Shown: positions 1-64,000 of the stretch, in pieces
How the letters are laid out: each line of letters begins with the position of its first letter
Position numbering within the stretch: the stretch's first letter is position 1
NCBI GenBank assembly: GCA_963668425.1
Contig: OY764332.1
Location: 460,336 to 524,335 of the forward strand
DNA: 64,000 nt
Reading direction: 5' to 3'
Source of the DNA: Minisyncoccota bacterium
GTDB taxonomy: Bacteria; Patescibacteriota; Minisyncoccia; Phycocordibacterales; JABAAK01
Notes under the pieces: generated by a model
Databases searched by the model: none
What the model saw: the letters and a program-made list of their open reading frames with translations, nothing else
Told to the model about the DNA's origin: nothing
Program-made: the position numbers and the translations under genes

Positions 1-650
1 GCGGACCTGAAAAAGTCATTGGTGTGCCAGATACCTTATCGTCAATCGGAGTATCGCAGGAGACACAGCGCGCGTTTGCTGCCACCCTAGGACGGATGGA
101 GGAGAAGGGGTATATCGTGCGGGAGGTGTCGTTGCCGATTATGGAAAAGGCAGGGGCGATTTACTATATTATCCAACCAGCAGAGGCATCTTCTAATCTT
201 GCGCGGTTTGATGGGGTGCGGTATGGGTACCATAAGGATGGTGTAGATGTGTGGGGTGATTATATACAAACTCGGAGCAGTGGATTTGGTGAGGAAGTGT
301 CACGACGGATTGTTGTCGGTTCGTATGTGTTGTCTGCGGGGTATTATGATGCGTATTATAAGAAGGCGGTTGCGGCACGTGCTACGATGCGGCGTGCATT
401 TTTGGAGGTGTTGCAGGAGGTTACGGTGTTGGCGATGCCAACGACGCCGGATGTAGCATTTACAGAGGGCGCTATTCAGGATCCGATTGCGATGTATGCA
501 GAAGATCGTCTTACGTTGCAGGCAAATCTTACTGGGTTGCCGGCGATATCGGTGCCAATGCAGGTTGCTGGGTTGCCGAGAGGGGTGCAGTTTATTGGTG
601 GGTATAATAGTGAGGAGATGTTGTTTTCTTGTGCGCGAGATGTTGTGTGA
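1..650 (+). CDS. gatA: Glutamyl-tRNA(Gln) amidotransferase subunit A, C-terminal part (5-prime partial, continues upstream of window)
   Basis: The reading frame is open from position 3. It carries the amidase-family motifs EASSNLARFDGVRYG and YYDAYYKKA typical of the GatA C-terminus. gatB follows downstream. Confidence 0.8.
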   Translation, partial: GPEKVIGVPDTLSSIGVSQETQRAFAATLGRMEEKGYIVREVSLPIMEKAGAIYYIIQPAEASSNLARFDGVRYGYHKDGVDVWGDYIQTRSSGFGEEVSRRIVVGSYVLSAGYYDAYYKKAVAARATMRRAFLEVLQEVTVLAMPTTPDVAFTEGAIQDPIAMYAEDRLTLQANLTGLPAISVPMQVAGLPRGVQFIGGYNSEEMLFSCARDVV

Positions 651-705
651 AAAAAATATCGGGACGCATGAGCGTCCCGATAGTTGTGGCAGTGTGGCAG
701 GATAG

Positions 706-1476
706 TTAGAATGCATATGAAACACCTACATTACCCCAGGTGTAGTATTTCTTTCGTTGCATATCCTGGAATAGGTTAAATCCCACCTGCAGTTTTACCG
801 CATCTCGGGGTTCTATTTCCAACGCTATTTTGCTTCTTAACGTTGTTTCTGGTTCTTGTCCAACGTTAACTAGCGTTGTTGCAATAGCAGTATCGGTGGT
901 GATTGCCATATTTTGTTGTACTTGTGTGCGCGTAGCAAGCCCCACACCACCCATTCCGATCATTTCTTCTATCGGGATGTGGGCGGGTGCTAGGAAACCA
1001 ATGAAGATGTAAGGTTTCCGTGTGCTTGATGCAGCAAGTGTCGCTTTCAGTAGGGTCTCGTACTTATCGTTTTGAAAGTGGTCTTGCTTGCTTGGCATGC
1101 TTGTGTGCATGTACATATGCTGTGCGCTCAAGTGTACCTTATCAATCCGCCTTTTGGCGGCAACGACGATGCTCGTGTGTCCGTTCGTTCCGTCTTGGAC
1201 TTGGTCATTGCTCCACAGACGTGTGGTGGTGGTGTTTATGCTACCACTAAAGACAGCTAAACCAATTGGGTACTCTGCTGACATCCCTATTCCAGTGCTT
1301 GGATTTTCTGCGAAATGAGGGAGTAGGTTTCCCCTTACATCCTTACTTGTATGCAGTAGGTCTGCTTGGACCCCAAGGGGTCCCTGTTGTGCGTGCGCTA
1401 TTGGCATTAGCGATACCAATAGCATACTCGCTATGATTGCGATATACGCTTTTCGTGCCATGTTGGATTCCTCCAA
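706..1476 (-). CDS. Secreted hypothetical protein (signal peptide, C-terminal ...SYAF)
   Basis: 256-aa ORF with an N-terminal hydrophobic signal (MARKAYIAIIASMLLVSLMPIAHAQQ) and a C-terminal aromatic residue. I recognise no family. Confidence 0.5.
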   Translation of the reverse strand: MEESNMARKAYIAIIASMLLVSLMPIAHAQQGPLGVQADLLHTSKDVRGNLLPHFAENPSTGIGMSAEYPIGLAVFSGSINTTTTRLWSNDQVQDGTNGHTSIVVAAKRRIDKVHLSAQHMYMHTSMPSKQDHFQNDKYETLLKATLAASSTRKPYIFIGFLAPAHIPIEEMIGMGGVGLATRTQVQQNMAITTDTAIATTLVNVGQEPETTLRSKIALEIEPRDAVKLQVGFNLFQDMQRKKYYTWGNVGVSYAF

Positions 1477-1493
1477 ACTTTTTGATTTTATTT

Positions 1494-1528
1494 ACAAATG
1501 TTCACAAATGTTCAAACAGATGTTCATG
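1494..1528. promoter_or_regulatory. Three direct repeats of AAATGTTCA at 10-11 bp spacing, upstream of the minus-strand gene 706..1476
   Basis: Sequence acaaATGTTCAcaaATGTTCAaacagATGTTCAtg sits immediately 5-prime of the ORF start at 1476. Confidence 0.35.
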
Positions 1529-1705
1529 TCGGAGAACCATTTTCTCCGGTACTGTTTCAAGTGTAGCACACATTGGACAGTCAGTCATGTTTGTGTTTAT
1601 GCCAGTGCTTGCTATGCTGTTGAATGTGTGGGATATACGCTGACTATTGGATTATGTAGCGTGTGTTGATTTTTTGAAATTGTTTGTTAGTGTAGGTTTG
1701 TTAGA

Positions 1706-1747
1706 AAAATACCCGAATATTTGAAAATATTCGGGTATTGTTTTTTA
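1706..1747. terminator. Rho-independent terminator hairpin
   Basis: ATACCCGAATATTT-gaaa-AAATATTCGGGTAT followed by a TTTTTT run, at the 3-prime end of the lipoprotein gene. Confidence 0.6.
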
Positions 1748-2056
1748 TTGCGTTGCCATTAAAACTTCGGCAATGCATGTGTTGTGCTTACTTTGGTGTG
1801 TAATCCTCAGGTCAATTTTCCGAATATTGTTTCCGAGGATTTGTCTTGCTTTCTGGTATGCATTCTGTATTGCGATTTCTTCAGGGTGTCCAGTTGCAGA
1901 GACCCAGACAGCTGAGTACTGTTTGCCGTCTATGACAGTCGTGAAGATTTTATTCTCGCCGGCTATCTGTGCTTTTTCCCAGAGGTTGGGTGAAGTTGGT
2001 ACTCCGCAGCTGATACACAATACACATAGTATGAACAATGCAAGACATTTCATCAA
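1745..2056 (-). CDS. Small putative lipoprotein, hypothetical
   Basis: Signal peptide with lipobox-like LCISCG; 103 aa. Confidence 0.45.
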   Translation of the reverse strand: MMKCLALFILCVLCISCGVPTSPNLWEKAQIAGENKIFTTVIDGKQYSAVWVSATGHPEEIAIQNAYQKARQILGNNIRKIDLRITHQSKHNTCIAEVLMATQ

Positions 2057-2140
2057 TAATTCCTCCTTTTGGAAATCTTACATAGGTAGCATATACCTTC
2101 TTATTTTGTTGTGTCAGGAATTTGCTACACTGTAGTCATT

Positions 2141-3556
2141 ATGCCATACACACCAACTATTGGACTTGAAGTGCATGTGGAGCTTTTGACGGAGAGCAAA
2201 CTTTTTTGTGGATGTCGGAATGATCCGAATAGTGATGACCCTAACCTCTATATTTGTCCAGTGTGTGTTGGGTATCCTGGGGCATTGCCATATTTAAATA
2301 GGAAGGCGGTAGAACATGTCTTGCGGATTGGTGTCGCGCTTGGCGGGGAGTTGGCGACCTTTACTGAATTTGATAGGAAGCATTATTTTTATCCTGATAT
2401 ACCGAAGGGGTATCAAATTAGTCAGTATGCGTTTCCGCTAGTGAAGAATGCTAATCTCTCAGGTGTGGGTATTGAGCGAATACACCTTGAAGAAGATACT
2501 GCAAAGAGTTCACATGATGTGTGTTCGCGTGGATCGGTGATTGATTTTAATCGTTCGGGGGTGCCGTTGATGGAGTTGGTAACTGAGCCGGTAATACACA
2601 CTCCTGAGGAAGCGAGGAGATTTGGTGATTTGTTGCAGCGGACACTTCGGTACCTTAAGGTGGCACGTGCGCGAATGGAGTGGGGGGAAATGCGAGTTGA
2701 GGCGAATATCTCGGTGAGCGATACTGATGTGCTTGGTACGAAGGTTGAGGTGAAAAACCTGAACTCATTTAAGTCGGTGTGCGGGGCGATTGTTTATGAG
2801 GTGGAGCGGCAGACGGCGTTACTTGAGAAACAGGAGCGTGTGGCACAGGAGACGCGTGGGTGGAATGAGAACACCGGCAAAACCTTTTCACAGCGATCAA
2901 AAGAAACCTCAGCAGAGTATCGGTATATGCCGGAGCCGGATTTGCCAAAGTATTATATTGATCGTGTGTCGGGTTGGGATGCGGATTCATTGCGAGCAAT
3001 GCTTCCTGAGTTGCCGGAGCAGAAGATGAAGCGCTATATTGAGGAGTTGCAGATTGATGTGAAGAAGGCGGATATTTTGGTGAAGCATCAGCCCTTGGGA
3101 GATCTCTTTGATGCGGTTGTTGGACGTATTGTTCATCCGGATGCGGTGCGTCTGACGGCGAATTATCTCACTTCAGATGTGATGCAGTATGTGGAGGAAG
3201 GTGATGAGACACTCTTTGAGCGAGTAGTCGCTGATGCGGTTGTGGACATTATACAAATGCTTATTGACGGGGTGCTCTCATCGCGTGGTGTGAAGGATGT
3301 TATTGCGATATTGGTGCAGGATGGTGGATCACCGCGGGATATTGCTGAGCGGAAGGGTTTGTTTCAGGAATCCGATGAAGGGGCGTTGCAGGAAGTTATC
3401 AGAAAGGTGGTTGCGGATAATGAAAAAGTGATTCAGGAGTATAGAGCGGGGAAAAAGCAGGCGTTACAGTTTCTTGTTGGGCAGGTGATGAAGGAGACCA
3501 AAGGATCTGCAAATCCGGGAAAGGTGCAGGAATTATTGAAAACATCTCTTGCGTAG
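2141..3556 (+). CDS. gatB: Aspartyl/glutamyl-tRNA(Asn/Gln) amidotransferase subunit B
   Basis: Begins MPYTPTIGLEVHVEL...YICPVCVGYPGALP, the canonical GatB N-terminus, and carries a YqeY-like C-terminus. The ATG at about 2141 is preferred over the ORF-track start at 2111. Confidence 0.9.
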   Translation: MPYTPTIGLEVHVELLTESKLFCGCRNDPNSDDPNLYICPVCVGYPGALPYLNRKAVEHVLRIGVALGGELATFTEFDRKHYFYPDIPKGYQISQYAFPLVKNANLSGVGIERIHLEEDTAKSSHDVCSRGSVIDFNRSGVPLMELVTEPVIHTPEEARRFGDLLQRTLRYLKVARARMEWGEMRVEANISVSDTDVLGTKVEVKNLNSFKSVCGAIVYEVERQTALLEKQERVAQETRGWNENTGKTFSQRSKETSAEYRYMPEPDLPKYYIDRVSGWDADSLRAMLPELPEQKMKRYIEELQIDVKKADILVKHQPLGDLFDAVVGRIVHPDAVRLTANYLTSDVMQYVEEGDETLFERVVADAVVDIIQMLIDGVLSSRGVKDVIAILVQDGGSPRDIAERKGLFQESDEGALQEVIRKVVADNEKVIQEYRAGKKQALQFLVGQVMKETKGSANPGKVQELLKTSLA

Positions 3557-3598
3557 CATATATCGTGCTACTGTGATTAACGTTAGAGCGGTGGATGG

Positions 3599-4105
3599 CT
3601 ATAGGTACACTCTATTCTGACCCCTTTCTCTTTTTTTGGTTCCCTGCTGTCTTTTACCTTCTTCGCGCCTATTTTTTGCGTGTGCTTGTTTGCGCTTTAT
3701 CTTTTCTCTCTTTCTCTCTTTTTCTTCTTCTGATGATTGATTTTGGTTAGGGTTTAGTACTTTTTCAATGGCGTTATTAAGTCGTTTGAAAGCCGCTTTT
3801 TCGTTCTGAGGTTTGTTTTTGTACTCCTTTGCTTTTATGATAATGTTACCATCTTCATTTATCTTCACTAATGCATTGAGCTCATTCTGTTTTTCCTGAA
3901 TTTCTGGACTGAGGTGTGCGATATTGATGCGCATGTCAACTGCTGTTTTGTTTTTATTTACATTTTGTCCGCCGGGCTTTGAGCCGGGGTTAATGGCTTT
4001 TATCTTAATATCTCTGCCTCGTAGGTGAGACAGGTGGTTATAGTTTTTATATTCTTTAGTAGCTCTATGTTCAACTTGGTTGAGATTGAAGAATTTATTT
4101 TTCAT
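3599..4105 (-). CDS. arfB: Peptidyl-tRNA hydrolase ArfB / ICT1-family ribosome rescue factor (GGQ motif)
   Basis: KPGGQNVNKNKTAV is the GGQ class-I release-factor catalytic motif, in a short protein with a strongly basic C-terminal tail. Confidence 0.75.
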   Translation of the reverse strand: MKNKFFNLNQVEHRATKEYKNYNHLSHLRGRDIKIKAINPGSKPGGQNVNKNKTAVDMRINIAHLSPEIQEKQNELNALVKINEDGNIIIKAKEYKNKPQNEKAAFKRLNNAIEKVLNPNQNQSSEEEKERKREKIKRKQAHAKNRREEGKRQQGTKKRERGQNRVYL

Positions 4106-4128
4106 TTTCTTTTGTAGTATACATCTCT

Positions 4129-5124
4129 GTGGCGGTAAGGCGAGCGAGTGTTAGGGGAAAAGTATCATTTCTTCTTTGTTTATTTGTTTTTTTGGTTACC
4201 CTTACTACAGAAGATGGCTGTGTTTTAGGAATTGAGATTTGGTATACTGGTAGTGTGAGTAGTGTTATCATTCAATTGACTATTAATAGCGTGATTGTCG
4301 GGGCATTGTATACGTTGATTGCGGTTGGGTTTACTCTTTCCTATGGGGTAGGGAAATTTTTTAACCTTGCCCATGGAGTGATGACGGCAATTGGGGCGTA
4401 CGCGGTGTTTTATCTGACAAAGGGGTTGCAGGTTAATGTGTGGCTTGCCCTTATTCTTGCCCTTGTGTTTGTCGGTGTGGTTGGATGGTTGTTGGAGCGG
4501 TTTATTTATGCACCACTGCGTGCTAAGAAAGCGTCAAATTTGGTACTGTTGGTTGCCTCACTAGGAGCGTTTACTGCGTTGCAGGGTCTTCTTTCTATTA
4601 TCTTTTCTTCACAGATTCAAACCTTGTCGCAGGGGCGCGCTGTGCAACAAGTGTTTACTATTTTTGGCGCGACTATAACGCATATACAAGTTGTTACTGT
4701 CGTCGTAGCGGCGTTGGTTGTTGTCTCTCTTGTTGTGCTGTTGCGATTTACCTTGTTTGGGAAGGCGGTACGTGCGGTATCTGACGATGAGGAGGTTTCA
4801 AAAATTGTTGGCATTAATACTGCACGGGTGATCGGCATTGTGTTTTTTATTGCCTCTGCTGTTGCTGGATTAGCTGGTATATTGGTTGGGTTTGATACCG
4901 CAATAGAGCCGACGATGGGTATGGCACTTTTGTTGAAGGGGATTATTGCTGCTATTGTTGGTGGTATTGGTAGTGTCTATGGTGCGGTACTTGGTGCGTT
5001 TTTACTTGGGTTTGCAGAGAATTTTGGTATATGGAAAATATCGGGTGAATGGAAGGATGCGATTGCGTTTGGTTTGCTGATTATATTTCTTCTTTTTCGT
5101 CCGCGAGGGATATTACATACATGA
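4129..5124 (+). CDS. livH: Branched-chain amino-acid ABC transporter permease (LivH family)
   Basis: Carries the NLAHGVMTAIGAY motif and multiple transmembrane segments. The true start may be an in-frame GTG near 4255. Confidence 0.8.
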   Translation: MAVRRASVRGKVSFLLCLFVFLVTLTTEDGCVLGIEIWYTGSVSSVIIQLTINSVIVGALYTLIAVGFTLSYGVGKFFNLAHGVMTAIGAYAVFYLTKGLQVNVWLALILALVFVGVVGWLLERFIYAPLRAKKASNLVLLVASLGAFTALQGLLSIIFSSQIQTLSQGRAVQQVFTIFGATITHIQVVTVVVAALVVVSLVVLLRFTLFGKAVRAVSDDEEVSKIVGINTARVIGIVFFIASAVAGLAGILVGFDTAIEPTMGMALLLKGIIAAIVGGIGSVYGAVLGAFLLGFAENFGIWKISGEWKDAIAFGLLIIFLLFRPRGILHT

Positions 5125-5131
5125 TTGTACC

Positions 5132-6010
5132 ATGCAAGAGCTTATTTACTATTTTACCCACCTTTTGATCATGGTCTCCCTGTATGCTATTTTGGCGCTG
5201 GGTCTTAATTTAGTGGTTGGGTATACTGGTTTACTTTCGGTGATGCACTCGGCATTTTATGGTGTTGGCGCGTATGCATCTGCGTTGTTTATGACGCAGT
5301 TAGGTATTACTTTTTTTGTTGCGATCATTTTGAGTGTTCTGATTGCTGTTGTGATAAGTTTGGGGATTGGGTTGGTGTTGAGTAAATTTGACGGAGATTA
5401 CTATGCGCTTGGGTCACTCGGATTTGGTGTGATCCTCTATTCCATCTTTTTGAGCTGGAAGGGGTTAACACGGGGTGCGTTGGGTATTCCGCAGATACCG
5501 AAACCGGTGCTGTTTGGTTTTGATTTTTCACAGATTACAGTTTTTTTACTGTTGGTGTTGGTGGCATTGGCAGGCGTCTACCTTTTTTCCCACTTTGTCG
5601 TACGTTCTTCTTTCGGCAGGGTGCTGATGGCTATTCGTGAGGATGAGCGGGCGATTCAGGTATTTGGGTATAACACGTTGTATTTTAAGTTAACCGTGTC
5701 TGTCCTCGGTGCCGCAATAGCCGCAATAGCCGGATCGCTGTTCGCCTCATACATCACATATATTAACCCATCCTCATTTACTACTATGGAGTCGGTGTAT
5801 CTGCTTTCTGTTATTATTTTGGGTGGGTTGGCAAGCTTGCGTGGGTCTCTTATTGGTGCGCTGTCGTTGGTGTTGTTGTTTGAAGGGTTGCGGTATGTTG
5901 GTCTTTCTGGTGAGGTTGCGGCGCATGCACGGGAGGTGCTCTACGGCGTTATATTGATAGTGTTGATGCTTTATCGTCCCCAGGGACTTGTTGGGAATTA
6001 TAAATTATGA
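5132..6010 (+). CDS. livM: Branched-chain amino-acid ABC transporter permease (LivM family)
   Basis: Polytopic membrane protein with LivM-like topology, adjacent to livH. Confidence 0.8.
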   Translation: MQELIYYFTHLLIMVSLYAILALGLNLVVGYTGLLSVMHSAFYGVGAYASALFMTQLGITFFVAIILSVLIAVVISLGIGLVLSKFDGDYYALGSLGFGVILYSIFLSWKGLTRGALGIPQIPKPVLFGFDFSQITVFLLLVLVALAGVYLFSHFVVRSSFGRVLMAIREDERAIQVFGYNTLYFKLTVSVLGAAIAAIAGSLFASYITYINPSSFTTMESVYLLSVIILGGLASLRGSLIGALSLVLLFEGLRYVGLSGEVAAHAREVLYGVILIVLMLYRPQGLVGNYKL

Positions 6011-6741
6011 GTGCTATGGCAGTAAAAAATATTGTAAAACGATTTGAAGGAGTTTGTGCTCTGGATGGTTTGTCTTTGGAGATTGCACGGGGTGCGGTGG
6101 TCGGTATTGTTGGACCGAATGGGTCTGGGAAGAGTACTTTGATTAATGTGCTTAGTGGCATGTTGCAGATTGATGACGGGTCGCTTTACATCGGTGGTGA
6201 GATGGTGCGTATGAGAGGTCCACATCGGATGAGTGCCTACGGTATTACTCGTACCTTTCAGGAGGTGCGGCTGTTTGAGCAAATGACGGTGTTGGATAAT
6301 GTGCTAGTGGTATTGGCAAGGCGGTCTGTGATTGCTTCATTGTTTCGGCGGCAGGAGGTGCGCTTTGATGCGGATGCTCGTTTGGCACTTGAGATGGTTG
6401 GTTTGTGGGAGAAGCGGAGTGATCTTGCCTCAACGCTATCGTATGGACAGCGAAAATTGTTGGAGATTGCGCGGGTACTCGTTATGCAAGATATGCAAGT
6501 ATACCTTTTTGATGAGCCGTTTGCTGGATTGTTCCCAGCGATGGTGAAGACGGTTGTTGGTGTTATACAGGATTTGCGGCGACAGAGGAAGAGTGTAGTG
6601 CTGATTGAGCACAATATGGATCTGATTCGTCAGTTGTCTGATACAGTGATTGCTATGGATGAAGGGAAATTACTTGCGCAGGGTACTCCTGAGGAGGTGC
6701 TTGCGCGACAGGAGGTTGTTGGGGTGTATTTAGGAGTGTAG
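6007..6741 (+). CDS. livG: ABC transporter ATP-binding protein (LivG family)
   Basis: Walker A GPNGSGKST and an LSYGQRKLLEIARVL signature. It overlaps the upstream permease by 4 nt. Confidence 0.85.
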   Translation: MSAMAVKNIVKRFEGVCALDGLSLEIARGAVVGIVGPNGSGKSTLINVLSGMLQIDDGSLYIGGEMVRMRGPHRMSAYGITRTFQEVRLFEQMTVLDNVLVVLARRSVIASLFRRQEVRFDADARLALEMVGLWEKRSDLASTLSYGQRKLLEIARVLVMQDMQVYLFDEPFAGLFPAMVKTVVGVIQDLRRQRKSVVLIEHNMDLIRQLSDTVIAMDEGKLLAQGTPEEVLARQEVVGVYLGV

Positions 6742-6744
6742 TGT

Positions 6745-7467
6745 ATGGATAAGGAGTTATTATTACAAGTGCATAATCTCAGTGTTCGGTATCGCGGGAT
6801 GCCGGTCCTTAGTGAAGTGTCTTTATTGCTTGACGAAGGAGAGATTGTTGCACTGATGGGGCCGAATGGTGCCGGAAAGTCAACAATATTGAAGTCCATT
6901 TTTGGATTGGCGCCTATCTGTGGTGGAGATCTGTTGTGGCGGAATAAGGTTTTTACACCACTGCCACATCAAGTAGTGCGGCGTGGTATCGCATTTGTGC
7001 CGCAAGGTCGGCGAGTTTTTTCTGGATTGTCTGTTGAGGAGAACTTGGAGATCGGGGGTGCGGTCATTCGTGATGAAGTGGAGATGAGGGAGCGAATTGA
7101 GGAGGTGATGCGTATGTTTCCGGTACTGCGAGAGAAACGGAATGCTCCGTCTGGCACACTTTCTGGTGGACAGCAGCAGATGCTTGCACTTGCGCGTGGA
7201 CTGATGATTGATCCGAAGGTGTTGCTTTTGGATGAGCCGTCGCTTGGGCTGGCGCCGAAGGTTGTGAAAGAAATTTTTGCAAAAATGCAGGAGATTAATG
7301 AAAATCGCAAGACCGCTATTTTGGTTGTTGAGCATAATATTAATTCACTTTTGGATATCGCTCATCGGGCGTATGTGTTGGATAAAGGGAGGATTGTGGT
7401 TGAGAGTACAGCGGATGAGTTGCGGGAGAGTGGTGTATTGGAGAAGGTGTTTCTTGGTAGTTTGTAA
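6745..7467 (+). CDS. livF: ABC transporter ATP-binding protein (LivF family)
   Basis: Walker A GPNGAGKST and the signature LSGGQQQMLALARGL. Confidence 0.85.
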   Translation: MDKELLLQVHNLSVRYRGMPVLSEVSLLLDEGEIVALMGPNGAGKSTILKSIFGLAPICGGDLLWRNKVFTPLPHQVVRRGIAFVPQGRRVFSGLSVEENLEIGGAVIRDEVEMRERIEEVMRMFPVLREKRNAPSGTLSGGQQQMLALARGLMIDPKVLLLDEPSLGLAPKVVKEIFAKMQEINENRKTAILVVEHNINSLLDIAHRAYVLDKGRIVVESTADELRESGVLEKVFLGSL

Positions 7468-7530
7468 TATGCCTGTCGTCTCTGGTGTTGTTCCTTGTTG
7501 TGTTGTGTTTAGGTAGTACACTATCTCTAT

Positions 7531-7992
7531 ATGGACTCCTTTCATTTTTTATCAAGTGAGGTTGTGGGTCTTTTTATTATGCTTGCGGGGTTTGTGGTGG
7601 GGCTTGGGGCAGTGGTCGTGATTGATGTGCATGGCTTTTTGGGACGACGTTCGTTGTATTGGAGTGAGACGACGATACGGACGCATAAGGTGACGAAGCC
7701 GTTGATCTGGATCGGTTTGCTGCTGGCTATTATTGGTGGGCTTATGGTGTATTGGGGTGAGTCGTTTGTGGGTATACCGCTTGTGCACAGTATTGTTGCC
7801 ATTGTGTTGGTGTTGAACGGCTGTTTTTTGTCGTTTTCGGTGAGTCCATTTTTATTGCGGCGTGAACAAGAAGGAAAGGCGAGGGCTTTATTACCGAAAT
7901 CGTGGCAACGAAAGATTATGATTAGTTTAGTGCTCTCTGATGTTGGGTGGTGGGGGAGCTTGTTTTTATTAGCATATTACCTAGTTGGTTAA
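7531..7992 (+). CDS. Hypothetical membrane protein (4 TM)
   Basis: 153-aa hydrophobic ORF between livF and mraY. Confidence 0.4.
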   Translation: MDSFHFLSSEVVGLFIMLAGFVVGLGAVVVIDVHGFLGRRSLYWSETTIRTHKVTKPLIWIGLLLAIIGGLMVYWGESFVGIPLVHSIVAIVLVLNGCFLSFSVSPFLLRREQEGKARALLPKSWQRKIMISLVLSDVGWWGSLFLLAYYLVG

Positions 7993-8042
7993 GGAGTGTT
8001 TTTATTAGAGGTGGTTGTGAAGTGGTACACTGTCTGTTATAT

Positions 8043-9095
8043 ATGGGTACAGGCATTATTGCACTTGGTATTGCTGTTTTTTGGTCGTCGGTTGGCATGG
8101 GGATTGGTGTGACGACATTGGTCATTCCGATTCTCAAAAAAGTGCAGGCGCAGAAAGAGAAAGATCGTAAGGAGACCTTGTATGGAACGGAGGCAGTTGA
8201 ATTTAATAAGATACGAAAAATGGAAGAGCAGGAAATAAAGAAAGAGCCGGTTGCGCGCATTGGCGGTTTGACATTATTGCCGACTGTTTTGTTTGTCGGA
8301 CTTGCTGTTGCGTGGTTGCTACAGTCAATGTTGTTGGTATTTTCTGTGGCGCTGGTGTTTGCGGTGGCGCTGGTGGCGCTGTATGATGATTTGCTTGATG
8401 TTGGCTTGCTTCGGGGGAAGGTGTGGCGTGTGCGGAAACGTCTTTTATTGTTGGGATCTGTTGCGTTTGTAGGTGGTATTGGACTGTATCAACTTTTTCC
8501 CGATATGATGATTACTTTTTTGCCGTTTTCGGTGTTTGAGCAGGTGCCAGTTGGTCTGTGGTTTCCTGTACTGTTCGCAGCATGGTATGTTTTTTGGCAA
8601 GCATCGTCTATGATAGATGGCATAGATGGGTTGTCGGGTAGTGTTTTTTTGCTGTTATTTCTTGGCACTGCGGTGGTGAGTGTGTTGCAGGGAGATGCTG
8701 AGCCGTTTATACTTAGTGCGTTGGGAGCGGGAGTGGTGGTGCCGTGGCTGTTTGTGAATTATGCACCAGCAAAGGTGTATTTGACTGAGGTGGGTATTAC
8801 TATTTTATTGATGTTGTACGCTTTGATTTCATTTTTGCTTGGCAGTGGTGAGTATGCCGGCGATGGTTTGTGGGTTAGTGGTATCTTTGGCATTGTTTTG
8901 ATAGCGACTTGGGGGTCAAATGTGTTGCAACTTTTGTATCGGAAAAAAACTGGAAAAAAGCTGTTTCGTATCGCTCCGTTACATCATCACTTTGAAGCGC
9001 TTGGTTTGCCGGGATGTGCGGTGGTCACGCGCTATATGCTGGTGACGATATTGTCTGTGATGGGTGGACTTTCACTTCTCTTTTTGTTGCAGTAA
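8043..9095 (+). CDS. mraY: Phospho-N-acetylmuramoyl-pentapeptide transferase
   Basis: Motifs SSMIDGIDGLS and PLHHHFE. The likely ATG start is at about 8043; the ORF-track start at 7947 overlaps the previous gene. Confidence 0.85.
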   Translation: MGTGIIALGIAVFWSSVGMGIGVTTLVIPILKKVQAQKEKDRKETLYGTEAVEFNKIRKMEEQEIKKEPVARIGGLTLLPTVLFVGLAVAWLLQSMLLVFSVALVFAVALVALYDDLLDVGLLRGKVWRVRKRLLLLGSVAFVGGIGLYQLFPDMMITFLPFSVFEQVPVGLWFPVLFAAWYVFWQASSMIDGIDGLSGSVFLLLFLGTAVVSVLQGDAEPFILSALGAGVVVPWLFVNYAPAKVYLTEVGITILLMLYALISFLLGSGEYAGDGLWVSGIFGIVLIATWGSNVLQLLYRKKTGKKLFRIAPLHHHFEALGLPGCAVVTRYMLVTILSVMGGLSLLFLLQ

Positions 9096-9121
9096 GTTGT
9101 TTTTTACATACCATTTATTTT

Positions 9122-10288
9122 ATGCAAAATTTGATTCGTCAATATATTACCAAGAAGGAACAGTTGCGACAGCTGATTTTGTTGGTAATTGGTGTCCTGT
9201 TCTGTATGGGGTTGTTTTTTTTGTTTTATGCATATGTTGCTGAGGCAATAAAACTGCCGAATACAAAGATATTTAATAACTTGGGTGTGCAGGTTGTGGC
9301 GTTTGGTGTCGGGTTGTTGGCGATGTATTTAGTATCGCGGCTGAGGTATCAAGTGTATCGTCGACATATTTTTTTAATTGGTACGTTGTCGTTAGTGTCT
9401 ATGTTGCTGTTGTTCACACCACTTTCAATTGAGCGAAATGGTGCCGTGCGATGGTTGGATTTGGGCATTTTGCAATTTCAGCCGTCTGAGATTTTGAAAT
9501 TGGGATTTGTGTTGTTTTTTGCATTTTTATTCACGCAAAAAAATGTTCGGAATAATATAAAAAAATTACTTGGCTTTACCGTTGCGGGGTTTTTGGTGTT
9601 GTTGGGAGCTTCAGTGTTGCAGCCGGATTATGGGTCGGCGGTGATTATCGGAAGCGCGATAATGGGAATGGCGATTATTGCCCGATTGCCGAGAGTTTGG
9701 TGGGTCAGTATTATTAGTGCTTTGCTTGTCGCAAGTGTTGCGATTAGTTTTTTCGCACCGTCGTATATCGCGAATCGTTTTAAGGTTTTTTATGATGTTA
9801 ATTTTGGTGAGTTAACGCCGGAGCAACGATATGGTGAGGCGTATCACTCGTTGCAAAACTTAGAAGCAGTTCGGGTTGGAGGGCTCTTGGGGCAGGGTCC
9901 TGGGTATGTGGCACAGAGTTCGCATTTGAGTATTCCTGAGGTGACGACTGACTCTATTTTTGCGTTGATTGCGGCAGAGGTTGGCTTTATCGGGTCGTTT
10001 ATTCTGATTTCGTTGTTTTTGTGCTTCTTTTTGTTATGTTATACCATCGCTGATTTTACTAAAGATCGGTTCGGGAAGTATGTTGTTGTGGGTATTACAA
10101 CTCTTTTTGCCGCGCAATTTTTTGTGAACATTCTTGTTGTGCTTGGTTTGCCGGCGACTGGTATTCCGCTCATATTCTTTAGTCGTGGTGGTAGTTCGTT
10201 GGTTATTACACTTGCTTCTGTGGGTATTATTCTCAATGTGTTGAAGCAGAAGCCGGTGCGGCGGGAGATTTACCGAGGAGAGTTGTAA
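9122..10288 (+). CDS. ftsW: SEDS-family cell-cycle protein (FtsW/RodA)
   Basis: Ten-TM SEDS architecture with an FtsW/RodA-like periplasmic loop. The ATG at 9122 follows the mraY stop. Confidence 0.75.
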   Translation: MQNLIRQYITKKEQLRQLILLVIGVLFCMGLFFLFYAYVAEAIKLPNTKIFNNLGVQVVAFGVGLLAMYLVSRLRYQVYRRHIFLIGTLSLVSMLLLFTPLSIERNGAVRWLDLGILQFQPSEILKLGFVLFFAFLFTQKNVRNNIKKLLGFTVAGFLVLLGASVLQPDYGSAVIIGSAIMGMAIIARLPRVWWVSIISALLVASVAISFFAPSYIANRFKVFYDVNFGELTPEQRYGEAYHSLQNLEAVRVGGLLGQGPGYVAQSSHLSIPEVTTDSIFALIAAEVGFIGSFILISLFLCFFLLCYTIADFTKDRFGKYVVVGITTLFAAQFFVNILVVLGLPATGIPLIFFSRGGSSLVITLASVGIILNVLKQKPVRREIYRGEL

Positions 10289-10600
10289 CTCGGGTATCCG
10301 TTGCACATGCTCTGTTTTGAAGCATTGCATATCTTGTATTCCTCGTGCGGCCTAACCCGCCTGCAAAGTACTGTGCCTCACGATCTTTCTAAAAGGCACT
10401 CGGAATGCAAATATGCAATGCTTTTATTTGCGTATGTTCAAACGTGTACCTCTCGTTGGTGGATAGGGGCGATATTTGGTTAGTGTTGTGCTAAACGGAG
10501 TGATCTTCGCTGGGTGTGCATCACGTGTTTCATACCGCAGTTTTGTTGTATGTGCAACGGATACCTCTCGCCGGTGGATAGGGGTGGTGTCTGTGTGTAG
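10289..10600. repeat. Copy 1 of a roughly 290-bp intergenic repeat element with 15-bp terminal inverted repeats (GGTATCCGTTGCACA ... TGTGCAACGGATACC)
   Basis: About 95% identical to 12004..12290. It starts directly after the ftsW stop codon. Confidence 0.8.
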
Positions 10601-10639
10601 GGTCTGTGGTGTGTTTGGTATGGTATTATATTTTTTAAT

Positions 10640-11233
10640 ATGCAGTCATATTTATTCTTTGGTCCTCCGGGTTCGGGCAAAGGGACGCAGAAAGATTTAT
10701 TAGCTGGTTTTTTGGAAGGGCGAAGTGGAAATTTTCCTGTTGTTATAGAAACTGGGCAATTGTTGCGTGATTTTGTTGCAGAGAAGGACACGTTGGTTAA
10801 GCGATGTCTCGCTGATGTTATGGCAAGTGGTGGATTGGTGCCATCTGCATTTCCTATTAGTGGCTGGGTGCAATCTCTATTGCAAGAGGTGGGGAATTGC
10901 GAGCATGTTATTGTTGATGGTGCTGGTAGAAAGTTGCTTGAGGCAATAATTATTGTTGAGTTGTTGCAGTTTTTTCCTGATTCGCATATTCATATTGTGT
11001 TCCTTGAGGTGCCTGATAGTGAGGTGACGGATCGGTTACTGAAACGAGGGAGGGCGGATGATAAGGTTGATGTTATTAAAACCCGTCTTGAGAAGTATAA
11101 AGACAAGAAAGTAGGAACTACGGCGTCTATTAATTTTTTGCGGAAGAATGATGAGGTTGCTTTTCATGCTGTGGATGGTGTTGGGAAAATAGAGGAAGTG
11201 CATCAGCGAGTGCGTGATACACTTGGGATATGA
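10640..11233 (+). CDS. adk: Adenylate kinase (short type, no zinc lid)
   Basis: P-loop FGPPGSGKGTQ; followed by map as in canonical gene order. Confidence 0.8.
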   Translation: MQSYLFFGPPGSGKGTQKDLLAGFLEGRSGNFPVVIETGQLLRDFVAEKDTLVKRCLADVMASGGLVPSAFPISGWVQSLLQEVGNCEHVIVDGAGRKLLEAIIIVELLQFFPDSHIHIVFLEVPDSEVTDRLLKRGRADDKVDVIKTRLEKYKDKKVGTTASINFLRKNDEVAFHAVDGVGKIEEVHQRVRDTLGI

Positions 11234-12003
11234 TTGTTACAGAGGAGAGCCAAAGAGAAATATTGTGTGAGGCGGGGAAGCGGCTACGGAAAGTGCTTGA
11301 TGCTGTTTTAGATCGTATTACTGCCGGAATAGATGCAAAATCTTTGGATGCCTTGGCACACAGTATGATTGTGGACGGCGGTGATACCCCAACCTTTTTG
11401 GGGTATCGTCCTCCTGGAGTGGCAGAAGGATATCCGGCGGTGTTGTGTGTGTCGGTGAATGATGAGGTGGTTCATGGCGTTCCCAAAAAGGAGACCGTGT
11501 TCCAGGAGGGGGATGTGGTATCTGTTGATTGTGGACTGCAACATAGAGGAGTGTTTGTTGATGCGGCGTGTACTGTAGCTGTTGGCGAAGGAGATGAAAA
11601 AGCAAGAGATTTGTTGGAGGCGAATAAAAAGGCACTACGGCATGCGTTGGTGTTTGCTCGGGCGGGTGCGACGACGGGTGATATTGGAAGTGCGGTTGAG
11701 ACCATTGCAGAGGAGTATGGTTTTGTGACGCCACCTGAGTTGGGTGGGCATGGTGTTGGTAGTGCGCAGCATGAGGATCCGTTTATACCGAATATCGGAG
11801 ATCCAGGTGCTGGAGAGCGTTTGCAAGAGGGGCAAGTGCTTGCGATAGAGCCGATTTTTTTTGAAGGGGAAAATCCGCATGTTGTTGTTTCAGATGACGG
11901 GTTTACTTATAAAACAGTAAGTGGCGATCGGTCGTCACATTTTGAGCATACCGTGCTTTTGACGGAGGGGGTGCCGGTGTTGGTGACGGGAGAGATGTGG
12001 TAG
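11230..12003 (+). CDS. map: Type I methionine aminopeptidase
   Basis: MetAP fold with metal-ligand residues (D..D..H..E..E pattern); overlaps adk by 4 nt. Confidence 0.85.
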   Translation: MIVTEESQREILCEAGKRLRKVLDAVLDRITAGIDAKSLDALAHSMIVDGGDTPTFLGYRPPGVAEGYPAVLCVSVNDEVVHGVPKKETVFQEGDVVSVDCGLQHRGVFVDAACTVAVGEGDEKARDLLEANKKALRHALVFARAGATTGDIGSAVETIAEEYGFVTPPELGGHGVGSAQHEDPFIPNIGDPGAGERLQEGQVLAIEPIFFEGENPHVVVSDDGFTYKTVSGDRSSHFEHTVLLTEGVPVLVTGEMW

Positions 12004-12340
12004 TGCTCGGGTATCCGTTGCACATGCTCTGTTTTGAAGCATTGCATATCTTGTATTCCTCGTGCGGCCTAACCCGCCTGCAAAGTACTGTGTCTTACGA
12101 TCTTTCTAAAAGGCACTCGGAATGCAAATATGCAATGCTTTCATTTGCACATGTTCAACGTGTACCTCTCGTTGGTGGATAGGGGCGATATTTGGTTGGT
12201 GTTGTGCTAAACGGGGTGATCTTCGCTGGGTGTGCATCACGTGTTTCATACCGCAGTTTTGTTGTATGTGCAACGGATACCTCTCGTATGTGAATAGGGC
12301 GATACTTATTTTTTGTTTAATTAAAGAAAGTGCTTGTCGC
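12004..12340. repeat. Copy 2 of the roughly 290-bp inverted-repeat element (direct orientation relative to copy 1)
   Basis: Same terminal inverted repeats. It starts 1 nt after the map stop codon. Its tail (ctcgtatgtgaatagggcgatacttattttttgtttaattaaagaaagtg) matches the tail of copy 3. Confidence 0.8.
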
Positions 12341-12424
12341 GGGTACTATGTCGTGTTTATTTTTTTACTTTTGTGTGTGGCACTATGCAATTTTTTGTTT
12401 TGAGGGTGTGGTAGCATAAGGGTA

Positions 12425-12748
12425 ATGCGAGCCGTTTTACTTTTTTTAGTGTTGGTTATTGTGGTGCTTGTGGCGTATATATTGGTGCCAGTTGAGCGGA
12501 TGCAGTTGCAGGCGAAGGATACTATCCAGCAAGCACAATTGCTTCATACTTCACTTGATTTTGATACTGTTGTTGATGGCTTTGGTGCACTGCTTGAGAA
12601 ACAGGAGTATGTGTTGAATGGAGAAGGAGAGGTGGTTGAGCAAGGGGGTGCTGCCAATATGTCGGATGTGTTGGTTCCGGATACGTCATCTCAGAGTGCT
12701 GATGAGGTGGTGCCTGGAGAGGGAGATGGTGCAGTGTTGGTGCGGTGA
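12425..12748 (+). CDS. Hypothetical protein with N-terminal TM anchor and acidic C-terminus
   Basis: 107-aa ORF. The 45 bp around its start is duplicated at 13243..13287. Confidence 0.35.
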   Translation: MRAVLLFLVLVIVVLVAYILVPVERMQLQAKDTIQQAQLLHTSLDFDTVVDGFGALLEKQEYVLNGEGEVVEQGGAANMSDVLVPDTSSQSADEVVPGEGDGAVLVR

Positions 12749-13703
12749 GCGTTGTCAATTGTTTTGCTCGTTGCATTACAAGCAAACAAACCCAACACTT
12801 TTGTGTTGGGTTCTTTCGACTGATTTCCATCAGCCATTCGGAAGACAGGTCTTTTCACCCTGCTCTATCCATCCTCCACATCCAAATGAGATGTTGGAGA
12901 ATCATTCGAAAGAATGTTTGCATTGTGAGCCACCTATAGCGGCGCGTTCGAATGCCGGCGAATTTGGTATAGTCCGGCTGCTGAGGCGCCGTGCTGCGGT
13001 GGCTTTCCACAATTCCATAAAGTAACCCGCTGTGGATTATCTTATGGAATTGTGGAACATTCATTCTTTCTTCTTTGAATGTCCTTTACTGTTTCTACTA
13101 TAGCATGTATATTTTTCTTTGTCAAGCCCCTAGAAAGAACTTGATTTTATAGGGTTTTGGTGAAAATAGTGTTGGTTTGCTTGAATTTGTGTCTACTATA
13201 TACATTATATTGTTTAATTTTCTTGATTTTGTGTAGTTGGCTGTTAGAGGTGCTTGTGGCGTATATATTGGTGCCAGTTGAGCGGATGCAGTTTCTAAAA
13301 AGGGCAATAATTTTATCATAAGATTTTATATGATTTGTCAAGAGATATAGGAGGAGGCATCGCGCAAGGATACTACCTTGTGATTTGCTATTTTTTGGTT
13401 TTATTGCGTAATATTCCTTGCTATTATGGGGTTTTGTGGCATAACTATGGGTTGTGTTCTTAGTTTTTATGTGGTATAGTGTTGTTGACAAGTATTCTGT
13501 ATGTTATGCCATCAAGCACAACTATCCGTTACTACGTTGCTAATACCCTTTTGAATAACAGGGTTTTGGTCTGTATTTGGTGATTTTTTCTTCCGATATG
13601 ATCTGGGAGAGAGAGGTTGGTTTTTTTCGTATATTATGGTATGATGATATTGGTTACTGTTTTGTTTTCAAACAAACCCGTGGCCAAGCTACATCATATT
13701 ATT

Positions 13704-14723
13704 ATGAAAATACAAGTAAAAAAATTAGTAGATAAAGCATTGGAGTCGCTGACAGACCAACAGCGTCGGGTGCTTGTATTGCGTTATGGCTTGGACGGTA
13801 AAGGAAAACGAACGCTACAAGAAATCGCCGATGAATACTCATTGACCAGGGAGCGAATTCGCCAAGTTCAAAACATGGCTATTAGTGCTCTCGGCAAAGA
13901 TACCTGTGCGGGTCTGCTTGCCTCTGCCATGACCTATCTTGAAGACATGTTGCGCAAGTGCGGTGGTGTGACTTCTGTTGATGCTTTGTGTGCAAGTTGT
14001 GAATTTGCCACGAAAGCGGAGCATAATTATATTCACCTGCTTTTGATGGTCGGTAATTCTTTCTCTGTTTCTGATGCGACTGATGCTGTTGCTCAGTATT
14101 GGTATGTTGATGAAAAGCATAAGGGAGCTATTGACGCAACCTTGGACAGAGTGCATGAGGATGTTGAGAATCGTGGTGAGGTATTGCTGACTGATGATGA
14201 TATGCGACAATTGTTTGACGCGTTTAGTGTTGAACATAAAGAGCATCTCCCTATGTACAGTGACGCCATGCGTCTTTCGCTTAAGGTGAAGCAGAATCCC
14301 CTCGGTGAATGGGGTCTTGCAAGCCACCCTGAGGTTGCTTTGAATGGTCTTGCTGGTTACATTCGTCTTGTGCTTCGTGATGCGGGTGAGCCGCTTCATT
14401 TTAACAAAGTTGCTGATCGGATTTCAGGGCTGCGTGGTAAGAAGTGCCATCGTGGTAGCTGTCACAACGAATTAGTGCGACGAGATGAGTTTATTCTTGT
14501 TGGTCGCGGTCTGTACGCTCTTGACAGTATGGGATACCGTCCTGGTACTATTGCTGACATTATTGCTGCAGGTATTAAAGAGTTCGGACCTATGACACAG
14601 AAAGAGGTTATTGAATATGTGAGCCGTGAGCGTCATGTGAAGACACAATCTATCGTTTTGACACTCGGTAAGAAAGGTATGTTTACAAGAGATGAGCAGA
14701 GTCGGTACTGTTTGGCAGTATAA
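13704..14723 (+). CDS. Sigma-70 region-4 HTH domain protein with a large uncharacterised C-terminal domain (not a complete sigma factor)
   Basis: The N-terminus LTDQQRRVLVLRYGLDG...TLQEIADEYSLTRERIRQVQNMAISAL is a classic sigma-70 region 4. Regions 2 and 3 are absent. An AT-rich non-coding stretch of about 950 bp lies upstream. Confidence 0.6.
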   Translation: MKIQVKKLVDKALESLTDQQRRVLVLRYGLDGKGKRTLQEIADEYSLTRERIRQVQNMAISALGKDTCAGLLASAMTYLEDMLRKCGGVTSVDALCASCEFATKAEHNYIHLLLMVGNSFSVSDATDAVAQYWYVDEKHKGAIDATLDRVHEDVENRGEVLLTDDDMRQLFDAFSVEHKEHLPMYSDAMRLSLKVKQNPLGEWGLASHPEVALNGLAGYIRLVLRDAGEPLHFNKVADRISGLRGKKCHRGSCHNELVRRDEFILVGRGLYALDSMGYRPGTIADIIAAGIKEFGPMTQKEVIEYVSRERHVKTQSIVLTLGKKGMFTRDEQSRYCLAV

Positions 14724-14779
14724 GTGCTTGATTTGCACTGTGAGATCCTGTTTGCATTGACTCTATCTACGATTAACCG

Positions 14780-14811
14780 AAAAACCCCTTCCTATATATG
14801 GAGGGGTTTTT
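14780..14811. terminator. Rho-independent terminator
   Basis: AAAACCCCTTCC-tatatat-GGAGGGGTTTTT. Confidence 0.6.
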
Positions 14812-14934
14812 CGCTTTGTAGGAGCGTTGGTTGTTGTAGATATCGTAGTATACTGTTTGTATATTTTGTATTAATGTCTTGTGTTCGTTATTTTTAGAGA
14901 CAATATTTATATTCCTTTTTTTAAGGTTGGATTC

Positions 14935-16326
14935 ATGTGCCTCTTTTTTGCGTATATAGCGTACCTTGCGTATAACGTTGTTACGCCGGGTTACTTTATA
15001 GATGCTTTTTTTACCAATCCTTCTTTTTTTGTGGCGATTAAGTTTGCTGCGATATATTTGGTGTTTTGTGCTTTGGTAACATTGGTGTTGTCGGCAGCGC
15101 TGTATGCATATATTGAGGTTGGGCGGTATCGGCAGCAGGTGACATTTTTGAGTGAGGAGCGGAAGATTCTTGAGGTGCGTATTCCTGAGACGGGGCAGGA
15201 AACCCTCGCGTCTATGGAGGCGTTTCTTGAGATGATTTCATATGGTAGTGGTGAGGGGCGTTGGTTTCCGGTGTGGTGGAATGGTAAAAAGCGGGTGCTG
15301 TATTCATTTGAGATTATGTCCAAGGGTGGGATTGTTTCATTTGTTATACATACACGAGCGACTGTTGTAGAGGCAGTGTCATCGGCTATATATTCATTTT
15401 ACCCAAGAGCACAAGTCACAGAATCTGATGATTACGTATATGATTTTGAGTATGATGAGGAGGCGTATGATGTGTTTAGTATTGAGTGGAAGTTTAAAGA
15501 GGATAATGCGTTGCCAATTAAGACGTATGTGGAATTTCAAACTTTGCGGGAGCCAGTGGTTGCCCTTGATAAGACAACACAGCAGCCGATTGATCCGATC
15601 GCTGCGTTGTATGATTTTTTTGGCTCTATTTCCGGAGATGAGCAGTTGTGGGTACAGTATGTTTTTCGCACGCAGAAGTATAGTCGTGCTGAGGAGAGTG
15701 CGAGCGATGATCCGTTGGTGCGGGAGTATTGGAAGAAGCAGAAGTTTCCGGAGGAGGTACACGATGCGTTGGTTGCACTTGAGAAGAAAGTGCGTGGCGG
15801 TAGAGAAGAAGGGGTAGAGCCCGTGGTGTTGAACGCTGCGGAAGAGCGTTTACGAGAGATTGGCGCGCGCATTGCTGAGAAGCAGGCGTTGGAGGTAGGA
15901 ATACGGTCGTTGTATATTGCGAAAAAGGATGCATTTGACAGAGGAAGGATTCCCCCCTTTTTGTCGGTGTATAAACTGACGAACGCTGCCGATAATGCTT
16001 TGGTGCCACAAGGGACGATTCTTGAAGATGTTTCGCACATTCCTGCGCTTGAGCCGCCGCGGAGGGATAAACTTGAGGCGAAGAAGCAGTTGTTGCAGTT
16101 GTATCGGGATCGGATGTTTTGGTTTGCACCGGCGTTGCGTGAGTTTCAGCCATCTGATGAGACACGGAAGGGGGTTGATGGTCCGACGTTGAAGCGGGTT
16201 GCAACTGTGATGTCTACCGAGACCTTGGCGACTATTTGTCACTTTCCGACCGGTTATATTAAGACACCAACGGTACGGCGAGTGCTTTCTACCGAGGTTG
16301 AACCGCCTGAGAACCTACCTATATAA
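14935..16326 (+). CDS. Hypothetical membrane protein (two N-terminal TM helices, about 400-aa soluble domain), translationally coupled to mltG
   Basis: The stop overlaps the mltG start (ATAATGA). A putative promoter TTGGTT-16-TATACT lies at about 14830..14858. Confidence 0.45.
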   Translation: MCLFFAYIAYLAYNVVTPGYFIDAFFTNPSFFVAIKFAAIYLVFCALVTLVLSAALYAYIEVGRYRQQVTFLSEERKILEVRIPETGQETLASMEAFLEMISYGSGEGRWFPVWWNGKKRVLYSFEIMSKGGIVSFVIHTRATVVEAVSSAIYSFYPRAQVTESDDYVYDFEYDEEAYDVFSIEWKFKEDNALPIKTYVEFQTLREPVVALDKTTQQPIDPIAALYDFFGSISGDEQLWVQYVFRTQKYSRAEESASDDPLVREYWKKQKFPEEVHDALVALEKKVRGGREEGVEPVVLNAAEERLREIGARIAEKQALEVGIRSLYIAKKDAFDRGRIPPFLSVYKLTNAADNALVPQGTILEDVSHIPALEPPRRDKLEAKKQLLQLYRDRMFWFAPALREFQPSDETRKGVDGPTLKRVATVMSTETLATICHFPTGYIKTPTVRRVLSTEVEPPENLPI

Positions 16327-17519
16327 TGAGTAGTATGCATCAGTATCTTATTGTAATTCAGGAACACCTTGTTGGTTTGGGTGGATTGTTTGTGTCTTTT
16401 TTTTCGCGACGTAGGTTGGTGTATTGGTATGGTATTGCTAGTTTTTTATTTTTGCTTTTTTGCTTGTTGGCACTTTTTCTTTTGCCTCCGCTGGGGGAAG
16501 AGCGGTATCCGCAGGTGTTTATTGCTTCTGAAGGAAAGACGATACGGGCTATTGCTGGTGATCTGCGTCGACAGAATATTATTAGTTCTCCATCTCTTTT
16601 TATTTTTTCTAACTATCTATTTGGTGGGAATATTATGTGGGGTTCATACCATTTTCACAAATCACGCGGTGTAATTTTTCATGCACATGATTTGTATGTT
16701 GGCAGACAAAATATGCCACTTCGAAGGGTAAGGATACCTGAGCGTAGTGATGCGTATAAGATGGCTGATATATTTGAGAAGGAGTTTCCCGATTTTGATC
16801 GTGATGCATTTTTGGAGGTAGCGCTTCCACATCACGGTTATTTATATCCGGATACGTATTTATTTGCGCATAGTTACGGTTCTGTAAATCACCTTGTTGA
16901 AGTCATGACGGAAACTTTCAGGCAAAGAACAGCTGATTTGTTTGCTTCATATACTGGTGATTTAACTATGGATGAGATTGTGACGTTGGCGTCTATTGTT
17001 GACCTTGAGGCAAGTCGTTTTGAGGACAGGCGAAAAATAGCGCAGGTGCTTTTGAATCGGTTGGAGATTAATATGCCGTTGCAGGTTGATGTGTCGTTTT
17101 TGTTTATTGAGGATAAACATACCTTTCAGATCAGTCGTGATGATTTGGCTTCTGATGATCCCTCTAATACATATAAGTATGCTGGTATTCCTCCTATACC
17201 AATTACAAATCCGATCCGTGCATCTATTGAGGCCGTTATGGACCCAGAAGAGACAGACGCATTATATTTTTTGGCGGATTTTTATGGGAATACCTACTAC
17301 AGCAGAACTTTTCAAGAGCACTTGGTGAAGAAGGAGAAATACATAGACAGTGTGCGTAGGGAAAATGGTGGTCGTGTTCCTGTTGCATCAAAGCCAGATG
17401 GGGAGAAACAGGTGGTAGAGAGTGATCTAGATGAGGAGCGGCAGGTGGTAGAGGATGGAGACGGTGATGATAATGAGATGACTGCTTTGCCGTCTGGGTC
17501 GGTGATAATGAGAGAGTAG
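16326..17519 (+). CDS. mltG: Endolytic murein transglycosylase MltG (YceG family)
   Basis: N-terminal TM. YceG-like motifs MPLQVDVSFLF, YNTY and AGIPPIPITNPIRASIEAVMDPEETDALYFLAD. Confidence 0.7.
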   Translation: MSSMHQYLIVIQEHLVGLGGLFVSFFSRRRLVYWYGIASFLFLLFCLLALFLLPPLGEERYPQVFIASEGKTIRAIAGDLRRQNIISSPSLFIFSNYLFGGNIMWGSYHFHKSRGVIFHAHDLYVGRQNMPLRRVRIPERSDAYKMADIFEKEFPDFDRDAFLEVALPHHGYLYPDTYLFAHSYGSVNHLVEVMTETFRQRTADLFASYTGDLTMDEIVTLASIVDLEASRFEDRRKIAQVLLNRLEINMPLQVDVSFLFIEDKHTFQISRDDLASDDPSNTYKYAGIPPIPITNPIRASIEAVMDPEETDALYFLADFYGNTYYSRTFQEHLVKKEKYIDSVRRENGGRVPVASKPDGEKQVVESDLDEERQVVEDGDGDDNEMTALPSGSVIMRE

Positions 17520-17581
17520 GGCAACACCACCCTTTGTTTCCGTATACCTTATTTTTTGTTGTTGGTTTATACTGTTTGGTA

Positions 17582-18661
17582 ATGACTGGAGCAAAGAAGG
17601 GCGGTGTTTGTGGGCGTGTTGGGGTGTTGCTTTCTGGTGGGGTTGATTCGTCAGTTGCGGCACATTTGTTATTGCGGGACGGGTTTGCGGTATCAGGGGT
17701 GTTCATCACAATTTGGAACCCTTCGCATATTCCATGCACTGCGGCAACAGATCGGCAGGATGCAATGCGGGCATGTGCTGCGCTTGGCATTCCGTTTGTG
17801 GAGTACGATGCAACTGATGTGTACCGGAAGAAGGTGATAGATCCTTTTGTGGAGGCGTATCGCCGAGGTGAGACGCCGAACCCTGATGTGTTGTGTAATC
17901 AGTTTGTGAAATTTGGCGTGGCTTTTTCTTTTATTCTGGAAAAGGGGTTTGATTGTGTTGCGACTGGACACTATGGGCAGGTGCGAGAAGTTGGTGATGT
18001 GCGTCGGCTGTATCAATCTGTTGATACGGATAAGGATCAGACATATTTTATGTATACGATATCGCAGAAAGTGCTTGATAGGACTCTGTTTCCGGTTGGT
18101 GGGTACACAAAGCGACAGGTGCGTGCATTTGCTCATGTTGCCGATTTACCTGCTGCCGAAAAGAAGGACAGCGTTGGCTTATGTTTTTTGGGTGCTGTTT
18201 CTATGCGAGATTTTTTGTCAGCATACATTAAGACAAAGCAAGGTGACGTGTGTTTGCTTGGGAGTGGGAAGATTATTGGTACGCATGATGGTGCGTGGTT
18301 TTACACGCTTGGACAACGGCATGGGTTTAGTGTTGTAGATGTTGATCAAGGTCCATATGTTGTTGTTGGTAAGGATGTTGAGAGAAATGTGTTGTTTGTG
18401 CAAAAAGGTACTGCTGCTCGTGTGAGTGGCTCTTGTCAGTTTGCTCTCGGAGATGTTGTGTTTCGGCGATTGCCATTGGATGGTGAGGATTTTGTTGCAC
18501 GGTATCGGCATCGGGGGAATTTGTATCCGGCATCGCTTGAGGTGTGTGGTGATTCTGCTGTGGTTACCTTTGCGGAGAAACATGTGGTCGCGAAAGGACA
18601 GTCGGTGGTAGTGTATGGGAGTGATGAGGAGTGTCTCGGAGGAGGGGTGGTGCTCGGGTAG
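17582..18661 (+). CDS. mnmA: tRNA-specific 2-thiouridylase
   Basis: PP-loop VLLSGGVDSSV and the MnmA central and C-terminal domains. Confidence 0.8.
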   Translation: MTGAKKGGVCGRVGVLLSGGVDSSVAAHLLLRDGFAVSGVFITIWNPSHIPCTAATDRQDAMRACAALGIPFVEYDATDVYRKKVIDPFVEAYRRGETPNPDVLCNQFVKFGVAFSFILEKGFDCVATGHYGQVREVGDVRRLYQSVDTDKDQTYFMYTISQKVLDRTLFPVGGYTKRQVRAFAHVADLPAAEKKDSVGLCFLGAVSMRDFLSAYIKTKQGDVCLLGSGKIIGTHDGAWFYTLGQRHGFSVVDVDQGPYVVVGKDVERNVLFVQKGTAARVSGSCQFALGDVVFRRLPLDGEDFVARYRHRGNLYPASLEVCGDSAVVTFAEKHVVAKGQSVVVYGSDEECLGGGVVLG

Positions 18662-19088
18662 TCGCCGAACATGTTTTGCTTTCCTTTGGGTGCTGAGGTG
18701 GTGAGCGGAGTTAATCCCTCTTCGTTATGAGTGTGGTTTTTAGGTGAAGGCGATTTATTTGCTATGTAACCCTTGTCGGTGATATTATGTGTGTAGAGCG
18801 TAAGTGCAATTCCTTATTTTTTGGAGGTGAGAGCGTTGAGAATATCACGATTTCGTTCTCGGATTTTTTCAAAGAAGATTTTTTCTTGTCGGAAGAGAGA
18901 CCGTTCTGTGACCACTGTTTTGAATAAATGTGTTTCTGTTGAGGGTGCTTTTTTTGAGGTATCAGGTCTTTGTTATTTTCAAGATAGACAGACTGCACGT
19001 TGTTTTTATAGCAATTTGCAGGATTTGATACGGGCATTTAAGGGTAGAGATGGTAATTACTTTGAAAGTTCGCTTAGAAAGATATGAT

Positions 19089-19129
19089 TTTTGCCCGACA
19101 GGAGGAGTGTGCCTCCTGTCGGGCATTTT
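19089..19129. terminator. Strong hairpin terminator
   Basis: GCCCGACAGGAGG-agtgtg-CCTCCTGTCGGGC followed by a T-run. It may end a small gene or RNA at 18836..19087. Confidence 0.55.
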
Positions 19130-19182
19130 ACTTGTGATAGCAAGAGTTTTTTGTTAATTCACAACTTATACACAATGTGGTA

Positions 19183-19211
19183 TTGCGTTATTTTGGTGGG
19201 TTGGGTATACT
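19183..19211 (+). promoter_or_regulatory. Putative sigma-70-type promoter of the 23S-5S rRNA operon (TTGCGT-17-TATACT)
   Basis: The hexamers sit about 245 nt upstream of the mature 23S 5-prime end. The same hexamers recur at 47818 and 48466. Confidence 0.45.
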
Positions 19212-19454
19212 GAATTTGTGTTTAAGAAAAGCGATAAATTATAGGAACCTACAAGGGGCTTGATTTTTGTGTATAACGAGAAAAAAAGAACATTGCCCTT
19301 CAAAGGGCAATTTTCTTTGCACTGATCTTTTAACAATTAGCATTGCAAATAGCATGAGCAATTCGTTCATCAAATATTGATGAATAATTGGAACACAAAA
19401 ATAAAAAAAATAATAAAAATAAAGAACGTAAGCGGTTTTTGATTTCCTGTGAAG

Positions 19455-22440
<2,986 letters not shown>

Positions 22441-22567
22441 TTTACAGGAAATCAAAAACCGTTTTTTATTGAGTATTTTTATTGAGTACACTGATGAGTT
22501 GCTCATGCTATTTGCAATGCACACGATCGGACATAGTCCGAATTTTATAGACACAATACATTGTTTT

Positions 22568-22680
22568 GTTCTGGTGATGAAACCGGAGGGGAAACACCTG
22601 TTCTCATTCCGAATACAGCCGTTAAGGCCTCCAGGGGCGATGGTACTGCTTTATAGCGGGAGAGTAGCTCGTCGCCAGTA
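22568..22680 (+). rRNA. rrf: 5S ribosomal RNA
   Basis: Has a CCGAATACAGCCGTTAAG loop-C-like region and the helix I pairing CTGGTGA / TCGCCAG. Confidence 0.7.
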
Positions 22681-22810
22681 CAAAGTAGTGTATGTATTCG
22701 GGTATCCGTTGTACACTCTTTTTACTGTATCTTTGTTGATTGTCCAACGCGTACTTCTCGTGTGTGAATGAGGCGATATTTATTTTTTGTTTGATTAAAG
22801 AAAGTGATCT
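22681..22810. repeat. Copy 3 (short variant) of the inverted-repeat intergenic element, directly 3-prime of the 5S rRNA
   Basis: It starts GGGTATCCGTTGTACAC. Its tail ctcgtgtgtgaatgaggcgatatttattttttgtttgattaaagaaagtgatcttcgc matches copy 2. Confidence 0.7.
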
Positions 22811-23024
22811 TCGCAGGCACTGCACTGGCTTAGAGTATTGCTATATCATGCAATCCTTTCGTTTGTACCTGTGCAATGTGTGTCCTTCATGTGTTGGTGG
22901 GTTTTGTGTGTATTGATACTAAAAATACCTTGTAAAATAAGGTTTTTCTTGGGAGGAAGGTGTCGTTCTTGTGGATGTATGCTACAATTATATTTACTTA
23001 TAGCACATATATAAGAGGGAGAGA

Positions 23025-23423
23025 GTGCTTTGTACATTTTTACTAATTTTGGCAGCACTATCGTGCTGTATTTTTTTTGGAGATGGAATGAAAAATTTAT
23101 CTGCTTTTGAAGCTTTTGCTGAAATTGTTGCCATTGCGTTAGGGATTATATTTTTTGTGATGATGTTTGCTGCTGTTGGGTGTGATAGAGTTTCCAGTAT
23201 GGTTCAAATAATATCTGAGGCATCTGAAGCAGAAGAGATTAGAGAGAATGTGGTATCGGTGAGCAAGTCGTACAAGATTGTCGTTGATAGTGGTGCATCG
23301 TATGTTTACAGAACGGACCTTGATGGATACCCAAGGATGGTGATAATTGAGCGGGTTGGTGTATTTTCTGTTGAGTCCGTTGATGGAGAGCCCTTCAGTG
23401 CTCCGATTGGTCGATGGTTTTGA
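23025..23423 (+). CDS. Hypothetical membrane protein
   Basis: 132-aa ORF with two TM segments. Confidence 0.35.
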   Translation: MLCTFLLILAALSCCIFFGDGMKNLSAFEAFAEIVAIALGIIFFVMMFAAVGCDRVSSMVQIISEASEAEEIRENVVSVSKSYKIVVDSGASYVYRTDLDGYPRMVIIERVGVFSVESVDGEPFSAPIGRWF

Positions 23424-23566
23424 CTTGCCAGTAGAATGTTTGGTTTTTTATATGAGCCGAGTGCTAAAAGCACTTGGCTCGTTTTTATATACAGAAAAAT
23501 GGATTTTTTGGAGGGTGTGCAAAGAGGGCATGGTTGGTGGTTGGGTGTGGTAGCATACAAAGTATC

Positions 23567-24250
23567 ATGAGTATTGTATCTTTTGATGGGGCAACCAAGT
23601 ATTATGGTGATACAGTCGCAGCGCAGGATGTATCATTTGAGATTGATGGTGGTGAGCTTGTTACCTTGGTTGGGCATTCTGGCTCTGGGAAGAGTACCTT
23701 GTTTAAGTTGATTTTAGGTGAGGAAGGTGTGTATTCTGGTGTGGTGTGTCGAGGTGGTGTTGATATCGCCGGTATGTCAAAGCGGGAACTGATTGAGCAT
23801 CGGCGGAAGACAGGTGTGATTTTTCAGGATTTTCGTCTATTGCCTCGGAAAACAGTTTATGAAAACATCTCGTTTGCAATGGAAGCGCTTGGTTATGATG
23901 AAAAGCAAATAGAAAATGATGTGCCATATGTACTTGACTTAGTTGATTTGCGGCATAAGGTGTGGGCGTTTTCGCAAGAGCTTTCGGGTGGCGAACAGCA
24001 ACGAGTGGCAATTGCGCGAGCAATTGTGAATCAGCCCGAGCTGTTGCTTGCGGATGAGCCGACTGGTAATCTTGATCCTGTCAATGCGCATGAGGTGATT
24101 AACATCTTAAAGCAGATTAACAAGCTCGGTACTACTGTGATACTCGCCACGCACGATCAGTCAGTAGTGAAAAAAATAAAAAAACGAGTTATTACTCTGG
24201 TGAATGGCGAGGTTGCACTTGACGATTCGAAAGGTAAGTATATTTTATAA
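23567..24250 (+). CDS. ftsE: Cell-division ABC transporter ATP-binding protein FtsE
   Basis: Walker A GHSGSGKST, signature LSGGEQQRVAIARA; followed by ftsX. Confidence 0.85.
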   Translation: MSIVSFDGATKYYGDTVAAQDVSFEIDGGELVTLVGHSGSGKSTLFKLILGEEGVYSGVVCRGGVDIAGMSKRELIEHRRKTGVIFQDFRLLPRKTVYENISFAMEALGYDEKQIENDVPYVLDLVDLRHKVWAFSQELSGGEQQRVAIARAIVNQPELLLADEPTGNLDPVNAHEVINILKQINKLGTTVILATHDQSVVKKIKKRVITLVNGEVALDDSKGKYIL

Positions 24251-24252
24251 GT

Positions 24253-25179
24253 ATGGGAGGTACACAGATAAAAAGGACTTTTTACTTAGGATTAGTTAAT
24301 GTTGTGCGGAATTCGTTTGTTTCGTTTTCGGTGATATTTGTTATGACCGTTTCATTGTTTATTGTTGGGTTTTCACTTTTGTTTGGGCAGGTGATGAATG
24401 ATGTGACTGAGGAGTTGCGGGATAAGGTTGATGTCACGGCGTACTTCGTGACAGATACACCCGAAGGGCAAATCTTTGCTTTTCGTGATCGTCTTGAGGA
24501 ATTGTCGCAAGTGCAGGAAGTGCTCTATGTCTCACAGGAGATAGCGTTGGAGGAGTATCGCAAGAGACATGAGAATGATCCAGATATCTTACACGGGTTA
24601 GATATTCTTGAGGATAATCCATTTCGTGCACGGCTCTCTATTCGTGCACAACAATCAGGTGATTTTGAATCCATTGTCCGTTTTTTGCAGAATGAGGATA
24701 TTCTTTCCGACAATCCGACAACGGTGATTGATAAGATTGATTTCTATCAAAACCGCCAAGTTATTATGCGCCTGGCATCTGTTGTTGGTACTGCATCTTT
24801 GCTGACGCGAGTAATTATTGCTCTGCTGATATTTATTTCATGCATTATCGTCTTTAATATTATTCGCCTCATTATTTATCTTAGTCGTGAAGAAATTAAG
24901 GTGATGCGTCTTATCGGTGCGGAGGATTGGTATATTCGCGTGCCGTTTTTGGTTTCAGGAGGTATCTATGGGTTTGTTGGTTCAATCTTGGCAACGGTGT
25001 TTTTGTATCCAATCTCGTACTGGCTTTCTCCGGCAGTTGAGCGGTTTTTTGAGGGGCAAGGGTTGTTTTCTTATTATGTTTCAGAATTCTTTATGTTAGT
25101 ACTTATTTTGACTGTTCTTGGTGTTTTTGTCGGAATATTTTCAAGTTACCTTTCTACTCAACGTTATTTGGATGACTAA
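24253..25179 (+). CDS. ftsX: Cell-division permease FtsX
   Basis: N-terminal TM, large extracytoplasmic domain and three C-terminal TM segments, immediately downstream of ftsE. Confidence 0.8.
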   Translation: MGGTQIKRTFYLGLVNVVRNSFVSFSVIFVMTVSLFIVGFSLLFGQVMNDVTEELRDKVDVTAYFVTDTPEGQIFAFRDRLEELSQVQEVLYVSQEIALEEYRKRHENDPDILHGLDILEDNPFRARLSIRAQQSGDFESIVRFLQNEDILSDNPTTVIDKIDFYQNRQVIMRLASVVGTASLLTRVIIALLIFISCIIVFNIIRLIIYLSREEIKVMRLIGAEDWYIRVPFLVSGGIYGFVGSILATVFLYPISYWLSPAVERFFEGQGLFSYYVSEFFMLVLILTVLGVFVGIFSSYLSTQRYLDD

Positions 25180-25238
25180 TCTGCAGAAATAGTAAAATTG
25201 TATTATTATACATACATACTATTGATTGTGTATTTGTG

Positions 25239-25310
25239 TGCCGGATCGTCTAATTGGTAGGACGACGGGTTTTGATCCCGTTAATCTAGGTTCGAGTCCT
25301 AGTCCGGCAG
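25239..25310 (+). tRNA. tRNA-Gln (anticodon UUG)
   Basis: I folded the cloverleaf by hand: U1-A72 acceptor, anticodon loop TTTTGAT, T-loop TTCGAGT. Confidence 0.8.
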
Positions 25311-25339
25311 CTAACTAGTAAAGAGGGGGTGTTTAGTGA

Positions 25340-25843
25340 ATGGAGCAAAGGCATGTAATGAGTTCACGTGCTAATTCAAATAGACAGATTATTAAGAGAG
25401 GTTATGAAGAAGGCGTACTTTACCTTGTTCATGGTGATGAAATTGGGTTTGTTGATGAAGAGGATGGGGATGTCAGTGAGATTTCTGGGTTTATTGGAAT
25501 GCTTGAGCCGGGGACAACGTATATTCTTGCCACACGGTACGATGAAAAAAATGGCTGGCATACACTTATAACTCATCCGAATGGAATAACACCCCTGAGT
25601 CAAAATACTGGGTTAGGTGGTGATTCGAATGTTTTTATAGAGGATGATAATGATAGAATTGTAGCACTTAGAGAAGCATACAAAGATGAGATCTTGCTTG
25701 ATGTGGATGTGGCAAATGATAATGCAAGGAATAGCTATGCATCTTTGCGGAAATCAACGGAAAGGGATTTGGGGGAGGTTTCGGAAGAAGAAGTTAAAGA
25801 AGAGGTTCGAAAAAATGACTTTGAAGGTGATTTTCCTAGATGA
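25340..25843 (+). CDS. Hypothetical protein, truncated paralog of 51260..51910 (lacks the signal peptide)
   Basis: LEPGTTYILATRYDEKNGWHTLITHPNG and REAYKDEILLDVDVANDNARNSYASL align with the 51260 protein. A strong RBS precedes it. Confidence 0.55.
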   Translation: MEQRHVMSSRANSNRQIIKRGYEEGVLYLVHGDEIGFVDEEDGDVSEISGFIGMLEPGTTYILATRYDEKNGWHTLITHPNGITPLSQNTGLGGDSNVFIEDDNDRIVALREAYKDEILLDVDVANDNARNSYASLRKSTERDLGEVSEEEVKEEVRKNDFEGDFPR

Positions 25844-25919
25844 TTTTTTTGTGATTATGAAAAGATTATGAAAAACACGGCACCAAGTGGTGCCGTGCTG
25901 GTTATTGTCCCCTCATCTT

Positions 25920-26633
25920 TCATTCATAGTGAGGGATAATGAAGGCGAATCTGCCGCAATAGTCCTCAGGGTTAAGGGAATTGAATAATCTGTCTTGGTC
26001 TGTGTTGTTTGTAGTATTTTCTATCAGAGCGTTTGAGTTGAGCCAGAGTCCAATGTTGGTTTCTGGGTGTGGGGATGTGTCATCCCGCACTATACTGAAT
26101 ATCTGTGGTATGCCGTCGGCATACCAATTATTTTCTTCAGTTGCTATAAAGAATCCATGATACACTCCGTAGTTAGGTTGATCAGTAAACTGTAGGCGTA
26201 ACTGTACAGCAACTTCAGGTGGACATGGTGCATAACCAAACTCTTTCCCTTTTTCAAGGATATCTTTGAAGGATACTAATGCATCTTCTTCAAACCCTAA
26301 ATCAAAGAGGGAGAGGATTATTACCGCTACCTCACTCTCTTCCTTTGCGATTGGGAAGTTTGGGTGAGAGAGTGATTGCACTGACTGCTGGTCTACTAGA
26401 AATTTTTCTTCTCTAATCTTTCTTAAAAGATCAATGCCGGTTTTCTGCGTTCCAATAGTTAGCGTGGGAAATGGAACGTTTAAATCCCGATCCCCCTTTT
26501 CCATCTCAGGGCATGTGCCTGTATCTATGTTTTCTGAGCAAGAGGTAGTGAAGAGTAGTCCTGAAAAAACTAAGAAAATCAGGTTTGTTTTTATAAGGAA
26601 TGCAAGATTTTTCATGTCGCCCCCTTCATTCAT
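25920..26633 (-). CDS. Lipoprotein, paralog of 50488..51189
   Basis: Signal peptide plus Cys lipobox. The block CPPEVAVQLRLQFTDQ...DGIPQIFSIVRDDTSPHPETNIGL is shared with the 50488 protein. Confidence 0.6.
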   Translation of the reverse strand: MNEGGDMKNLAFLIKTNLIFLVFSGLLFTTSCSENIDTGTCPEMEKGDRDLNVPFPTLTIGTQKTGIDLLRKIREEKFLVDQQSVQSLSHPNFPIAKEESEVAVIILSLFDLGFEEDALVSFKDILEKGKEFGYAPCPPEVAVQLRLQFTDQPNYGVYHGFFIATEENNWYADGIPQIFSIVRDDTSPHPETNIGLWLNSNALIENTTNNTDQDRLFNSLNPEDYCGRFAFIIPHYE

Positions 26634-26829
26634 TTTTTTATTCTGCTGTTAGTTTACCATATTCTTATGGGTGAGCACAGGAGCAGGTTTTTATCATGCG
26701 TTCACACTATGAAAGTTGAACGATTTCATGTGGTTAGCATGTTCAGATATCCGATTAGTAAGATAGTGGAATTTTTGTTTGGTATGGCAAGCAGTTGTTT
26801 CAGATGCTACTCTTTGCTATCTGGTATTG

Positions 26830-29800
26830 CTATTGTGCCAGGGTAGTGAAAGGTACTGGTATGCTTTTTTGCTCTTGTTGCCAAACATTGTCCACCCTAG
26901 GTATTACTTCTACAGCATATGCTGTATTTGATCGGAGTCCGTCTATTTTCTTATAGTTGGTAGATACAAACTGATACTGTGATGTATTGCTTTGGGCGCC
27001 TGTTTTCCACCACCTGACTGTGTACTGATCTGCCTTAGGTAGTGTTGGCCAGGTAGCCGTGGCGCTATCAGATGTGATAGATATTACAGAGAGGGAAATC
27101 TTCTCCTTCGCTATTGTATCATCATCATCTGCTATTGTTGTCGTTGCTGTGCCTTGGGTACTGGAGATTGTGTAGCCACTGCCAGCAGTTACGGTTACCG
27201 TTACCGAGCCGTCTGGTTCATCTACTTGGTCTCCATTCGCTGGGATGGTCAGTGTCGCTGTTCCACTTGTGGGGATAGTTACCGTCTGACTTCCAGCTGT
27301 TATACCATAGTTGCCACTTGCCGTAATTGATACCGTTACTGGCAGATCTGCTGTCGGTACTGGGCTCGCTGAGAGGGTGAATGTTGCACTGCTCCCCTCT
27401 GTTATACCGCCGTCAGTCCTGATACGTATCTCTGGGATGGAAGGCGTTACCCCATCATCATCTGCTATTGTTGTTGTTGCTGTGCCTTGGGTACTGGAGA
27501 TTGTGTAGCCACTGCCAGCAGTTACGGTTACCGTTACCGAGCCGTCTGGTTCATCTACTTGGTCTCCATTCGCTGGGATGGTCAGTGTCGCTGTTCCACT
27601 TGTGGGGATAGTTACCGTCTGACTTCCAGCTGTTATACCATAGTTGCCACTTGCCGTAATTGATACCGTTACTGGCAGATCTGCTGTCGGTACTGGGCTC
27701 GCTGAGAGGGTGAATGTTGCACTGCTCCCCTCTGTTATACCGCCGTCAGTCCTGATACGTATCTCTGGGATGGAAGGCGTTACCCCATCATCATCTGCTA
27801 TTGTTGTTGTTGCTGTGCCTTGGGTACTGGAGATTGTGTAGCCACTGCCAGCAGTTACGGTTACCGTTACCGAGCCGTCTGGTTCATCTACTTGGTCTCC
27901 ATTCGCTGGGATGGTCAGTGTCGCTGTTCCACTTGTGGGGATAGTTACCGTCTGACTTCCAGCTGTTATACCATAGTTGCCACTTGCCGTAATTGATACC
28001 GTTACTGGCAGATCTGCTGTCGGTACTGGGCTCGCTGAGAGGGTGAATGTTGCACTGCTCCCCTCTGTTATACCGCCGTCAGTCCTGATACGTATCTCTG
28101 GGATGGAAGGCGTTACCCCATCATCATCTGCTATTGTTGTTGTTGCTGTGCCTTGGGTACTGGAGATTGTGTAGCCACTGCCAGCAGTTACGGTTACCGT
28201 TACCGAGCCGTCTGGTTCATCTACTTGGTCTCCATTCGCTGGGATGGTCAGTGTCGCTGTTCCACTTGTGGGGATAGTTACCGTCTGACTTCCAGCTGTT
28301 ATACCATAGTTGCCACTTGCCGTAATTGATACCGTTACTGGCAGATCTGCTGTCGGTACTGGGCTCGCTGAGAGGGTGAATGTTGCACTGCTCCCCTCTG
28401 TTATACCGCCGTCAGTCCTGATACGTATCTCTGGGATGGAAGGCGTTACCCCATCATCATCTGCTATTGTTGTTGTTGCTGTGCCTTGGGTACTGGAGAT
28501 TGTGTAGCCACTGCCAGCAGTTACGGTTACCGTTACCGAGCCGTCTGGTTCATCTACTTGGTCTCCATTCGCTGGGATGGTCAGTGTCGCTGTTCCACTT
28601 GTGGGGATAGTTACCGTCTGACTTCCAGCTGTTATACCATAGTTGCCACTTGCCGTAATTGATACCGTTACTGGCAGATCTGCTGTCGGTACTGGGCTCG
28701 CTGAGAGGGTGAATGTTGCACTGCTCCCCTCTGTTATACCGCCGTCAGTCCTGATACGTATCTCTGGGATGGAAGGCGTTACCCCATCATCATCTGCTAT
28801 TGTTGTTGTTGCTGTGCCTTGGGTACTGGAGATTGTGTAGCCACTGCCAGCAGTTACGGTTACCGTTACCGAGCCGTCTGGTTCATCTACTTGGTCTCCA
28901 TTCGCTGGGATGGTCAGTGTCGCTGTTCCACTTGTGGGGATAGTTACCGTCTGACTTCCAGCTGTTATACCATAGTTGCCACTTGCCGTAATTGATACCG
29001 TTACTGGCAGATCTGCTGTCGGTACTGGGCTCGCTGAGAGGGTGAATGTTGCACTGCTCCCCTCTGTTATACCGCCGTCAGTCCTGATACGTATCTCTGG
29101 GATGGAAGGCACTGGATCATTGTGAGAGAGTAGTATGATACGTGGTATTGTTGGTTCTACTTGGTATAAGTCAGGACGAGTCGTAGCAAACCCGTTAGGT
29201 GTTCGTACCACAATATACTGTAAGGCGTCAAGATCGGGAAAGGTGATTTTTTGAGCATCGGCTTCCATTGTGAGTACCTCTGAGTCAGACCCAGATTTAG
29301 TTTTTGGCTCTATGGTCAGAGGGAAATCCCGTTTCCGACTGATAAACAGGTATTGCTTTTGTTTGTTAATTGTTATATGCAATGAGTCATCATCTATATG
29401 TTTGATGGCTAAGATATTATGGGCGGGGTCTATCGTTATTCCGGGCAGGTTGCCGATCAAGGATAGGGTGGCTGTTGCTGCGGCGTCCTGCTCTACCTTA
29501 TTGTCGTCTTTGGTTTCTATCTCGATGTAACCGCGATTTTCTCCTATCTGCATTTGTTCCACTTTCCATTCGATGTCATGATCGGCAGGTTCAGGATCGG
29601 AGTTTTGAGGGATGATAATGAAATTTCCTGCCGTGATGGTAAAGCCCAGCGATAATGTCTGTGTTGGAATTCTGAATGGAATTCGCCGGCTGGAAGTGAA
29701 ATATATTCGATATATCTGATTTCCTTCCGTAATGTTGACGGAAGGAGGTCCGGTAAGACGGATGGTGATGGGCGTGTCATTGTCTACTATCTGCACGGTT

Positions 29801-32800
29801 TTGTCATAGGTCTTGCCGTTATACCGTTCGTCAGTAGAACTCAGTGTAAATCTGATAATCACGGTATCCAGCTCGTTGGTGTCACTGTCTGGTGTCCCGA
29901 GAATGGAAATTGCTTCATCTGTATAGTCGGTTGGACTGAAAGTCAGCGGGCCTCCACTTATGGTGGCATGACTGCTGCCTGTGCTGATTGTTACCTGTGC
30001 TGTTACCTGTGCCGTTGGGGCTGAGTCCAAAGATACCTGCAATGTACCGGCGTTTTCCTCACCAATGTAAAAATCCTGATGCTCGTCTATTCCCTGAGGT
30101 GTTAGCGTTATCCACTGTACATGGTTGGAGGGATCAAAGAGGTACAAGTTGACAGGAGAACCTTGGGTCACTGGATCTGGGTTTCTCGTGTCTGTCTTAG
30201 TGAAGGACAGATCGCCAATAGTTACTGTTACTGCTTCAATGTCGGCCTCTATCGTACTGTCATCAGGAGCGTTTAATGTGAGCGTTGCAGTGGTTGCTGT
30301 GCTTGGGGCAAAAGACACAGTAGCATTGGCGGTGCCAACTCCTGTGTAGGTAACCCCTGCTGCTGCTGTCTCGGTTAGCGTGTAGTCAGTGCCTTGGTCA
30401 GCGTCGCCGGTAACAGTTACTGGCACAGTCAGTGCTTCTCCGGTTTGCAGTGGTCTGTTGAGGGTTAGGGTAATGATGGAATCCTCACCACCTTCAAGTA
30501 TGATTTTCCGCGAGGCATCCAATGTCACCTGTATTGGCTCGTCGTCAATGATGAGTACCGTTGCCGCTGCATTGCTACCGGTGGTAATGGCGGTTGGGCT
30601 GTTTGGTAGTTGATTGGCGTTGATAGTGATGGTGAACTGCTCGTTACCTTCGGCTAGATCATCATTAGGTATATTTGCAGAAAATGTGGCAGTGGACTCA
30701 CCTGCTTTGATAACGATTCCATTGTCGGCGAGGAGGAAGTCCGTTCCTCGGGTTGCGCCCTGTTCTGTGATAGTGATGGGTAGGGTGAGATCACTTCCCA
30801 ATGGTGCACTTAATGTAACCGTTGCTTCAAGCAGTCCAGATGCCTCGTTGACGACAAACATGTTTTTGGAGAATTGGACAGTTGATGTTGCTGGTGGGTC
30901 CTGAATGGTGCTGCTGTATATTGTGCCTTGAGCACCTCCGTGCAGGTTAACGCCGGAGGTTGTGTCTACATCAAGGGTGATGGTGATGGTTTCTGGCGCT
31001 GTCTCGGCGGTTGAGTCCGTCAATACTTGTAGGAATTCGTACATCTGTATATCGGCAATGCTATCTGTATTTTCCGTTGGATCACCTCCGGTAAAGGTGA
31101 TACTTGGACTGTTTCCATTAAAGTTGTTACATACCGCCTTCATATTTTTCAAATTATCAAATCGAGGACAGAGCAGTTTATAGTCCGTGCCGTAGGTTGC
31201 TGTCCCCCCGAAGGTGAATGGTATTGTTATCTCTTCAGGTGCGATTAACTCTCGACTGAGTGTAGTGTTGAACTGATAGATTCCTCCTTCTACTAGGTGC
31301 TCTGGGTTTCCACCAATTACAGGAGTTGCGGATATTAAGGTTGCCTGGCTGTCGTAAATTGGCAGATTGACGGAGTTGGCAGATCCTAAGGTGTAGACGC
31401 CATTGTAATGAGGATCAATGGTTACGGTAATCTGTCCGTTACCAGTGGCCGCTGGTTGGTCAATGCCGTCATTTCGTGTTTCTACCTTGATAGTGGCGGT
31501 GGTTGCTTCTGCAGGTATGGTGGCAGTGAAGAGTCCTGTTTTATCGTCGTCAATGTAGTCATGACCCGGTCCGTCAGTAACGCGATACTTTACTTCTAGG
31601 TCAATATCTGATGATTGGTTGGCGGTGATTGTGAATCTTGCTTCACCTCCTTCTACTACCTCAGTAGCACTATTCATAGGTGCGATGGTAAGCTCCACCT
31701 TTTCCCAAATAGACACACTTGACCCTTCGGTGCTTAAAAGATTCAGCCAACCGGGAAGATTGTTTGTTTGTATGGAGATCTCAAACATTTCAACATTCTC
31801 GTCAATGCTGTCTTTTGCAGTGGGTATTGTGAAGGTTTTTGATTGCTCTCCTTTGGTAAATTTGACTTGGTAAGGTCCTGCTGTATAGTCAGCTGGTGCA
31901 GTTGCGGTTTTGTCTTTGGTATTGACGGTGATGGTTACGTCTTCTTGAGCCGGTGCTGTGAGATGTAGGGTAACTTTTGCACCATCACCTTCACCAACTT
32001 CAAGATTTTTTCTACTGTCATCAAATAGTATTCCAGTTTTCTCTACCTGAAATACTGGAGTGATGCCGTAGAGGCGGTGCTTTGTCGTGTTAGAGGCAGT
32101 GTTGGAAGTGTTGGTATTGCCGATAGGATTGATGCCTGTGCCTGTTACTAACCCTACGGCTCCCCACAAGACCTGACTGGCTCCTAGTGGATTTGTGTTG
32201 TGTTTGGTGCCGTCGTCGTTGGAACCAGTCCACACGGTTATATGGTCTGGGGTTATGCGGTTGCCGGACTCGTCTCTTGGTAGGTTTTGCCGTAAGGGTT
32301 TCCAAGAGCCGTCGTAGAAGTCGGCGTAAGAGTCGGCGACTTTGTCGCCACTTACCCAGTAAATGGGGACATTGTCGTTGGTATCCTGCCATGTTGAGGT
32401 GTTGTTGTTCCACATAGCAGTGTTGTCACGAGCATCAATGGTGCTGGTGGATCCGACTATTTTTATGTTTGCTATTGTGTTGCTGTCTACCTCATCGTTT
32501 GTGAAGGCGTTGTTATTACCAGCGGCGGTCTGTACAAGCGTGTTATAGGTGTTACTATCTGTTGAGTCAGCAGTGTGCTGAGTGGAGGTGATGAATATGA
32601 GGCGGAACTTGTCGTCAGTGCCAATTCCATCGGGGATCAGGGATGAGCTTGGCTGAATCATAAATGGATTGCTCACACTCTGCGCTTCTGCTGGGGCTTG
32701 TGGTCCGAACAAAGATGCTAGTCCAATTGCCACAAGTAAGGCGAGTACGATTGCATAGTGAAATACGTTTTTACTTTGATTGAATACATGTTGATGTCTT

Positions 32801-32877
32801 GGTGTATGCATGATTCTATCTTTTATTATCACACGTTCGGCTTGTTGAATCAAGGTATTTGCTATATTTGCCATCAC
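26830..32877 (-). CDS. Giant (2015 aa) cell-surface protein with multiple Calx-beta-like beta-sandwich domains, six identical 111-aa tandem repeats and a C-terminal fibronectin-III-like domain
   Basis: An N-terminal signal/TM (AIVLALLVAIGLASLF) is followed by Calx-beta-like repeats (APADYTAGPYQVKFTKGEQSKTFTIPTAKDSIDENVEMFEISI). The six 111-aa copies each end ADDDG. The C-terminus (WPTLPKADQYTVRWW...NTAYAVEV) is FN3-like. Confidence 0.8.
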   Translation of the reverse strand: MMANIANTLIQQAERVIIKDRIMHTPRHQHVFNQSKNVFHYAIVLALLVAIGLASLFGPQAPAEAQSVSNPFMIQPSSSLIPDGIGTDDKFRLIFITSTQHTADSTDSNTYNTLVQTAAGNNNAFTNDEVDSNTIANIKIVGSTSTIDARDNTAMWNNNTSTWQDTNDNVPIYWVSGDKVADSYADFYDGSWKPLRQNLPRDESGNRITPDHITVWTGSNDDGTKHNTNPLGASQVLWGAVGLVTGTGINPIGNTNTSNTASNTTKHRLYGITPVFQVEKTGILFDDSRKNLEVGEGDGAKVTLHLTAPAQEDVTITVNTKDKTATAPADYTAGPYQVKFTKGEQSKTFTIPTAKDSIDENVEMFEISIQTNNLPGWLNLLSTEGSSVSIWEKVELTIAPMNSATEVVEGGEARFTITANQSSDIDLEVKYRVTDGPGHDYIDDDKTGLFTATIPAEATTATIKVETRNDGIDQPAATGNGQITVTIDPHYNGVYTLGSANSVNLPIYDSQATLISATPVIGGNPEHLVEGGIYQFNTTLSRELIAPEEITIPFTFGGTATYGTDYKLLCPRFDNLKNMKAVCNNFNGNSPSITFTGGDPTENTDSIADIQMYEFLQVLTDSTAETAPETITITLDVDTTSGVNLHGGAQGTIYSSTIQDPPATSTVQFSKNMFVVNEASGLLEATVTLSAPLGSDLTLPITITEQGATRGTDFLLADNGIVIKAGESTATFSANIPNDDLAEGNEQFTITINANQLPNSPTAITTGSNAAATVLIIDDEPIQVTLDASRKIILEGGEDSIITLTLNRPLQTGEALTVPVTVTGDADQGTDYTLTETAAAGVTYTGVGTANATVSFAPSTATTATLTLNAPDDSTIEADIEAVTVTIGDLSFTKTDTRNPDPVTQGSPVNLYLFDPSNHVQWITLTPQGIDEHQDFYIGEENAGTLQVSLDSAPTAQVTAQVTISTGSSHATISGGPLTFSPTDYTDEAISILGTPDSDTNELDTVIIRFTLSSTDERYNGKTYDKTVQIVDNDTPITIRLTGPPSVNITEGNQIYRIYFTSSRRIPFRIPTQTLSLGFTITAGNFIIIPQNSDPEPADHDIEWKVEQMQIGENRGYIEIETKDDNKVEQDAAATATLSLIGNLPGITIDPAHNILAIKHIDDDSLHITINKQKQYLFISRKRDFPLTIEPKTKSGSDSEVLTMEADAQKITFPDLDALQYIVVRTPNGFATTRPDLYQVEPTIPRIILLSHNDPVPSIPEIRIRTDGGITEGSSATFTLSASPVPTADLPVTVSITASGNYGITAGSQTVTIPTSGTATLTIPANGDQVDEPDGSVTVTVTAGSGYTISSTQGTATTTIADDDGVTPSIPEIRIRTDGGITEGSSATFTLSASPVPTADLPVTVSITASGNYGITAGSQTVTIPTSGTATLTIPANGDQVDEPDGSVTVTVTAGSGYTISSTQGTATTTIADDDGVTPSIPEIRIRTDGGITEGSSATFTLSASPVPTADLPVTVSITASGNYGITAGSQTVTIPTSGTATLTIPANGDQVDEPDGSVTVTVTAGSGYTISSTQGTATTTIADDDGVTPSIPEIRIRTDGGITEGSSATFTLSASPVPTADLPVTVSITASGNYGITAGSQTVTIPTSGTATLTIPANGDQVDEPDGSVTVTVTAGSGYTISSTQGTATTTIADDDGVTPSIPEIRIRTDGGITEGSSATFTLSASPVPTADLPVTVSITASGNYGITAGSQTVTIPTSGTATLTIPANGDQVDEPDGSVTVTVTAGSGYTISSTQGTATTTIADDDGVTPSIPEIRIRTDGGITEGSSATFTLSASPVPTADLPVTVSITASGNYGITAGSQTVTIPTSGTATLTIPANGDQVDEPDGSVTVTVTAGSGYTISSTQGTATTTIADDDDTIAKEKISLSVISITSDSATATWPTLPKADQYTVRWWKTGAQSNTSQYQFVSTNYKKIDGLRSNTAYAVEVIPRVDNVWQQEQKSIPVPFTTLAQ
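27115..29112. repeat. Six perfect tandem copies of a 333-bp coding repeat inside the giant surface-protein gene
   Basis: Five identical 65-aa shadow ORFs on the plus strand sit exactly 333 nt apart. The protein repeat VTPSIPEIRIRTDGG...TTTIADDDG is identical six times. Confidence 0.9.
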
Positions 32878-32985
32878 CTTTTCTTGTTGCCATGCTCAAT
32901 TGCATGTTTTGCATCTGTGCATGGGGTGCTGTTTGTGTGGTTTTGCTGTCGCTGGTGTCACGTTTTCTTTTTTGCAGAGGGGACC

Positions 32986-33531
32986 TTATTTGCTTTCTCG
33001 GAGGGTTTTTTCCACGAGGTCCCAGAAGCGTTTTGAGTGGTTCATTTCTTTGAGGTGGCAGAGTTCGTGGACGATGAGCTTGTCTGCCTCTTTTTTTGGG
33101 AGAAAGATTATTTTGTAGTTAAACGTGAGATTTCTACTTGATGAACAAATACCCCAACTTGCTTTGAGCTGCTTTGCCCATATGTTGTTAAAGGTGAATT
33201 TGTTTTTTCTATTCCAGTATGTTACTTTTTCTTCACAAAATCGTAAAGCCCTTTCTTTGTGTTTGAGAAAATGTTCACGATCGTCTATTGCAAGGTTTTC
33301 GTTCATTCCGTATCTTTTTGTGAAGGACTCAACACGTTCCGCTATCCATGGATGCTTTTCTCGGACAAATGTTTCAACTGTTGTTTTTTTGACCCACTTT
33401 GGTTTTGTGACTGTTATTTTTCCGCCGATGCCGATTGCTAGTTTGAGATGTTGTGCCTTTGGATGGTTAACCAGTTCATACTCTAGATATCGGTTTTTAT
33501 ATCTCATTTTTTGTCGTGAGCGAGTAGCCAT
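32986..33531 (-). CDS. YgjP/DUF45-family metal-dependent hydrolase (SprT-like)
   Basis: HELCHLKEMNHSKRFW zinc-binding motif near the C-terminus. Confidence 0.55.
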   Translation of the reverse strand: MATRSRQKMRYKNRYLEYELVNHPKAQHLKLAIGIGGKITVTKPKWVKKTTVETFVREKHPWIAERVESFTKRYGMNENLAIDDREHFLKHKERALRFCEEKVTYWNRKNKFTFNNIWAKQLKASWGICSSSRNLTFNYKIIFLPKKEADKLIVHELCHLKEMNHSKRFWDLVEKTLRESK

Positions 33532-33798
33532 ATACCTCTCAGTATAGCCATCTACTTCTTAAAAAGCAATCTCCTGATACCGTATCTTGGCACTGCGATA
33601 TGTCGTTTGTATGGAATGAAAAGCCCTATAAAATAAGGATATTTTTGTTATTTTAGGGTGACAATGGGGTAATGGGTTGATAAGGGTGGAAAATTGACAA
33701 TACGTCAATATTGCTATATAATATCTGTATGTTCTATTTTATGGAACAGTCGTATTTTTGTATTTTTTTTACTTAAAAATTTTGAATTGGAGGGAAAA

Positions 33799-34785
33799 AT
33801 GAGAATATTTTTCTGTTTTGCGTTGGCTGTTTGTGTCGGGACCTTTTTGGGGCTTTTTTCCTCTGAGGAGTATGCTTCAAGCAGTGAGGCCGCCGTTGAG
33901 ACGGTGGCCACGAAGAAGGTTTCTTCTATCAGATTCCCCAAACGGGGCGAGGTCTTGAAGGCGGCCAATAAGTTGGCGCCTCATACTAGAGTGCCGGTAA
34001 GTATCTTGCTCGCGATTTGTGAGCAGGAAACCAACCTAGGCGCCAACCAGGGAGAGGTTTCTCGCGCTCTGCGTCGTGCCAGGAGTATCAAGGAACAGAT
34101 TATCCTTGATGTTCTGGCGAAGAAGCAGGGCATGAGTGACCCTGACCTGCTCAAGGTTTCGCCTAATGCAGCCTTTGGCTTGGTCCAGGCCCGGCCGAGT
34201 TATTATCTCCATCATACTGGCATGGAGATTGACTTCGGCAGTACGCCGACAGTGCTCTTACACGGGACAGATCAGTATCGGAATATGTCCCGTGGTGAAA
34301 GGGCGGCAGGGATCAAGGCGATTCAGCACAAGCTCGGCTTGCGTGGGGATGACCTTGATGGTGTTGTAGGGGGGAAGACCCTTGACGCCATAAGGCGTGC
34401 CGCTGGTACTCGGTCGTTTGACCGGCTTGCTAAGTACCGGCTGGTAAAAAAATTCTTTGCCGATCAGGTAAAGGTGAAGACCGCCAAAAGCAAAGACAAA
34501 GTGTGGCGGCGGATTTGCCTTGCTGAGGGCAAGGATCCTCGTAAGGCAAAGTACTTCATGCCGGACCTCTGGGATCCGCTTCACGCCTTTGCCTATGCAA
34601 GCGTCCACATTGAGGACGACCTGCGTTTGGCAGGTGGGAAGTTGGACATTGCCATTGCCGCGTACTATACCGGCATTGGCAGCGCAAAGCAAGGTTGCAG
34701 GGATGGGGTTTGGTATAGAAGGCAAGTGAAAGCAAAGGCAAAGAAGTATGCTTCTGCCTCACTTGCTAAGTCAAATGTCTCCTGA
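33799..34785 (+). CDS. Secreted protein with lytic-transglycosylase-like N-terminal region and a peptidoglycan-binding-like repeat
   Basis: Has a signal peptide, CEQETNLGANQGE...AFGLVQ (SLT-like) and KLGLRGDDLDGVVGGKTLDAIRRAAG (PG_binding_1-like). The RBS GGAGGG precedes the ATG at 33799. Confidence 0.45.
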   Translation: MRIFFCFALAVCVGTFLGLFSSEEYASSSEAAVETVATKKVSSIRFPKRGEVLKAANKLAPHTRVPVSILLAICEQETNLGANQGEVSRALRRARSIKEQIILDVLAKKQGMSDPDLLKVSPNAAFGLVQARPSYYLHHTGMEIDFGSTPTVLLHGTDQYRNMSRGERAAGIKAIQHKLGLRGDDLDGVVGGKTLDAIRRAAGTRSFDRLAKYRLVKKFFADQVKVKTAKSKDKVWRRICLAEGKDPRKAKYFMPDLWDPLHAFAYASVHIEDDLRLAGGKLDIAIAAYYTGIGSAKQGCRDGVWYRRQVKAKAKKYASASLAKSNVS

Positions 34786-34891
34786 TCTTTATATGGGGCG
34801 AACGTTTTACGTTCGCCCCTATTTTTATACTTGCAGATTACTATTGTTTTGCTATTTTTGCACTATATACTGTTTATATACTATACGTTGT

Positions 34892-35728
34892 ATGAGTGAT
34901 GTACATGTTGACAAGTTGAATAATTCGCAGTTGATATTGTTGGTGCTATTGATCTCGTTGGTGGTTAGTGCGGCGACGGCAGTGGCGACTTTGTCGGTGG
35001 TGTATGAGCGTTTGGCATTGGCTACGGAAGAGGATGTGGAAGCACGGCCGACCATTATTCGTCAGACCATTAATCGAATTATTGAGCGGGAGCCGGCGTT
35101 GCTGTCATCTGAGGTTGCTACAGGTATGCAACAGGTGTCGAGTGCGGGTATGGCACTTACGCTGGAGGCCATTGAGCAATCTTTAGTGCGAATTTACTTT
35201 GGCTCACAGCCATCTGCTCATGGTGTGTATGTCTCGCTGGACGGACACATTCTTACCTCGGAGGTGCTGGATGGACAACGGCGGTACAGTGTGCTTGATA
35301 GGGCGGGGCACCCCACTTTCTTTTCACTTTTGTATAGTGGTGAGGAGTACTCGTTGCTCTCTCCGGTAGATGTTGGTGTGCATACCGTGCAGCACTATGT
35401 GCCACTTGAGCATATCACTGATGTATCACTCGGGCAGGCAGTGGTTGTCTTTAGTGGGTCAGGACAGAATGCACAGTTGCACACTGGCATTGTTTCGCAA
35501 AAGAAGGTGATGGCCAATGCAGTTGAATCGGTGCGGATTTCTGTTGCTATGTCAGATGTTGTTAGCACTTCTGTAGTGTTTATTGAAAATTTGTTTGCTG
35601 GGTTTACACGGTCGTACTCCGACTGGGTTCCATTACTTGACAGTGCTTTTGTTGCTGGTGCGGCGCAGGCGATTCAGGCGCAGGCAGCGGCAAGAGATAC
35701 TGAATCAGCAGATGTAGGATCATCATAA
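34892..35728 (+). CDS. Hypothetical membrane-anchored protein
   Basis: N-terminal TM (LILLVLLISLVVSAATAVA). I recognise no family. Confidence 0.4.
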   Translation: MSDVHVDKLNNSQLILLVLLISLVVSAATAVATLSVVYERLALATEEDVEARPTIIRQTINRIIEREPALLSSEVATGMQQVSSAGMALTLEAIEQSLVRIYFGSQPSAHGVYVSLDGHILTSEVLDGQRRYSVLDRAGHPTFFSLLYSGEEYSLLSPVDVGVHTVQHYVPLEHITDVSLGQAVVVFSGSGQNAQLHTGIVSQKKVMANAVESVRISVAMSDVVSTSVVFIENLFAGFTRSYSDWVPLLDSAFVAGAAQAIQAQAAARDTESADVGSS

Positions 35729-35787
35729 TAATGGAGGGGTGTAAAGTGGTTGAAACGGCAGATTGGGTGTGTTACTATGTGTACTGT

Positions 35788-38490
35788 ATGTCGTCGTTTC
35801 AGCAATTTACCGCAAAAGCAAAAGAGGCCTTTCGGATGGCGCAAGAACTTGCCGTTGACAATGGACATCAGAATATTAGTCCAGTGCATTTATTCACTGC
35901 GCTTGTTGGGCAGGAGGATGGGATTGTACAGCCGGTGCTTCAGAAATTAAATATTGATCCTTATGCGCTATACAATCAGGCGGTTGGGTTGTTGGAGTCC
36001 CGTGCTTCATCGTTTGATATAGAAGGGTCGCCGATTGTGCAGCTGTATCCGACGCCGGAGCTGGCTATTGTGCTTGAGCATTCGGGTAAGATTGCAAATG
36101 CGCTTAAGGAAAAGCATATTTCAACTGAGCATTTGTTTTTGGCGGTGCTTGAAAAGCCGGGTATCCTGCGAGGATTGCTAGAGGGATATGGATTATATGC
36201 CAAGGAAGTGCATGAGACGATTGTGCAGTTGCGGAAGGAGAACAAGCAGGAAGTGCAAAATACAAAGGCGAAGAGCTTGGAGAAATATGGGCGTAATTTA
36301 ACGCAACTTGCCCGGGAAAATAAGTTGGATCCGGTTATTGGGCGCGATGAAGAGACCGCGCGAGTTATTCAGATATTGTCCCGCAGAACAAAGAACAACC
36401 CGATTCTTATCGGTGAGGCGGGAACTGGTAAGACGGCAATAGGTGAGGGTTTGGCGCAGAGAATTGTATCTGGTGATGTGCCAGAATCTATGCGCTCTAA
36501 AGAGTTGTACAGTTTGGATGTGGTTAGTATGTTGGCTGGGACGAAGTTTCGTGGGGAATTTGAGGATCGTCTGAAAAAGGTGATGAAAGAAGTGGAAGAC
36601 GCAAAGGATGCATATATTTTGTTTGTGGATGAGATACATTCGTTGGTTGGTACTGGGAATGCTGAGGGGACGATGGATGCCGCGAACATTCTGAAACCGG
36701 CACTTGCTCGTGGGCAGATGCGGATGATTGGGGCGACTACTTTGAAAGAATATCAGCAGCATATTGAAAAGGATGGTGCACTGACACGACGCTTTCAGCC
36801 GGTGTATGTTTCTGAGCCGTCTATTGAAGATGCGATTTCTATTCTGCGTGGGTTGCGAGAGCGGTATGAGGTATACCATGGTGTACGTATTACTGATGCG
36901 GCAATTGTTGCGGCGGCACAGCTGAGTAGTCGGTATATCACGGAGCGATTTTTGCCGGATAAGGCGATTGATTTGGTGGATGAGGCGGCTTCGTTGATGC
37001 GGGTATCGCTTGAGAATAAACCACCTGAGCTGGATGTGGCGCACCGGAGAATTATGCAGCTTGAAATTGAGATGGAAGCCGTTAAGAAAGATCATGAGGC
37101 GACAAAAGATGTCGGTACCAAAGAGCGGATGGAACAGTTGGAAAAGGAAATTGCTGATGTAAAGGAGGAGAGTAGGGAGCTGGAGGTGCGCTGGAAAAAT
37201 GAGAAAGAAACTATTGAGCAGATCAAGGAGTTGCAGACCAATCTTGAACGGAAACGCTATGAGGGAGAAGAAGCGGAAAGTAAGGCGGATTTTACGCGTG
37301 CGGCAGAGATTCGGTATAAGGATATTCCGCTGATTGAGAGTAAGTTTAAAAAGGCGCAGTCACGTTTGAAGCGACTGCAGAAAAATAGGAAGATATTGCG
37401 AGAGGAAGTTACTGAAGAGGATATTGCACATGTTATCGCGCGATGGACTGGTGTTCCGGCAACGAGAATGCTTGAGAGTGAGGCGAAGAAGTTGGGCAGA
37501 ATGGAGACAGAACTCAAGAAGCAAATTATCGGACAGGATGAATCTATACACAAAATTGCCGCGGCGATTAAGCGTTCGCGTGCTGGTATCGCGAATCCGG
37601 ATCGGCCGGTTGGCTCGTTTTTGTTTCTGGGTCCGACTGGTGTCGGGAAGACCGAACTTGCAAAACAGCTTGCACAGTATATGTTTGATGATGAGAAAGC
37701 GTTGGTGCGGTTTGATATGTCTGAGTATATGGAGCGGCACACGGTGTCTAAAATGATTGGTGCGCCTCCTGGGTATGTTGGCTATGAAGAGGCGGGTAAA
37801 CTGACTGAGGCAGTGCGACACCGACCGTATTCAATTGTGTTGTTTGATGAGATAGAGAAAGCGCATCCAGATGTATTTAATGTGTTATTGCAGGTGCTGG
37901 ATGACGGGCGGCTTACTGATAGCAAGGGGCGGCTGGTTAATTTTAAAAATGTGGTTGTTATTCTTACTTCTAATGTTGGTTCTGAGAAATTGATCAATAT
38001 GAATCAAATTGGATTTGAAGAAACGGTGAAGAAATCTGAAGAACGGTCCAGGCAGTATGATGAGGTGCGCAATAGGGTGATGGATACCCTGCAAAAATCG
38101 TTTAGGCCAGAGTTTTTGAATCGTCTTGATGAGATTATTGTCTTTAGACCGCTTAGTCAGCCAGATGTTAGGAAGGTGGTAACTTTGCAAGTTAATGAGG
38201 CGATACAACGACTTGCTGATCGGGAGATTACTATTACTGTTGATCGTGCGGTTTATGAGAAGATTGGCAAGGAGGGGTATCATGCTGAGTACGGTGCACG
38301 GCCGCTTCGTAGGAAGATTCAGACAGACCTGCTCAATCCACTTGCCAATGCCATTATTGAGGGTAATCTCGGCAGAGGTTCAAGTGTTCATGTGCGTGTT
38401 GAAAATGGTATGTACAAGTTTGGTGTTACCAAGAAGCATACTCAAAAATCTAAAGCAAAAACCAAAAAACGCGAAGGTGTGTTGGTGTAG
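35788..38490 (+). CDS. clpB: ATP-dependent chaperone ClpB
   Basis: Clp_N domain, two AAA+ modules (GEAGTGKTA; GPTGVGKT) and a long coiled-coil M-domain between them. Confidence 0.9.
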   Translation: MSSFQQFTAKAKEAFRMAQELAVDNGHQNISPVHLFTALVGQEDGIVQPVLQKLNIDPYALYNQAVGLLESRASSFDIEGSPIVQLYPTPELAIVLEHSGKIANALKEKHISTEHLFLAVLEKPGILRGLLEGYGLYAKEVHETIVQLRKENKQEVQNTKAKSLEKYGRNLTQLARENKLDPVIGRDEETARVIQILSRRTKNNPILIGEAGTGKTAIGEGLAQRIVSGDVPESMRSKELYSLDVVSMLAGTKFRGEFEDRLKKVMKEVEDAKDAYILFVDEIHSLVGTGNAEGTMDAANILKPALARGQMRMIGATTLKEYQQHIEKDGALTRRFQPVYVSEPSIEDAISILRGLRERYEVYHGVRITDAAIVAAAQLSSRYITERFLPDKAIDLVDEAASLMRVSLENKPPELDVAHRRIMQLEIEMEAVKKDHEATKDVGTKERMEQLEKEIADVKEESRELEVRWKNEKETIEQIKELQTNLERKRYEGEEAESKADFTRAAEIRYKDIPLIESKFKKAQSRLKRLQKNRKILREEVTEEDIAHVIARWTGVPATRMLESEAKKLGRMETELKKQIIGQDESIHKIAAAIKRSRAGIANPDRPVGSFLFLGPTGVGKTELAKQLAQYMFDDEKALVRFDMSEYMERHTVSKMIGAPPGYVGYEEAGKLTEAVRHRPYSIVLFDEIEKAHPDVFNVLLQVLDDGRLTDSKGRLVNFKNVVVILTSNVGSEKLINMNQIGFEETVKKSEERSRQYDEVRNRVMDTLQKSFRPEFLNRLDEIIVFRPLSQPDVRKVVTLQVNEAIQRLADREITITVDRAVYEKIGKEGYHAEYGARPLRRKIQTDLLNPLANAIIEGNLGRGSSVHVRVENGMYKFGVTKKHTQKSKAKTKKREGVLV

Positions 38491-38709
38491 GGAAAGATTG
38501 GCTTGTGTTCGGTGCTACCTTTGACGGTGCTATAAAACCATCAGAAAACTATCTGCGGGATGCAGTGTATATTTTTCTGATGGTTTTCGGCGTTCTGCTT
38601 ACGCCACTCGTCAAGCTTTTGCTTTGCAAAAACCTATCGGCTGTCGCCGATGTTCTCGTCGCCCGGTTCACACCATTACTGTTTCATTTTTATTGATAGT
38701 TGGTATTAC

Positions 38710-38794
38710 GGTGCGCCGGGCAGGATTTGAACCTGCGAAGCCTTTCGGCGATGGATTTACAGTCCATTGCAATTGACCACTCTGCCACCGACGC
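38710..38794 (-). tRNA. tRNA-Tyr (anticodon GUA), long variable arm
   Basis: Reverse complement folds with acceptor GCGTCGG/CCGGCGC, anticodon loop CTGTAAA and variable arm GCCGAAAGGC. Confidence 0.75.
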
Positions 38795-38858
38795 GCAATA
38801 TGCTGAGTATACCACCTTTTTTGAAAAATGATTGGGTGGTATGGTATACTACACCACT

Positions 38859-39014
38859 ATGTCACAAGATAATATCATTAATATGAAGTGCGAAGAAACA
38901 GGGGATATTCATTATGTAACTCGCAAGAATAGGAAACAGAATCCTGATCCGCTGGTACTAAAGAAGTATAATCAGAAACTCCGCAAGCACACCACGTACA
39001 AGGAATCTAAGTAA
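38859..39014 (+). CDS. rpmG: 50S ribosomal protein L33
   Basis: MSQDNIINMKCEETGDIHYVTRKNRKQNPDPLVLKKYNQKLRKHTTYKE matches the L33 pattern (C..C...Y.T.KN......L.LKKY.P...KHT..KE). Confidence 0.7.
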   Translation: MSQDNIINMKCEETGDIHYVTRKNRKQNPDPLVLKKYNQKLRKHTTYKESK

Positions 39015-39056
39015 ACCGCCTTACGTTTTGAAAATGCCTTAAAAATAAGGGATAGT

Positions 39057-39773
39057 ATGGTGTATACTGGCAAGGATATGGTAGGAGTGCTGTATGTGGT
39101 TGGGACGCCAATTGGGAATTTGGGGGATATGACAGGTCGGGCGGTGGAGGTATTGCGGGAGGTGGATACTATTTTTTGTGAAGATACACGGGTAACGCGG
39201 AATCTGTTGGCGCATTACACAATTGATGTTGCGTGTGTATCGTATCATTCGTTTAGTGGTTTCGGGAAGATTGCGTTGGCAATAGCCCTTATGAGACAAG
39301 GGAAAGATATTGCACTTGTCTCTGATGCTGGTACGCCGACTATCTCTGATCCAGGGGTAAAGTTTGTCCGGCATGTTCGTGAGACGTTTGGTGATGCGGC
39401 AGATATTCGTGCGGTACCGGGTGCATCTGCGGTTGTTGCCGCACTGTCTATCTCTGGTGCTCCGAGCTCTTCGTTTGTATTTTTAGGATTTCTGCCGCGG
39501 AAGAGGGGACGAAGATCTCTTTTTAGGGAGATTGCTGCTGAGAAGCGTACTGTGGTGTGTTATGAGGCACCACATCGATTGCTAAAGACACTTGAATCTC
39601 TGCGAGAGCATGTTGATCCGATGCGAGAAGTTATTGTTGCACGGGAAATGACAAAGGTGTATGAGCAAGTTGTTGCTGGAACAGCGGCAGATGTATTGGC
39701 ATATTATGTGGCACATTCGGATAAAGTGCGAGGTGAGGTGGTTATTATTATTTCCGCTTTGCAGAAGGTCTGA
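39057..39773 (+). CDS. rsmI: 16S rRNA (cytidine1402-2'-O)-methyltransferase RsmI (tetrapyrrole-methylase fold)
   Basis: Motifs LYVVGTPIGNLGDMT and IFCEDTRVTRNLL. Confidence 0.75.
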   Translation: MVYTGKDMVGVLYVVGTPIGNLGDMTGRAVEVLREVDTIFCEDTRVTRNLLAHYTIDVACVSYHSFSGFGKIALAIALMRQGKDIALVSDAGTPTISDPGVKFVRHVRETFGDAADIRAVPGASAVVAALSISGAPSSSFVFLGFLPRKRGRRSLFREIAAEKRTVVCYEAPHRLLKTLESLREHVDPMREVIVAREMTKVYEQVVAGTAADVLAYYVAHSDKVRGEVVIIISALQKV

Positions 39774-39846
39774 GTGTGTATGCTGTTTTTGTTTTTTTAT
39801 TGGTGTGAATGATATAGGTGGGATGGTTGCTGTATACTGAACTTGT

Positions 39847-40053
39847 ATGATATATCGCCTTATATTTGTCGCAAGTGTTGTTTTGCTTTCGTTTCCGTTT
39901 GTGGGGGTATATTTAAAGTGGAAAGTGTGGGTGGCGTTTGGGCTGGGAGTGTTGTTTTTTGTGTATTCTGTCTACAGTGCGGTTCGGCATGTTGCTGAGA
40001 AAGGAGAGAAGGAGTCGGCGGAGGTGGCGAAGCATGTTAAAAAGCAAGAGTAA
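39847..40053 (+). CDS. Small membrane protein, hypothetical
   Basis: 68 aa, two TM. Confidence 0.3.
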   Translation: MIYRLIFVASVVLLSFPFVGVYLKWKVWVAFGLGVLFFVYSVYSAVRHVAEKGEKESAEVAKHVKKQE

Positions 40054-40058
40054 ACTGT

Positions 40059-43000
40059 ATGGTGTACGATCCTGAAAGAATAGTAAGCATTGGGGAGCTA
40101 GAAAAACGAGGGAAGACCGTGCGTTTTGGTATTAAGGAAAAGGATAGGTCTCGGCATATTTATGTTATCGGACAGACGGGTACTGGTAAGTCAACATTGT
40201 TGGAGATGTTGGCGATGCAGGATATACGAAACGGTACCGGTTTGATTTTTATGGATCCGCATGGGCAGTCAGTTGAAGCATTGTTGCAATATGTAACACG
40301 GGACTATTTGGATAACATTATCTACTTTGCGCCACATCATCAGGAAAGACCGATTGGGTTGAATATTATGGAAGATATTGGCTATGATAAGCGGCATTTG
40401 GTGGTAAGTAGTTTGATGGCGTCGTTTGAGAAAATTTGGGGAGCTGGAACCTGGTCAGATAGGATGGCATACATTTTGCAGAATACGTTACTGGCGTTGA
40501 TTGAGTATCCTGGTACCACCTTGCTTGATGTTGGACGAATGTATAGTAGTAAAGGTTTTCGGGAGAAAGTTGTTGCTAACTTAAAAGACCCACAGGTGCG
40601 GAAGTACTGGGTTGAGGAATTTGCAAACTATACCGAGCGATACGCTCAGGAGGCAACACCATCTATTCAGAACAAGCTCGGTCAGTTTACCTCTAATCCG
40701 TTGATGCGAAATATTATTGGACAGAAGGACTCTGCGTTTAATTTTCGGGAGATTATGGATGAGGGGAAAATACTATTGGTGAATTTATCAAAAGGGCAGA
40801 TTGGTGAGAATAATGCACGAATGCTTGGTGTGTTGTTCACGACGAAGATTTATCTTGCCGCACTATCGCGAAGTAATATGACGAAGGCAGAGTTAGAGGC
40901 GGCGAATCCTTGTAATTTCTTTGTTGATGAGTTTCAGTCATTTGCGAATTCTTCTTTTTCTGATATTTTGTCTGAGGCGCGAAAATATAAGTTAAATCTG
41001 GTGATGGCGCATCAGTATTTAGGACAGTTATACTCTGATGACTCTGGTGGCGGAGATGTGATTCGGGATGCGGTGTTTGGTAATGTGGGAACCTTTGTAT
41101 CATTTCGGGTTGGTCCGGTTGATGCGGAGATTATTTCTAAACAATTTGCGCCGGATATTGCGGAGGAGGACTTGGTTGCGTTGCCACGGTATCATATATA
41201 CCTTACGTTGAATATTGATGGTGCCGGCTCTACACCATTTTCTGCAAGGACTTTTTATGAGCCAGCGCCGGAGAGTATGTCATTGGAGGATGAGGTTGTG
41301 CAGCGAACAATGGATGTTTACGGTGCTGATCGAGCGGCTGTAGAGAAATTGGTTGAGGATAATTTGGCGGAGGATGTTCAATCTAATGAAGTAGCAAAGA
41401 AATCTGGTGGACAGAAGGGTGGTGGGAAGAAATCTGGCTGGCAGCAGGGTGGTGGTGGACAAAGATCTGGCGGACAGAGGTCTGGTGGACAGAAGGGTGC
41501 ACATGGTGGTGACCGGAGAGATCTAGAGACCCATACCCCATTGAAGGGGTTGGTACAACAGATGATGCAGCGACCTGGGCAACAGAAGGAGGAGAAATCA
41601 AAAGAGCGAGGAGATGATGGTGAGGGATTTGTAAAAAAGAGGGTAGATGCGTCTGATCAGCCAAGGATGGATAGGTCAAAAGAACGTGTTGGGCAGAGGA
41701 GTGAAAGTAGGAGAATCCTGAAGAAGAAGGTGGATGTGTTGGAGCAGCGAGGAGCGAATGAGCCAAAGGAGCGTGTTGAGCAGAAGGGTGAGGTTGGAAA
41801 GGTTGTGAAGAAGGATGTTGCTATGTCAGTGACTGATATGCCGAAGAAAGGGCAGAGTGTCGTTGAGAGGTCAGAAGATGTTCGTGTTGTGGATACCCCA
41901 AAAGTACAGCACTCTTTTCCTGCAGAAGAACAGCGTAGGAGGCGAGGACGAGGGTCGGAAGGCGCTGCATCGGAGCGTGAACAGAATGACGACAGAAAAC
42001 GGTCTGCATCAAGTGGCAAGGTTCGTCGTGAAGAATCTGTTGCCATGCCGAGTCCTAATCAACAACGTACTCAGCGTAGGTCAAATCGTAGAGATGTTAA
42101 GCAGGATGATGGTGGTGGACAAAGATCTGGCGGACAGAGGTCTGGTGGACAGAAGGGTGAGGTTGGAAAGGTTGTGAAGAAGGATGTTGCTATGTCAGTG
42201 ACTGATATGCCGAAGAAAGGGCAGAGTGTCGTTGAGAGGTCAGAAGATGTTCGTGTTGTGGATACCCCAAAAGTACAGCACTCTTTTCCTGCAGAAGAAC
42301 AGCGTAGGAGGCGAGGACGAGGGTCGGAAGGCGCTGCATCGGAGCGTGAACAGAATGACGACAGAAAACGGTCTGCATCAAGTGGCAAGGTTCGTCGTGA
42401 AGAATCTGTTGCCATGCCGAGTCCTAATCAACAACGTACTCAGCGTAGGTCAAATCGTAGAGATGTTAAGCAGGATGATGGTGGTGGACAAAGATCTGGC
42501 GGACAGAGGTCTGGTGGACAGAAGGGTGAGGTTGGAAAGGTTGTGAAGAAGGATGTTGCTATGTCAGTGACTGATATGCCGAAGAAAGGGCAGAGTGTCG
42601 TTGAGAGGTCAGAAGATGTTCGTGTTGTGGATACCCCAAAAGTACAGCACTCTTTTCCTGCAGAAGAACAGCGTAGGAGGCGAGGACGAGGGTCGGAAGG
42701 CGCTGCATCGGAGCGTGAACAGAATGACGACAGAAAACGGTCTGCATCAAGTGGCAAGGTTCGTCGTGAAGAATCTGTTGCCATGCCGAGTCCTAATCAA
42801 CAACGTACTCAGCGTAGGTCAAATCGTAGAGATGTTAAGCAGGATGGAGAGGGTTCTGTACGGAATAGAGGGCAGCGACAGAAGAGGCAAAAGAACCATG
42901 GTGGAGGTGGTGGTCAGAGACATGCTCCCATAGATAAATTTGTTGTACGTACAGAGAAAGAGAAGGGTGGTTCTACAAGCAAGCAAGGAGTTTCTGCTGA

Positions 43001-43379
43001 CGTTAAGCAGGACGAAGCACGCGTAGAACAGCAGGTGAAAGAGAGGCGACCGCAACTTGCTGACGCTCTGCGACGACCAAATGGTGTTGTTGTTGGCACT
43101 GTTTCGCGAAGTATGGCGACACAGCAGTCAGTGACTGAACAACGTACTGAGCAGCCGGATGTCTCAGGTGGGCAGCAAGGCGCACAGGATGCAAAGCAGG
43201 AGCATTCTGGGAAACAGCAGCAGCGTGGGCATGCTGGTGGATTGGGTGATTTGGTAAAGACGACAAAGGCAAGCGGATTGCGAAAAGATTTGAAAGTTGC
43301 ACCGAAAAAAGAGAAGCATGCGCCGCCGATCAGATATGAGGAAGGGTGGTTTTCGATTGGGGATCTTGCCCGGAAGTAG
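40059..43379 (+). CDS. TraD/TraG/VirD4-like (type IV coupling protein family) P-loop ATPase without a TM anchor, with a long basic low-complexity C-terminal tail containing tandem repeats
   Basis: Walker A IGQTGTGKST, the MDPHG motif and Walker B FFVDEFQSF. The C-terminal 550 aa are rich in GGQRSGGQ and RR/KK. Confidence 0.6.
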   Translation: MVYDPERIVSIGELEKRGKTVRFGIKEKDRSRHIYVIGQTGTGKSTLLEMLAMQDIRNGTGLIFMDPHGQSVEALLQYVTRDYLDNIIYFAPHHQERPIGLNIMEDIGYDKRHLVVSSLMASFEKIWGAGTWSDRMAYILQNTLLALIEYPGTTLLDVGRMYSSKGFREKVVANLKDPQVRKYWVEEFANYTERYAQEATPSIQNKLGQFTSNPLMRNIIGQKDSAFNFREIMDEGKILLVNLSKGQIGENNARMLGVLFTTKIYLAALSRSNMTKAELEAANPCNFFVDEFQSFANSSFSDILSEARKYKLNLVMAHQYLGQLYSDDSGGGDVIRDAVFGNVGTFVSFRVGPVDAEIISKQFAPDIAEEDLVALPRYHIYLTLNIDGAGSTPFSARTFYEPAPESMSLEDEVVQRTMDVYGADRAAVEKLVEDNLAEDVQSNEVAKKSGGQKGGGKKSGWQQGGGGQRSGGQRSGGQKGAHGGDRRDLETHTPLKGLVQQMMQRPGQQKEEKSKERGDDGEGFVKKRVDASDQPRMDRSKERVGQRSESRRILKKKVDVLEQRGANEPKERVEQKGEVGKVVKKDVAMSVTDMPKKGQSVVERSEDVRVVDTPKVQHSFPAEEQRRRRGRGSEGAASEREQNDDRKRSASSGKVRREESVAMPSPNQQRTQRRSNRRDVKQDDGGGQRSGGQRSGGQKGEVGKVVKKDVAMSVTDMPKKGQSVVERSEDVRVVDTPKVQHSFPAEEQRRRRGRGSEGAASEREQNDDRKRSASSGKVRREESVAMPSPNQQRTQRRSNRRDVKQDDGGGQRSGGQRSGGQKGEVGKVVKKDVAMSVTDMPKKGQSVVERSEDVRVVDTPKVQHSFPAEEQRRRRGRGSEGAASEREQNDDRKRSASSGKVRREESVAMPSPNQQRTQRRSNRRDVKQDGEGSVRNRGQRQKRQKNHGGGGGQRHAPIDKFVVRTEKEKGGSTSKQGVSADVKQDEARVEQQVKERRPQLADALRRPNGVVVGTVSRSMATQQSVTEQRTEQPDVSGGQQGAQDAKQEHSGKQQQRGHAGGLGDLVKTTKASGLRKDLKVAPKKEKHAPPIRYEEGWFSIGDLARK
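41789..42850. repeat. About 2.9 perfect tandem copies of a 369-bp coding repeat in the coupling-protein-like gene tail
   Basis: Identical 106-aa shadow ORFs lie at 41857, 42226 and 42595, with period 369. A partial extra copy sits near 41455. Confidence 0.85.
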
Positions 43380-43564
43380 GGCTTTGTGTTGCGGGTGTTA
43401 CTTGCTTCACATGTGTATTTCTTGTGTGTTGATATAGGTGATACTTTACTGCTGGCTAGGGTTATATCGGGTGGTTATTGCTGGGCTGGTGTTGTGTTTT
43501 TTGTAGATGGCGCCTGTTGCCGTGGCTATAGGTGAGGTGGTGTTTGTGATACAATACCTTTATT

Positions 43565-46500
43565 ATGGTTGAAAAAAGAGGTGAAAAGGTTTCCGATCGG
43601 GAGGAGCGGATATTGCGGTTTTGGCGAGAGAATGCGGTTTTTGAGAAAAGTGAAGGGCGAGAGAAGAAAGGTTTTTTGTGGCGTTTATTGCGAACAGTAT
43701 TCCCTAAAAGGCGATTTATTTTTTATGATGGTCCGCCATTTGCGACGGGTTTGCCGCATTTTGGTAACCTCTTGGCGAGTATTGTGAAAGACGCAGTGCC
43801 GCGTTATAAGACAATGCGAGGGTATCAGGTTTCTCGGCGTTGGGGGTGGGATTGTCATGGATTACCGCTTGAAGTGGAGATGGAAAAGAAGATCGGGACG
43901 AATACGAAACGGGATATTGAGGAGTATGGAATAGAGAAGTTTAATCGTGGTATTTGTGATACTATTTTTACCTATATAGATGAGTGGAAGAGGATTATTC
44001 CGCGAATTGGTCGGTGGGTGGATATGGAGCGTGATTACCGTACTATCAGTACATCGTATATGGAATCAGTATGGTCGGTGTTTCATCGGTTACATACACG
44101 CGGTTTTGTCAGTAATGGTTTCAAGTCGCTGTATTTTTGTCCGCGCTGTTCAACCACTATTTCAAATGCAGAAGTTGCTGATACGTATGAGATGTTGACT
44201 GATACAGCGGTGTTTGTACTTTTTCCTCTGAAGGATGATCCGGATACTTATTTAGTTGCGTGGACGACGACCCCATGGACATTATTTGGTAATGTTGCAC
44301 TTGGTGTGGATGTTGGTATGGATTATACGGTTGTTGAAAAAGATGGGAAAAAATATATACTTCAGAAGAGTGCAGCTGATGTTGTTTCTGGTGGTACCGT
44401 TGTTGGAGTGGAGAAAGGTGCTGCATTGCTTGGGAAGGAGTATGTGCCGCCGTTTGACCATCTCTATGTTGAGGATGGTGAGCAGGTGAAAGCGAAGTTG
44501 TGGCGTGTGCAAAAGGTGTCGTATATTGAGGAGGGGGTTGGCACTGGTATTGTGCATCTTGCTCCGGCGTATGGAGCAGAGGATATGGAGGTTGCACTGA
44601 GGGAAGGTTTGCCGATTCGGCATCATGTTAGCAAGGAGGGTGTTTTTGTCCCGCAGATAGAGGGATATGCCGGTTTGCGTCCTAAAGAGGTGGGGAATCC
44701 AAATGATGTTGATGAAAAGATATTGCAGGATTTACGGAATAAGGGTGTACTGCTCTATGATGAGGCAATAGAGCATATGTATCCGGTGTGTTGGCGCTGT
44801 AAGACACCACTTCTGAACTATGCTACAGATTCGTGGTTTGTGCATTCGGAGCGGTTTAAAGATCGTATGGTTTCTGAAAACAAAAAAGTCGTTTGGGTGC
44901 CGGCACATATTCGGGATGGTCGGTTTGGTAATTGGTTGGCAGATGCGCGTGAATGGGCGGTGTCACGGGATCGCTTCTGGGGTGCGCCGGTGCCAACGTG
45001 GAAAGTTGAAAAAACAGGTGCACATATCATCGTTCGTTCATTGGAGGATATGTGCAAGAGGATGCGTCCGAGAAATCGCTATTTTTTTGTGCGACATGGA
45101 CATTCGATAAGCAATGAAAAAGGTGTTTTGAACTGCAAAGAAGAGGAGGGTGATGGATTGACTGAGAAGGGAAGAGAGCAGGCGGTAGCAGTTGTACAAA
45201 AATTGAAAGATGTAAAGCCGACTGTTATTTTTTATTCACCCCTGGCTCGCACACGAGAAACGGCAATGTGTATTGCAAAAGAAACTGGTGCGCAGATGGT
45301 TGAGGAGCCGTTGCTGACTGAGTTGCAGGTGCCGAGTTTACATAATCGGTCAATACGCGAATTGTGGAGATCAGTTCATTCGCTTGATGCGTTTCGTAAT
45401 TTGGACAAATCTATCGCTGGAGGTGAATCATTTTTAGATGTGTATCGGCGAGTATTGCAATTTTTTGAAAAAGTAGATCAGGAATATAAAGATGCGAATA
45501 TTGTGGTGGTTACACATCGCTCGGTTGTTAACGCGGCACGCTCGGTTGCGCCGACACATGCGCAGTTTACGAAGCTGTATAGGAAAGGCACTGTGATCAA
45601 ACCAATTCCTAATGGAGGAGTGTGTAGCGTTCGGTATGTACATTTACAGAGGGACGAGAATGGGGAAGTTGATTTGCATCGGCCGTATGTTGATGGAGTG
45701 GTGTTGTATGATGTGGACGGCAATCCGGCGTATCACACCAAGGAGGTGTTTGACTGTTGGTTTGAGTCGGGTGCTATGCCGTACGGGTCGCATCATTATC
45801 CATTTGAGAATAAGTGGTCGTTTAATCCGATGTTGCAACGTGGCTTTCCGGCACATTTTATTTGTGAAGGGTTGGATCAGACACGTGGGTGGTTTTATAG
45901 CTTGATGGCAATTGGTGTTGGTGCGTTTGATCAGTCGCCGTATCGTAATGTGGTGGTAACCGGTCTGATTCGTGCCGCGGATGGAAAAAAGATGAGTAAA
46001 AGCTTGCAGAATTACACTGATCCGATGGAACTTGTTGAGCGCTATGGCGCGGATGCACTGCGACATTACCTTCTTGGTTCTTCAGTAGTGCGTGGGGAAG
46101 ATCTTGATTTTAAGGATGAACAGATTGATGAGATTTATAAGAAGGTATATACTCGGCTACATAATTGCCTTAATTTTTATATGATATATGCACATCTGCC
46201 GCATCTTGGAGGCAGCAGGAATGTATTGGATATCTATATTCATTCTCGACTTGCTCAAACTCGGAATGCGATGATGAAAGGGTTTGAATTGTATCATGTT
46301 GATGAGGCGGTCGCACCAATAGGATCATTTGTGGAGGATTTATCAACTTGGTATATTCGTCGTTCACGGGATAGGATAAAGAATCGGACGGATGACGGTG
46401 CGCAGGCGCGTGAGACATTGCGATTTGTATTGACTGAATTCGCGAAATGTCTTGCTCCGATTGCGCCATTTTATGCTGAATATTTGTTTTTGGAAATGCG

Positions 46501-47065
46501 GAAGCATCATCCGCATAAATTCTTTTTGCCAGAGAGTGTACACCTTGCGCGATGGCCACAGAGGATGTTGATTCAGAAGGAGGCGATAGAGAAAACTGTC
46601 GCGGTGCGTGATATTGCTTCATCTGTGCATGAACAACGAGCTGAGGCGGGGATAAAGGTGCGGCAGCCGTTGTCAAAGGTGATACTACAGCAGGAGGTGG
46701 ATGAAGGGCAGAAAGAATTGCTTAAAGCCGAGGTGAATGTTAAAGAGGTAATTGTTGATCCTGAGGCCGTGCGGTCTGTGGTACTGCATACTGAGCTTAC
46801 GGATGCGTTGCGTGCTGAGGGGTTTGTGCGGGAGTATATTCGTAATGTTCAGAAGATGCGAAAAGAGAAAGGATTTTCACCTACAAAAATGGCGGACACG
46901 TTATTTGTATGTGTGTTTGACGAGCAGAAAAAATATCTGCAGGATCATGAAGTGAAAATTAAGCAAGAGGTACAGGTGCGTTCTGTTGTGTACACTGAGA
47001 CAAGTCCGAAGGATGCTACTGTGTTTAGCATAGATCGTATGGAAGTTGTATCAGATATTGTGTAA
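43565..47065 (+). CDS. ileS: Isoleucine--tRNA ligase with an inserted histidine-phosphatase (PGM-family) domain
   Basis: HIGH-like PHFGN, KMSKS, and the editing and anticodon-binding domains are all present. A 190-aa module with RHG, SPLARTRETA and VVVTHRSV motifs is inserted in frame. Confidence 0.85.
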   Translation: MVEKRGEKVSDREERILRFWRENAVFEKSEGREKKGFLWRLLRTVFPKRRFIFYDGPPFATGLPHFGNLLASIVKDAVPRYKTMRGYQVSRRWGWDCHGLPLEVEMEKKIGTNTKRDIEEYGIEKFNRGICDTIFTYIDEWKRIIPRIGRWVDMERDYRTISTSYMESVWSVFHRLHTRGFVSNGFKSLYFCPRCSTTISNAEVADTYEMLTDTAVFVLFPLKDDPDTYLVAWTTTPWTLFGNVALGVDVGMDYTVVEKDGKKYILQKSAADVVSGGTVVGVEKGAALLGKEYVPPFDHLYVEDGEQVKAKLWRVQKVSYIEEGVGTGIVHLAPAYGAEDMEVALREGLPIRHHVSKEGVFVPQIEGYAGLRPKEVGNPNDVDEKILQDLRNKGVLLYDEAIEHMYPVCWRCKTPLLNYATDSWFVHSERFKDRMVSENKKVVWVPAHIRDGRFGNWLADAREWAVSRDRFWGAPVPTWKVEKTGAHIIVRSLEDMCKRMRPRNRYFFVRHGHSISNEKGVLNCKEEEGDGLTEKGREQAVAVVQKLKDVKPTVIFYSPLARTRETAMCIAKETGAQMVEEPLLTELQVPSLHNRSIRELWRSVHSLDAFRNLDKSIAGGESFLDVYRRVLQFFEKVDQEYKDANIVVVTHRSVVNAARSVAPTHAQFTKLYRKGTVIKPIPNGGVCSVRYVHLQRDENGEVDLHRPYVDGVVLYDVDGNPAYHTKEVFDCWFESGAMPYGSHHYPFENKWSFNPMLQRGFPAHFICEGLDQTRGWFYSLMAIGVGAFDQSPYRNVVVTGLIRAADGKKMSKSLQNYTDPMELVERYGADALRHYLLGSSVVRGEDLDFKDEQIDEIYKKVYTRLHNCLNFYMIYAHLPHLGGSRNVLDIYIHSRLAQTRNAMMKGFELYHVDEAVAPIGSFVEDLSTWYIRRSRDRIKNRTDDGAQARETLRFVLTEFAKCLAPIAPFYAEYLFLEMRKHHPHKFFLPESVHLARWPQRMLIQKEAIEKTVAVRDIASSVHEQRAEAGIKVRQPLSKVILQQEVDEGQKELLKAEVNVKEVIVDPEAVRSVVLHTELTDALRAEGFVREYIRNVQKMRKEKGFSPTKMADTLFVCVFDEQKKYLQDHEVKIKQEVQVRSVVYTETSPKDATVFSIDRMEVVSDIV
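45070..45650 (+). other. Histidine-phosphatase (phosphoglycerate-mutase-like) domain embedded in IleRS between the WGAPVP and DLHRPYVD blocks
   Basis: FVRHGHSISN (the catalytic His of the RHG motif), FYSPLARTRETA, GGESFLDVYRRV and IVVVTHRSVV appear in canonical order. Confidence 0.75.
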
Positions 47066-47089
47066 GGTGATGTGAATGAATGAAAGGTA

Positions 47090-47665
47090 TTATTGGTGGT
47101 ATAGGGCGTTTTTGAGATGTTGTTGTAACTCTTTTTGTCGGTGTGGGTTGGCTATGGTTTCCTTGAGTATGTTTGTAAACTGAGTAGGTACGATATTTTG
47201 ATCGGGTACGTATCCGAGTGTAGTGAGTAGCATTACCTGCGCAATGAGGAGAATGTGTTGGACATGTGTTTGTTGTGATTTTTGAAGGAGTTCTGTTGCA
47301 GTTTCAACGGTATGAAACACATTTTCATCGTACGATTCAGTTATAGGGATGAGTGTTCGGAGACAGCGTAAGAGGGCAACAAATGCTGTATATTTTTGTT
47401 TATTATTCCATATTTGGTCGAGCGTGTTGGTGATGGTGATGTCTTTTAATATGGTGCGTCTGCTCAGTATTACAGAAACAGAAACACGGGCATACGGTTT
47501 GGCACCGCCTCGCATTTTTGCACCATCTTTACGGATTCCGCGTGCATATAGGTTCATAAGCCCATTTTCTTTTGTGAGTGCGGTGATTACTCTATCTGCC
47601 TCACCGGTTGCTCGGGTGTGGATGATGAATGCGTCTGTGGTGAGTATGGGGTATGATTTTAGCAT
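47090..47665 (-). CDS. recO: DNA repair protein RecO (putative)
   Basis: The N-terminal OB-fold region (ILTTDAFIIHTRATGEADRVITALTKENGLMNLYARGIRK) resembles the RecO N-terminus. The C-terminus is divergent. Confidence 0.5.
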   Translation of the reverse strand: MLKSYPILTTDAFIIHTRATGEADRVITALTKENGLMNLYARGIRKDGAKMRGGAKPYARVSVSVILSRRTILKDITITNTLDQIWNNKQKYTAFVALLRCLRTLIPITESYDENVFHTVETATELLQKSQQTHVQHILLIAQVMLLTTLGYVPDQNIVPTQFTNILKETIANPHRQKELQQHLKNALYHQ

Positions 47666-47817
47666 ACGGTTTCAAAAGGGTTCGTAGGGAGTTCTGTATT
47701 GGATGATTGAATTGGTAGCATGCAACACTGGTGTGTAGTATACGTTATTCATACTGCCTATTTTGATTTTAGAAGGTATTTTGCTATGCATCCAGTAGTG
47801 TTATTTGTTGATTCATT

Positions 47818-47847
47818 TTGCGTTGTTGTCTATGGGTGTGGTATACT
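47818..47847 (+). promoter_or_regulatory. Putative promoter TTGCGT-18-TATACT, within 80-bp duplicated module copy A (47769..47850)
   Basis: It sits upstream of a 42-aa peptide ORF (ATG about 47915, RBS ACGGAGGT) and ORF 48028. Confidence 0.4.
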
Positions 47848-48027
47848 GCTAATGGATTAGGTTTTGTAAGTTTTGTTTTAGAGGGTGGGCTATTTAATAT
47901 AACGGAGGTCACAAATGAATATTGTATTGTTGATCGTGCTTGTCTCATTCTTGCCAGTACTCGTAACACTGGTTGTATTTCATATCTCCAAACAGTTTAG
48001 ATCCCAGCCACAGAGTGTGGGAGTGTT

Positions 48028-48336
48028 TTGTCAATTCTGGTAACATTGATAGTGCTTGAATTGGGTAAAACAGTGGCGCTACAATTTGCACCGTGGATGT
48101 ACCACTTAGAAATAAAGGAACTTATTGGAATCTTCTCATTAGGCATAATACCGCTATCCTTAGTAACATTTTTAGTAACATTTGCTATCTTTAGGGAACT
48201 CAAGGTGAGCTATTTTGCTGAACAATCTACTGTTGACATGTTACGGCAATCATTGCTCGTAACAGGCATAACAGTAGTATTCATTGTGTTCAAAACGTAC
48301 GAAATTCAGTCAATTGCAGAAATTATCAATGGGTAA
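48028..48336 (+). CDS. Hypothetical small membrane protein (TTG start in track; ATG alternatives at 47915 for a 42-aa peptide, or an internal ATG)
   Basis: Hydrophobic ORF downstream of the duplicated promoter. A terminator follows at 48348. Confidence 0.35.
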   Translation: MSILVTLIVLELGKTVALQFAPWMYHLEIKELIGIFSLGIIPLSLVTFLVTFAIFRELKVSYFAEQSTVDMLRQSLLVTGITVVFIVFKTYEIQSIAEIING

Positions 48337-48347
48337 ATATTGGTACG

Positions 48348-48385
48348 TAATAAAATCTGCCAGCACACGCTGGCAGATTTTTACT
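48348..48385. terminator. Rho-independent terminator
   Basis: ATCTGCCAGC-acac-GCTGGCAGAT followed by TTTTACTTTTT. Confidence 0.55.
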
Positions 48386-48465
48386 TTTTGGATTCAACAT
48401 TCATAAAAATTTTATGAATTTCAAGGTATTTGCTATGCATCCAGTAGTGTTATTTGTTGATTCGT

Positions 48466-48495
48466 TTTGCGTTGTTGTCTATGGATGTGGTATAT
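48466..48495 (+). promoter_or_regulatory. Putative promoter TTGCGT-18-TATATT, within duplicated module copy B (48423..48500)
   Basis: About 95% identical to copy A; upstream of the gene at 48555. Confidence 0.4.
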
Positions 48496-48554
48496 TGTCG
48501 GTAGGTTGAGTTCTGAAAGTTCTATTTTTTACAAATACAAAAGGAGGGTTTACT

Positions 48555-49163
48555 ATGAGAACGTATGCCAAGATGAGAGTGACTGGAGGTCCTGGATTTG
48601 TGCCGCCTCTTTCTGTTGGTGTGACTGATGTCTATGAAGATGACTCAGTGCAAGTTTCAGAGGTTGCGAGACGTCATTACAGTTCTTTGTTGTCTGCTGG
48701 GTTTCCTTTTCGATTTGAACGTTTATATAATGGGCTTGCCCGGTATTTAGGGGATGCTGTTCATCTGTTGGATTTCAAAACCATCTATGAATTTGATGTT
48801 TTTTCTCAAGTCCCCGAAAGATACATGCAGAAGGGTGAGAATTTTACTTTGTTTGAAGATATGTACTCTTTCCTCCGATGGGATGGGTCGTTTGTGGGTA
48901 TTGGTGAGGACGGTTTTGGTCCACAACGATACCTTGTGCGACAAAAGGTGTTGTCCTGCACTACCCCCGTTGCAGAGCATGTGGGTGATTTTACTGTTCT
49001 TTCTGAGGGTGAAACAGTCAAGCATGCCTTTGATGTTGCTATCTATTCCAGAGGGTGGTATATTTATGGAATATTGTTTGAGCAGAGATCGGATGGTCGT
49101 CTGTTGAATGCCGTTTTACACCTTCCTTCTGGATGCAAAGGGACTCTTTCGCCCCGTGGATGA
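48555..49163 (+). CDS. Hypothetical cytoplasmic protein
   Basis: 202 aa, strong RBS AAGGAGGG; no family recognised. Confidence 0.45.
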   Translation: MRTYAKMRVTGGPGFVPPLSVGVTDVYEDDSVQVSEVARRHYSSLLSAGFPFRFERLYNGLARYLGDAVHLLDFKTIYEFDVFSQVPERYMQKGENFTLFEDMYSFLRWDGSFVGIGEDGFGPQRYLVRQKVLSCTTPVAEHVGDFTVLSEGETVKHAFDVAIYSRGWYIYGILFEQRSDGRLLNAVLHLPSGCKGTLSPRG

Positions 49164-49249
49164 CATCTTCATTTTCTTGGAGTGTCCTTGATATTCATAT
49201 ATTTGCCTTGCAAAAGCAAGGCAAATTATTTTTTTGACCAAATTTGTTG

Positions 49250-49343
49250 TATGACCGCCGTGAAACGGCGGAAACTGACCGCTGTATGTTGCATGCACTG
49301 ACGTGCTGTTTTGTGTGACCCCACGGGGAATCGAACCCCCTGT
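49250..49343. repeat. Tandem duplicate of the tRNA-Glu 3-prime 24 nt plus about 70 bp of its downstream flank
   Basis: 49250..49343 is nearly identical to 49370..49460. The two copies are separated by a 28-bp hairpin (GTTTTTGgctctgaCAAAAAC). Confidence 0.8.
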
Positions 49344-49435
49344 TTTTGGCTCTGACAAAAACCTGGTTATATGACCGCCGTGAAACGGCGGAAACTGACC
49401 GCTGTATGTTGCATGCACTGACGTGCTGTTTTGTG

Positions 49436-49507
49436 TGACCCCACGGGGAATCGAACCCCGGTTTCCGCCGTGAAAGGGCGGCGTCCTAGCCGCTAGACGA
49501 TGGGGCC
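49436..49507 (-). tRNA. tRNA-Glu (anticodon UUC)
   Basis: Reverse complement folds GGCCCCA...CTTTCAC anticodon loop...TTCGATT T-loop...TGGGGTC-A. Confidence 0.8.
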
Positions 49508-49571
49508 AGTGAACAAAGTATAGTATATACTATACTTTGTTCATGTTCCACTTTGATTTTTTTGAAGGAGG

Positions 49572-50180
49572 GTGAAGATGTATCAGGATGTTGCTCTTAC
49601 TGATAGGCATCGTCGGTTGCTTTTGCGGAAGATGGGTGCCTCTGTAGAGTTGACAGGAGTTATCAATTCGGTTTTTGAGGCGTTGGTAGCGCATGCTTGT
49701 CCACGGTTTTCAGCTTTTGCAGCATTGACTGCTGCGATATCTGCTTTTAGGAAGAAGGATTTTGGTATCTTTCCTGATTATGAGGCGGTTTGGTTGCCGA
49801 CTGTTGTTCTTGATGATATTCATTGTGTACGATACCGTACTGATGTTATGCAGACCGTGTACGAAGCGATAGTGCCGGTGTGCATATCCGAATTGACCAG
49901 GCATTGTTTGCAAGCAGCGTTGCGAATACACGATCTGCAGATTTTGTTTTTATGTAATGGGAGTTTTTTAATCGGTGAGATAAAACGTATTCGTGCTTTT
50001 GGTGAGTCGTTTGAGCATGTTCGCCGTGAAAAAAGGTACTCAACGGCTGATACGAATAGGTGTCCGATACAGATGGTTGGTAGCTTTGACCGCATGCCGG
50101 ATCCCACTATTGACTTATGCCCAGAAGGAGCTGAGAAGCGATTATTTCATGATATTGAAAAAATGCTTCGTGTGCTTTAG
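49572..50180 (+). CDS. Hypothetical cytoplasmic protein
   Basis: 202 aa, RBS GGAGGG. A 17-bp perfect palindrome lies upstream at about 49512..49548. Confidence 0.45.
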   Translation: MKMYQDVALTDRHRRLLLRKMGASVELTGVINSVFEALVAHACPRFSAFAALTAAISAFRKKDFGIFPDYEAVWLPTVVLDDIHCVRYRTDVMQTVYEAIVPVCISELTRHCLQAALRIHDLQILFLCNGSFLIGEIKRIRAFGESFEHVRREKRYSTADTNRCPIQMVGSFDRMPDPTIDLCPEGAEKRLFHDIEKMLRVL

Positions 50181-50303
50181 GAGGTACTTGTTCTTTCTGG
50201 TTTGCGAGCTCGCTAACATGCATATTTTTGAGTGAAAAGATTAATTTTTTTCTTCTAATTTTTGAGGCGCGTTGGGATTACTTGTCCTGATGCGCCTTTT
50301 TTG

Positions 50304-50349
50304 TGTGCGAATGGTAGGACTCGAACCTACGACCTCTCCATTATCAGTG
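50304..50349. repeat. Direct repeat of the 3-prime 45 nt of tRNA-Ile; left boundary of a 2.3-kb islet
   Basis: tgtgcgaatggtaggactcgaacctacgacctctccattatcagtg is identical to the 3-prime half of the tRNA at 52601..52673. The upstream T-run is also shared. Confidence 0.8.
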
Positions 50350-50487
50350 AGTTCATTTGAACTATGTATAGGGATTGAGAGATTAGAAATAAAAGGTGGA
50401 TGAAGTGCGCAAGGTGTCTTTTTGCTTTAAATATGATTACTTGTATACTGTGAGTAGGGTACAAAAAGGTAAGTAAGGAGGAGTACA

Positions 50488-51189
50488 GTGATGTCTCATT
50501 TTTTTTCATTAAAGGTATTCTTGTTTCCGATAATTTTGTTTTGCTTGATCTTTGTTTTTGCATGCTCTCAAGATAATGAGGATGTGTGTATTATCACTCT
50601 TTCAGGTGGAGAACGATCAATTGCACTCCATTTTCCCTCTATAACCTTGAGGGCTTTCGACAATGGTGCCGATTTACTTCAAGATCTGGAAGAAGGAAGA
50701 TTTCTGGTAGATAAGAAATCGACACAAACCCTCTCTCATCCTGATTTTCCAACCTCAAAAGAAGAAACCAGAGTGAGTGTGGTTGTTCGTTCACTTCTTA
50801 GCATGGGGTTTCCTGCGAATGAGTTGATTTCTTACAAGGAAATTCTTGAAAAAGGAAAAGATCTTGGCCTTATGGTCTGTCCCCCTGATCTTGCTGCACA
50901 GCTCCGTTTACAGTTTACTGATCAGTCATCTCACGGATGGCTTGGTGATTTTCTCATTGCAACCGAGGAAATCAACTTGCACACCGATGGCATCCCAGGA
51001 ATATTTGCTGTTGTGCGGGATGATTCATCTCCTCATCCAGAGACCGGTATTGGATTACACCTCGTCTTCTATAATTTAGTGAGGGGAGGTCAAAATCAAT
51101 TGTTTGATCCTCGTAACTCCGAGAAAAATATCTATTGCGGGAAATTTGCTTTTATTGCTCCTGTAGATAATTTGATTTTTGAAGAGTAA
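50488..51189 (+). CDS. Lipoprotein, paralog of 25920..26633
   Basis: Signal plus Cys lipobox (LIFVFACSQ). Shares VCPPDLAAQLRLQFTDQ...DGIPGIFAVVRDDSSPHPETGIGL with the paralog. RBS AAGGAGG. Confidence 0.6.
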   Translation: MMSHFFSLKVFLFPIILFCLIFVFACSQDNEDVCIITLSGGERSIALHFPSITLRAFDNGADLLQDLEEGRFLVDKKSTQTLSHPDFPTSKEETRVSVVVRSLLSMGFPANELISYKEILEKGKDLGLMVCPPDLAAQLRLQFTDQSSHGWLGDFLIATEEINLHTDGIPGIFAVVRDDSSPHPETGIGLHLVFYNLVRGGQNQLFDPRNSEKNIYCGKFAFIAPVDNLIFEE

Positions 51190-51259
51190 TAAGCTTTGCG
51201 CGGCACTGATTTTGTGCCGCGCTTTTTATTCCCACTGTAATTTTTTACATGACACAATG

Positions 51260-51910
51260 TTATTTTGATGCCTGCAGAGATTTGAAGCTGTTTCTTGCAT
51301 TGCCTTTCGCCACATCCACTTTTAGTAATACCTCATTTTTATATGCCTTCTTTAATTGTGCAACTCTTTCATCATTGTTTGCTATACCCTTTAGATTCTC
51401 CAGACTTGATCCGGCATCTTGGCTAAGAACTTTCTTTCCATTTGGATGGGACATAAGTGTATGCCAATCTTTATCCTCGTAGTATCGTGTAGAAAGAAGG
51501 TAGGTTTCCCCGGGTTCAAGCAATCCTTCAGTATTGCCATCAGCGGGAGATAGTATGTCGCCATTGTGCACGACATGGAGTACGCCATTTTTATACCCGC
51601 CTAATTGATTTATGGTTACAGTATTCTGTAAGCTTCCTTTGACATTTCTTATTACTGCTACTTCAAATTGTGTATAAGGAACATCTATGGTGCTGAAAGT
51701 GCCACTTTGTCGAATCACCTTTCCAACAAAAATATTATGTGATGTGCCAACTAATATTTTATCATCTGTAAAATCAGCAACCCACTTAGGGTGTATTTCT
51801 TTTACAATAGGAAGCTTAATTGCATTTGTATGCAATCCAATGCTAATGCATAAAACAAAAAGCAATATGCTTCCAATTGCTATATGTATGGTGGTTAATT
51901 TTTTAGTCAT
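51260..51910 (-). CDS. Secreted or membrane-anchored hypothetical protein, full-length paralog of 25340..25843
   Basis: N-terminal TM/signal; shares LEPGETYLLSTRYYEDKDWHTLMSHPNG and KKAYKNEVLLKVDVAKGNARNSFKSL with the 25340 protein. Confidence 0.55.
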   Translation of the reverse strand: MTKKLTTIHIAIGSILLFVLCISIGLHTNAIKLPIVKEIHPKWVADFTDDKILVGTSHNIFVGKVIRQSGTFSTIDVPYTQFEVAVIRNVKGSLQNTVTINQLGGYKNGVLHVVHNGDILSPADGNTEGLLEPGETYLLSTRYYEDKDWHTLMSHPNGKKVLSQDAGSSLENLKGIANNDERVAQLKKAYKNEVLLKVDVAKGNARNSFKSLQASK

Positions 51911-51950
51911 AGTTGATTAAATGTTATTGAAATAATTTAAAGTAATGTGA

Positions 51951-52529
51951 TCAATCCCATAGGGTATTATTGTTATAGTCATATTTATCAATAGGCCCCA
52001 AAGAGGTTTTCAAGTTTACAGTATCATGCATAATATTGCCAGAATGGGAATGATCTAATCCTAGTGCGTGACCAAGTTCATGTAGAATAACATTTTTTAT
52101 TGTGGCATCTTGCCATGCCCAGGGAAGGATACTAAGGTCATCGTCAAGATAATGTTTATTCAGATACAGTTCATCACTACCGATCCAATCGTAATCATAT
52201 AGCCCCGCCCAATCTGCATCAGCGCTGTATACATCCCTTACAGTCAGATCCTGATAAGTCCAAAAAGTATCGGGAGCTATATTAATTTCTCCCAGCGCAT
52301 TCCATGTTGAAATCCCATAGCTCCATTGAGTTGAATATTTTGTTGATCCTCCCCACCGTATTTCATAGTCATCTACCGCGTTATTATCATTAAAATGTCC
52401 ATCAGTTGAGCCAGCGAAAACAAGAGTAACACCTAGTAAAGATGTGATTACCATTACCATTGTCAATACAAAAAGTATTGAGATTTTATTTTTCATAAAT
52501 GTAATTATATTATTAAGTAAATAACCCAC
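51951..52529 (-). CDS. Secreted matrixin-like (metzincin) zinc metalloprotease
   Basis: HELGHALGLDHSHSGNIMH is the HExxHxxGxxH metzincin signature plus a Met-turn. An N-terminal signal/TM is present. Confidence 0.7.
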   Translation of the reverse strand: MGYLLNNIITFMKNKISILFVLTMVMVITSLLGVTLVFAGSTDGHFNDNNAVDDYEIRWGGSTKYSTQWSYGISTWNALGEINIAPDTFWTYQDLTVRDVYSADADWAGLYDYDWIGSDELYLNKHYLDDDLSILPWAWQDATIKNVILHELGHALGLDHSHSGNIMHDTVNLKTSLGPIDKYDYNNNTLWD

Positions 52530-52600
52530 ACTTTCAGTTATTGTTAGTATACAGTCTTTTGAAGCGTATTAGAGATATTTGTTCCAGTGTGCTTTTTATG

Positions 52601-52673
52601 TGCGAATGGTAGGACTCGAACCTACGACCTCTCCATTATCAGTGGAGTGCTCTAACCACCTGAGCTACATTCG
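52601..52673 (-). tRNA. tRNA-Ile (anticodon GAU)
   Basis: Reverse complement folds GCGAATG...CTGATAA anticodon loop...TTCGAGT...CATTCGC-A. Confidence 0.8.
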
Positions 52674-52769
52674 CATATTGTGTATTATAGCGTAAAAGGT
52701 TTGTCTGTGTGGTTGGTAACACTACCTTGTTTTTTGGGCGTGTATGTTCTGTATAGTAGAATAGTACTA

Positions 52770-53150
52770 ATGGTTTCTGTTTTATATACACTGCGGGTTT
52801 TGTGTGTACTGAGTGTTTTTATGGTATGTGTTTTTTCTACTTGTTTTGTGTATGCCACTGAGTCAGTGCTTAGCATTACGGAGATTATGTATGATGCTGA
52901 GGGAGGGGATGATGGAAAAGAATTTGTAGAAGTTCTAAATACTGGGTCAGAAGAAATTGATATGACGACAGTGAAGTTTTTTGAACGAAATGATCGCCCT
53001 GATCGCCCCGGCGGATCTCTTGCGTCAGGTCAGGGAGGTGTTGTTTGCGACCGGGGGAGGTCGCGATTATTGTGGCAAAACCGGATCTCTTTTTGCAGCA
53101 TTATTCGTTTGATGGGGTTGTGCTTGATACCAGAAATTTTGCACTATTGA
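52770..53150 (+). CDS. N-terminal part (signal peptide plus start of a lamin-tail domain) of a surface protein interrupted by a frameshift near 53005..53045
   Basis: ITEIMYDAEGGDDGKEFVEVLNTGSEEIDM is an LTD core. The frame then runs into nonsense, and the LTD continues in another frame. Confidence 0.45.
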   Translation: MVSVLYTLRVLCVLSVFMVCVFSTCFVYATESVLSITEIMYDAEGGDDGKEFVEVLNTGSEEIDMTTVKFFERNDRPDRPGGSLASGQGGVVCDRGRSRLLWQNRISFCSIIRLMGLCLIPEILHY

Positions 53151-54256
53151 ATACGGGTGCGACTGTTTCGTTAGAGGTTGCCGGTCGCCTGCTACACAGT
53201 GTCGCATATACCACGGAGGACGGCGCGAAGGGTGATGGGAATTCATTACATATTAGGCAGGATGCTGTTATTTTTGCAGGCGAGCCGAATCCTGGGGTGG
53301 TGCAGGGTGTTGTTACGGATGACTCTGGTGCCAGTGAGCGTGATGAGGAGATTGGTGCTGTAGATACTCAGGTAGCGTTTGACACGCAGCAGAGAAATAC
53401 TGAAGAAGCAGAATCCTCTGTTTTTGTGCCCGATGCACAGCATTTGTCTGTCGGGGGAACAGAACCTCCTATTTTTGTATCTGATCCTTCGGTTGTTTTT
53501 TCTGCGTCAACAACTCGGTTTTCAGTTGTGCGTCAGGGGAATGGGCAGGAAGAGATGTATGGGTTGTGGAACTTCGGAGATGGTGACTACACCTATGGCA
53601 CTGTTGTGGAGCATGTGTATTTACACCCTGGTGCCTATATTGTTGTGTTTCAGGCGTTAGATGAGGATGGGTCTGAGGGCTTCGCATTACAAAAAGAGAT
53701 TCGTGTGTTGTTCCCGCAGGTCAGCATTGAGAGAATTGATGATGCATTTGTGCGGTTGCATAATCGTCATCCTTTTGTGCTTGATGTGTCAGGTTGGCGT
53801 ATTGAGTCACAGGGTACTGTTTTTGATTTTCCTATGAGGTCATTGGTGCCGAAGCAGAATAGTATTGTTGTTCCGTTTGCATTTGATGAGAGGCAGGATG
53901 TGTTCTTTGTGACTGCTGGAGGAGGGCAATTCAGCGGGACGTATGTTTCTCCTGATGTCAATAAAGGGCAGGAGGTGGATGTTGCTAAAGCGTTGGTAGC
54001 AGAGAGCCCTGTGTCAGCGAGACGACAAGTTTCCACAAGAAAGGATGTCGTGATTGAGCAGGAGCGAGTCAGTGGCGTGACTCATACTGATGTTTTTGTT
54101 GCGGATGTTGTTAATGATCAGGAAGAAAAACATACTGGTGTTGCTGTGCGGATGATTGCGGTGTGGGTTGTGTTGTTGATTGGCATTATGATTGTTGCAT
54201 TAGTGCCATTTATTTTTACGCGACGGGAAAAAGCAAAACGTTTTGATCATACGTAG
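53045..54256 (+). CDS. Continuation of the LTD-PKD-LTD surface protein (remainder of first LTD, a PKD domain, a second LTD-like domain, C-terminal TM anchor); frameshifted relative to 52770..53150
   Basis: Contains LRPGEVAIIVAKPDLF (LTD), WNFGDGDYTYGTVVEHVYLHPGAYIVVFQALDEDG (PKD) and a C-terminal VAVRMIAVWVVLLIGIMIVALVPFIF. Confidence 0.55.
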   Translation: MRPGEVAIIVAKPDLFLQHYSFDGVVLDTRNFALLNTGATVSLEVAGRLLHSVAYTTEDGAKGDGNSLHIRQDAVIFAGEPNPGVVQGVVTDDSGASERDEEIGAVDTQVAFDTQQRNTEEAESSVFVPDAQHLSVGGTEPPIFVSDPSVVFSASTTRFSVVRQGNGQEEMYGLWNFGDGDYTYGTVVEHVYLHPGAYIVVFQALDEDGSEGFALQKEIRVLFPQVSIERIDDAFVRLHNRHPFVLDVSGWRIESQGTVFDFPMRSLVPKQNSIVVPFAFDERQDVFFVTAGGGQFSGTYVSPDVNKGQEVDVAKALVAESPVSARRQVSTRKDVVIEQERVSGVTHTDVFVADVVNDQEEKHTGVAVRMIAVWVVLLIGIMIVALVPFIFTRREKAKRFDHT

Positions 54257-54405
54257 CGATGAAGTATTGGTGAAAATTTTGATGAATGGTGGTGGGAGAG
54301 TTTTCCACACATTGTAGTATGAAGATGTAAAAAGATGTATAGGGTTACCATAATATAAGTAGACCTGCAAAACAGCGGTCAATTATTAATGTAACCTTTC
54401 ATTTC

Positions 54406-54630
54406 ATGAAACGAAAACGACGAACCACAAAGAAGTCCGCCGCGAAGAAGACAGTGAAGAAGCGACGAAGCACAAAAAAGTCAGCTTCTAAGAAGACAAC
54501 GAAGAAGCGACGAAGCACAAAAAAGTCAGCTTCTAAGAAGACAACGAAGAAGCGACGAAGCACAAAGAGGCGGTCAGCAAAGAAGGTGACTAAAAAGATG
54601 ACAAAGCGTCGAAGTCGCCGTCGCAGGTAA
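54406..54630 (+). CDS. Lysine/arginine-rich repetitive basic protein (histone H1-like / nucleoid-associated candidate)
   Basis: 74 aa, more than 50% K/R, with KKRRSTKKSASKKTT repeats encoded by two perfect 45-bp DNA repeats. Confidence 0.45.
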   Translation: MKRKRRTTKKSAAKKTVKKRRSTKKSASKKTTKKRRSTKKSASKKTTKKRRSTKRRSAKKVTKKMTKRRSRRRR

Positions 54631-54798
54631 GAACTTTCCCTTTTTGTTTTAACAAGCAGGGGTATGTAAGAATGGAGATTTTCTATTTTTACGTGCCCCT
54701 GTTTTGTTTTTTGTTATTTATGTGAGTGACTTCTATCGTTGCGACAGGAGTCGTAGTGTTGGTGATGCCCCTTTCTTTTTATGCGGTATACTTGAGGT

Positions 54799-55404
54799 AT
54801 GGATAGAGAGCATTTTGAACGGACGTTGGTTATTATTAAGCCGGATGCGGTGCAACGAGTATTAGTTGGTGAGATTATTCGGCGTTTTGAGCGAGTTGGA
54901 TTAAAGATAGTCGCGATGAAAATGGTGCGGGTGGATGCTGTCACCGTTGAAAAGCATTATTCACTTGATCCGGATTGGAGGCGAAAAGCCGGTGAGAAGC
55001 AGTTGCGCAATGAAGTGGGAGATGTGGGTGTTGTTAGTGAAGGCGATGCAGTTGCGGCAGGTGAACTTATTTTAGGACACTTAAAGCGATTTATGACTGC
55101 TGGTCCAGTAGTGCCGTTGGTGTTGGAGGGGGCATATGCGGTTTCGTTGACACGAAAGTTAGTTGGCGGTACTGAGCCGTTTTCATCTGATGTTGGTACT
55201 ATTCGTGGAGATTTTGTATTGGATTCGTACGCGTTGGCAAATGATGCAAATCGCTCTATTCGAAATGCGATACATGCGTCTTCAAGTGTTGAGGAAGCCG
55301 AAAAAGAAGTTGCGTTGTGGTTTCAACCGGAAGAAATGCTTGTGTATGAGACCGCGTATGAACGTATATTATACGATGTAAATTTTGATAATGTTATTGA
55401 ATAG
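54799..55404 (+). CDS. ndk: Nucleoside diphosphate kinase with an internal insertion of about 50 aa
   Basis: ERTLVIIKPDAVQR...GLKIVAMK and NAIHASSSVEEAEKEVALWF (active-site His region). About 200 aa versus the typical 140. Confidence 0.7.
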   Translation: MDREHFERTLVIIKPDAVQRVLVGEIIRRFERVGLKIVAMKMVRVDAVTVEKHYSLDPDWRRKAGEKQLRNEVGDVGVVSEGDAVAAGELILGHLKRFMTAGPVVPLVLEGAYAVSLTRKLVGGTEPFSSDVGTIRGDFVLDSYALANDANRSIRNAIHASSSVEEAEKEVALWFQPEEMLVYETAYERILYDVNFDNVIE

Positions 55405-55774
55405 AAACAATTATACTCGTCGTATGCAAGCGTTGCTGTTTGCATTGTTTGCTGCGTCATTGATGGTTGTTCTGCATGGTGTTGGTACAGAGCGTGCCTG
55501 GTACTGGACGTATCAGTGGTTTGATATTATTACACACCTGCTTGGTGGTTTTTCGTTGGGTTTGCTTGCTGCATTGTTGTACGGGAAAACAAAGAGGTCT
55601 TTGATTCTTTCCCTTGCTACTGTGCTGCTATTGATTATTGGGTGGGAAGTATTTGAAGTGTTGTTTGTGGGTACAGCGGTAGGAGATGCATGGTATGGTG
55701 TAAAAACTATGAAGGATGTGGCGGTAGGTCTTGTTAGTGCGTATGTAGCAATAATGGTGTATGAGAAAGGGTAG
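55385..55774 (+). CDS. Small membrane protein (possibly VanZ-like)
   Basis: Four TM segments; WFDIITHLLGGFSLGLL resembles the VanZ-family motif. Weak evidence. Confidence 0.3.
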   Translation: MIMLLNRNNYTRRMQALLFALFAASLMVVLHGVGTERAWYWTYQWFDIITHLLGGFSLGLLAALLYGKTKRSLILSLATVLLLIIGWEVFEVLFVGTAVGDAWYGVKTMKDVAVGLVSAYVAIMVYEKG

Positions 55775-55795
55775 CCGTGTCTACAGCATTTTTTT

Positions 55796-56143
55796 CTATG
55801 CTTTAGTAGATTCGACGATGCGGTCAAATAGTATTTTCCTTTTTTGTGCAATTTCTGACAACATTTTTCGGTTGAGTAGTATACCTTTTTTCTTTAATGT
55901 ACCCATAAATGTGCTATATGAAAGGTTGTGGGGCTTTAGTGCCGCACTGATGCGGATATTCCAGAGCCGTCTAAAATCCCCTTTTTTCTTTTTGCGATGT
56001 GCGAATGCATGATTGCCAGCGTGAAGCCATGCTTCGCGTGCTTGCCTCTCCTTGGTGGAACGACCCCAGCGATACCCTTTTACTTTTTTTAGTAGGGATT
56101 TTCTGCTTTTTAGGGAAATTGTACCTCGTTTTACGCGAACCAT
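55796..56143 (-). CDS. rplT: 50S ribosomal protein L20
   Basis: MVRVKRGTISLKSRKSLLKKVKGYRWGRS...FRRLWNIRISAA matches L20. Confidence 0.85.
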   Translation of the reverse strand: MVRVKRGTISLKSRKSLLKKVKGYRWGRSTKERQAREAWLHAGNHAFAHRKKKKGDFRRLWNIRISAALKPHNLSYSTFMGTLKKKGILLNRKMLSEIAQKRKILFDRIVESTKA

Positions 56144-56163
56144 ATATTTTATAGTATATCCTC

Positions 56164-56349
56164 CTATGTAGAGAGTGTATATCGTTGTTGCATTTTGGTT
56201 GACATCTGTACTGACCTTTGTCGCTTTTTTGCTAGTTTTTTAGAACGAGAGTATTTCGCATTGAAATGACCGCGACCTTTACCACTGGCAAGAAGCACAC
56301 CTTTTTTTGTAACACGGATGCGTGAACGAGCTGCTTTGTTTGATTTCAT
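56164..56349 (-). CDS. rpmI: 50S ribosomal protein L35
   Basis: 61-aa basic protein between infC and rplT (canonical operon position); GKGRGHF is L35-like. Confidence 0.65.
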   Translation of the reverse strand: MKSNKAARSRIRVTKKGVLLASGKGRGHFNAKYSRSKKLAKKRQRSVQMSTKMQQRYTLST

Positions 56350-56462
56350 ATTGTGTAAAGTATATCATATAAAGTAGGGTTTGTGCAAAAGGGTGTGATG
56401 GTGTAGGATATATGATAAGGCCTATGGGGTACTAGTAACGATATTAGATATGGAGGAGTTGT

Positions 56463-57068
56463 ATGATGAGAGGGAGAGCTATTATAGTTTTTGGGCTTCC
56501 AGGGTCAGGGAAGAGAACACAGGTTGCCAATCTCTGTGTTGCTGTTGAAGAGCGTGGTCAGACGTGTCAGGTCATAGAGGTTGGCAGGTGTCTTCGTGCC
56601 ATAACGGCAACACAGCACTCTTCGTTTGTGGCAGAATCTCTTGCTGAAGTGATGAGTGAAGGGAGATTAGTGCCTGAAATATTTCCGTTGTATGTGTTGG
56701 CGAAGGAGGTGATTGAAACCCCTCTCGCAGATGTTGTTATTATGGATGGATTTGGTAGACGGCTTCCTGAATTGAAAATGGTGTTGCGTTTGTTTGGTAT
56801 GGTTAAGTATCAGATAGATGCTGTTCTTTTAGATATCAGCACAGATGAGGCACGTAAGCGGCTCTTTGACCGAGGTCGTGAGGATGATGTGCCCGAGGCT
56901 ATCACTCAAAGGATTTGTGCCTATCAAGGGAGTACCAAAGTGTCTCTTCGCTATCTTCGGCGTAACACAGAGCAAGTGAGTTTTTATAAAATTGATGGTG
57001 TAGGCACTGTTGATGAAGTGCACCAACGATTAATTGATTGCCTTATAAAAAATAAGACGCCTTACTGA
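56463..57068 (+). CDS. Adenylate-kinase-family paralog (divergent P-loop GLPGSGKRTQ)
   Basis: Aligns along its full length with the adk at 10640 (DGFGRR, RLFDRGREDD, IDGVGTVDEVHQRL), but the conserved GKGTQ is changed to GKRTQ. Confidence 0.6.
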   Translation: MMRGRAIIVFGLPGSGKRTQVANLCVAVEERGQTCQVIEVGRCLRAITATQHSSFVAESLAEVMSEGRLVPEIFPLYVLAKEVIETPLADVVIMDGFGRRLPELKMVLRLFGMVKYQIDAVLLDISTDEARKRLFDRGREDDVPEAITQRICAYQGSTKVSLRYLRRNTEQVSFYKIDGVGTVDEVHQRLIDCLIKNKTPY

Positions 57069-57075
57069 GGCGTCT

Positions 57076-57636
57076 TTATTTTTTGCTATCACCTGATTGG
57101 AGTGTGGTAGAAAAACCCTTTGGGCTTTTGCGGATTTCACCTATAATATTAATTTCACCTGGAATGGTTTTTATGAATGATGAGAGTTTCTTTTTTAGAA
57201 AATCCACATCCATACTTTTGTAGCGGCCAAATAGAAATAGATCTACCTGTACACGGCTGCCATTGTCTAGCCACTCGCGGATTTTTTTTGCCCGCATTTC
57301 AAGGATGTCGCCACTGGTACCTGGCTTGATTTGTGTATGTTTTGTACCTTCTTGTTTTTTACCTTTTTCTTTATCTTGATCTGCCCATTTCTTTTTTAGT
57401 TTATTTTGCTCATACTGATATTTGCCGTAGTCGGCAATGCGGACAACTGGTGGATTGGATTTTGCGGTTACTTCTACCAAGTCAAGATTTGCTTTGCGTG
57501 CCTGTGCCATAGCATCTTTTATTGAAACAACTCCTGCATTTCCTCCGGTGGCATCAACGAGGCGAACTTTGTATGCACGAATTGCCTCGTTGATACGAAC
57601 CTTTGGTTGTGCTAATTTTTTTGGTCCTCTACGAAT
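57076..57636 (-). CDS. infC: Translation initiation factor IF-3, probably using an AUU start codon
   Basis: ANLDLVEV...PPVVRIADYGKYQYE is IF3. An in-frame N-terminal extension (IRRGPKKLAQPKVRINEAIRAYKVRLVD) begins at an ATT at about 57636. Putative promoter TTGTCT-17-TATACT lies just upstream. Confidence 0.65.
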   Translation of the reverse strand: MRRGPKKLAQPKVRINEAIRAYKVRLVDATGGNAGVVSIKDAMAQARKANLDLVEVTAKSNPPVVRIADYGKYQYEQNKLKKKWADQDKEKGKKQEGTKHTQIKPGTSGDILEMRAKKIREWLDNGSRVQVDLFLFGRYKSMDVDFLKKKLSSFIKTIPGEINIIGEIRKSPKGFSTTLQSGDSKK

Positions 57637-57725
57637 ATGCAGGTAGTATATATCACGCTAGATGGGTAGACAAGGGCTATACACATGTTGCAAAAGTGTT
57701 GTGCGTACGGTAGTATACTAATTAT

Positions 57726-57899
57726 ATGTTACAGTATTTTGTCGGCGTTGCTGGAGAGTTTAAGCAAATTCGTTGGTTGTCAGCAAAAAGAGCCTTTTTG
57801 TTTTCTGTCATTGTTGTTGTTGTGTCGTTTTTGTTTGGGTTTGCTCTTGGTGCAGTAGATAGCTTGTTTGCGACATTACTTAAGAGTATTGTTATATAG
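57726..57899 (+). CDS. secE: Preprotein translocase subunit SecE (57 aa; below the ORF-track cutoff)
   Basis: MLQYFVGVAGEFKQIRWLSAKRAF followed by a single TM, immediately upstream of nusG (conserved secE-nusG order). Confidence 0.55.
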   Translation: MLQYFVGVAGEFKQIRWLSAKRAFLFSVIVVVVSFLFGFALGAVDSLFATLLKSIVI

Positions 57900-57911
57900 T
57901 ATACGTGTTAT

Positions 57912-58457
57912 ATGGAAGAGATACAGGAAGAAAAACAGCCAAAATGGTATGTGGTGAAAGTTCACTCAGGTTTTGAGCAGGTGGTGAGAATGAGTATTAT
58001 GCAGACCATAGAGTCGCTTGGGCTTGCAGATAAGATATTTGAAGTGGTAATACCGACTGAGAAACAGGTACGTATTAAGGGAGGTAAGCGAACGGAGAAA
58101 GAGGAGCGGATATATCCTGGTTATATTTTGGTATACATGATTATTGATGATCAGACGTGGTATGCGATTAACAATGTTGAGTATTCCTCAGGGTTTCTTG
58201 GTTCTCGGGCGCATGCTGAGTCATTATCGCAGGAGGAGGTTGATGTTATTAAGGAGCGAATGCGTGGTGATACGGTGCGGCATGAAACTGACCTTAAGGT
58301 GGGAGATGCTGTTAAAATTATTGATGGCCCATTTTCGGATCTGGGTGGCAAGGTTAGTGAGGTGGATATTGATAAAGGTCAAGCGACGGTGCTTATTCCT
58401 ATGTTTGGTAGAGAGACCCCAGTCAAACTGGATCTTTTCCAAATTCGCAGTGTGTAG
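57912..58457 (+). CDS. nusG: Transcription termination/antitermination factor NusG
   Basis: NGN domain (WYVVKVHSGFEQ) and KOW domain (VGDAVKIIDGPFSDLGGKV). Confidence 0.85.
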   Translation: MEEIQEEKQPKWYVVKVHSGFEQVVRMSIMQTIESLGLADKIFEVVIPTEKQVRIKGGKRTEKEERIYPGYILVYMIIDDQTWYAINNVEYSSGFLGSRAHAESLSQEEVDVIKERMRGDTVRHETDLKVGDAVKIIDGPFSDLGGKVSEVDIDKGQATVLIPMFGRETPVKLDLFQIRSV

Positions 58458-58478
58458 TACACTGTGTATGTTATTAGT

Positions 58479-58901
58479 ATGGCAAAACCAATCAAACAAG
58501 TTATCAAGCTGCAAATAGAGGCGGGCAAAGCAACGCCAGCGCCGCCTATCGGCACTGTGCTTGGTCCGGCGGGGATTAATATCGGTGATTTTTGTTCGCA
58601 GTTTAATGAACAGTCAAAAGAGCGGAGTGGGGAAATTGTACCGGTTGTGTTGACGATATATGAAGACAGGACATTCAGTTTTATAATGAAAACGCCACCG
58701 GCGTCGTTTTTGTTGCGTGAGGCAGCGGGGGTGGATAAAGGGTCTGGGCAAAATCTTGTGAAAAAGGCGGGTAAGGTTAGTGCGTCTGCAGTGCGTGAGA
58801 TTGCGGAGCGAAAAATGGAGGATTTGAATGCTCGAGATGTGGAGGCAGCGATGGAGATTGTGCGAGGGACGGCACGGTCTATGGGGATAGAGGTGGTATA
58901 A
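58479..58901 (+). CDS. rplK: 50S ribosomal protein L11
   Basis: MAKPIKQVIKLQIEAGKATPAPPIGTVLGPAGINI is the L11 N-terminus. Confidence 0.85.
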   Translation: MAKPIKQVIKLQIEAGKATPAPPIGTVLGPAGINIGDFCSQFNEQSKERSGEIVPVVLTIYEDRTFSFIMKTPPASFLLREAAGVDKGSGQNLVKKAGKVSASAVREIAERKMEDLNARDVEAAMEIVRGTARSMGIEVV

Positions 58902-58917
58902 TGGGACTGGTGGGCGT

Positions 58918-59496
58918 ATGTATATAATTAATATGAGCAAGGTGTATATAATTAGTGGGATATTACTATTTGTAATTCTTTTCGTTGTGCTGATGTACAA
59001 TGGGCTGGTTCGTATGCGCAATCGGCAAGAGGAGGCATGGTCTGATATTGATGTGCAATTGAAACGACGGTATGATCTGATACCGAATTTGGTGAGTACT
59101 GTGAAGGGGTATGCGAAACATGAGCAGGAGACATTGCGAAACGTAACTGAGATGCGGACTCGTGCGCTTGCGGCAGATGGGGCAAAAGAGAAGGGAGAGG
59201 CGGAAAACATGTTGAGCGGTGCATTAAAAACTATTTTTGCGGTTGCTGAAAATTATCCTGATTTGAAGGCGAGTGAAAACTTTGTTGAGTTGCAGCGAGA
59301 ACTGAGTGATACCGAGAATAAAATTCAGTCCGCGCGTCGTTTTTATAACAACACGGTGCAGGATTTAAATACTGCGGTGCAGGTGTTTCCAAAGAATATC
59401 ATTGCGAACATGTTTGGCTTTAAGGAGGAAGAGTTTTTTGAACTTGCTGAGGAAGAGAAAGAGAAGGCAGGTGATCCGGTTGAGGTGCAGTTTTAA
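58918..59496 (+). CDS. lemA: LemA-family membrane protein
   Basis: N-terminal TM and the LemA signature WSDIDVQLKRRYDLIPNLV...NYPDLKASENF. Confidence 0.75.
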   Translation: MYIINMSKVYIISGILLFVILFVVLMYNGLVRMRNRQEEAWSDIDVQLKRRYDLIPNLVSTVKGYAKHEQETLRNVTEMRTRALAADGAKEKGEAENMLSGALKTIFAVAENYPDLKASENFVELQRELSDTENKIQSARRFYNNTVQDLNTAVQVFPKNIIANMFGFKEEEFFELAEEEKEKAGDPVEVQF

Positions 59497-59511
59497 TACT
59501 AAGCGTGTGAT

Positions 59512-60444
59512 ATGGCTTCGTTGTACGCAGAACAAGGAAAGAATGTTCGGCAGACATTTTTCTTAATGTCACTTTTTTTGGTGCTTGTTATTGGTGTTGG
59601 TTGGTTGGCATCAGTTTACTTTGGATCGCCGGGTATTTTGTATATTGTAACGCTGATAGCGATTCTGATTAACGTTTTTGCCTACTGGCATTCTGATAGC
59701 ATTGCTGTTCGTTTGACGCGTGCTCGGGAAATTTCCCGAGATGAATATTTTGACTACTGGAATGCGGTGGAAAATCTTTGTATTAGCATTGGCGCGCCGA
59801 TGCCGAAACTGTACGTCATCAATGACACTTCTCCTAATGCGTTTGCTACCGGTCGGAGTCCGAAGCATTCTGCCATTGTTGTAACAAAAGGGTTGCTTGA
59901 TGTGATGGATAATGTGGAGTTGGAAGGGGTGTTGGCGCATGAGCTTGCGCATATACAAAATCGGGATACTCTTTTGATGACTTCTGTGGTGGTGTTGTTT
60001 GGTTTCGTGGTGATACTGCTTGATATGTTGTTGCATGTTATGGCATTTGGAGGTGATGATGATGATGGTGGCAGTCCGTTGATGCTTCTTATTGTTGTCG
60101 CTGCTTATTTTGTGATGCCATTGCTGTTGACCTTGATTCGTCTTGCAGTTTCACGGAAGCGGGAGTTTCTTGCTGATGCGACTGCTGGAGTGTACACCAG
60201 ACACCCTGAAGGACTTGCTTCTGCGCTGGAGAAAATTGGCAAGATACATCAGCCGATGCGGCATACTAGCTCTGCAACTGCACATCTTTTTATTTCTGAT
60301 CCGTTTGCTTCGTATGCTGATAGTTCAAATGATGGTGGTATGCATCGTCGGCCTAGGCGACGACTTGGCAGGAGGTTTGCTCGACTTTTTGACACTCATC
60401 CGCCGATAGTAGAACGGGTTAGTGCATTGTGTGGTAAAAAGTAA
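59512..60444 (+). CDS. htpX: Zinc metalloprotease HtpX (M48 family)
   Basis: HELAHIQNRD zinc motif and four TM segments. Confidence 0.8.
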   Translation: MASLYAEQGKNVRQTFFLMSLFLVLVIGVGWLASVYFGSPGILYIVTLIAILINVFAYWHSDSIAVRLTRAREISRDEYFDYWNAVENLCISIGAPMPKLYVINDTSPNAFATGRSPKHSAIVVTKGLLDVMDNVELEGVLAHELAHIQNRDTLLMTSVVVLFGFVVILLDMLLHVMAFGGDDDDGGSPLMLLIVVAAYFVMPLLLTLIRLAVSRKREFLADATAGVYTRHPEGLASALEKIGKIHQPMRHTSSATAHLFISDPFASYADSSNDGGMHRRPRRRLGRRFARLFDTHPPIVERVSALCGKK

Positions 60445-60483
60445 TTATTGTGTTTTGTTTTAGTATGGTATACATGAATTGTT

Positions 60484-60555
60484 GGGTCTATAGTTTAATT
60501 GGTAAAACAGCGGTCTCCAAAACCGCCGTTTCAGGTTCAAGTCCTGATGGACCCG
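60484..60555 (+). tRNA. tRNA-Trp (anticodon CCA)
   Basis: Cloverleaf with anticodon loop CTCCAAA and T-loop TTCAAGT. Confidence 0.75.
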
Positions 60556-60639
60556 CCTCTTTGCTCTATGCCTGCCGTGTTATTTTTCGCTGTTTTGGAG
60601 ACCGCACGCGGTCTCGCCATTAGTCAGCTTCGCTAAACG

Positions 60640-60715
60640 CTCGCAACGCCACCGTTTCAGGAACAAGATCTGATGGACCCGCCTCTTTGCTCTATGCCTG
60701 TCGTGTTATTTTTTG
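60640..60715. repeat. Degenerate duplicate of the tRNA-Trp 3-prime portion plus about 37 bp of downstream flank
   Basis: ccaccgtttcaggaacaagatctgatggacccgcctctttgctctatgcctgtcgtgttatttttt matches aaccgccgtttcaggttcaagtcctgatggacccgcctctttgctctatgcctgccgtgttattttt. Confidence 0.7.
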
Positions 60716-61610
60716 TCGTTTGTATGTAGTGTCAAGGTCTTGATGGAGTTGACCTACTTGGTGTTCTTGGTACCAATGGGCTTCTGGGTAGCGGCGGAGC
60801 CAATTTTCTTGTCTTTTGGCGTAAGCGAATATAGCATTGAGGAGGTTTGCCTTTGTTTCTTCAGGCGAGATATGTTGTGTAAGCATGGCTGCTATGTGTC
60901 TGCATTCTAATCCCATGCGAGAAAACCATACTTCTTCCACGCCTTGCTTGAGCAATGTTTTGATCTCTTCGGCCATTGTGTCAAATCGAATGTCCAATCG
61001 TTTTGCTATGCGTTCTCGTAGGTGTGGTCTGCTGTGTTTGATGCCGATCATTATGTAGTTGTACCGTTTCATTCTTTTTTGCATTGGGAATACACCGAGT
61101 TCTCGTATGATTTCAAGTGCGCGGATAAGTCGTCTGGGATTTTGTATATCTATCCTGTCGTAGGCATCGTGATCTTTTTTTTTGAGTTCTTGTTGCAGTT
61201 CAGTCAACTCTTTTTGCTCCATTGTTTTTCTGTAGGCAGGATTTGTCGGTACCTTTGCAGTTGTACCACTGAAGAGTAGGGCATCAATATAGAAACCAGA
61301 GCCACCGGCGATAATCGGTAGGCGTGCGCGGCTGTGTATTGCTTTTATGTGTGGCGTTGCCTCGTCGGCAAACTGGTGTGCGCTGTACTCTTTGCCTGGG
61401 TTGATGATGTCTAGCATATGGTGTGGGACGTCGCACATCTCTGATTTGGTGATTTTTCCTGTTGTCGCATCTAAGTGACGGTATACCTGTCGTGAATCGG
61501 CAGAGATGACCTCGCCGTTGTATCGTCGTGCTAGGTCAACTGCGAGATCGCTTTTGCCACTGGCAGTTGTGCCTACGATGACGAGGAGAGGTGGGTGAGA
61601 TTGCTCCATA
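60692..61610 (-). CDS. miaA: tRNA dimethylallyltransferase MiaA
   Basis: P-loop VIVGTTASGKSDLA and the MiaA core. The real start is the ATG at 61610. The 68-aa extension in the ORF track reads through tRNA-Leu sequence. Confidence 0.8.
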
Positions 61611-61674
61611 GTGCCGAAGGAGGGACTTGAACCCTCACTCCCGAAGGAACGCGATTTTGAGTCGCGCGCGTCTG
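61608..61674. repeat. Partial duplicate of tRNA-Leu(CAA): 62 nt of its 3-prime portion including the complete anticodon arm, plus CATAG. It abuts the miaA start codon
   Basis: Identical to 61733..61799 of the intact tRNA region. The duplicated CATAG supplies the miaA ATG. Confidence 0.8.
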
Positions 61675-61737
61675 CCCGTGCCGTCAATCTTTGATTGGCG
61701 CTGACTATCAGACGCCACTGTGGCGGAATTATCATAG

Positions 61738-61819
61738 TGCCGAAGGAGGGACTTGAACCCTCACTCCCGAAGGAACGCGATTTTGAGTCGCGCGCGTCTG
61801 CCAATTCCGCCACTTCGGC
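61738..61819 (-). tRNA. tRNA-Leu (anticodon CAA), long variable arm
   Basis: Reverse complement folds GCCGAAG...CTCAAAA anticodon loop...variable arm...TTCAAGT...CTTCGGC-A. Confidence 0.75.
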
Positions 61820-61907
61820 TCATTTTGATTGTACCATTTTCTGTACTTGGTGGTGTTGTAATGCAATTTCTGCTATACTATCTGTATTACAAAATAGAAT
61901 ATATAAT

Positions 61908-62159
61908 ATGAATGAAGATAAAAAAATAGAAGTTTATAGCTCACCAACGTGCCATTACTGTGTTGATTTGAAAAAGTTTTTAGATGAGAAGGGAGTGCAG
62001 TATACCGAGTATGATGTTACTACCGATGAAGAGAAGAGAAAGGAGTTGCTTGAGCGGAGTCAGCAGGTTGGGGTGCCGGTGATGTTTATCAATGACACTG
62101 AAATGATAGACGGTTTTGACAAAGAAAAAATAGTTGCCTCACTTGGGTTGAGTGATTAG
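61908..62159 (+). CDS. Glutaredoxin-like / NrdH-like thioredoxin-fold protein
   Basis: CHYC redox motif in an 83-aa protein. The ATG at 61908 is used; the upstream part of the track ORF overlaps the tRNA. Confidence 0.65.
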   Translation: MNEDKKIEVYSSPTCHYCVDLKKFLDEKGVQYTEYDVTTDEEKRKELLERSQQVGVPVMFINDTEMIDGFDKEKIVASLGLSD

Positions 62160-62227
62160 TAGGGTTTAGTTAGCAAAAATGCGGTAGGAGGTATCGTGTC
62201 GTTGTAGTGGTACTATGGATACGACTA

Positions 62228-62300
62228 CTCCCTGTAGTTTAACGGGATAGAACAGATCCCTCCTAAGGATCAGATCCAGGTTCAAGTCCTGGCAGGGAGG
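62228..62300 (+). tRNA. tRNA-Arg (anticodon CCU)
   Basis: Cloverleaf with anticodon loop CTCCTAA and T-loop TTCAAGT. Confidence 0.7.
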
Positions 62301-62445
62301 CATGATGCTCTGAATATGCTTTGTCTGTGAGGAGTGCTGTGCAATCTTGTTGACGGACGTGGGTGATGTGTGGTATGCTTGGAGCAGGAGGAAAATTTTC
62401 TGTTATTGCGTGTAAAGATTGAAAAATCTTAAGGAGGTTTTGTAA

Positions 62446-62564
62446 TGCGAATTATTATTTTCATTATTTTATTTTTTATTGTTGGTGCTGGCATCTATTT
62501 TGTCTTTAATTTTGATGCTGTTATTGGTGTCATCACGAACTTTATTTGTAATCTCGTTTGTTAG
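62446..62564 (+). CDS. 39-aa hydrophobic peptide (candidate small membrane protein)
   Basis: A perfect RBS AAGGAGG lies 7 nt upstream of the ATG. An intrinsic terminator follows immediately. Too short for the ORF track. Confidence 0.3.
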
Positions 62565-62590
62565 AAGTATAATTTCTGATTGTTTTGTTT

Positions 62591-62626
62591 ACGGACAGGT
62601 TGTTTGACCTGTCCGTATTTTTTTTA
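62591..62626. terminator. Rho-independent terminator
   Basis: ACGGACAGGT-tgtttg-ACCTGTCCGT followed by TTTTTTTT. Confidence 0.6.
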
Positions 62627-62647
62627 TGTTGTGTTATACTGCCGGTG

Positions 62648-63061
62648 ATGGAAAAAAAGAACACACCTCGTAAAGGTTTTTTGGAGAGAGGTCGTCGGGA
62701 GAAACAGTTAGATGAATTGTTGCGAATTACGAAAGACACGAATAAGATGTTGCGGGGTGAGCGGAATATGCGCAAGATTAAGATGCTGGTGTTGCTAGTG
62801 GTGATTTTTGCGGTTGCGGGTTATGGGTACTATCTTTTTGAGAAGCACAAGCTGAAAATTATTGAGTTTCAGCAAAAGGTTGAAGAGTTGCAACGTCACC
62901 TGCAAGAAGCAGGAGATCTTGCTGGAAAAGTAGGGGACACCGCGCACTCTATCCGTGGCATTTTTGAAGGACTTGAACCTGATGCAGACATTGTGGATGC
63001 TACGAAAGCAAACGTGGATACTGCAGAGGCAGTTGAGGATACTGTAGATTCAGTGGAGTGA
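62648..63061 (+). CDS. Hypothetical single-pass membrane protein with coiled-coil
   Basis: The ATG at about 62648 (MEKKN) is preferred. The track start at 62585 overlaps the terminator. Confidence 0.4.
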   Translation: MEKKNTPRKGFLERGRREKQLDELLRITKDTNKMLRGERNMRKIKMLVLLVVIFAVAGYGYYLFEKHKLKIIEFQQKVEELQRHLQEAGDLAGKVGDTAHSIRGIFEGLEPDADIVDATKANVDTAEAVEDTVDSVE

Positions 63062-63182
63062 TAAAGCACTGTTGCAGTAGCGTGCTGTTATGTGCGGATT
63101 TTAAGTCCTGTGCCAATAAAGTAGCTGTATGCTGTTACGAAAAACTGTATATGTATGGCATGTTGTGTATACTATTAGAGAT

Positions 63183-63256
63183 GCTGAGGTAGCTCAGTCG
63201 GCTAGAGCACTCGCCTGAAGAGCGAGGTGTCGTGGGTTCGAGTCCCACCCTCAGCA
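63183..63256 (+). tRNA. tRNA-Phe (anticodon GAA)
   Basis: GCTGAGGTAGCTCAGTCGG...anticodon loop CTGAAGA...TTCGAGTCC...CCTCAGC-A. Confidence 0.8.
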
Positions 63257-63417
63257 CTGTTGAGCAAAAACTATTTTGCACTTGCGAGATCACTTGTGTT
63301 TTCTGTGTATGTTGCTTGCTGTTTGTTGCTGTTATTTTTAATGGCGTGTGTACGAATGGTGTACAATCGTACTATATGCCTGATGATTCAAAAGTACACC
63401 GTTCTATAGAGGATGAG

Positions 63418-64000
63418 ATGGTGGATGGGATAAAAAATAGTATTGTAACGCCTGCTGAAACCTTTTTTTTCGCCCTGTTTGTGTTTGGTGTGTTGTCGTT
63501 GGCGGCGACAACTCTGGTCGGTACGTGTGGTAATGTGGATGATTTTGAAAAAGAGGTTTCAGAGCGCAGTTTGGAGCCGATTGTTGGTGCGACAGCGGTG
63601 CTGACACAGTCCGTTGTTTTTGATGATACCATTGCCGGGTCAGGGACTTGTGTGATTATTGAGCGGATTGATGAGGAAGAAGAGGAAGAGGGTGTATATG
63701 TTCACGTACTTGCAAAAGCACAACCATTTTTTACCGGTGACCCAGAAACATACAGGCCATTAGCGTCGTTTGAAAATTTCTTTAGAGCGCCGGTTTCCAC
63801 GATGCTCTTTCTCCACAAAGGAACACCAAAAGGCGAGGTGTCGCTACGGCAGATTTCTGTTGTGGAGACACAAACCTATACCAGCTGGTTTCGCAATTTT
63901 TATTTGAATACTATTTATATTGTTATGGCAGTGTTGGGTGTGCTGTTGGCATTTCTTGTGTACATTGGGGTAAAGTTTGAGAAAAAGCGTAAGGTGTGGT
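63418..64000 (+). CDS. Hypothetical membrane protein (3-prime partial, runs off window)
   Basis: Open frame from the ATG at 63418 to the window end. It has N- and C-terminal TM segments and an acidic EEEEEE stretch. Confidence 0.4.
   Translation, partial: MVDGIKNSIVTPAETFFFALFVFGVLSLAATTLVGTCGNVDDFEKEVSERSLEPIVGATAVLTQSVVFDDTIAGSGTCVIIERIDEEEEEEGVYVHVLAKAQPFFTGDPETYRPLASFENFFRAPVSTMLFLHKGTPKGEVSLRQISVVETQTYTSWFRNFYLNTIYIVMAVLGVLLAFLVYIGVKFEKKRKVW

What the first reader, a model, noticed from the sequence alone, without database searches (positions are those of the whole stretch)
45070..45650. Isoleucyl-tRNA synthetase with an in-frame histidine-phosphatase (PGM-family) domain inserted in its catalytic core
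The 1166-aa ileS ORF is continuous. Between the conserved IleRS blocks ...WGAPVPTWKVEKTGAHIIVRSLEDM... and ...DLHRPYVDGVVLYD... lies a roughly 190-aa module. It carries all three hallmark motifs of the histidine-phosphatase superfamily branch 1 in the right order: RHGHS (catalytic His), SPLARTRETA, and the C-terminal VVVTHRSV (His of the HG motif). In ordinary IleRS this loop is only about 40 aa. A phosphatase fused into an aminoacyl-tRNA synthetase is not an architecture I recognise. It could hydrolyse a phosphorylated by-product or signal such as AMP derivatives, (p)ppGpp or Ap4A, dephosphorylate tRNA or protein, or have been co-opted structurally.
Basis: partly seen in the sequence, partly recalled or inferred. 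Interest (0 to 1): 0.85.

Follow-up and report, generated by a model that had tools for sequence, protein, structure and literature searches.

The report
Phosphatase domain built into isoleucyl-tRNA synthetase
The isoleucyl-tRNA synthetase gene in this candidate-phyla-radiation bacterium really does carry a complete histidine-phosphatase enzyme, with all its catalytic residues, spliced into a surface loop; the same pairing recurs across hundreds of related genomes, no paper in the searched library describes it, and its job is unknown.

Summary
ORF 43565-47065 (+, 1166 aa) is a type-2 IleRS. It scores 728.7 bits on TIGR00392 against a cutoff of 621.4. A 200-aa histidine-phosphatase domain (aa 499-698, window 45059-45658; Pfam His_Phos_1, E 1.7e-30) replaces a roughly 6-residue loop of the CP3 subdomain.

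It is not an assembly chimera. All 120 listed homologues (42-88% identity, from independent assemblies) carry the same domain.

Three further findings:
- Peribacteria/Peregrinibacteria carry two tandem copies.
- Other IleRS and ValRS carry the domain at other loops of the catalytic half.
- In Staskawiczbacteria-like genomes the same phosphatase is a separate gene directly upstream of an insert-less ileS (argS-phosphatase-ileS).

The phosphatase therefore appears functionally coupled to the synthetase, but its substrate is unknown. My best guess, at low confidence, is a nucleotide-type phosphomonoester, most attractively a phosphorylated tRNA 3' end. No paper describing the architecture was found. 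I rate it a new variant of a known kind.

The parts
43565..47065 (+). ileS: type-2 (eukaryote-like) isoleucyl-tRNA synthetase, 1166 aa, with an inserted phosphatase domain
   Evidence: ORF. TIGR00392 scores 728.7 bits, above its 621.4 cutoff. The best solved relatives are P. megaterium IleRS2 8c8u, yeast/Candida IleRS and T. thermophilus 1ile. AF2 model: pLDDT 92.1, pTM 0.86.
43757..43768 (+). HIGH signature motif, here HFGN (aa 65-68)
   Evidence: H65 and G67 are invariant in 105 homologues. The fourth position is N or S in the query's closest relatives and H in most others (HYGH in 83 of 114).
44261..44281 (+). CP1 editing-domain motif WTTTPWT (aa 233-239); GTGxVH at 44540-44557 and D340 also present
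   Evidence: W233, T234-T236, W238, G326, H331 and D340 are invariant. Sequence confirmed.
44972..45058 (+). CP2-CP3 linker and first half of CP3 (RFWGAPVPTWKVEKTGAHIIVRSLEDMCK, aa 470-498), ending at the insertion point
   Evidence: Aligned to 8c8u up to chain residue 476. CP3 definition from PMC7191050 and PMC7955072. Where the paper places the zinc-binding motif of T. thermophilus CP3, the query has no cysteine in either CP3 flank.
45059..45658 (+). Inserted histidine-phosphatase (branch 1) domain, aa 499-698
45092..45100 (+). RHG catalytic motif (R510, nucleophile H511, G512); N517 at 45113-45115
   Evidence: R510 and H511 are 114/114, G512 103/114 and N517 113/114 in full-length homologues.
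45248..45250 (+). R562, second phosphate-binding arginine (SPLxRTxETA motif)
   Evidence: 114/114.
45320..45322 (+). E586, putative proton-donor glutamate; the GGE621S motif lies at 45419-45430
   Evidence: E586 113/114; E621 and R629 114/114.
45515..45517 (+). H651, second catalytic histidine (VVVTH)
   Evidence: 114/114. The signature R-H-G-N-R-E-E-R-H is kept in 171 of 203 single-insert proteins (a further 20 have RHA), in 164 of 196 stand-alone relatives, and in almost all copies of multi-copy forms.
45659..45784 (+). Second half of CP3 and return to the Rossmann fold (NGEVDLHRPYVDG...DCWFESGAMPY)
   Evidence: Alignment to 8c8u resumes at chain residue 483. D703, H705, R706, P707 and D710 are invariant or nearly so.
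45989..46003 (+). KMSKS signature motif (aa 809-813)
   Evidence: K809 and K812 are invariant.
46229..46681 (+). Anticodon-binding domain (aa 889-1039)
   Evidence: Pfam Anticodon_1, E 5.3e-24.
46694..47041 (+). C-terminal tRNA-binding/junction region (DUF5915, aa 1044-1159)
   Evidence: Pfam PF19302, E 3.2e-13.

Best explanation
SHOWN. The gene encodes a functional-looking type-2 IleRS. Its CP3 subdomain carries a complete PhoE/PspA/GpgP/CobC-like histidine phosphomonoesterase domain with an intact active site.

The pairing is ancient and under selection in Patescibacteria. It occurs in five forms:
- a single CP3 insert
- tandem CP3 inserts
- inserts at other loops of the catalytic half of IleRS
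- inserts in ValRS
- a separate gene abutting ileS

INFERRED. The phosphatase is catalytically active and works together with the synthetase. Every observed fusion is an internal insertion in the catalytic half, and none is a simple N- or C-terminal fusion. That suggests it must sit near the aminoacylation/acceptor-end side of the enzyme.

MECHANISM I COMMIT TO (low confidence). H511 attacks a phosphomonoester on an adenosine-type ligand of the synthetase and forms a phospho-histidine intermediate. Water then hydrolyses that intermediate, with E586 acting as the acid/base. The most attractive substrate is a 2'/3'-phosphate or pyrophosphate on the terminal A76 of tRNA. Removing it would restore the diol that class Ia enzymes need for charging. 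This would be 'end-healing' coupled to aminoacylation.
For: Anatomy and the complete catalytic residue set.

Not an artefact: all 120 listed homologues at 42-88% identity, from independent assemblies (contigs up to 847 kb), carry PF00300. Thirty-seven loci from GTDB species representatives have the insert in one ORF, in frame.

Selection on catalysis: R/H/N/R/E/E/R/H are invariant in 113-114 of 114 homologues, while the domain as a whole has drifted to a median of 30% identity. The signature is kept in almost all tandem and multi-site copies.

Functional coupling to the synthetase:
(a) Stand-alone proteins of about 190 aa score as high on my insert HMM (median 160 bits) as the fused domains do (median 165). 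They lie directly upstream of an insert-less ileS in the conserved order pyrH-argS-phosphatase-ileS-x-recO. In a second lineage the stop and start codons overlap by 4 nt.
(b) The domain has been inserted at several different loops of IleRS: CP3, a loop after the WFESG motif, and a site before the anticodon-binding domain.
(c) It is also inserted in ValRS, at CP2, CP3 and after the WFSSG motif.
(d) 58 of the 150 best cluster representatives in a search of 1.84 billion proteins are embedded in IleRS or ValRS.
(e) No terminal fusion was seen.

Hints towards an RNA-end or nucleotide substrate:
- The stand-alone forms are very basic (median net charge +10, pI 9.6), and so is the query insert (+8, pI 9.5).
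- One IleRS (P0202) carries a P-loop kinase-like domain (AAA_18/AAA_33/Zeta_toxin-like) alongside the phosphatase. From my own knowledge, kinase plus phosphatase is the classic RNA end-healing pair.
- The CP2-CP3 linker just upstream of the insert forms part of the pocket where reveromycin A mimics the tRNA 3' end (PMC7955072).
- The fold has precedents fused to nucleic-acid or nucleotide enzymes: NCBIfam 'bifunctional RNase H/acid phosphatase'; the MutT1/Rv2985 Nudix-histidine phosphatase and the TFIIIC tau55 phosphatase domain.
Against: - To my knowledge, no member of histidine-phosphatase branch 1 is known to act on RNA termini.
- The fused domains as a group are not basic (median net charge -1, pI 6.5). 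The high pI of the stand-alone forms may only reflect Lys-rich proteins of AT-rich genomes.
- The kinase-like co-insert appears in a single cluster representative.
- I could not measure the distance or orientation between H511 and the aminoacylation or editing sites, because the tools return no model coordinates.
- It is unclear why only IleRS and ValRS would need a private tRNA-end phosphatase.
- CP3 is a topologically variable, insertion-tolerant subdomain, so position alone is weak evidence.
Confidence: 0.3

Rival explanations
1. The domain is a broad-specificity small-molecule phosphatase (PhoE/PspA/CobC-like, acting on a sugar, amino-acid or nucleotide phosphate). Its link to IleRS is only co-expression or stoichiometric tethering in a tiny genome, with no mechanistic coupling to aminoacylation.
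For: - The closest folds and sequences are all small-molecule phosphomonoesterases: PspA, GpgP, PhoE, the HFP riboflavin-pathway phosphatase and CobC.
- The best NCBIfam hits are CobC, archaeal dPGM and PspA.
- More distant stand-alone relatives sit in ordinary metabolic contexts: a cobalamin cluster, and next to a PFK gene.
- CPR synthetases tolerate other unrelated in-frame inserts. In P0174 the extra segment carries a sequence motif that looks like an IS200-type transposase; I did not run it against Pfam.
Against: - Mere co-expression would be achieved most easily by an N-terminal fusion, since the stand-alone gene already abuts the ileS start. Yet only internal insertions in the catalytic half were seen.
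- Repeated independent insertions at several loops, in two different synthetases, and copy-number amplification to 2-4 copies all argue for selection on physical proximity.
- The aaRS-linked clade is distinct. It scores 139-190 bits on the insert HMM, against 102-133 for the non-linked relatives.
- It reaches no curated functional family.
Confidence: 0.27
2. The domain is a phosphoprotein phosphatase acting in cis on the synthetase. For example, it could reverse serine phosphorylation of the KMSKS loop by HipA/HipT-type toxin kinases or by Hanks kinases.
For: - KMSK[S/R/K] retains a serine in nearly all homologues.
- From my own knowledge, HipA and HipT phosphorylate the KMSKS-loop serine of GltX and TrpS.
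- Tethering to the synthetase fits a cis-acting eraser.
Against: - The domain is structurally closer to small-molecule enzymes than to PGAM5, SixA or Sts.
- No kinase partner was seen in the neighbourhoods I examined.
- No IleRS-targeting kinase is known to me.
- The stand-alone form would have to act in trans.
Confidence: 0.1
3. The domain has a non-catalytic role. It could be a structural, dimerisation or allosteric ligand-sensing module, or a neutral or selfish insertion that the CP3 loop merely tolerates.
For: - CP3 differs in topology between IleRSs and looks tolerant of insertions.
- The insert evolves as fast as the most variable native domain.
- From my own knowledge, many relatives of this fold are obligate dimers, and the tandem copies could form an internal dimer.
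Against: - All catalytic residues stay invariant across sequences that are only about 30% identical in the domain. That pattern indicates retained chemistry, not a scaffold.
- Pfam finds no intein or other mobile-element domain in the protein.
- The +1 residue after the insert is Asp or Glu, not Cys, Ser or Thr.
Confidence: 0.07
4. The architecture is an assembly chimera or frameshift artefact joining a phosphatase gene to ileS.
For: None found. The window is presumably from a metagenome-assembled genome, so the question was reasonable to ask.
Against: - The same architecture, at the same junction, appears in 120 of 120 listed homologues from NCBI, JGI, ENA and Logan assemblies, including contigs of 490-847 kb.
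- It also appears in 37 GTDB species-representative loci.
- There is no compositional break across the insert.
- AF2 models the whole chain confidently, linkers included.
Confidence: 0.01

Closest known systems
Type-2 (eukaryote-like) bacterial IleRS, e.g. Priestia megaterium IleRS2 (8c8u/8c8v) and Thermus thermophilus IleRS (1ile)
   Same: - Same overall fold: Foldseek E 1e-85, TM 0.82 normalised to the target.
- Sequence E 1e-178.
- HIGH and KMSKS motifs, the CP1 editing motifs, the anticodon-binding domain and the DUF5915 C-terminal region are all present.
   Different: - 200 extra residues form a second enzyme inside CP3.
- The HIGH motif reads HFGN.
- Where T. thermophilus CP3 has its zinc-binding motif, the query has no cysteines.
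Small branch-1 histidine phosphatases: PspA phosphoserine phosphatase (4ij5), GpgP Rv2419c (6s2q/4pza), PhoE (1h2e), riboflavin-pathway HFP (9mmh), CobC (6e4b/6nru)
   Same: - Same catalytic residues: R, H, N, R, E and H.
   Different: - Only 19-26% identity.
- Below every curated NCBIfam cutoff.
- Has a clade-specific N-x-Y signature before the RHG strand.
- Embedded in, or encoded next to, a class Ia synthetase rather than a metabolic operon.
NCBIfam NF040702 'isoleucine--tRNA ligase, N-acetyltransferase domain-containing' (ileS_w_GNAT)
   Same: A curated precedent for an IleRS that carries an additional enzymatic domain (listed).
   Different: - The extra domain there is a GNAT acetyltransferase, not a histidine phosphatase.
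- The query scores 257.8 against a cutoff of 1999, so it is not a member.
- No equivalent curated model matched the phosphatase-bearing form.
Other multi-domain proteins with a branch-1 histidine-phosphatase domain attached to nucleic-acid or nucleotide machinery: RNase H/acid phosphatase (NF005567, Rv2228c-type), MutT1/Rv2985 (Nudix plus histidine phosphatase; 3fjy, 9cxx), TFIIIC tau55 phosphatase domain (2yn0, 6yj6)
   Same: The same phosphatase fold is fused to an enzyme or factor of RNA or nucleotide metabolism. From my own knowledge, tau55 is a precedent for a tRNA-related machine carrying such a domain with an unclear substrate.
   Different: Those are end-to-end fusions. Here the domain is inserted inside a loop of the partner's catalytic domain, sometimes in 2-4 copies.
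RNA end-healing enzymes (T4 Pnkp kinase-phosphatase; the HD domain of bacterial CCA-adding enzyme). A functional analogy only, from my own knowledge
   Same: The proposed role is the same: removing a 2'/3'-terminal phosphate so that a tRNA end becomes usable. P0202 combines a P-loop kinase-like domain with the phosphatase.
   Different: The folds are unrelated (HAD or HD versus histidine phosphatase). No activity has been tested, so this is a hypothesis and not a membership claim.

Membership tests
Isoleucyl-tRNA synthetase (TIGR00392 equivalog) | Whole-protein HMM score above the curated cutoff | tested here: met
   728.7 bits against a cutoff of 621.4, matched in two stretches that flank the insert.
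Isoleucyl-tRNA synthetase (TIGR00392 equivalog) | Class I signature motifs HIGH and KMSKS | tested here: met
   KMSKS at aa 809-813. HIGH is the variant HFGN, with H65 and G67 invariant and N at the fourth position in the query clade.
Isoleucyl-tRNA synthetase (TIGR00392 equivalog) | CP1 editing domain with its threonine-rich and GTG..H..D motifs | tested here: met
   WTTTPWT at aa 233-239, GTGIVH at 326-331 and D340, all invariant. T. thermophilus editing-domain structures match aa 208-407.
Isoleucyl-tRNA synthetase (TIGR00392 equivalog) | Isoleucine-specific aminoacylation of tRNA(Ile) | not testable with these tools
   Requires biochemistry. I also could not test whether the genome holds a second, insert-free ileS; none is present in the 64-kb window.
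Type-2 (eukaryote-like, mupirocin-tolerant) IleRS | Closer to IleRS2 and eukaryotic IleRS than to type-1; C-terminal DUF5915-type domain | tested here: met
   E 1e-178 to IleRS2 and 1e-168..-172 to eukaryotic IleRS, against 1e-55..-76 to type-1 enzymes (S. aureus, H. pylori, IleRS1). Foldseek gives the same ranking. PF19302 is present.
Acquired mupirocin-resistance IleRS MupA/MupB | NCBIfam exception-model cutoff of 1900 bits | tested here: not met
   581 bits (MupB) and 557 bits (MupA).
Histidine phosphatase superfamily, branch 1 (PF00300) | Pfam gathering score | tested here: met
   106.6 bits against 21.7, E 1.7e-30, aa 507-660.
Histidine phosphatase superfamily, branch 1 (PF00300) | RHG nucleophile histidine, two arginines, second histidine, and acidic proton donor | tested here: met
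   R510, H511, R562 and H651 are 114/114; N517 and E586 are 113/114.
Histidine phosphatase superfamily, branch 1 (PF00300) | Alpha/beta fold of the family | tested here: met
   [not shown]
Histidine phosphatase superfamily, branch 1 (PF00300) | Phosphatase or mutase activity via a phospho-histidine intermediate | not testable with these tools
   Requires an enzyme assay with wild type and H511A.
Cofactor-dependent phosphoglycerate mutase (dPGM) | Curated dPGM models; dPGM-specific substrate residues after the catalytic Glu and the H-G-N motif | tested here: not met
   [not shown]
CobC alpha-ribazole phosphatase / PspA phosphoserine phosphatase / SixA | Curated NCBIfam equivalog cutoffs | tested here: not met
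   CobC 80.7 against 162.9 and PspA 62.3 against 350. For the stand-alone relative, SixA scores 44 against 74.5.
Intein or other self-excising / mobile in-frame element | HINT domain; Cys/Ser/Thr at the splice junctions | tested here: not met
   Pfam finds only His_Phos_1 in the insert. There is no conserved Cys, Ser or Thr at +1; the consensus there is E/D-L-D-L-H-R-P.
Known anti-phage defence proteins (PADLOC) | Match to any PADLOC model | tested here: not met
   No family at E <= 0.01, for either the insert or the stand-alone relative.

The most novel reading that the evidence does not exclude
Class Ia synthetases (IleRS, ValRS) of many Patescibacteria may have acquired a third active site. 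This would be a histidine phosphatase that removes a 2'/3'-phosphate or pyrophosphate from the tRNA acceptor end and hands the repaired end to the aminoacylation site. Such repair-coupled charging could counter tRNA-end-modifying toxins or nucleases.
Probability: 0.18. Interest if true: 0.9.

Novelty: new variant of a known kind. Interest (0 to 1): 0.68.

Why it matters
Aminoacyl-tRNA synthetases are among the most conserved and best-studied enzymes. In bacteria, accessory catalytic domains other than editing domains are rare.

Here a second enzyme, with all its catalytic residues conserved, sits inside the catalytic domain of IleRS across a large share of the candidate phyla radiation. It has been inserted repeatedly: at several loops, in 1-4 copies, and also in ValRS. 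In some lineages it is kept as the adjacent gene instead. That pattern points to a selected, translation-linked use for phosphate-ester hydrolysis that is not part of textbook aminoacylation.

If the substrate turns out to be the tRNA end, the adenylate by-products or the synthetase itself, that would reveal a new layer of quality control, repair or regulation of tRNA charging in organisms with minimal genomes. It would also supply an assayable function for a large uncharacterised clade of histidine phosphatases.

A practical consequence follows. Automatic pipelines currently name many of these proteins only 'class I tRNA ligase family protein'.

Tried and rejected
1. Assembly chimera or frameshift. 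Rejected: the architecture recurs in every close and distant homologue listed and in GTDB representatives, and there is no GC break.

2. Intein or mobile element. Rejected: no HINT or other mobile domain and no splice-junction residues.

3. Glycolytic dPGM, CobC, PspA or SixA. All fall below their curated cutoffs, and the dPGM-specific residues are absent.

4. Defence-system component. No PADLOC hit.

5. Are all stand-alone relatives ileS-linked? No. The P0128/P0390/P0392 group sits next to rsmB-type methyltransferase genes (with PFK in one locus). P0395 is in a cobalamin cluster and is probably a true CobC. Only the higher-scoring clade (P0270-P0389, L043, L064) is ileS-linked.

6. The search for related loci with the insert-only alignment failed because no stretch was conserved enough. 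I used the full-length alignment instead.

8. Geometry. I wanted the distance and orientation between H511 and the synthetic and editing sites, but the structure tool returns no coordinates, so this stays open.

9. Literature. Eight full-text searches combined IleRS or aaRS with histidine phosphatase, phosphoglycerate mutase, CPR/Parcubacteria/Patescibacteria, the Pfam names, and tRNA dephosphorylation. None found a description. The library omits most subscription-journal papers, so absence is not proof.

10. A crude NJ tree of insert-masked IleRS suggests one large single-insert clade, a separate Peribacteria clade, and scattered exceptions. It is too weak to count gains and losses.
Full report

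The window holds one uninterrupted ORF, 43565..47065 on the + strand, encoding 1166 aa. Pfam finds the class I synthetase catalytic domain (tRNA-synt_1, E 1.2e-116) split into two stretches. Between them lies His_Phos_1 at aa 507-660 (E 1.7e-30, 106.6 bits, gathering score 21.7). Anticodon_1 and DUF5915 follow. The NCBIfam ileS equivalog TIGR00392 scores 728.7 bits, above its 621.4 cutoff.

There is no GC discontinuity across the region.

**2. Where exactly is the insert?**

The phmmer alignment to P. megaterium IleRS2 (8c8u) runs to query 498 / chain 476 and resumes at query 699 / chain 483. So about 200 residues (aa 499-698, window 45059-45658) replace a loop of about 6 residues.

Query residue 496 aligns with residue 495 of C. 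albicans IleRS. That residue lies inside the CP3 subdomain (residues 473-534). CP3 is a peripheral element whose topology differs between IleRSs (PMC7191050). In S. cerevisiae CP3 spans residues 459-526, and the preceding CP2-CP3 linker lines the pocket where reveromycin A mimics the tRNA 3' end (PMC7955072). The paper also reports a zinc-binding motif in T. thermophilus CP3. The query has no cysteine in either CP3 flank.

Its estimate of a 40-aa loop is too generous.

**3. Is the host enzyme intact?**

- KMSKS is at aa 809-813.
- The editing-domain motifs WTTTPWT, GTGIVH and D340 are present and invariant in homologues.
- The HIGH motif reads HFGN. H65 and G67 are invariant. The fourth position is N or S in the query's closest relatives, while 83 of 114 homologues have HYGH.
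- AlphaFold2 with a 105-sequence alignment gives pLDDT 92.1 and pTM 0.86 for the whole chain, with the insert and its linkers at about 90-97.
- The model superposes on IleRS2, yeast IleRS and T. thermophilus IleRS (Foldseek E 1e-69 to 1e-85).

**4. Is the insert a real, active-looking phosphatase?**

The insert modelled alone gives pLDDT 96 and pTM 0.92.

In 114 full-length homologues, R510, H511, R562, E621, R629 and H651 are invariant, and N517 and E586 are 113/114. Yet the domain as a whole has drifted to a median of 30% identity to the query, against about 57% for the synthetase core. That is the signature of selection on catalysis.

The domain reaches no curated functional family. CobC, archaeal dPGM, PspA and GpmB are all far below their cutoffs, so the substrate cannot be read from homology.

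**5. Is it an artefact or a one-off?**

Neither.

- All 120 listed homologues (88% down to 42% identity; sources NCBI, JGI, ENA, Logan; contigs up to 847 kb) carry PF00300 and are about 1150-1200 aa long. Their names point to Candidatus Kaiserbacteria, Pacebacteria and the Parcubacteria/Patescibacteria group.
- Twenty-seven Paceibacteria-type MAGs have a single insert at the same junction. They include Taylor-, Nomura- and Wolfebacteria and Minisyncoccia.
- Peribacteria/Peregrinibacteria have two tandem copies at that junction (L031, L032, L034, L035, L038, L047, L049).
- L033 has one copy in CP3 and another just before the anticodon-binding domain.
- Many other Patescibacteria (Falkow-, Uhr-, Morani- and Nealsonbacteria, and one Kaiserbacteria, L036) and non-CPR phyla have insert-less IleRS2.

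**6. How wide is the theme?**

I ran an exhaustive phmmer search with the insert alone against 1.84 billion cluster representatives. It gave 6452 hits at E <= 1e-3 and 216 at E <= 1e-10. Of the 150 best, 58 are embedded in IleRS- or ValRS-like proteins.

The architectures include:
- IleRS with two domains at different sites (P0127, P0132, P0139, P0140).
- ValRS with one to four copies, at CP2, CP3 or after the WFSSG motif (P0124, P0158, P0175, P0253). P0158 passes a valS equivalog cutoff, 848.8 against 704.
- One IleRS with the phosphatase plus a P-loop kinase-like domain (P0202; AAA_18/AAA_33/Zeta_toxin-like).

Almost all copies in multi-copy proteins keep the catalytic signature. I saw no N- or C-terminal fusion.

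**7. The split form**

In L043 (Staskawiczbacteria), a roughly 190-aa phosphatase with its own start and stop codons lies between argS and an insert-less ileS. In L064 (Patescibacteria UBA4067) a 195-aa phosphatase lies directly upstream of an insert-less ileS, and a Fic-motif gene separates it from argS. Its stop codon overlaps the ileS start by 4 nt.

The L043 protein has at least 298 relatives. In the three relatives whose contigs I looked up, the order pyrH-argS-phosphatase-ileS-x-recO is conserved. It holds even where a toxin-antitoxin pair and two other genes have been wedged in.

These stand-alone proteins score 139-190 bits on the insert HMM, the same as fused domains (median 165). Non-linked relatives score 102-133. 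They also share the clade-specific N-x-Y signature before the RHG strand.

Fusion in some lineages and tight operon linkage in others is classic evidence that two proteins work together.

**8. What does it do?**

The following is shown: an intact histidine-phosphatase active site, tethered to or co-transcribed with class Ia synthetases, under purifying selection.

The following is inferred. It is an active phosphomonoesterase whose function depends on proximity to the catalytic half of the synthetase. A read-through fusion from the adjacent upstream gene would be the easiest route to mere co-expression. Yet only internal insertions, at several loops, are seen.

I commit, with low confidence (about 0.3), to a nucleotide-type phosphomonoester as substrate. 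The most attractive candidate is a 2'/3'-phosphate or pyrophosphate on the terminal adenosine of tRNA. Removing it would regenerate a chargeable end.

Supporting hints:
- The stand-alone forms and the query insert are strongly basic.
- One IleRS carries a kinase-like co-insert.
- The insert lies close, in sequence, to the CCA-pocket linker.
- The fold has precedents fused to RNase H, Nudix and TFIIIC.

Against it:
- To my knowledge, no branch-1 member is known to act on RNA ends.
- The nearest structures are small-molecule enzymes.
- The fused domains as a group are not basic.
- I could not measure inter-site geometry.

The main rival (about 0.27) is an ordinary small-molecule phosphatase hitch-hiking on an essential gene. 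A cis-acting phosphoprotein phosphatase (about 0.1) and a non-catalytic role (about 0.07) follow. An assembly artefact is excluded for practical purposes.

**9. Comparison with what is known, and novelty**

The host is a member of type-2 IleRS, and the insert is a member of PF00300. Both memberships were tested and met. The insert is not a member of dPGM, CobC, PspA, SixA, MupA/B, inteins or any PADLOC family; all were tested and not met.

NCBIfam does curate an IleRS with a GNAT domain (NF040702), so 'IleRS plus an extra enzyme' is a known kind. No model or paper I could find covers the phosphatase form. The sequences themselves are in public databases under generic names.

I therefore rate it a new variant of a known kind: real, widespread and undescribed, with an open and testable function.

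**10. Limits**

- The literature library omits most subscription-journal papers.
- The NJ tree is too crude to count gains and losses.
- Whether these genomes hold a second ileS was not testable.
- No coordinates were available to check how the phosphatase pocket is oriented relative to the synthetic and editing sites.

Noticed in passing
window 41781-42846 (within ORF 40059-43379, +): A perfect 369-bp tandem repeat, 2.9 copies at 100% identity. It encodes a Gly/Arg/Gln/Lys-rich repeated segment in the C-terminal tail of a 1106-aa protein. That protein's N-terminus matches HerA (DUF87), TrwB/TraD-TraG coupling-protein ATPase domains. Perfect identity suggests very recent expansion or an assembly collapse/expansion issue.
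   Followed up: partly
window 19448-22680: The 23S rRNA (19448-22448) is followed by the 5S (22570-22680), but no 16S rRNA appears anywhere in the 64-kb window. The 16S is therefore not linked upstream of the 23S within about 19 kb.
   Followed up: no
window 43757-43768: The HIGH signature of this IleRS reads HFGN. N or S at the fourth position is shared by the closest relatives (HFGN in 14 of 114, plus HYGN, HFGS and others), whereas most insert-bearing IleRSs have HYGH. Altered HIGH motifs are the subject of solved P. megaterium IleRS2 mutant structures described as mupirocin hyper-resistant (8c8w). I did not explore the consequence here.
   Followed up: partly
L031, L032, L034, L035, L038, L047, L049 (Peribacteria/Peregrinibacteria ileS loci): IleRS of about 1465-1490 aa with two tandem histidine-phosphatase domains at the CP3 site, both with complete catalytic signatures. 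L033 has one in CP3 and one before the anticodon-binding domain.
   Followed up: partly
P0202 (IleRS, 1395 aa), residues about 728-902: A P-loop kinase-like domain (AAA_18 E 1e-7, AAA_33, Zeta_toxin, CPT-like) inserted after the WFESG motif, in addition to the CP3 phosphatase. It was seen in only one cluster representative.
   Followed up: partly
P0174 (IleRS-like, 1066 aa), residues about 326-442: An extra segment inside the editing-domain region. It contains the sequence '...MPDHVHLLLEV...', which looks like an IS200/Y1-transposase (REP-associated tyrosine transposase) motif. I did not check it against Pfam.
   Followed up: no
P0158 (ValRS, 1538 aa), residues about 598-865: A ValRS with two phosphatase domains also has a roughly 270-aa extra region with only a weak LPD13 hit (E 5e-4, below cutoff). 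Its identity is unknown.
   Followed up: partly
L081/L082 5678-6161; L064 1996-3000: Mobile or toxin-type genes are wedged into the argS-phosphatase-ileS cluster. In L081/L082 an RHH antitoxin plus a YafQ-like toxin sit between the phosphatase and ileS. In L064 a 334-aa ORF carrying a Fic-type motif (HPFFDGNKR) sits between argS and the phosphatase.
   Followed up: no
window 45059-45658 (insert) against PHROGs: The insert matches phage protein family phrog_12933 (unknown function) at E 7.4e-24 over nearly its full length. Some phages therefore encode close relatives of this phosphatase type.
   Followed up: no
window 26830-32877 (-): A 2015-aa ORF, the largest in the window. I did not examine it.
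   Followed up: no
window 47090-47665 (-): A RecO-like gene (RecO_N, E 2e-12) lies immediately downstream of ileS, on the opposite strand. In the Staskawiczbacteria-type loci recO also lies just downstream of ileS, but on the same strand. This is a trace of conserved synteny.
   Followed up: partly

Follow-up and report, generated by a model that had tools for sequence, protein, structure and literature searches.

Why should four tRNA genes lying close together each be followed by a partial copy of their own 3′ end? The window, a 64,000-nt stretch of DNA from a Kaiserbacteria/Paceibacterota-like CPR bacterium, raises this question. Its initial annotation offered two answers: a history of tRNA-targeting integrative elements, or a recurrent local duplication mechanism. 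The answer that we favour, with moderate confidence, is that two phenomena are mixed here. The tRNA-Ile copy belongs to an inserted islet, whereas the copies at tRNA-Glu, tRNA-Trp and tRNA-Leu(CAA) belong to inherited tandem repeat units that carry a selected hairpin.

Four partial tRNA copies in the window

ARAGORN returned nine tRNA calls across the whole window, including a Leu fragment at 61611-61695 on the minus strand. This fragment gave no match to the Rfam tRNA model even at E<=1 and is thus a spurious call, which leaves eight real tRNAs, the number originally counted. A repeat search recovered all four partial duplicates within 1-6 nt of where they had been placed. As described before, the copies are all found on the 3′ side of the intact gene and share its orientation.

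tRNA-Glu pair: 49246-49339 versus 49366-49459; 94 nt (25 nt tRNA, 69 nt flank), 99% identity, spacing 120
tRNA-Ile pair: 50298-50349 versus 52593-52644; 52 nt (45 nt tRNA, 7 nt flank), 98% identity, spacing 2295
tRNA-Trp pair: 60518-60595 versus 60644-60721; 78 nt, 86% identity, spacing 126
tRNA-Leu pair: 61607-61686 versus 61733-61812; 80 nt (66 identical tRNA nt, CATAG after both copies), 95% identity, spacing 126

These values agree closely with the initial annotation, which had reported a Glu duplicate of 24 nt plus 70 bp of flank, a 45-nt Ile duplicate 2.3 kb away, a degenerate Trp duplicate and a 62-nt Leu duplicate with CATAG. The blastn-short E-values of the self-copies (3e-9 for Glu, 4e-21 for Ile, 8e-4 for Trp and 1e-33 for Leu) exclude a chance origin. 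Compared with other tRNA loci, the pattern stands out: a tally from blastn-short output found a nearby partial self-copy for only one (in L132) of about 126 tRNAs in loci outside the clade.

None of the fragments matched the Rfam tRNA model even at E<=1. They lack the 5′ strand of the acceptor stem and do not qualify as functional tRNA genes. A scan with 4227 Rfam models gave matches limited to tRNA and tRNA-like models, solely at the true tRNAs, and the repeat units thus correspond to no known RNA family. A CRISPR-like array was rejected, since whole units including their trailers are identical within an array and no differing spacers occur.

An inserted islet at tRNA-Ile

The tRNA-Ile locus is a classical insertion, and its copy is the only one of the four that marks foreign DNA.

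52600-52674, minus strand: intact tRNA-Ile(GAU) (ARAGORN, Rfam tRNA model)
52593-52644, minus strand: att-type repeat adjoining the islet, 45 nt of the tRNA-Ile 3′ end plus 7 nt of flank (repeat search)
50350-52592, no strand assigned: inserted islet of 2.24 kb with three ORFs (empty site in relatives, composition, Pfam, PHROGs)
51951-52529, minus strand: islet ORF, metzincin-like
51260-51910, minus strand: islet ORF
50488-51189, plus strand: islet ORF
50298-50349, minus strand: displaced original tRNA-Ile 3′ end (45 nt, from the anticodon loop) with its original flank and terminator

Two relatives, L170 and L171, preserve the empty site. Positions 50282-50349 of the window align to the real tRNA-Ile 3′ end and flank of L170 (92.6%) and L171 (98%), where the gene runs straight into the flank found behind the fragment in the window. 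Because tRNA-Ile is joined directly to that flank in both, 50350-52592 is an insertion with an att-type duplication. Its composition deviates as well: between 50 and 52 kb the GC content is 0.388 and the GC skew 0.06, compared with about 0.43-0.47 and 0.2-0.35 nearby. The repeat begins at the anticodon loop, and a 14-nt palindrome (50350-50363) abuts the displaced tRNA 3′ end. No integrase or recombinase was found among the three ORFs, for which Pfam and PHROGs yielded just the one metzincin-like match.

We propose that the islet entered the 3′ part of the gene via site-specific recombination, with a crossover at or near the anticodon loop. The tRNA would have been completed again by the arriving DNA, with the former 3′ 45 nt and flank displaced by 2.3 kb. 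The integrase may since have been lost, or may never have been carried. In relatives, the tRNA cluster is an insertion hotspot, with restriction-modification, OLD/UvrD, DUF3800 and IS genes lying between the same tRNAs.

Tandem units at tRNA-Glu, tRNA-Trp and tRNA-Leu(CAA)

The other three repeats are not private scars of this genome. A search of relatives for the same fragments revealed homologous Glu, Trp and Leu units at the same tRNAs in related species. Each unit consists, in order, of a tRNA 3′ part, a trailer, a hairpin and conserved non-tRNA sequence; the hairpin 5′ arm repeats, inverted, 11-15 nt from within the same tRNA. The initial annotation overlooked both the conservation of the non-tRNA part and its construction from an inverted tRNA copy.

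The Glu unit is laid out as follows.

49435-49507, minus strand: intact tRNA-Glu(UUC) (ARAGORN, Rfam tRNA 61.9 bits); 49435-49459, its final 25 nt, serve as copy 1 of repeat segment A
49246-49459, minus strand: Glu repeat, period 120 (repeat search, 94 nt, 99%)
49375-49395, minus strand: hairpin H, GTTTCCGCCGT-TTC-ACGGCGG; second copy at 49255-49275
49340-49365, minus strand: hairpin I, CAGGTTTTTGTC-AGA-GCCAAAAACAG, the only sequence between the two repeat copies
49315-49339, minus strand: partial tRNA-Glu copy A′ (T arm and acceptor 3′ strand), 25 nt, 100% identical to the tRNA

In the sense of the tRNA, the order is A (25 nt, T arm and acceptor 3′ strand), s (a 39-nt trailer), H with linker, I, A′, s′ and H′. 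Hairpin H is a near-copy of the tRNA-Glu anticodon arm, and its 5′ arm forms an 11-nt antisense match to tRNA positions 37-47. The same H sequence is found in L170 and L171, which also keep hairpin I except for changes in the loop and at one stem position. Between species, the stretch from H through the linker to I is identical at 52-53 of 56 positions, and trailer s at 25-30 of 48-49. L170 has one extra unit (period 127) and L171 three (period 128, 100% identical).

The Trp unit lies on the opposite strand.

60484-60557, plus strand: intact tRNA-Trp(CCA), converging on miaA (ARAGORN, Rfam tRNA model)
60557-60591, plus strand: trailer, copy 1
60592-60615, plus strand: hairpin H, GTTTTGGAGACCGC-ACG-CGGTCTC
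60616-60643, plus strand: non-tRNA segment b, GCCATTAGTCAGCTTCGCTAAACGCTCG
60644-60718, plus strand: degenerate tRNA-Trp 3′ 39 nt (60644-60682) and trailer copy 2 (60683-60718) (repeat search)

Here, 14 nt in the 5′ arm of H are antisense to tRNA-Trp positions 27-40. The unit is present in L161 (two full copies and one truncated, period 125), L163 and L166, and a 26-nt stretch including H is invariant between the window, all three L161 copies, L163 and L166. The non-tRNA part as a whole is identical at 53-55 of 59-60 positions between species. In the window, the T loop of the fragment has changed from TTCAAGT to AACAAGA, and trailer copy 2 now contains the last 8 codons and stop of miaA, a C-terminal extension of that gene.

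The Leu unit sits between tRNA-Leu and miaA.

61737-61819, minus strand: intact tRNA-Leu(CAA), same strand as miaA and directly upstream (ARAGORN, Rfam tRNA model)
61713-61737, minus strand: 25-mer CTATGATAATTCCGCCACAGTGGCG, with the first ATG (61733-61735) and hairpin H (AATTCCGCCAC-A-GTGGCG)
61674-61712, minus strand: non-tRNA segment b, TCTGATAGTCAGC, hairpin CAATC-AAA-GATTG, then ACGGCACGGGC
61607-61673, minus strand: tRNA-Leu copy from position 22 to the 3′ end plus CTATG, identical to 61733-61799
60692-61609, minus strand: miaA, tRNA dimethylallyltransferase (Pfam IPPT 4e-57; ORF 60692-61813)

In the Leu hairpin H, 11 nt of the 5′ arm are antisense to tRNA-Leu positions 8-18. The 25-mer is invariant in the window, L001/L081 and L002, with one A inserted in L163. 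The antisense arm follows the tRNA at position 17 (T17/C17): AATTCC accompanies tRNA GGAATT, and AGTTCC accompanies GGAACT. Thus, in L172, whose tRNA has C17, the arm reads AGTTCCGCCAC. The last part of segment b resembles a tRNA D arm, and its hairpin shows a compensatory change in L002, from CAATC/GATTG to CAGCC/GGCTG. The b parts of Leu and Trp look alike (CTGATAATCAGC), a likeness that the covariance model does not confirm; model R1 matches Leu-type units only. The Leu(CAA) unit occurs in L001/L081, L002, L163 and L172, with a period of 185 nt in the last. In L172, a more distant relative, tRNA-Leu(UAA) is also followed by at least 2.6 identical 125-nt units with the same hairpin and scaffold, and the antisense match there (13 nt) is specific to that isoacceptor.

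The annotated miaA start is the ATG at 61607-61609, in the segment with the tRNA-Leu copy. Reading upstream from there, no stop codon interrupts the frame within the Leu unit until the first ATG is reached, 42 codons away. The unit is in frame in the window, L001 and L163 (in L163 via two compensating indels), and in L002 a stop comes 1 nt before the miaA ATG. In relatives that lack the unit, 2 nt separate tRNA-Leu from the miaA start: L161, L162, L164, L166, L167 and L173 have tRNA-Leu, CT (or a near variant, e.g. CTGT in L173) and the miaA ATG, a clean loss. In our reading, the unit has been wedged between the tRNA and miaA, and the genomes that have it keep it in frame or translationally coupled. 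This points to translation from the first AUG of a transcript that has been cleaved at the 3′ end of the tRNA. The earlier proposal that tRNA-like fragments enter downstream transcripts would be apt for miaA, whose predicted 5′ region includes the Leu unit in frame. A tRNA-mimic autoregulatory leader of the thrS-operator type was considered for miaA and rejected, since L001 and L163 have a disrupted anticodon stem and the mimic is thus not conserved.

Across genomes, the number of extra copies varies from 0 to 3, with periods of 120-132 nt. TRF reports arrays of period 125 with 3.1 copies in L161 and of period 128 with 3.4 copies in L171; the window has about 1.6-2 copies of each unit, head-to-tail. 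L161 also contains a 110-nt array (2.8 copies) with no tRNA link and a plain 158-nt duplication of the promoter, tRNA-Leu and the miaA 5′ end. The hairpins and adjoining non-tRNA parts evolve much more slowly than neutral sites: between-species identity is 84-95% for the non-tRNA unit parts, 51-64% for the trailers and 46-71% for miaA third codon positions. Within a genome, copies are alike even in the fast-evolving trailer, 5, 38 and 69 nt of which fall within the identity block of the short units, and only 26-55 nt of non-repeated sequence separates the Glu, Trp and Leu copies. How far the tRNA-like parts have decayed differs between genomes, some of which keep them equal to the parent tRNA. 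For Leu, the fragment is identical to the tRNA at 66/66 positions in the window, at 88% in L001, and is decayed in L163; in L002, a T-stem variant is found in both the tRNA and its fragment. A terminator scan with a simple consensus did not call the H hairpins. L002, L161 and L172 have U-rich tails after them, the window does not, and U tracts are poor in several genomes. L172 has a related hairpin with a clean T run after tRNA-Leu(UAG).

Origin of the units and comparison with known systems

Local duplication, as first proposed, is the better fit for Glu, Trp and Leu in view of the homologous units, varying copy number, duplicated trailers and 26-55-nt gaps. It does not fit as four recent events in this genome. 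We hypothesise that unequal recombination or slippage between the direct repeats adds and removes units, that gene conversion from the tRNA gene refreshes them, and that ectopic conversion may carry them between similar tRNA-Leu genes. Selection would keep the hairpin as an RNA element of the tRNA 3′ trailer, most likely a terminator or processing hairpin, with the tRNA-like pieces as by-products. This RNA role is putative. The units are dispensable, since they are missing at orthologous loci of close relatives. Three observations sit awkwardly with this reading. Plain tandem duplication leaves the a-b-a layout of the Leu unit unaccounted for, with no local source of b in the unit-free state, and the reading as a whole accounts neither for the length of about 125 nt common to three unrelated units nor for the inverted own-tRNA copy in each.

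Alternatively, all four copies could be scars of tRNA-targeting elements, the short units being attL/attR after interior deletion and the hairpin and b being attP arms of one element family. The Ile islet is a true insertion, further islets adjoin tRNA-Met (L161) and tRNA-Arg (L173), and the fragments begin at typical crossover sites (the anticodon loop for Ile, Trp and Arg, the T stem for Glu and Met). Variable cargo directly follows the arrays, in L161 and L163 from inside the T loop of the last Trp unit. Islands with scattered partial tRNAs are known, namely tycheposons, degraded islands with leftover partial tRNAs (bioRxiv 10.1101/2020.12.28.424599), and archaeal integrating elements (PMC9897764). 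However, no integrase was found in about 15 related loci or the window region. The identity block is not limited to the tRNA core and only 26-55 nt lie between the copies, which speaks against att scars at the short units. The 5-69 nt of trailer in the block are the same within a genome and differ between genomes, which indicates duplication in place. Moreover, array ends are ragged, with no single precise junction, and dead scars would not be expected to be 84-95% conserved. Exact-match scans of IMG/VR with four unit sequences, an insensitive method, gave only two chance matches in unrelated high-GC contigs. We therefore regard this explanation as unlikely for the set: integration holds for tRNA-Ile, and the units at Glu, Trp and Leu fit local duplication better.

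Neutral minisatellite-type duplication through replication slippage, with conservation an appearance produced by concerted evolution, seems to us distinctly improbable. The arrays are clean by TRF, and the unlinked 110-nt array and 158-nt duplication in L161 speak for such a process. Concerted evolution, however, homogenises sequences within a genome; it cannot fix them between species whose trailers and synonymous sites have diverged, and neutrality does not fit the compensatory changes or the antisense arm that co-varies with the tRNA.

A very improbable alternative is that units are built anew each time from the local tRNA by an active templated process, for example through strand switching or snap-back synthesis with the tRNA gene or its transcript as template. 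The constant match between the inverted arm and its own tRNA would follow from it. In line with this, the arm adjoins a direct copy of the same tRNA segment in 3/3 unit types, the match distinguishes Leu(CAA) from Leu(UAA) in L172, and units are similar in length but different in content. Against it, no reverse transcriptase or HUH enzyme was found near any locus, the Leu(CAA) period in L172 is 185 nt, and private features common to orthologous units across species argue for descent rather than re-creation. Collapsed or expanded repeats in a metagenome-assembled genome are scarcely credible as a cause: the Glu copies, 99% identical and merely 120 nt apart, would suit such an artefact, but the Trp copy has diverged by 14% and homologous units recur in independent assemblies (NCBI MAGs, ENA long contigs, a JGI metagenome) from different studies and platforms.

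Compared with tRNA-targeted genomic islands, this tRNA cluster is likewise an insertion hotspot, and the ARAGORN miscall of the Leu fragment is the exact annotation error, tRNA gene fragments called as tRNAs, given for archaeal integrating elements (PMC9897764). The Ile locus resembles att-site duplication in its direct repeats of a tRNA 3′ part around compositionally deviant foreign DNA, with an empty site in relatives, but differs in having no integrase. The Glu, Trp and Leu copies depart from that model through their 26-55-nt spacing, duplicated trailer, head-to-tail arrays and conservation across species.

Three-quarter tRNA external guide sequences, archaeal split tRNA genes and the box C/D intron of archaeal pre-tRNA-Trp share features with the units, namely a tRNA copy without its 5′ strand and a stretch antisense to the tRNA-Trp anticodon region. 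The units differ in that their organism is a bacterium, there is no partner 5′ half, and C/D-like boxes lack conservation (neither the window nor L161 has CUGA).

tRNA punctuation and t-elements are features of organelle transcripts, and functional 3′ external transcribed spacers occur in bacterial tRNA operons. The arrangement here is similar: with miaA 2 nt after tRNA-Leu in unit-free relatives, tRNA 3′ processing would create the mRNA 5′ end, and tRNA-like pieces are predicted to lie inside downstream transcripts. The fragments, however, are unlikely substrates of RNase P or RNase Z, because they lack the acceptor 5′ strand.

Minisatellites and tandem duplications evolve in concert through unequal crossing-over and gene conversion. 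The units resemble them in their 120-132-nt period, variable copy number, within-genome identity and clean loss that restores the single-copy state. They differ in that one end is anchored in a functional tRNA gene, purifying selection probably acts on part of the unit and each contains an inverted copy of its parent tRNA. Template-switch mutations create hairpins by inverted copying of nearby sequence during replication. The hairpin 5′ arm in each unit is likewise a perfect inverted copy of sequence 70-110 nt upstream, beside a direct copy, but here it is a conserved pattern that recurs at three or four tRNAs and changes along with its source.

Four tRNA-tail repeats in a CPR genome

The window comes from a CPR bacterium. 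Its nearest loci are L001, from a Candidatus Kaiserbacteria MAG whose NDK is 78% identical, and L002, from a complete Paceibacterota chromosome. No exact-sequence match to the MiaA or NDK of the window is on record. A metagenome scan with the single MiaA protein returned no relatives; with an alignment as the query, relatives were recovered.

The initial annotation held that four of eight tRNA genes are followed by a partial duplicate of their own 3' end. A repeat search recovered all four pairs near the positions first reported, and every copy lies 3' of its gene and in the same orientation. ARAGORN makes nine tRNA calls in the window, of which one, 61611-61695(-), falls on the Leu fragment. 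With the Rfam tRNA model, this fragment gives no match even at E<=1, leaving eight true tRNAs.

tRNA-tail repeat pairs in the window
Glu pair: spacing 120; 94 nt, 99% identity
Ile pair: spacing 2295; 52 nt, 98% identity
Trp pair: spacing 126; 78 nt, 86% identity
Leu pair: spacing 126; 80 nt, 95% identity

When set against other tRNA loci, such self-copies proved to be restricted to a few places. Among 149 tRNAs in 161 sequences (1.84 Mb), they were found at the four window loci, in three relatives at the orthologous Leu locus, and in a single distant CPR locus, L132. In L132, the 5' 24 nt of tRNA-Leu(CAA) recur 125 nt upstream (357-380 versus 482-566); this self-copy is a 5' and not a 3' fragment.

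The window holds further repeats and unusual features:

27120-29110: near-perfect long tandem repeat (333 nt x 6.0, 99%) inside a large 2015-aa ORF, 26830-32877(-)
41781-42846: near-perfect long tandem repeat (369 nt x 2.9, 100%) inside a large VirD4/TraG-like ORF, 40059-43379(+)
43565-47065(+): isoleucyl-tRNA synthetase with an inserted histidine-phosphatase (His_Phos_1) domain at residues 507-660; same architecture in L170 and L171
47780-47879 and 48429-48528: 100-nt direct repeat (85% identity, 649 nt apart) in the variable region from recO to tRNA-Glu, as if the region upstream of two small ORFs had been duplicated
54406-54630(+): 45-nt tandem repeat just upstream of ndk, encoding a lysine/arginine-rich small protein; also L001 9685-9819 and L002 9666-9831, with copy number varying between species

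All 2-kb bins across positions 1-64000 show positive GC skew, with a maximum of 0.40 and dips at 26-30 kb and in the tRNA-Ile islet described below. As most genes also lie on the plus strand, the window falls within one replichore.

The tRNA-Ile islet and its surroundings

In the loci of two closer relatives (L170 and L171), which were anchored on RecO, tRNA-Ile directly abuts the flank that in the window follows the fragment. Window positions 50282-50349 and 52593-52800 align to one and the same place in L170, and likewise in L171. Since both loci are contiguous at tRNA-Ile, the intervening 50350-52592 is a 2.24-kb insertion. Judged by these alignments, the tRNA-Ile repeat marks a real, ordinary insertion. 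Nowhere else in the region are GC content (0.388) and GC skew as low as in the islet. It contains three ORFs, of which one is metzincin-like and the others fall into no Pfam or PHROGs family; no integrase was found among the three. The repeat starts in the anticodon loop, a common crossover place for tRNA-targeting integrases. A perfect 14-nt palindrome (50350-50363; AGTTCAAATGAACT in the tRNA sense) adjoins the 5' edge of the displaced tRNA-Ile fragment, and its right arm is loosely similar to tRNA-Ile positions 25-30.

L161 and L173 have comparable small integrase-free islets, at tRNA-Met and tRNA-Arg, respectively. Between the same tRNAs, relatives carry restriction-modification, OLD/UvrD, DUF3800 and IS genes, and this cargo adjoins unit arrays. 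Its defence-type part comprises EcoRI-like and HindVP restriction-modification systems, OLD-TOPRIM and UvrD pairs (Gabija-like) and DUF3800 (L162 3250-8680; L163 6-7777; L164 734-3521; L171 5073-7182). The tRNA cluster is thus a variable hotspot. The variable region yielded no PHROGs matches. Together with its empty sites, the Ile islet provides a clean example of an insertion in CPR bacteria, where few mobile elements are described.

Leu, Trp and Glu units in related genomes

A search for the same fragments in relatives revealed homologous Leu, Trp and Glu units at several of their loci. The Leu unit is a 126-132-nt piece between tRNA-Leu(CAA) and miaA, common to the window, L001/L081, L002 and L163. 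MiaA is only 80-86% identical among these genomes, with 46-71% identity at third codon positions of miaA; by this comparison, the Leu repeat is shared and old. Equally close relatives (L161, L162, L164, L166, L167 and L173) are free of the unit and show tRNA-Leu, a few bases (CT in most) and the miaA ATG. If the unit-free state is ancestral, the non-tRNA part in the window clade could possibly stem from ectopic conversion from another tRNA-Leu array.

In the window, the Leu fragment matches the tRNA at 66/66 positions; in L002 the two are also identical, and a private T-stem variant is found in both tRNA-Leu and its fragment. The fragment is 88% identical in L001 and clearly decayed in L163. 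This pattern appears to fit occasional gene conversion from the tRNA gene and not selection on the tRNA-like part. Across species, the 62 non-tRNA nucleotides keep 84-94% identity; they contain an invariant 25-mer and show a compensatory change in the hairpin (CAATC/GATTG to CAGCC/GGCTG). Comparing the Leu spacer with the miaA 5' coding sequence, as a test of pure tandem duplication, gave weak similarity by eye. A different duplication occupies the same locus in L161 (9837-10077), where a 158-nt tandem copy reaches from the promoter across the entire tRNA-Leu(CAA) gene to nt 45 of miaA; there, the decayed copy is the upstream one.

The unit also bears on the start of miaA. Immediately past the true tRNA-Leu, the window has a first ATG that lies 126 nt upstream of the annotated miaA ATG, in frame and with no stop between. 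L001 has GTA at the usual place and no start codon, so that translation must begin upstream. Two indels (+1 and +2) bring the upstream frame of L163 back into phase with miaA, and in L002 the upstream frame ends at a TAA 1 nt before the miaA ATG. An open frame has a chance probability of about 0.2 per sequence, which makes the frame evidence moderate. These observations are consistent with miaA being translated from the first AUG of an mRNA with a 5' end that would be made by tRNA 3' processing. In many distant CPR loci, tRNA-Leu(CAA) ends 5-40 nt before miaA, often with a converging tRNA-Trp(CCA) on the far side; both tRNAs are presumably MiaA substrates, given the specificity of the enzyme. 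This order is found in the window (60484-61819) and in L085, L089, L093, L095, L096, L104, L109, L110, L118 and L132, and the distance from tRNA-Leu to the miaA start is only 2 nt in the close relatives of the window. Read from the sequence, this arrangement implies co-transcription, with a miaA mRNA that is almost leaderless. It ties miaA tightly to the gene of one expected substrate, tRNA-Leu(CAA), and presents a candidate case of mRNA 5' ends derived from tRNA processing.

The Trp unit consists of trailer, hairpin, segment b and tRNA 3' part. One copy is present in the window and one in L166, two full copies and a truncated one in L161 (period 125), and one truncated copy in L163; it is absent in L001, L002, L162, L172 and L173. 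Between species, 53-55 of 59-60 nt of its non-tRNA part are identical, and an invariant 26-nt stretch includes the hairpin. In the window, the second trailer copy is the source of the last 8 miaA codons and the stop. The window and L170 each have one Glu unit, with periods of 120 and 127, respectively, and L171 has three that are 100% identical, with a period of 128; between species, the Glu hairpins are identical at 52-53 of 56 positions. These comparisons place the hairpin parts of the Glu and Trp units under constraint. Trailers are identical within an array and 51-64% identical between species, the level of unrelated sequence, which indicates that units were duplicated in place and homogenised.

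Near the miaA 3' end, three relatives share a conserved stretch of about 100 nt between cargo genes and miaA (L161 11020-11140(-), L162 10990-11070(-), L163 11170-11290(-)). It reads GGGTCT.T.ACGGCGACCC...GGAATCTGCTTTCC...CGGCGAGA, looks like a structured RNA and begins with 9 nt of the tRNA-Trp 5' end. It has no Rfam match at the gathering score and is absent in the window.

The initial annotation had proposed tRNA-targeting integrative elements or recurrent local duplication. That proposal is supported in part: integration accounts for the tRNA-Ile repeat and probably does not extend to Glu, Trp and Leu as integration scars. Against reading the short units as integration (att) products, none of the related loci searched contains an integrase, and the duplicated trailer argues for duplication in place. 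Moreover, the array ends are ragged: arrays of L161 and L163 stop in the T loop and those of L170 and L171 inside the trailer, and in the window they end past the hairpin. IMG/VR, searched by exact match for a phage or attP origin, gave chance matches only and nothing relevant.

A tRNA-derived hairpin

Each of the three units has a hairpin matching its own tRNA: an internal tRNA segment recurs in perfect inverted form as the 5' arm, and the start of that segment recurs in direct orientation as the 3' arm.

Antisense matches between hairpin and parent tRNA
Leu hairpin: 11 nt, tRNA positions 8-18
Trp hairpin: 14 nt, tRNA positions 27-40
Glu hairpin: 11 nt, tRNA positions 37-47

At the sequence level, the decisive case for co-variation of the antisense arm with the tRNA is the more distant L172 (MiaA 69% identical). 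In tRNA-Leu(CAA) of L172, position 17 is C and not T; the arm reads AGTTCC instead of AATTCC, and the match extends to 15 nt. In the same genome, tRNA-Leu(UAA) is accompanied by at least 2.6 identical 125-nt units with the hairpin and scaffold of the Leu(CAA) unit, in which the tRNA part and the arm match the UAA tRNA. The 125-nt unit runs from about tRNA position 10 to the 3' end and continues with CTGTG and the hairpin; a U-rich tail and another hairpin complete it. ARAGORN labels one pseudo-copy tRNA-Val. A related hairpin with a clean T run also follows tRNA-Leu(UAG) in L172, without a pseudo-copy. Because of this occurrence, we favour a putative role of the hairpin as a terminator or 3'-processing element. 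A consensus terminator scan called none of the window hairpins.

The b parts of the Leu and Trp units share the 12-mer CTGATARTCAGC, found only at these units in about 2 Mb. A Leu covariance model did not detect the Trp and Glu units, and consensus folds of whole units gave local hairpins only and no convincing global structure. Outside the clade, with clade units set aside, a scan for antisense matches to the own tRNA gave no clear excess over upstream controls. Unit length stays near 125 nt despite different content; this rule is not strict, as the Leu(CAA) period in L172 is 185 nt. L161 also has a 110-nt tandem repeat unconnected with any tRNA, 2.8 copies in the intergenic region of LemA and L11 (14212-14515); in this clade, tandem repeats of about 110-130 nt are therefore not confined to tRNA flanks.

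Taken together, the Glu, Trp and Leu repeats represent a conserved, apparently undescribed kind of inherited, tRNA-anchored tandem unit, whose hairpin is tRNA-derived, co-varies with the tRNA and is probably kept by selection. A further, speculative step, which we regard as improbable, would make the hairpin a tRNA-specific sensor. Its 5' arm would pair either with its own 3' arm or with the parent-tRNA segment in the nascent transcript, and tRNA folding or maturation would choose between termination or processing and read-through. The units would then form a new tandem-duplicated class of tRNA-derived cis-regulatory RNA, and for tRNA-Leu(CAA) the downstream gene is miaA, whose enzyme modifies that same tRNA. 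MiaA autoregulation through an anticodon-arm mimic was rejected, as the stem is decayed in L001 and L163. The antisense stretch and an apparent tRNA-loop insert had also prompted three other readings: a box C/D guide RNA, an intron-containing pseudo-tRNA and a split tRNA. These were rejected, as the boxes are not conserved and the L172 arrays reveal the supposed insert to be native 3' flank between two repeat copies.

The units are thus a candidate for an uncharacterised conserved element in the tRNA 3' trailers of an uncultured lineage. They have consequences for island prediction from tRNA fragments and for tRNA annotation in CPR genomes, where ARAGORN calls two pseudo-copies tRNA-Leu and tRNA-Val. 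Partial tRNA copies beside tRNA genes are routinely taken as integration scars; three of the four described here appear to be of another kind.

Follow-up and report, generated by a model that had tools for sequence, protein, structure and literature searches.

Within the 64,000-nucleotide stretch analysed here (hereafter the window), a short islet can be found beside the gene of tRNA-Ile(GAU), bounded by a direct repeat of the 3' part of this tRNA. It covers about 2.24 kb (50350-52592) plus one copy of the repeat, and carries genes for a metzincin, a membrane-anchored protein (hereafter the partner) and a lipoprotein. The features of the locus are the following:

50244-50297: host flank of the displaced tRNA fragment, counterpart of 52539-52592, including a hairpin at 50264-50298
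50298-50349: distal repeat copy, intergenic, the displaced tRNA-Ile 3' fragment on the attR side (repeat search and alignment)
50491-51189, plus strand: lipoprotein of 232 aa, with lipobox ...FVFAC (Cys25) and a strong GGAGG at its start
51198-51222, plus strand: G+C-rich hairpin and T-run, separating the lipoprotein gene from the convergent partner gene
51260-51910, minus strand: membrane-anchored partner of NTR/TIMP fold (Tim-like), 216 aa, beginning 40 nt after the metzincin stop
51951-52496, minus strand: minimal matrixin-like metzincin, a zinc protease of 181 aa (Pfam PF00413)
52509-52537, minus strand: promoter-like site (consensus match only), the sole one upstream of the metzincin on its strand
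52539-52592: tRNA-side continuation of the repeat in degenerate form, with about 76% identity to 50244-50297
52593-52644: proximal repeat copy, comprising the tRNA from 2 nt ahead of its anticodon loop through to its 3' end, plus 8 trailing nt
52601-52674, minus strand: intact tRNA-Ile(GAU) (ARAGORN; Infernal, 75.8 bits)

The two copies of the 52-nt repeat, found by repeat search at a spacing of 2295 nt, are identical at 51 of 52 positions, the single mismatch being a G at 50303 versus an A at 52598. An earlier note on this DNA had described an exact 45-nt copy of the 3' half of the tRNA; the copy is real, but the exact run is of 46 nt (50304-50349 = 52599-52644), 44 of them belonging to the 3' part of the tRNA and 2 lying beyond it. 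By our own arithmetic, about 1e-19 exact repeats of this length are expected by chance in 64 kb. The T-run said to be common to both copies is indeed present in each (50298-50302 and 52593-52597), and ARAGORN, Infernal and the repeat search agree with the earlier description of the tRNA and its partial copy as direct repeats of the attL/attR type. The 3' 44 nt of the intact tRNA lie within the proximal copy (the regenerated target, attL side), and its 5' 30 nt are host-derived. The displaced fragment is a tRNA 3' end fragment located downstream of the tRNA in the same orientation; it is intergenic, overlaps no conserved CDS and coincides with a sub-threshold Infernal tRNA match at 50314-50364. 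Similarity between the copies goes on past the 52-mer, at about 76% (42/55) over some 55 nt (pairwise alignment against 500 shuffles, z = 3.9). On the distal side this extension includes the terminator-like hairpin at 50264-50298, which belongs to the upstream host gene 49578-50180.

The islet segment is compositionally foreign. Its GC is 0.374 versus a background mean of 0.451, its GC skew 0.002 versus 0.254, and none of 574 same-sized windows across the 64 kb is lower in either measure; the deviation in GC that the earlier note proposed to look for is thus the most extreme one present, and the composition change points fall at the repeats. The missing Shine-Dalgarno sites of the protease and partner genes are not taken as a further sign of foreignness, because most host genes are without them too. 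As described before, only three genes lie between the repeat copies, although the likely starts of the lipoprotein and of the metzincin had to be moved to 50491 and 52496, respectively. Non-coding DNA amounts to less than 150 nt per gap. Exact-sequence look-ups returned no record for the three islet proteins, nor for P0105 and P0106.

The description of the metzincin as a secreted protease with an HExxHxxGxxH motif is borne out by its match to PF00413 (30.9 bits against a cutoff of 24, E 3e-7, covering profile positions 86-140 only), by the motif HELGHALGLDH (52050-52082, aa 139-149) and by a Met-turn, NIMH (M156). Judged from the sequence, a putative signal peptide starting from MKNKIS... would direct its secretion. 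The best PDB match is the catalytic domain of MMP-9 (E about 0.01), and 71 homologues were collected. The protein has no cysteine and therefore no cysteine-switch prodomain (PRCGxPD). No terminator is predicted between tRNA-Ile and the metzincin gene.

The partner exhibits an N-terminal TM helix followed by an OB barrel and C-terminal helices, its N-domain having an OB fold of the NTR type. It matches no Pfam family at E <= 0.1, none in NCBIfam and no TIMP or NTR profile. The only cysteine among its 216 residues lies in the TM helix and is not conserved in a 33-sequence alignment. The metzincin and partner genes are co-directional, neither terminator nor promoter is predicted in the 40-nt gap between them, and they form a putative conserved operon. 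At 31 of 40 loci of partner homologues, a metzincin gene lies upstream at no more than 900 nt, and tandem duplications of this cassette occur. Homology to Firmicute pairs is found by hhalign, with 99.9% for Psychrobacillus, 98.9% for Paenibacillus and 97.9% for a pair whose record bears the label Listeria phage LM 4-14-1; this last pair also matches the metzincin in BLASTP (5e-9). The functional pair consists of the protease and the downstream TIMP-fold protein, the lipoprotein being a third gene; the grouping of the lipoprotein with the 216-aa protein in the earlier note did not hold, since the conserved pair is that of the metzincin with the 216-aa protein.

The lipoprotein has a C-type-lectin/FGE-like fold and was found beside the cassette in this genome only. 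One homologue (P0108) belongs to a genome of 6.3 Mb that does not have the cassette. Equivalence of its domain with that of an anti-sigma-like gene beside the Psychrobacillus pair was considered and rejected (hhalign probability 0.1%).

A second, older copy of the module can be found elsewhere in the window by tblastn:

25239-26633: second module copy
25239-25311, plus strand: tRNA-Gln, adjoining this copy
25340-25843, plus strand: partner paralogue, N-terminally truncated
25920-26633, minus strand: lipoprotein paralogue, convergent

A hairpin equivalent to that at 51198-51222 is present at about 25877-25905. This copy has no metzincin, and no tRNA-Gln fragment rises above shuffle level nearby; its composition is nearer to that of the host. 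The two module copies are not mutual closest relatives, the islet partner and lipoprotein being equally distant from their paralogues in this genome and from proteins found in other organisms.

Two related genomes are informative about the tRNA-Ile locus, one a congener of about 84% nucleotide identity (L137), the other a close strain of about 97% (L136, ERZ21861969), independently assembled from another sample. The earlier note had proposed to look for an empty tRNA-Ile site in relatives. In L137, tRNA-Glu and tRNA-Ile lie 431 nt apart with a single 52-mer, and the islet genes are absent without any gene remnant, so that this locus can be taken as an empty site. The single site carries G, like the displaced copy (50303) and in contrast to the A of the tRNA-proximal copy. 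Beyond the 52-mer the L137 flank beside tRNA-Ile is not alignable, showing no significant similarity to either flank of the window, and the empty site is therefore not a base-perfect attB. In L136 the islet occupies the same place with the same junctions and is 97.1% identical, as against 96.7-97.6% for the flanks. There, the protease and most of the partner have been lost through a deletion of 1180 bp, located at an ATTGT microhomology, and a 61-nt deletion truncates the displaced tRNA fragment (attR), the lipoprotein gene being kept intact. The insertion is older than the split from L136, and the islet is now eroding. Close relatives with the same genes at the same place and no repeat, which were to speak for an ancestral origin, did not turn up, as L136, the sole close gene-bearing relative, keeps the truncated fragment. 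In a contig search with IleRS as query, synteny with relatives ends at tRNA-Glu and no tRNA-Ile site is visible there. The stretch between RecO, encoded 3 kb from the islet, and tRNA-Ile is generally variable.

Regarding the means of insertion, the lack of an integrase reported earlier is confirmed: no recombinase was found among the three islet proteins (Pfam, PHROGs, NCBIfam) or among 36 ORFs of the window scanned with Pfam. Nor does the islet contain a recognizable excisionase, transfer genes or arm-type repeats. A cognate element sharing its att specificity did not turn up, and to our knowledge conjugative elements are essentially undescribed in CPR bacteria. Viral contigs yielded no homologue of the partner, and phage records none of either the metzincin or the partner. 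Other repeats linked to tRNAs can be found in this lineage. In L137, a 3.4-kb restriction-modification islet lies between 79-nt, 99% identical direct repeats of a tRNA-Glu-associated unit, again with no recombinase. Duplicates of the 3' fragment of tRNA-Glu, and of tRNA-Leu in another genome (L001), occur about 120-128 nt away without cargo, and the tRNA-Glu arrays indicate that the lineage forms repeats containing tRNA 3' ends without a visible element. At no other cassette-bearing locus was a tRNA 3' duplicate found. A general linkage of the cassette with tRNAs was also considered, tRNA genes lying within about 1 kb at 6 metagenome loci, and the enrichment was judged too weak.

The locus is an integrase-less tDNA islet, genuine and decaying; the foreign composition, the empty site in L137 and the decay in L136 bear out its earlier description as a decayed or minimal cargo islet. 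As to its origin, we consider it rather probable that the islet was acquired horizontally into tRNA-Ile(GAU), most likely through an integrase, with the protease-partner pair and the lipoprotein as cargo. The host is a CPR bacterium of the Paceibacterota (Kaiserbacteria-like), its genome being about 0.7 Mb in size. The incoming DNA brought its own copy of the 3' part of the tRNA, and recombination within the tRNA gene rebuilt an intact tRNA beside the cargo while moving the original 3' fragment of the host to the far end. This recombination was most likely site-specific, presumably carried out by a tyrosine integrase at the anticodon loop, as a repeat starting 2 nt before this loop fits the "anticodon-centred" class of tDNA islands (PMC4383910). 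The integrase may since have been lost, or may have been supplied in trans, and the islet would be a CIME-like remnant. Horizontal acquisition is also favoured by the G that the displaced copy has in common with the L137 site, by the descent shared with L136, by the second module at tRNA-Gln, by the conservation of the cassette and by the link of mtz-tim pairs with mobile elements (PMC8235301). Against this reading stand the failure to find an integrase, excisionase, arm-type repeats or a cognate element, the negative searches of viral contigs and phage records, the similarity of the copies past the 52-mer, the tRNA 3' repeats that the lineage forms without a visible element, the imperfect attB of L137 and the occurrence of the lipoprotein beside the cassette in this genome only.

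A serious though less likely alternative is that the same insert entered by homologous (RecA-type, Campbell-like) recombination and not through an integrase, as a circularised or anchored fragment that a related Parcubacterium provided from its tRNA-Ile locus. Campbell-type recombination in a highly conserved tRNA would leave the shared segment in two copies, one at either end of the cargo, and the 76% similarity over about 55 nt past the 52-mer has the look of the downstream flank of a donor tRNA-Ile, which a classical attP does not need. The lack of an integrase in anything examined, the recombinase-free restriction-modification islet of L137 between its tRNA-Glu-unit repeats and the proximity of RecO (3 kb) are consistent with it. 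However, the inner edge of the repeat coincides with the cutting position of anticodon-loop integrases, and the related module at tRNA-Gln suggests targeting of tRNAs over locus homology. Moreover, the 46 to 52 nt of perfect identity would be a short substrate, identity of this length being short for RecA-dependent recombination.

A wider reading, which seems distinctly unlikely to us, invokes an undescribed mode of gene movement in CPR bacteria, whereby short integrase-less cargo cassettes would move in and out at tRNA 3' halves or tRNA-derived repeats by means of host recombination, either homologous or through a chromosomal recombinase. The cargo would then be a true matrixin with an NTR/TIMP protein in a protease/regulator couple, kin to the MMP-TIMP/NTR modules of animals. 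Hints in this direction come from the restriction-modification islet of L137 and from the second copy at tRNA-Gln.

It is highly improbable that the islet is not mobile at all, the three genes being ancestral beside tRNA-Ile, the partial tRNA arising from a habit of 3'-end duplication and L137 having lost the region. The presence of the genes at the same place in L136, the cargo-less 3'-fragment duplicates of tRNA-Glu and of tRNA-Leu (L001) and the general variability of the region from RecO to tRNA-Ile would fit such a history. Nevertheless, GC and GC skew reach their window extremes in the islet and shift at the repeats, L137 has just a single 52-mer and no trace of the genes, and the islet partner and lipoprotein are no closer to their in-genome paralogues than to proteins of other organisms. 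In addition, identity is still 100% over the 44 tRNA bases that have no function in the fragment, as against 76% in the adjacent flank, from which it can be argued that the flank difference predates insertion. Finally, an assembly mis-join at a repeated tRNA sequence, suggested by the general risk in metagenome-assembled genomes, is of practically negligible probability, since the assembly of L136 from its separate sample reproduces both junctions together with strain-specific deletions and a sequencing read is longer than the repeat.

The islet provides a cleanly bounded case in the poorly charted mobile DNA of CPR/Patescibacteria, in an occupied (window), a decaying (L136) and an empty (L137) state, and shows tRNA genes to be hot-spots of insertion in 0.7-Mb genomes even without a visible integrase. 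It also extends the little-studied mtz-tim pair from Firmicutes to Parcubacteria and adds a confident assignment of the NTR/TIMP fold. By analogy with Mtz-Tim of Listeria, the protease would act on its partner at the cell surface or be regulated by it; it may cut the conserved anchor-proximal linker, around residues 28-58 as predicted from Listeria Tim, and release the TIMP-like domain, whereby the envelope or the surface of a partner cell would be remodelled. The earlier note had seen in the islet a candidate module for interaction with a host or with cell surfaces; the Listeria pair acts on the wall of the cell that produces it. Among episymbiotic bacteria, the pair offers a tractable candidate for a system of protease and regulator at the surface. 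Current concepts are not overturned. The islet is a fairly ordinary remnant of mobile DNA with moderately interesting cargo.

Among known systems, the tDNA islands catalogued by Islander (Williams, 2002; Hudson, Lau & Williams, 2015, PMC4383910) share with the islet an intact tRNA with a 3' fragment downstream in the same orientation, a block of identity starting from the anticodon loop (class "A"), cargo of foreign composition in between and an empty site in a relative. Unlike them, the islet shows degenerate similarity past the identity block and, with 2295 nt between the starts of its repeats, lies just over the 2-kb lower limit of the 2-200 kb size range; Islander would reject it because it has no integrase gene. 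At the level of sequence, the islet resembles the CIMEs of Streptococcus (ICEberg 2.0, PMC6323972) in having attL/attR-like repeats around cargo only, with no integration or transfer genes. It differs in its CPR host, in having no known cognate ICE or IME sharing its att site and in the truncation of its attR fragment in L136.

Concerning the cargo, the metzincin agrees with the matrixins (M10A) in catalytic profile, motif and Met-turn and differs in the absence of the cysteine-switch prodomain. The partner shares the OB fold with metazoan TIMPs and NTR modules (MEROPS I35; agrin NtA, PCOLCE, complement C345C) at an identity of only 9-14%, and has neither disulfides nor the N-terminal Cys1 whose free alpha-amino group chelates zinc in TIMP (MEROPS I35). 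In the potempin/KLIKK-peptidase operons of Tannerella forsythia (PMC9890683), a secreted peptidase is likewise encoded beside a small membrane-anchored protein: the peptidase is co-transcribed with its membrane-anchored controller, karilysin is MMP-like and PotA has an OB-like beta-barrel. The inhibitor gene is upstream there, whereas the islet partner is downstream, and potempins, with 98-132 residues, are lipoproteins of the outer membrane. A further comparison is with Mtz-Tim of Listeria monocytogenes (LMRG_00713/00714; Boichis et al., 2021, PMC8235301), the only pair of this kind to be characterised, which is reported to act on the cell wall of its producer and to alter it, the protease cleaving its Tim partner about 50 residues from the N-terminus; mtz-tim pairs are linked to mobile elements (PMC8235301). 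The islet pair is likened to LMRG_00713/714 by description, the sequence homology being to the pairs of Psychrobacillus, Paenibacillus and Listeria phage LM 4-14-1, and it differs in an anchor that is a TM helix and not a lipobox, in the lack of a cI/cro-like switch and in its Parcubacterium host. Both have in common an HExxHxxGxxH metzincin with a Met-turn, a TIMP-like membrane-anchored protein encoded directly downstream with no promoter of its own, and a link to mobile DNA.

The Ile islet, that is, the DNA between two copies of a 52-nt direct repeat at tRNA-Ile(GAU), is a decaying tDNA islet of small size that has no integrase, and as such an object of a known kind. Its features are as follows:

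50298-50349: distal repeat copy (displaced fragment)
50491-51189, plus strand: lipoprotein gene, with lipobox FVFAC and a strong GGAGG before the start
51198-51222: strong hairpin with a T-run between the convergent lipoprotein and partner genes (pattern match)
51260-51910, minus strand: partner gene, an ORF between the repeat copies encoding 216 aa directly downstream of the metzincin
51951-52496, minus strand: metzincin gene, with a signal peptide and HELGHALGLDH at 52050-52082
52593-52644: tRNA-proximal repeat copy
52601-52674, minus strand: tRNA-Ile(GAU) (ARAGORN; Infernal, 75.8 bits)

A repeat search of the window found the two copies to be 51/52 identical at a spacing of 2295 nt, the displaced fragment being intergenic, downstream of tRNA-Ile and in its orientation. 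The exact run is 46 nt long (50304-50349 = 52599-52644); it takes in the final 44 nt of the tRNA, which begin two bases short of the anticodon loop, and continues into trailing bases. Ahead of it both copies have a T-run, and the sole mismatch is G at 50303 against A at 52598. The chance expectation of an exact 46-mer repeat in 64 kb is about 1e-19 (arithmetic estimate). Three ORFs lie between the copies, and the earlier note's description (tRNA-Ile, repeat, three genes) was correct, apart from small refinements of coordinates and start codons. By pattern matching, no terminator is predicted in the tRNA-Ile/metzincin or metzincin/partner gaps, and one weak promoter-like site is found upstream of the metzincin; read-through of transcription from tRNA-Ile into the islet is plausible, as is a metzincin-partner operon. 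Most host genes are missing a Shine-Dalgarno motif and have instead a TATAcT/TATAAT-like hexamer 7-12 nt ahead of the start codon (e.g., 55796-56143, 56164-56349, 57912-58457, and 54799-55404), which suggests leaderless or very short-leader host mRNAs.

Two close relatives, reached via protein-cluster members, exhibit other states of the site. In L136 (ERZ21861969; islet 97.1% and flanks 96.7-97.6% identical to the window), the lipoprotein gene, tRNA-Ile and the displaced fragment are at the same place, while a 1180-bp deletion at ATTGT microhomology (window 51360-52539) takes out the metzincin and all of the partner except its last 100 nt, and absence of window 50328-50388 cuts the displaced fragment to 30 nt. 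Since the 3' end of the partner gene is left over, it is L136 that has lost sequence here; the window has not gained it. L137 (ERZ25069580; about 84% nucleotide identity, IleRS in the same 90% cluster) has a single 52-mer, just 431 nt from tRNA-Glu to tRNA-Ile and no homologue of any islet gene. The variable position of the 52-mer is G in this single site and in the displaced copy of the window, and A in the tRNA-proximal copy. From these states, it follows that the insertion preceded the window/L136 split, that the site is empty in the congener L137, and that decay is ongoing. The comparison with relatives proposed in the earlier note thus yielded an empty site, and with the L136 deletions its reading of a decayed cargo islet proves essentially right; an assembly artefact, which it had named as a possible refutation, is ruled out, L136 being an independent assembly.

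The islet also stands apart in composition, as the earlier note had proposed to check. The genome has an unusually strong strand asymmetry, the mean GC skew of the window being strongly positive (0.254), whereas between the repeats (2243 nt) GC falls to 0.374 and skew to 0.002, in each case the minimum among 574 windows of that size (z = -3.2 and -3.1). The shift coincides with the repeats, and the skew of all three islet genes (0.03 for the plus-strand lipoprotein gene, -0.07 and -0.13 for the two minus-strand genes) departs from that of same-orientation host genes. Along the window, the skew (mean 0.25, up to 0.4) crosses zero in the islet only; being positive elsewhere, it places the whole 64 kb on one replichore. 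The flanking genes are CPR-typical (IleRS, RecO, Ndk, L20/L35, IF3, NusG, 23S and 5S rRNA), the IleRS carrying an inserted histidine-phosphatase domain; among species representatives, Candidatus Kaiserbacteria/Paceibacterota MAGs come closest (IleRS identity 77-78%), and the islet proteins are on record from one contig only (696,550 bp).

The surroundings of the islet are variable. After tRNA-Glu come tandem units of about 120-128 nt (window 49246-49507; L136 8671-9081; L137 19083-19561; 15349-15548 in L002, a locus of another relative), each containing the last 24-25 nt of the tRNA and a hairpin resembling the anticodon arm, with two 3'-fragment copies in the window, three in L136, four in L137 and two in L002; another relative's locus (L001) has a similar additional 3' copy of tRNA-Leu(TAG). 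In L137, a 3.4-kb segment (15588-19236) is bounded by direct repeats of the tRNA-Glu unit (79 nt, 99% identical) and encodes a HindVP-type restriction enzyme along with a DNA methylase, plus a protein of 292 aa that matches no Pfam family. No recombinase is detectable in the segment, which is apparently a second islet of this genus that lies at a tRNA-derived repeat and has no integrase. A host gene without family match (49578-50180) separates tRNA-Glu from the displaced fragment; it is intact (200 aa) in the window, split (157 + 45 aa) in L136 (9152-9755) and a short N-terminal remnant in L137 (19632-19800), the pattern of a decaying gene in a variable region. Beside tRNA-Ile, an LTD+PKD surface-protein gene (52680-54256) is one ORF of 509 aa in L136 and 516 aa in L137, and two overlapping ORFs in the window, where 1 nt is missing at about 53047 compared with L136. 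The split gene is a pseudogene, or else the sequence is in error there; the window also has a 9-nt insertion (53000-53008). An extremely lysine/arginine-rich 74-aa ORF (54406-54630) has three near-identical KKSASKKTTKKRRST repeats in a register unlike that of L136. Just upstream of IleRS, a 1106-aa DUF87/HerA + TrwB/TraG-like coupling-protein ATPase gene (40059-43379) has internal DNA repeats (about 41853-42880) differing in number from L136 and L137. ARAGORN calls two adjacent tRNA-Leu(CAA) (61611-61819), with the Rfam gathering score attained by 61738-61819 alone; the MiaA ORF as mechanically listed (60692-61813) overruns both.

When the window was searched by tblastn with the islet proteins, a diverged second module came up directly after tRNA-Gln:

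25239-25311, plus strand: tRNA-Gln, adjoining the module
25340-25843: N-terminally truncated partner paralogue (46% identity to residues 105-215)
3' of the partner paralogue: hairpin
25920-26633, convergent to the partner paralogue: lipoprotein paralogue (47% identity)

Gene order and orientation relative to the tRNA are those of the Ile islet; the module has no metzincin, no tRNA-Gln fragment was detected near it, and its gene skew resembles that of same-orientation host genes. A recent internal duplication is rejected, homologues from other organisms being as close to the Ile and Gln copies as these are to each other, and the copies are therefore old or independent arrivals. Further on, a 2015-aa ORF (26830-32877) contains six 333-nt tandem repeats (27120-29000) with 100% identical DNA, which indicates very recent expansion or assembly collapse/expansion. 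For the lipoprotein, a word-indexed search retrieved only itself and the in-genome paralogue, whereas a full HMM search gave 910 relatives, 13 below 1e-30. Nine of the ten top relatives scanned have no Pfam match and one (P0111) is fused to an ECF sigma factor; one homologue is in an unrelated 6.3-Mb genome. The lipoprotein is beside the metzincin-partner cassette in 0/49 other loci, which makes its association with the pair a peculiarity of this lineage, where it is linked to the module twice (Ile and Gln copies).

How the islet was inserted can be considered from its geometry, which is that of tDNA islands, with the target regenerated and a 3' fragment displaced. An identity block starting at the anticodon loop is likewise that of Islander class 'A' (2083/3919 islands; PMC4383910), and for want of an integrase the islet can be classed by definition as a CIME-like remnant (PMC6323972). 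Searches of Pfam, PHROGs and NCBIfam bear out the earlier statement that the islet encodes no integrase, no recombinase being found for its proteins; none was found either among 36 window ORFs. Shadow ORFs within larger genes or rRNA aside, these include all ORFs of 140 aa or longer except the 2015-aa repeat protein and a few genes whose housekeeping role was already recognized. While integrase-mediated insertion is more likely, it is not so by a wide margin, and a homologous, Campbell-type insertion is in play: past the 52-mer, the copies remain 76% identical (42/55) across about 55 nt (z = 3.9 vs shuffles), a similarity that the textbook tDNA-island model does not predict. The non-functional tRNA bases of the fragment still match tRNA-Ile exactly, and the divergence of the flank is therefore older than the insertion; this suggests that the incoming DNA contained, along with the 3' half of tRNA-Ile, the flank found downstream of it in a related organism.

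Regarding the cargo, the metzincin matches Peptidase_M10 (30.9 bits, gathering score 24) over the active-site half of the profile only, and its closest solved structures are MMP catalytic domains, with marginal E-values; it has no cysteine and therefore no cysteine-switch prodomain. The partner has no Pfam match; its confident AlphaFold model (pLDDT 85, from 32 homologues) shows an OB barrel preceded by an N-terminal TM helix and followed by C-terminal helices, and Foldseek independently puts the same NTR/TIMP-type set on top. TIMPs have Cys1 and disulfides and the partner neither; as modeled, it is TIMP-shaped but not a TIMP. Among homologous partner genes with enough upstream sequence, 31/40 have a same-strand metzincin no more than 900 nt upstream, the exceptions being mostly second partner copies in an array, and some loci have the pair tandemly duplicated. 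The pair is present in Firmicutes too (Psychrobacillus, Paenibacillus). Genes for an ECF sigma factor and a protein of 212 aa flank it divergently in Psychrobacillus (L130/L131, 6481-9107); the latter was considered as a relative of the lipoprotein and rejected as unrelated. A phylogenetic survey has recorded MMP-like genes in Parcubacteria (PMC12587646); no report of a CPR TIMP-fold partner was found in a literature search. The islet, in an under-explored phylum, carries a conserved metzincin/TIMP-fold pair. A homologous pair is on a record labeled Listeria phage LM 4-14-1 (hhalign 97.9%; metzincin BLASTP 5e-9). In L. monocytogenes, 'mtz-tim' is linked to mobile elements, prophages among them; Mtz cuts Tim about 50 residues from its N-terminus and the pair sensitizes the cell wall (Boichis et al.; PMC8235301). 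The islet pair matches the gene arrangement of this system, a secreted metzincin followed by a membrane-anchored TIMP-like protein (PMC8235301).
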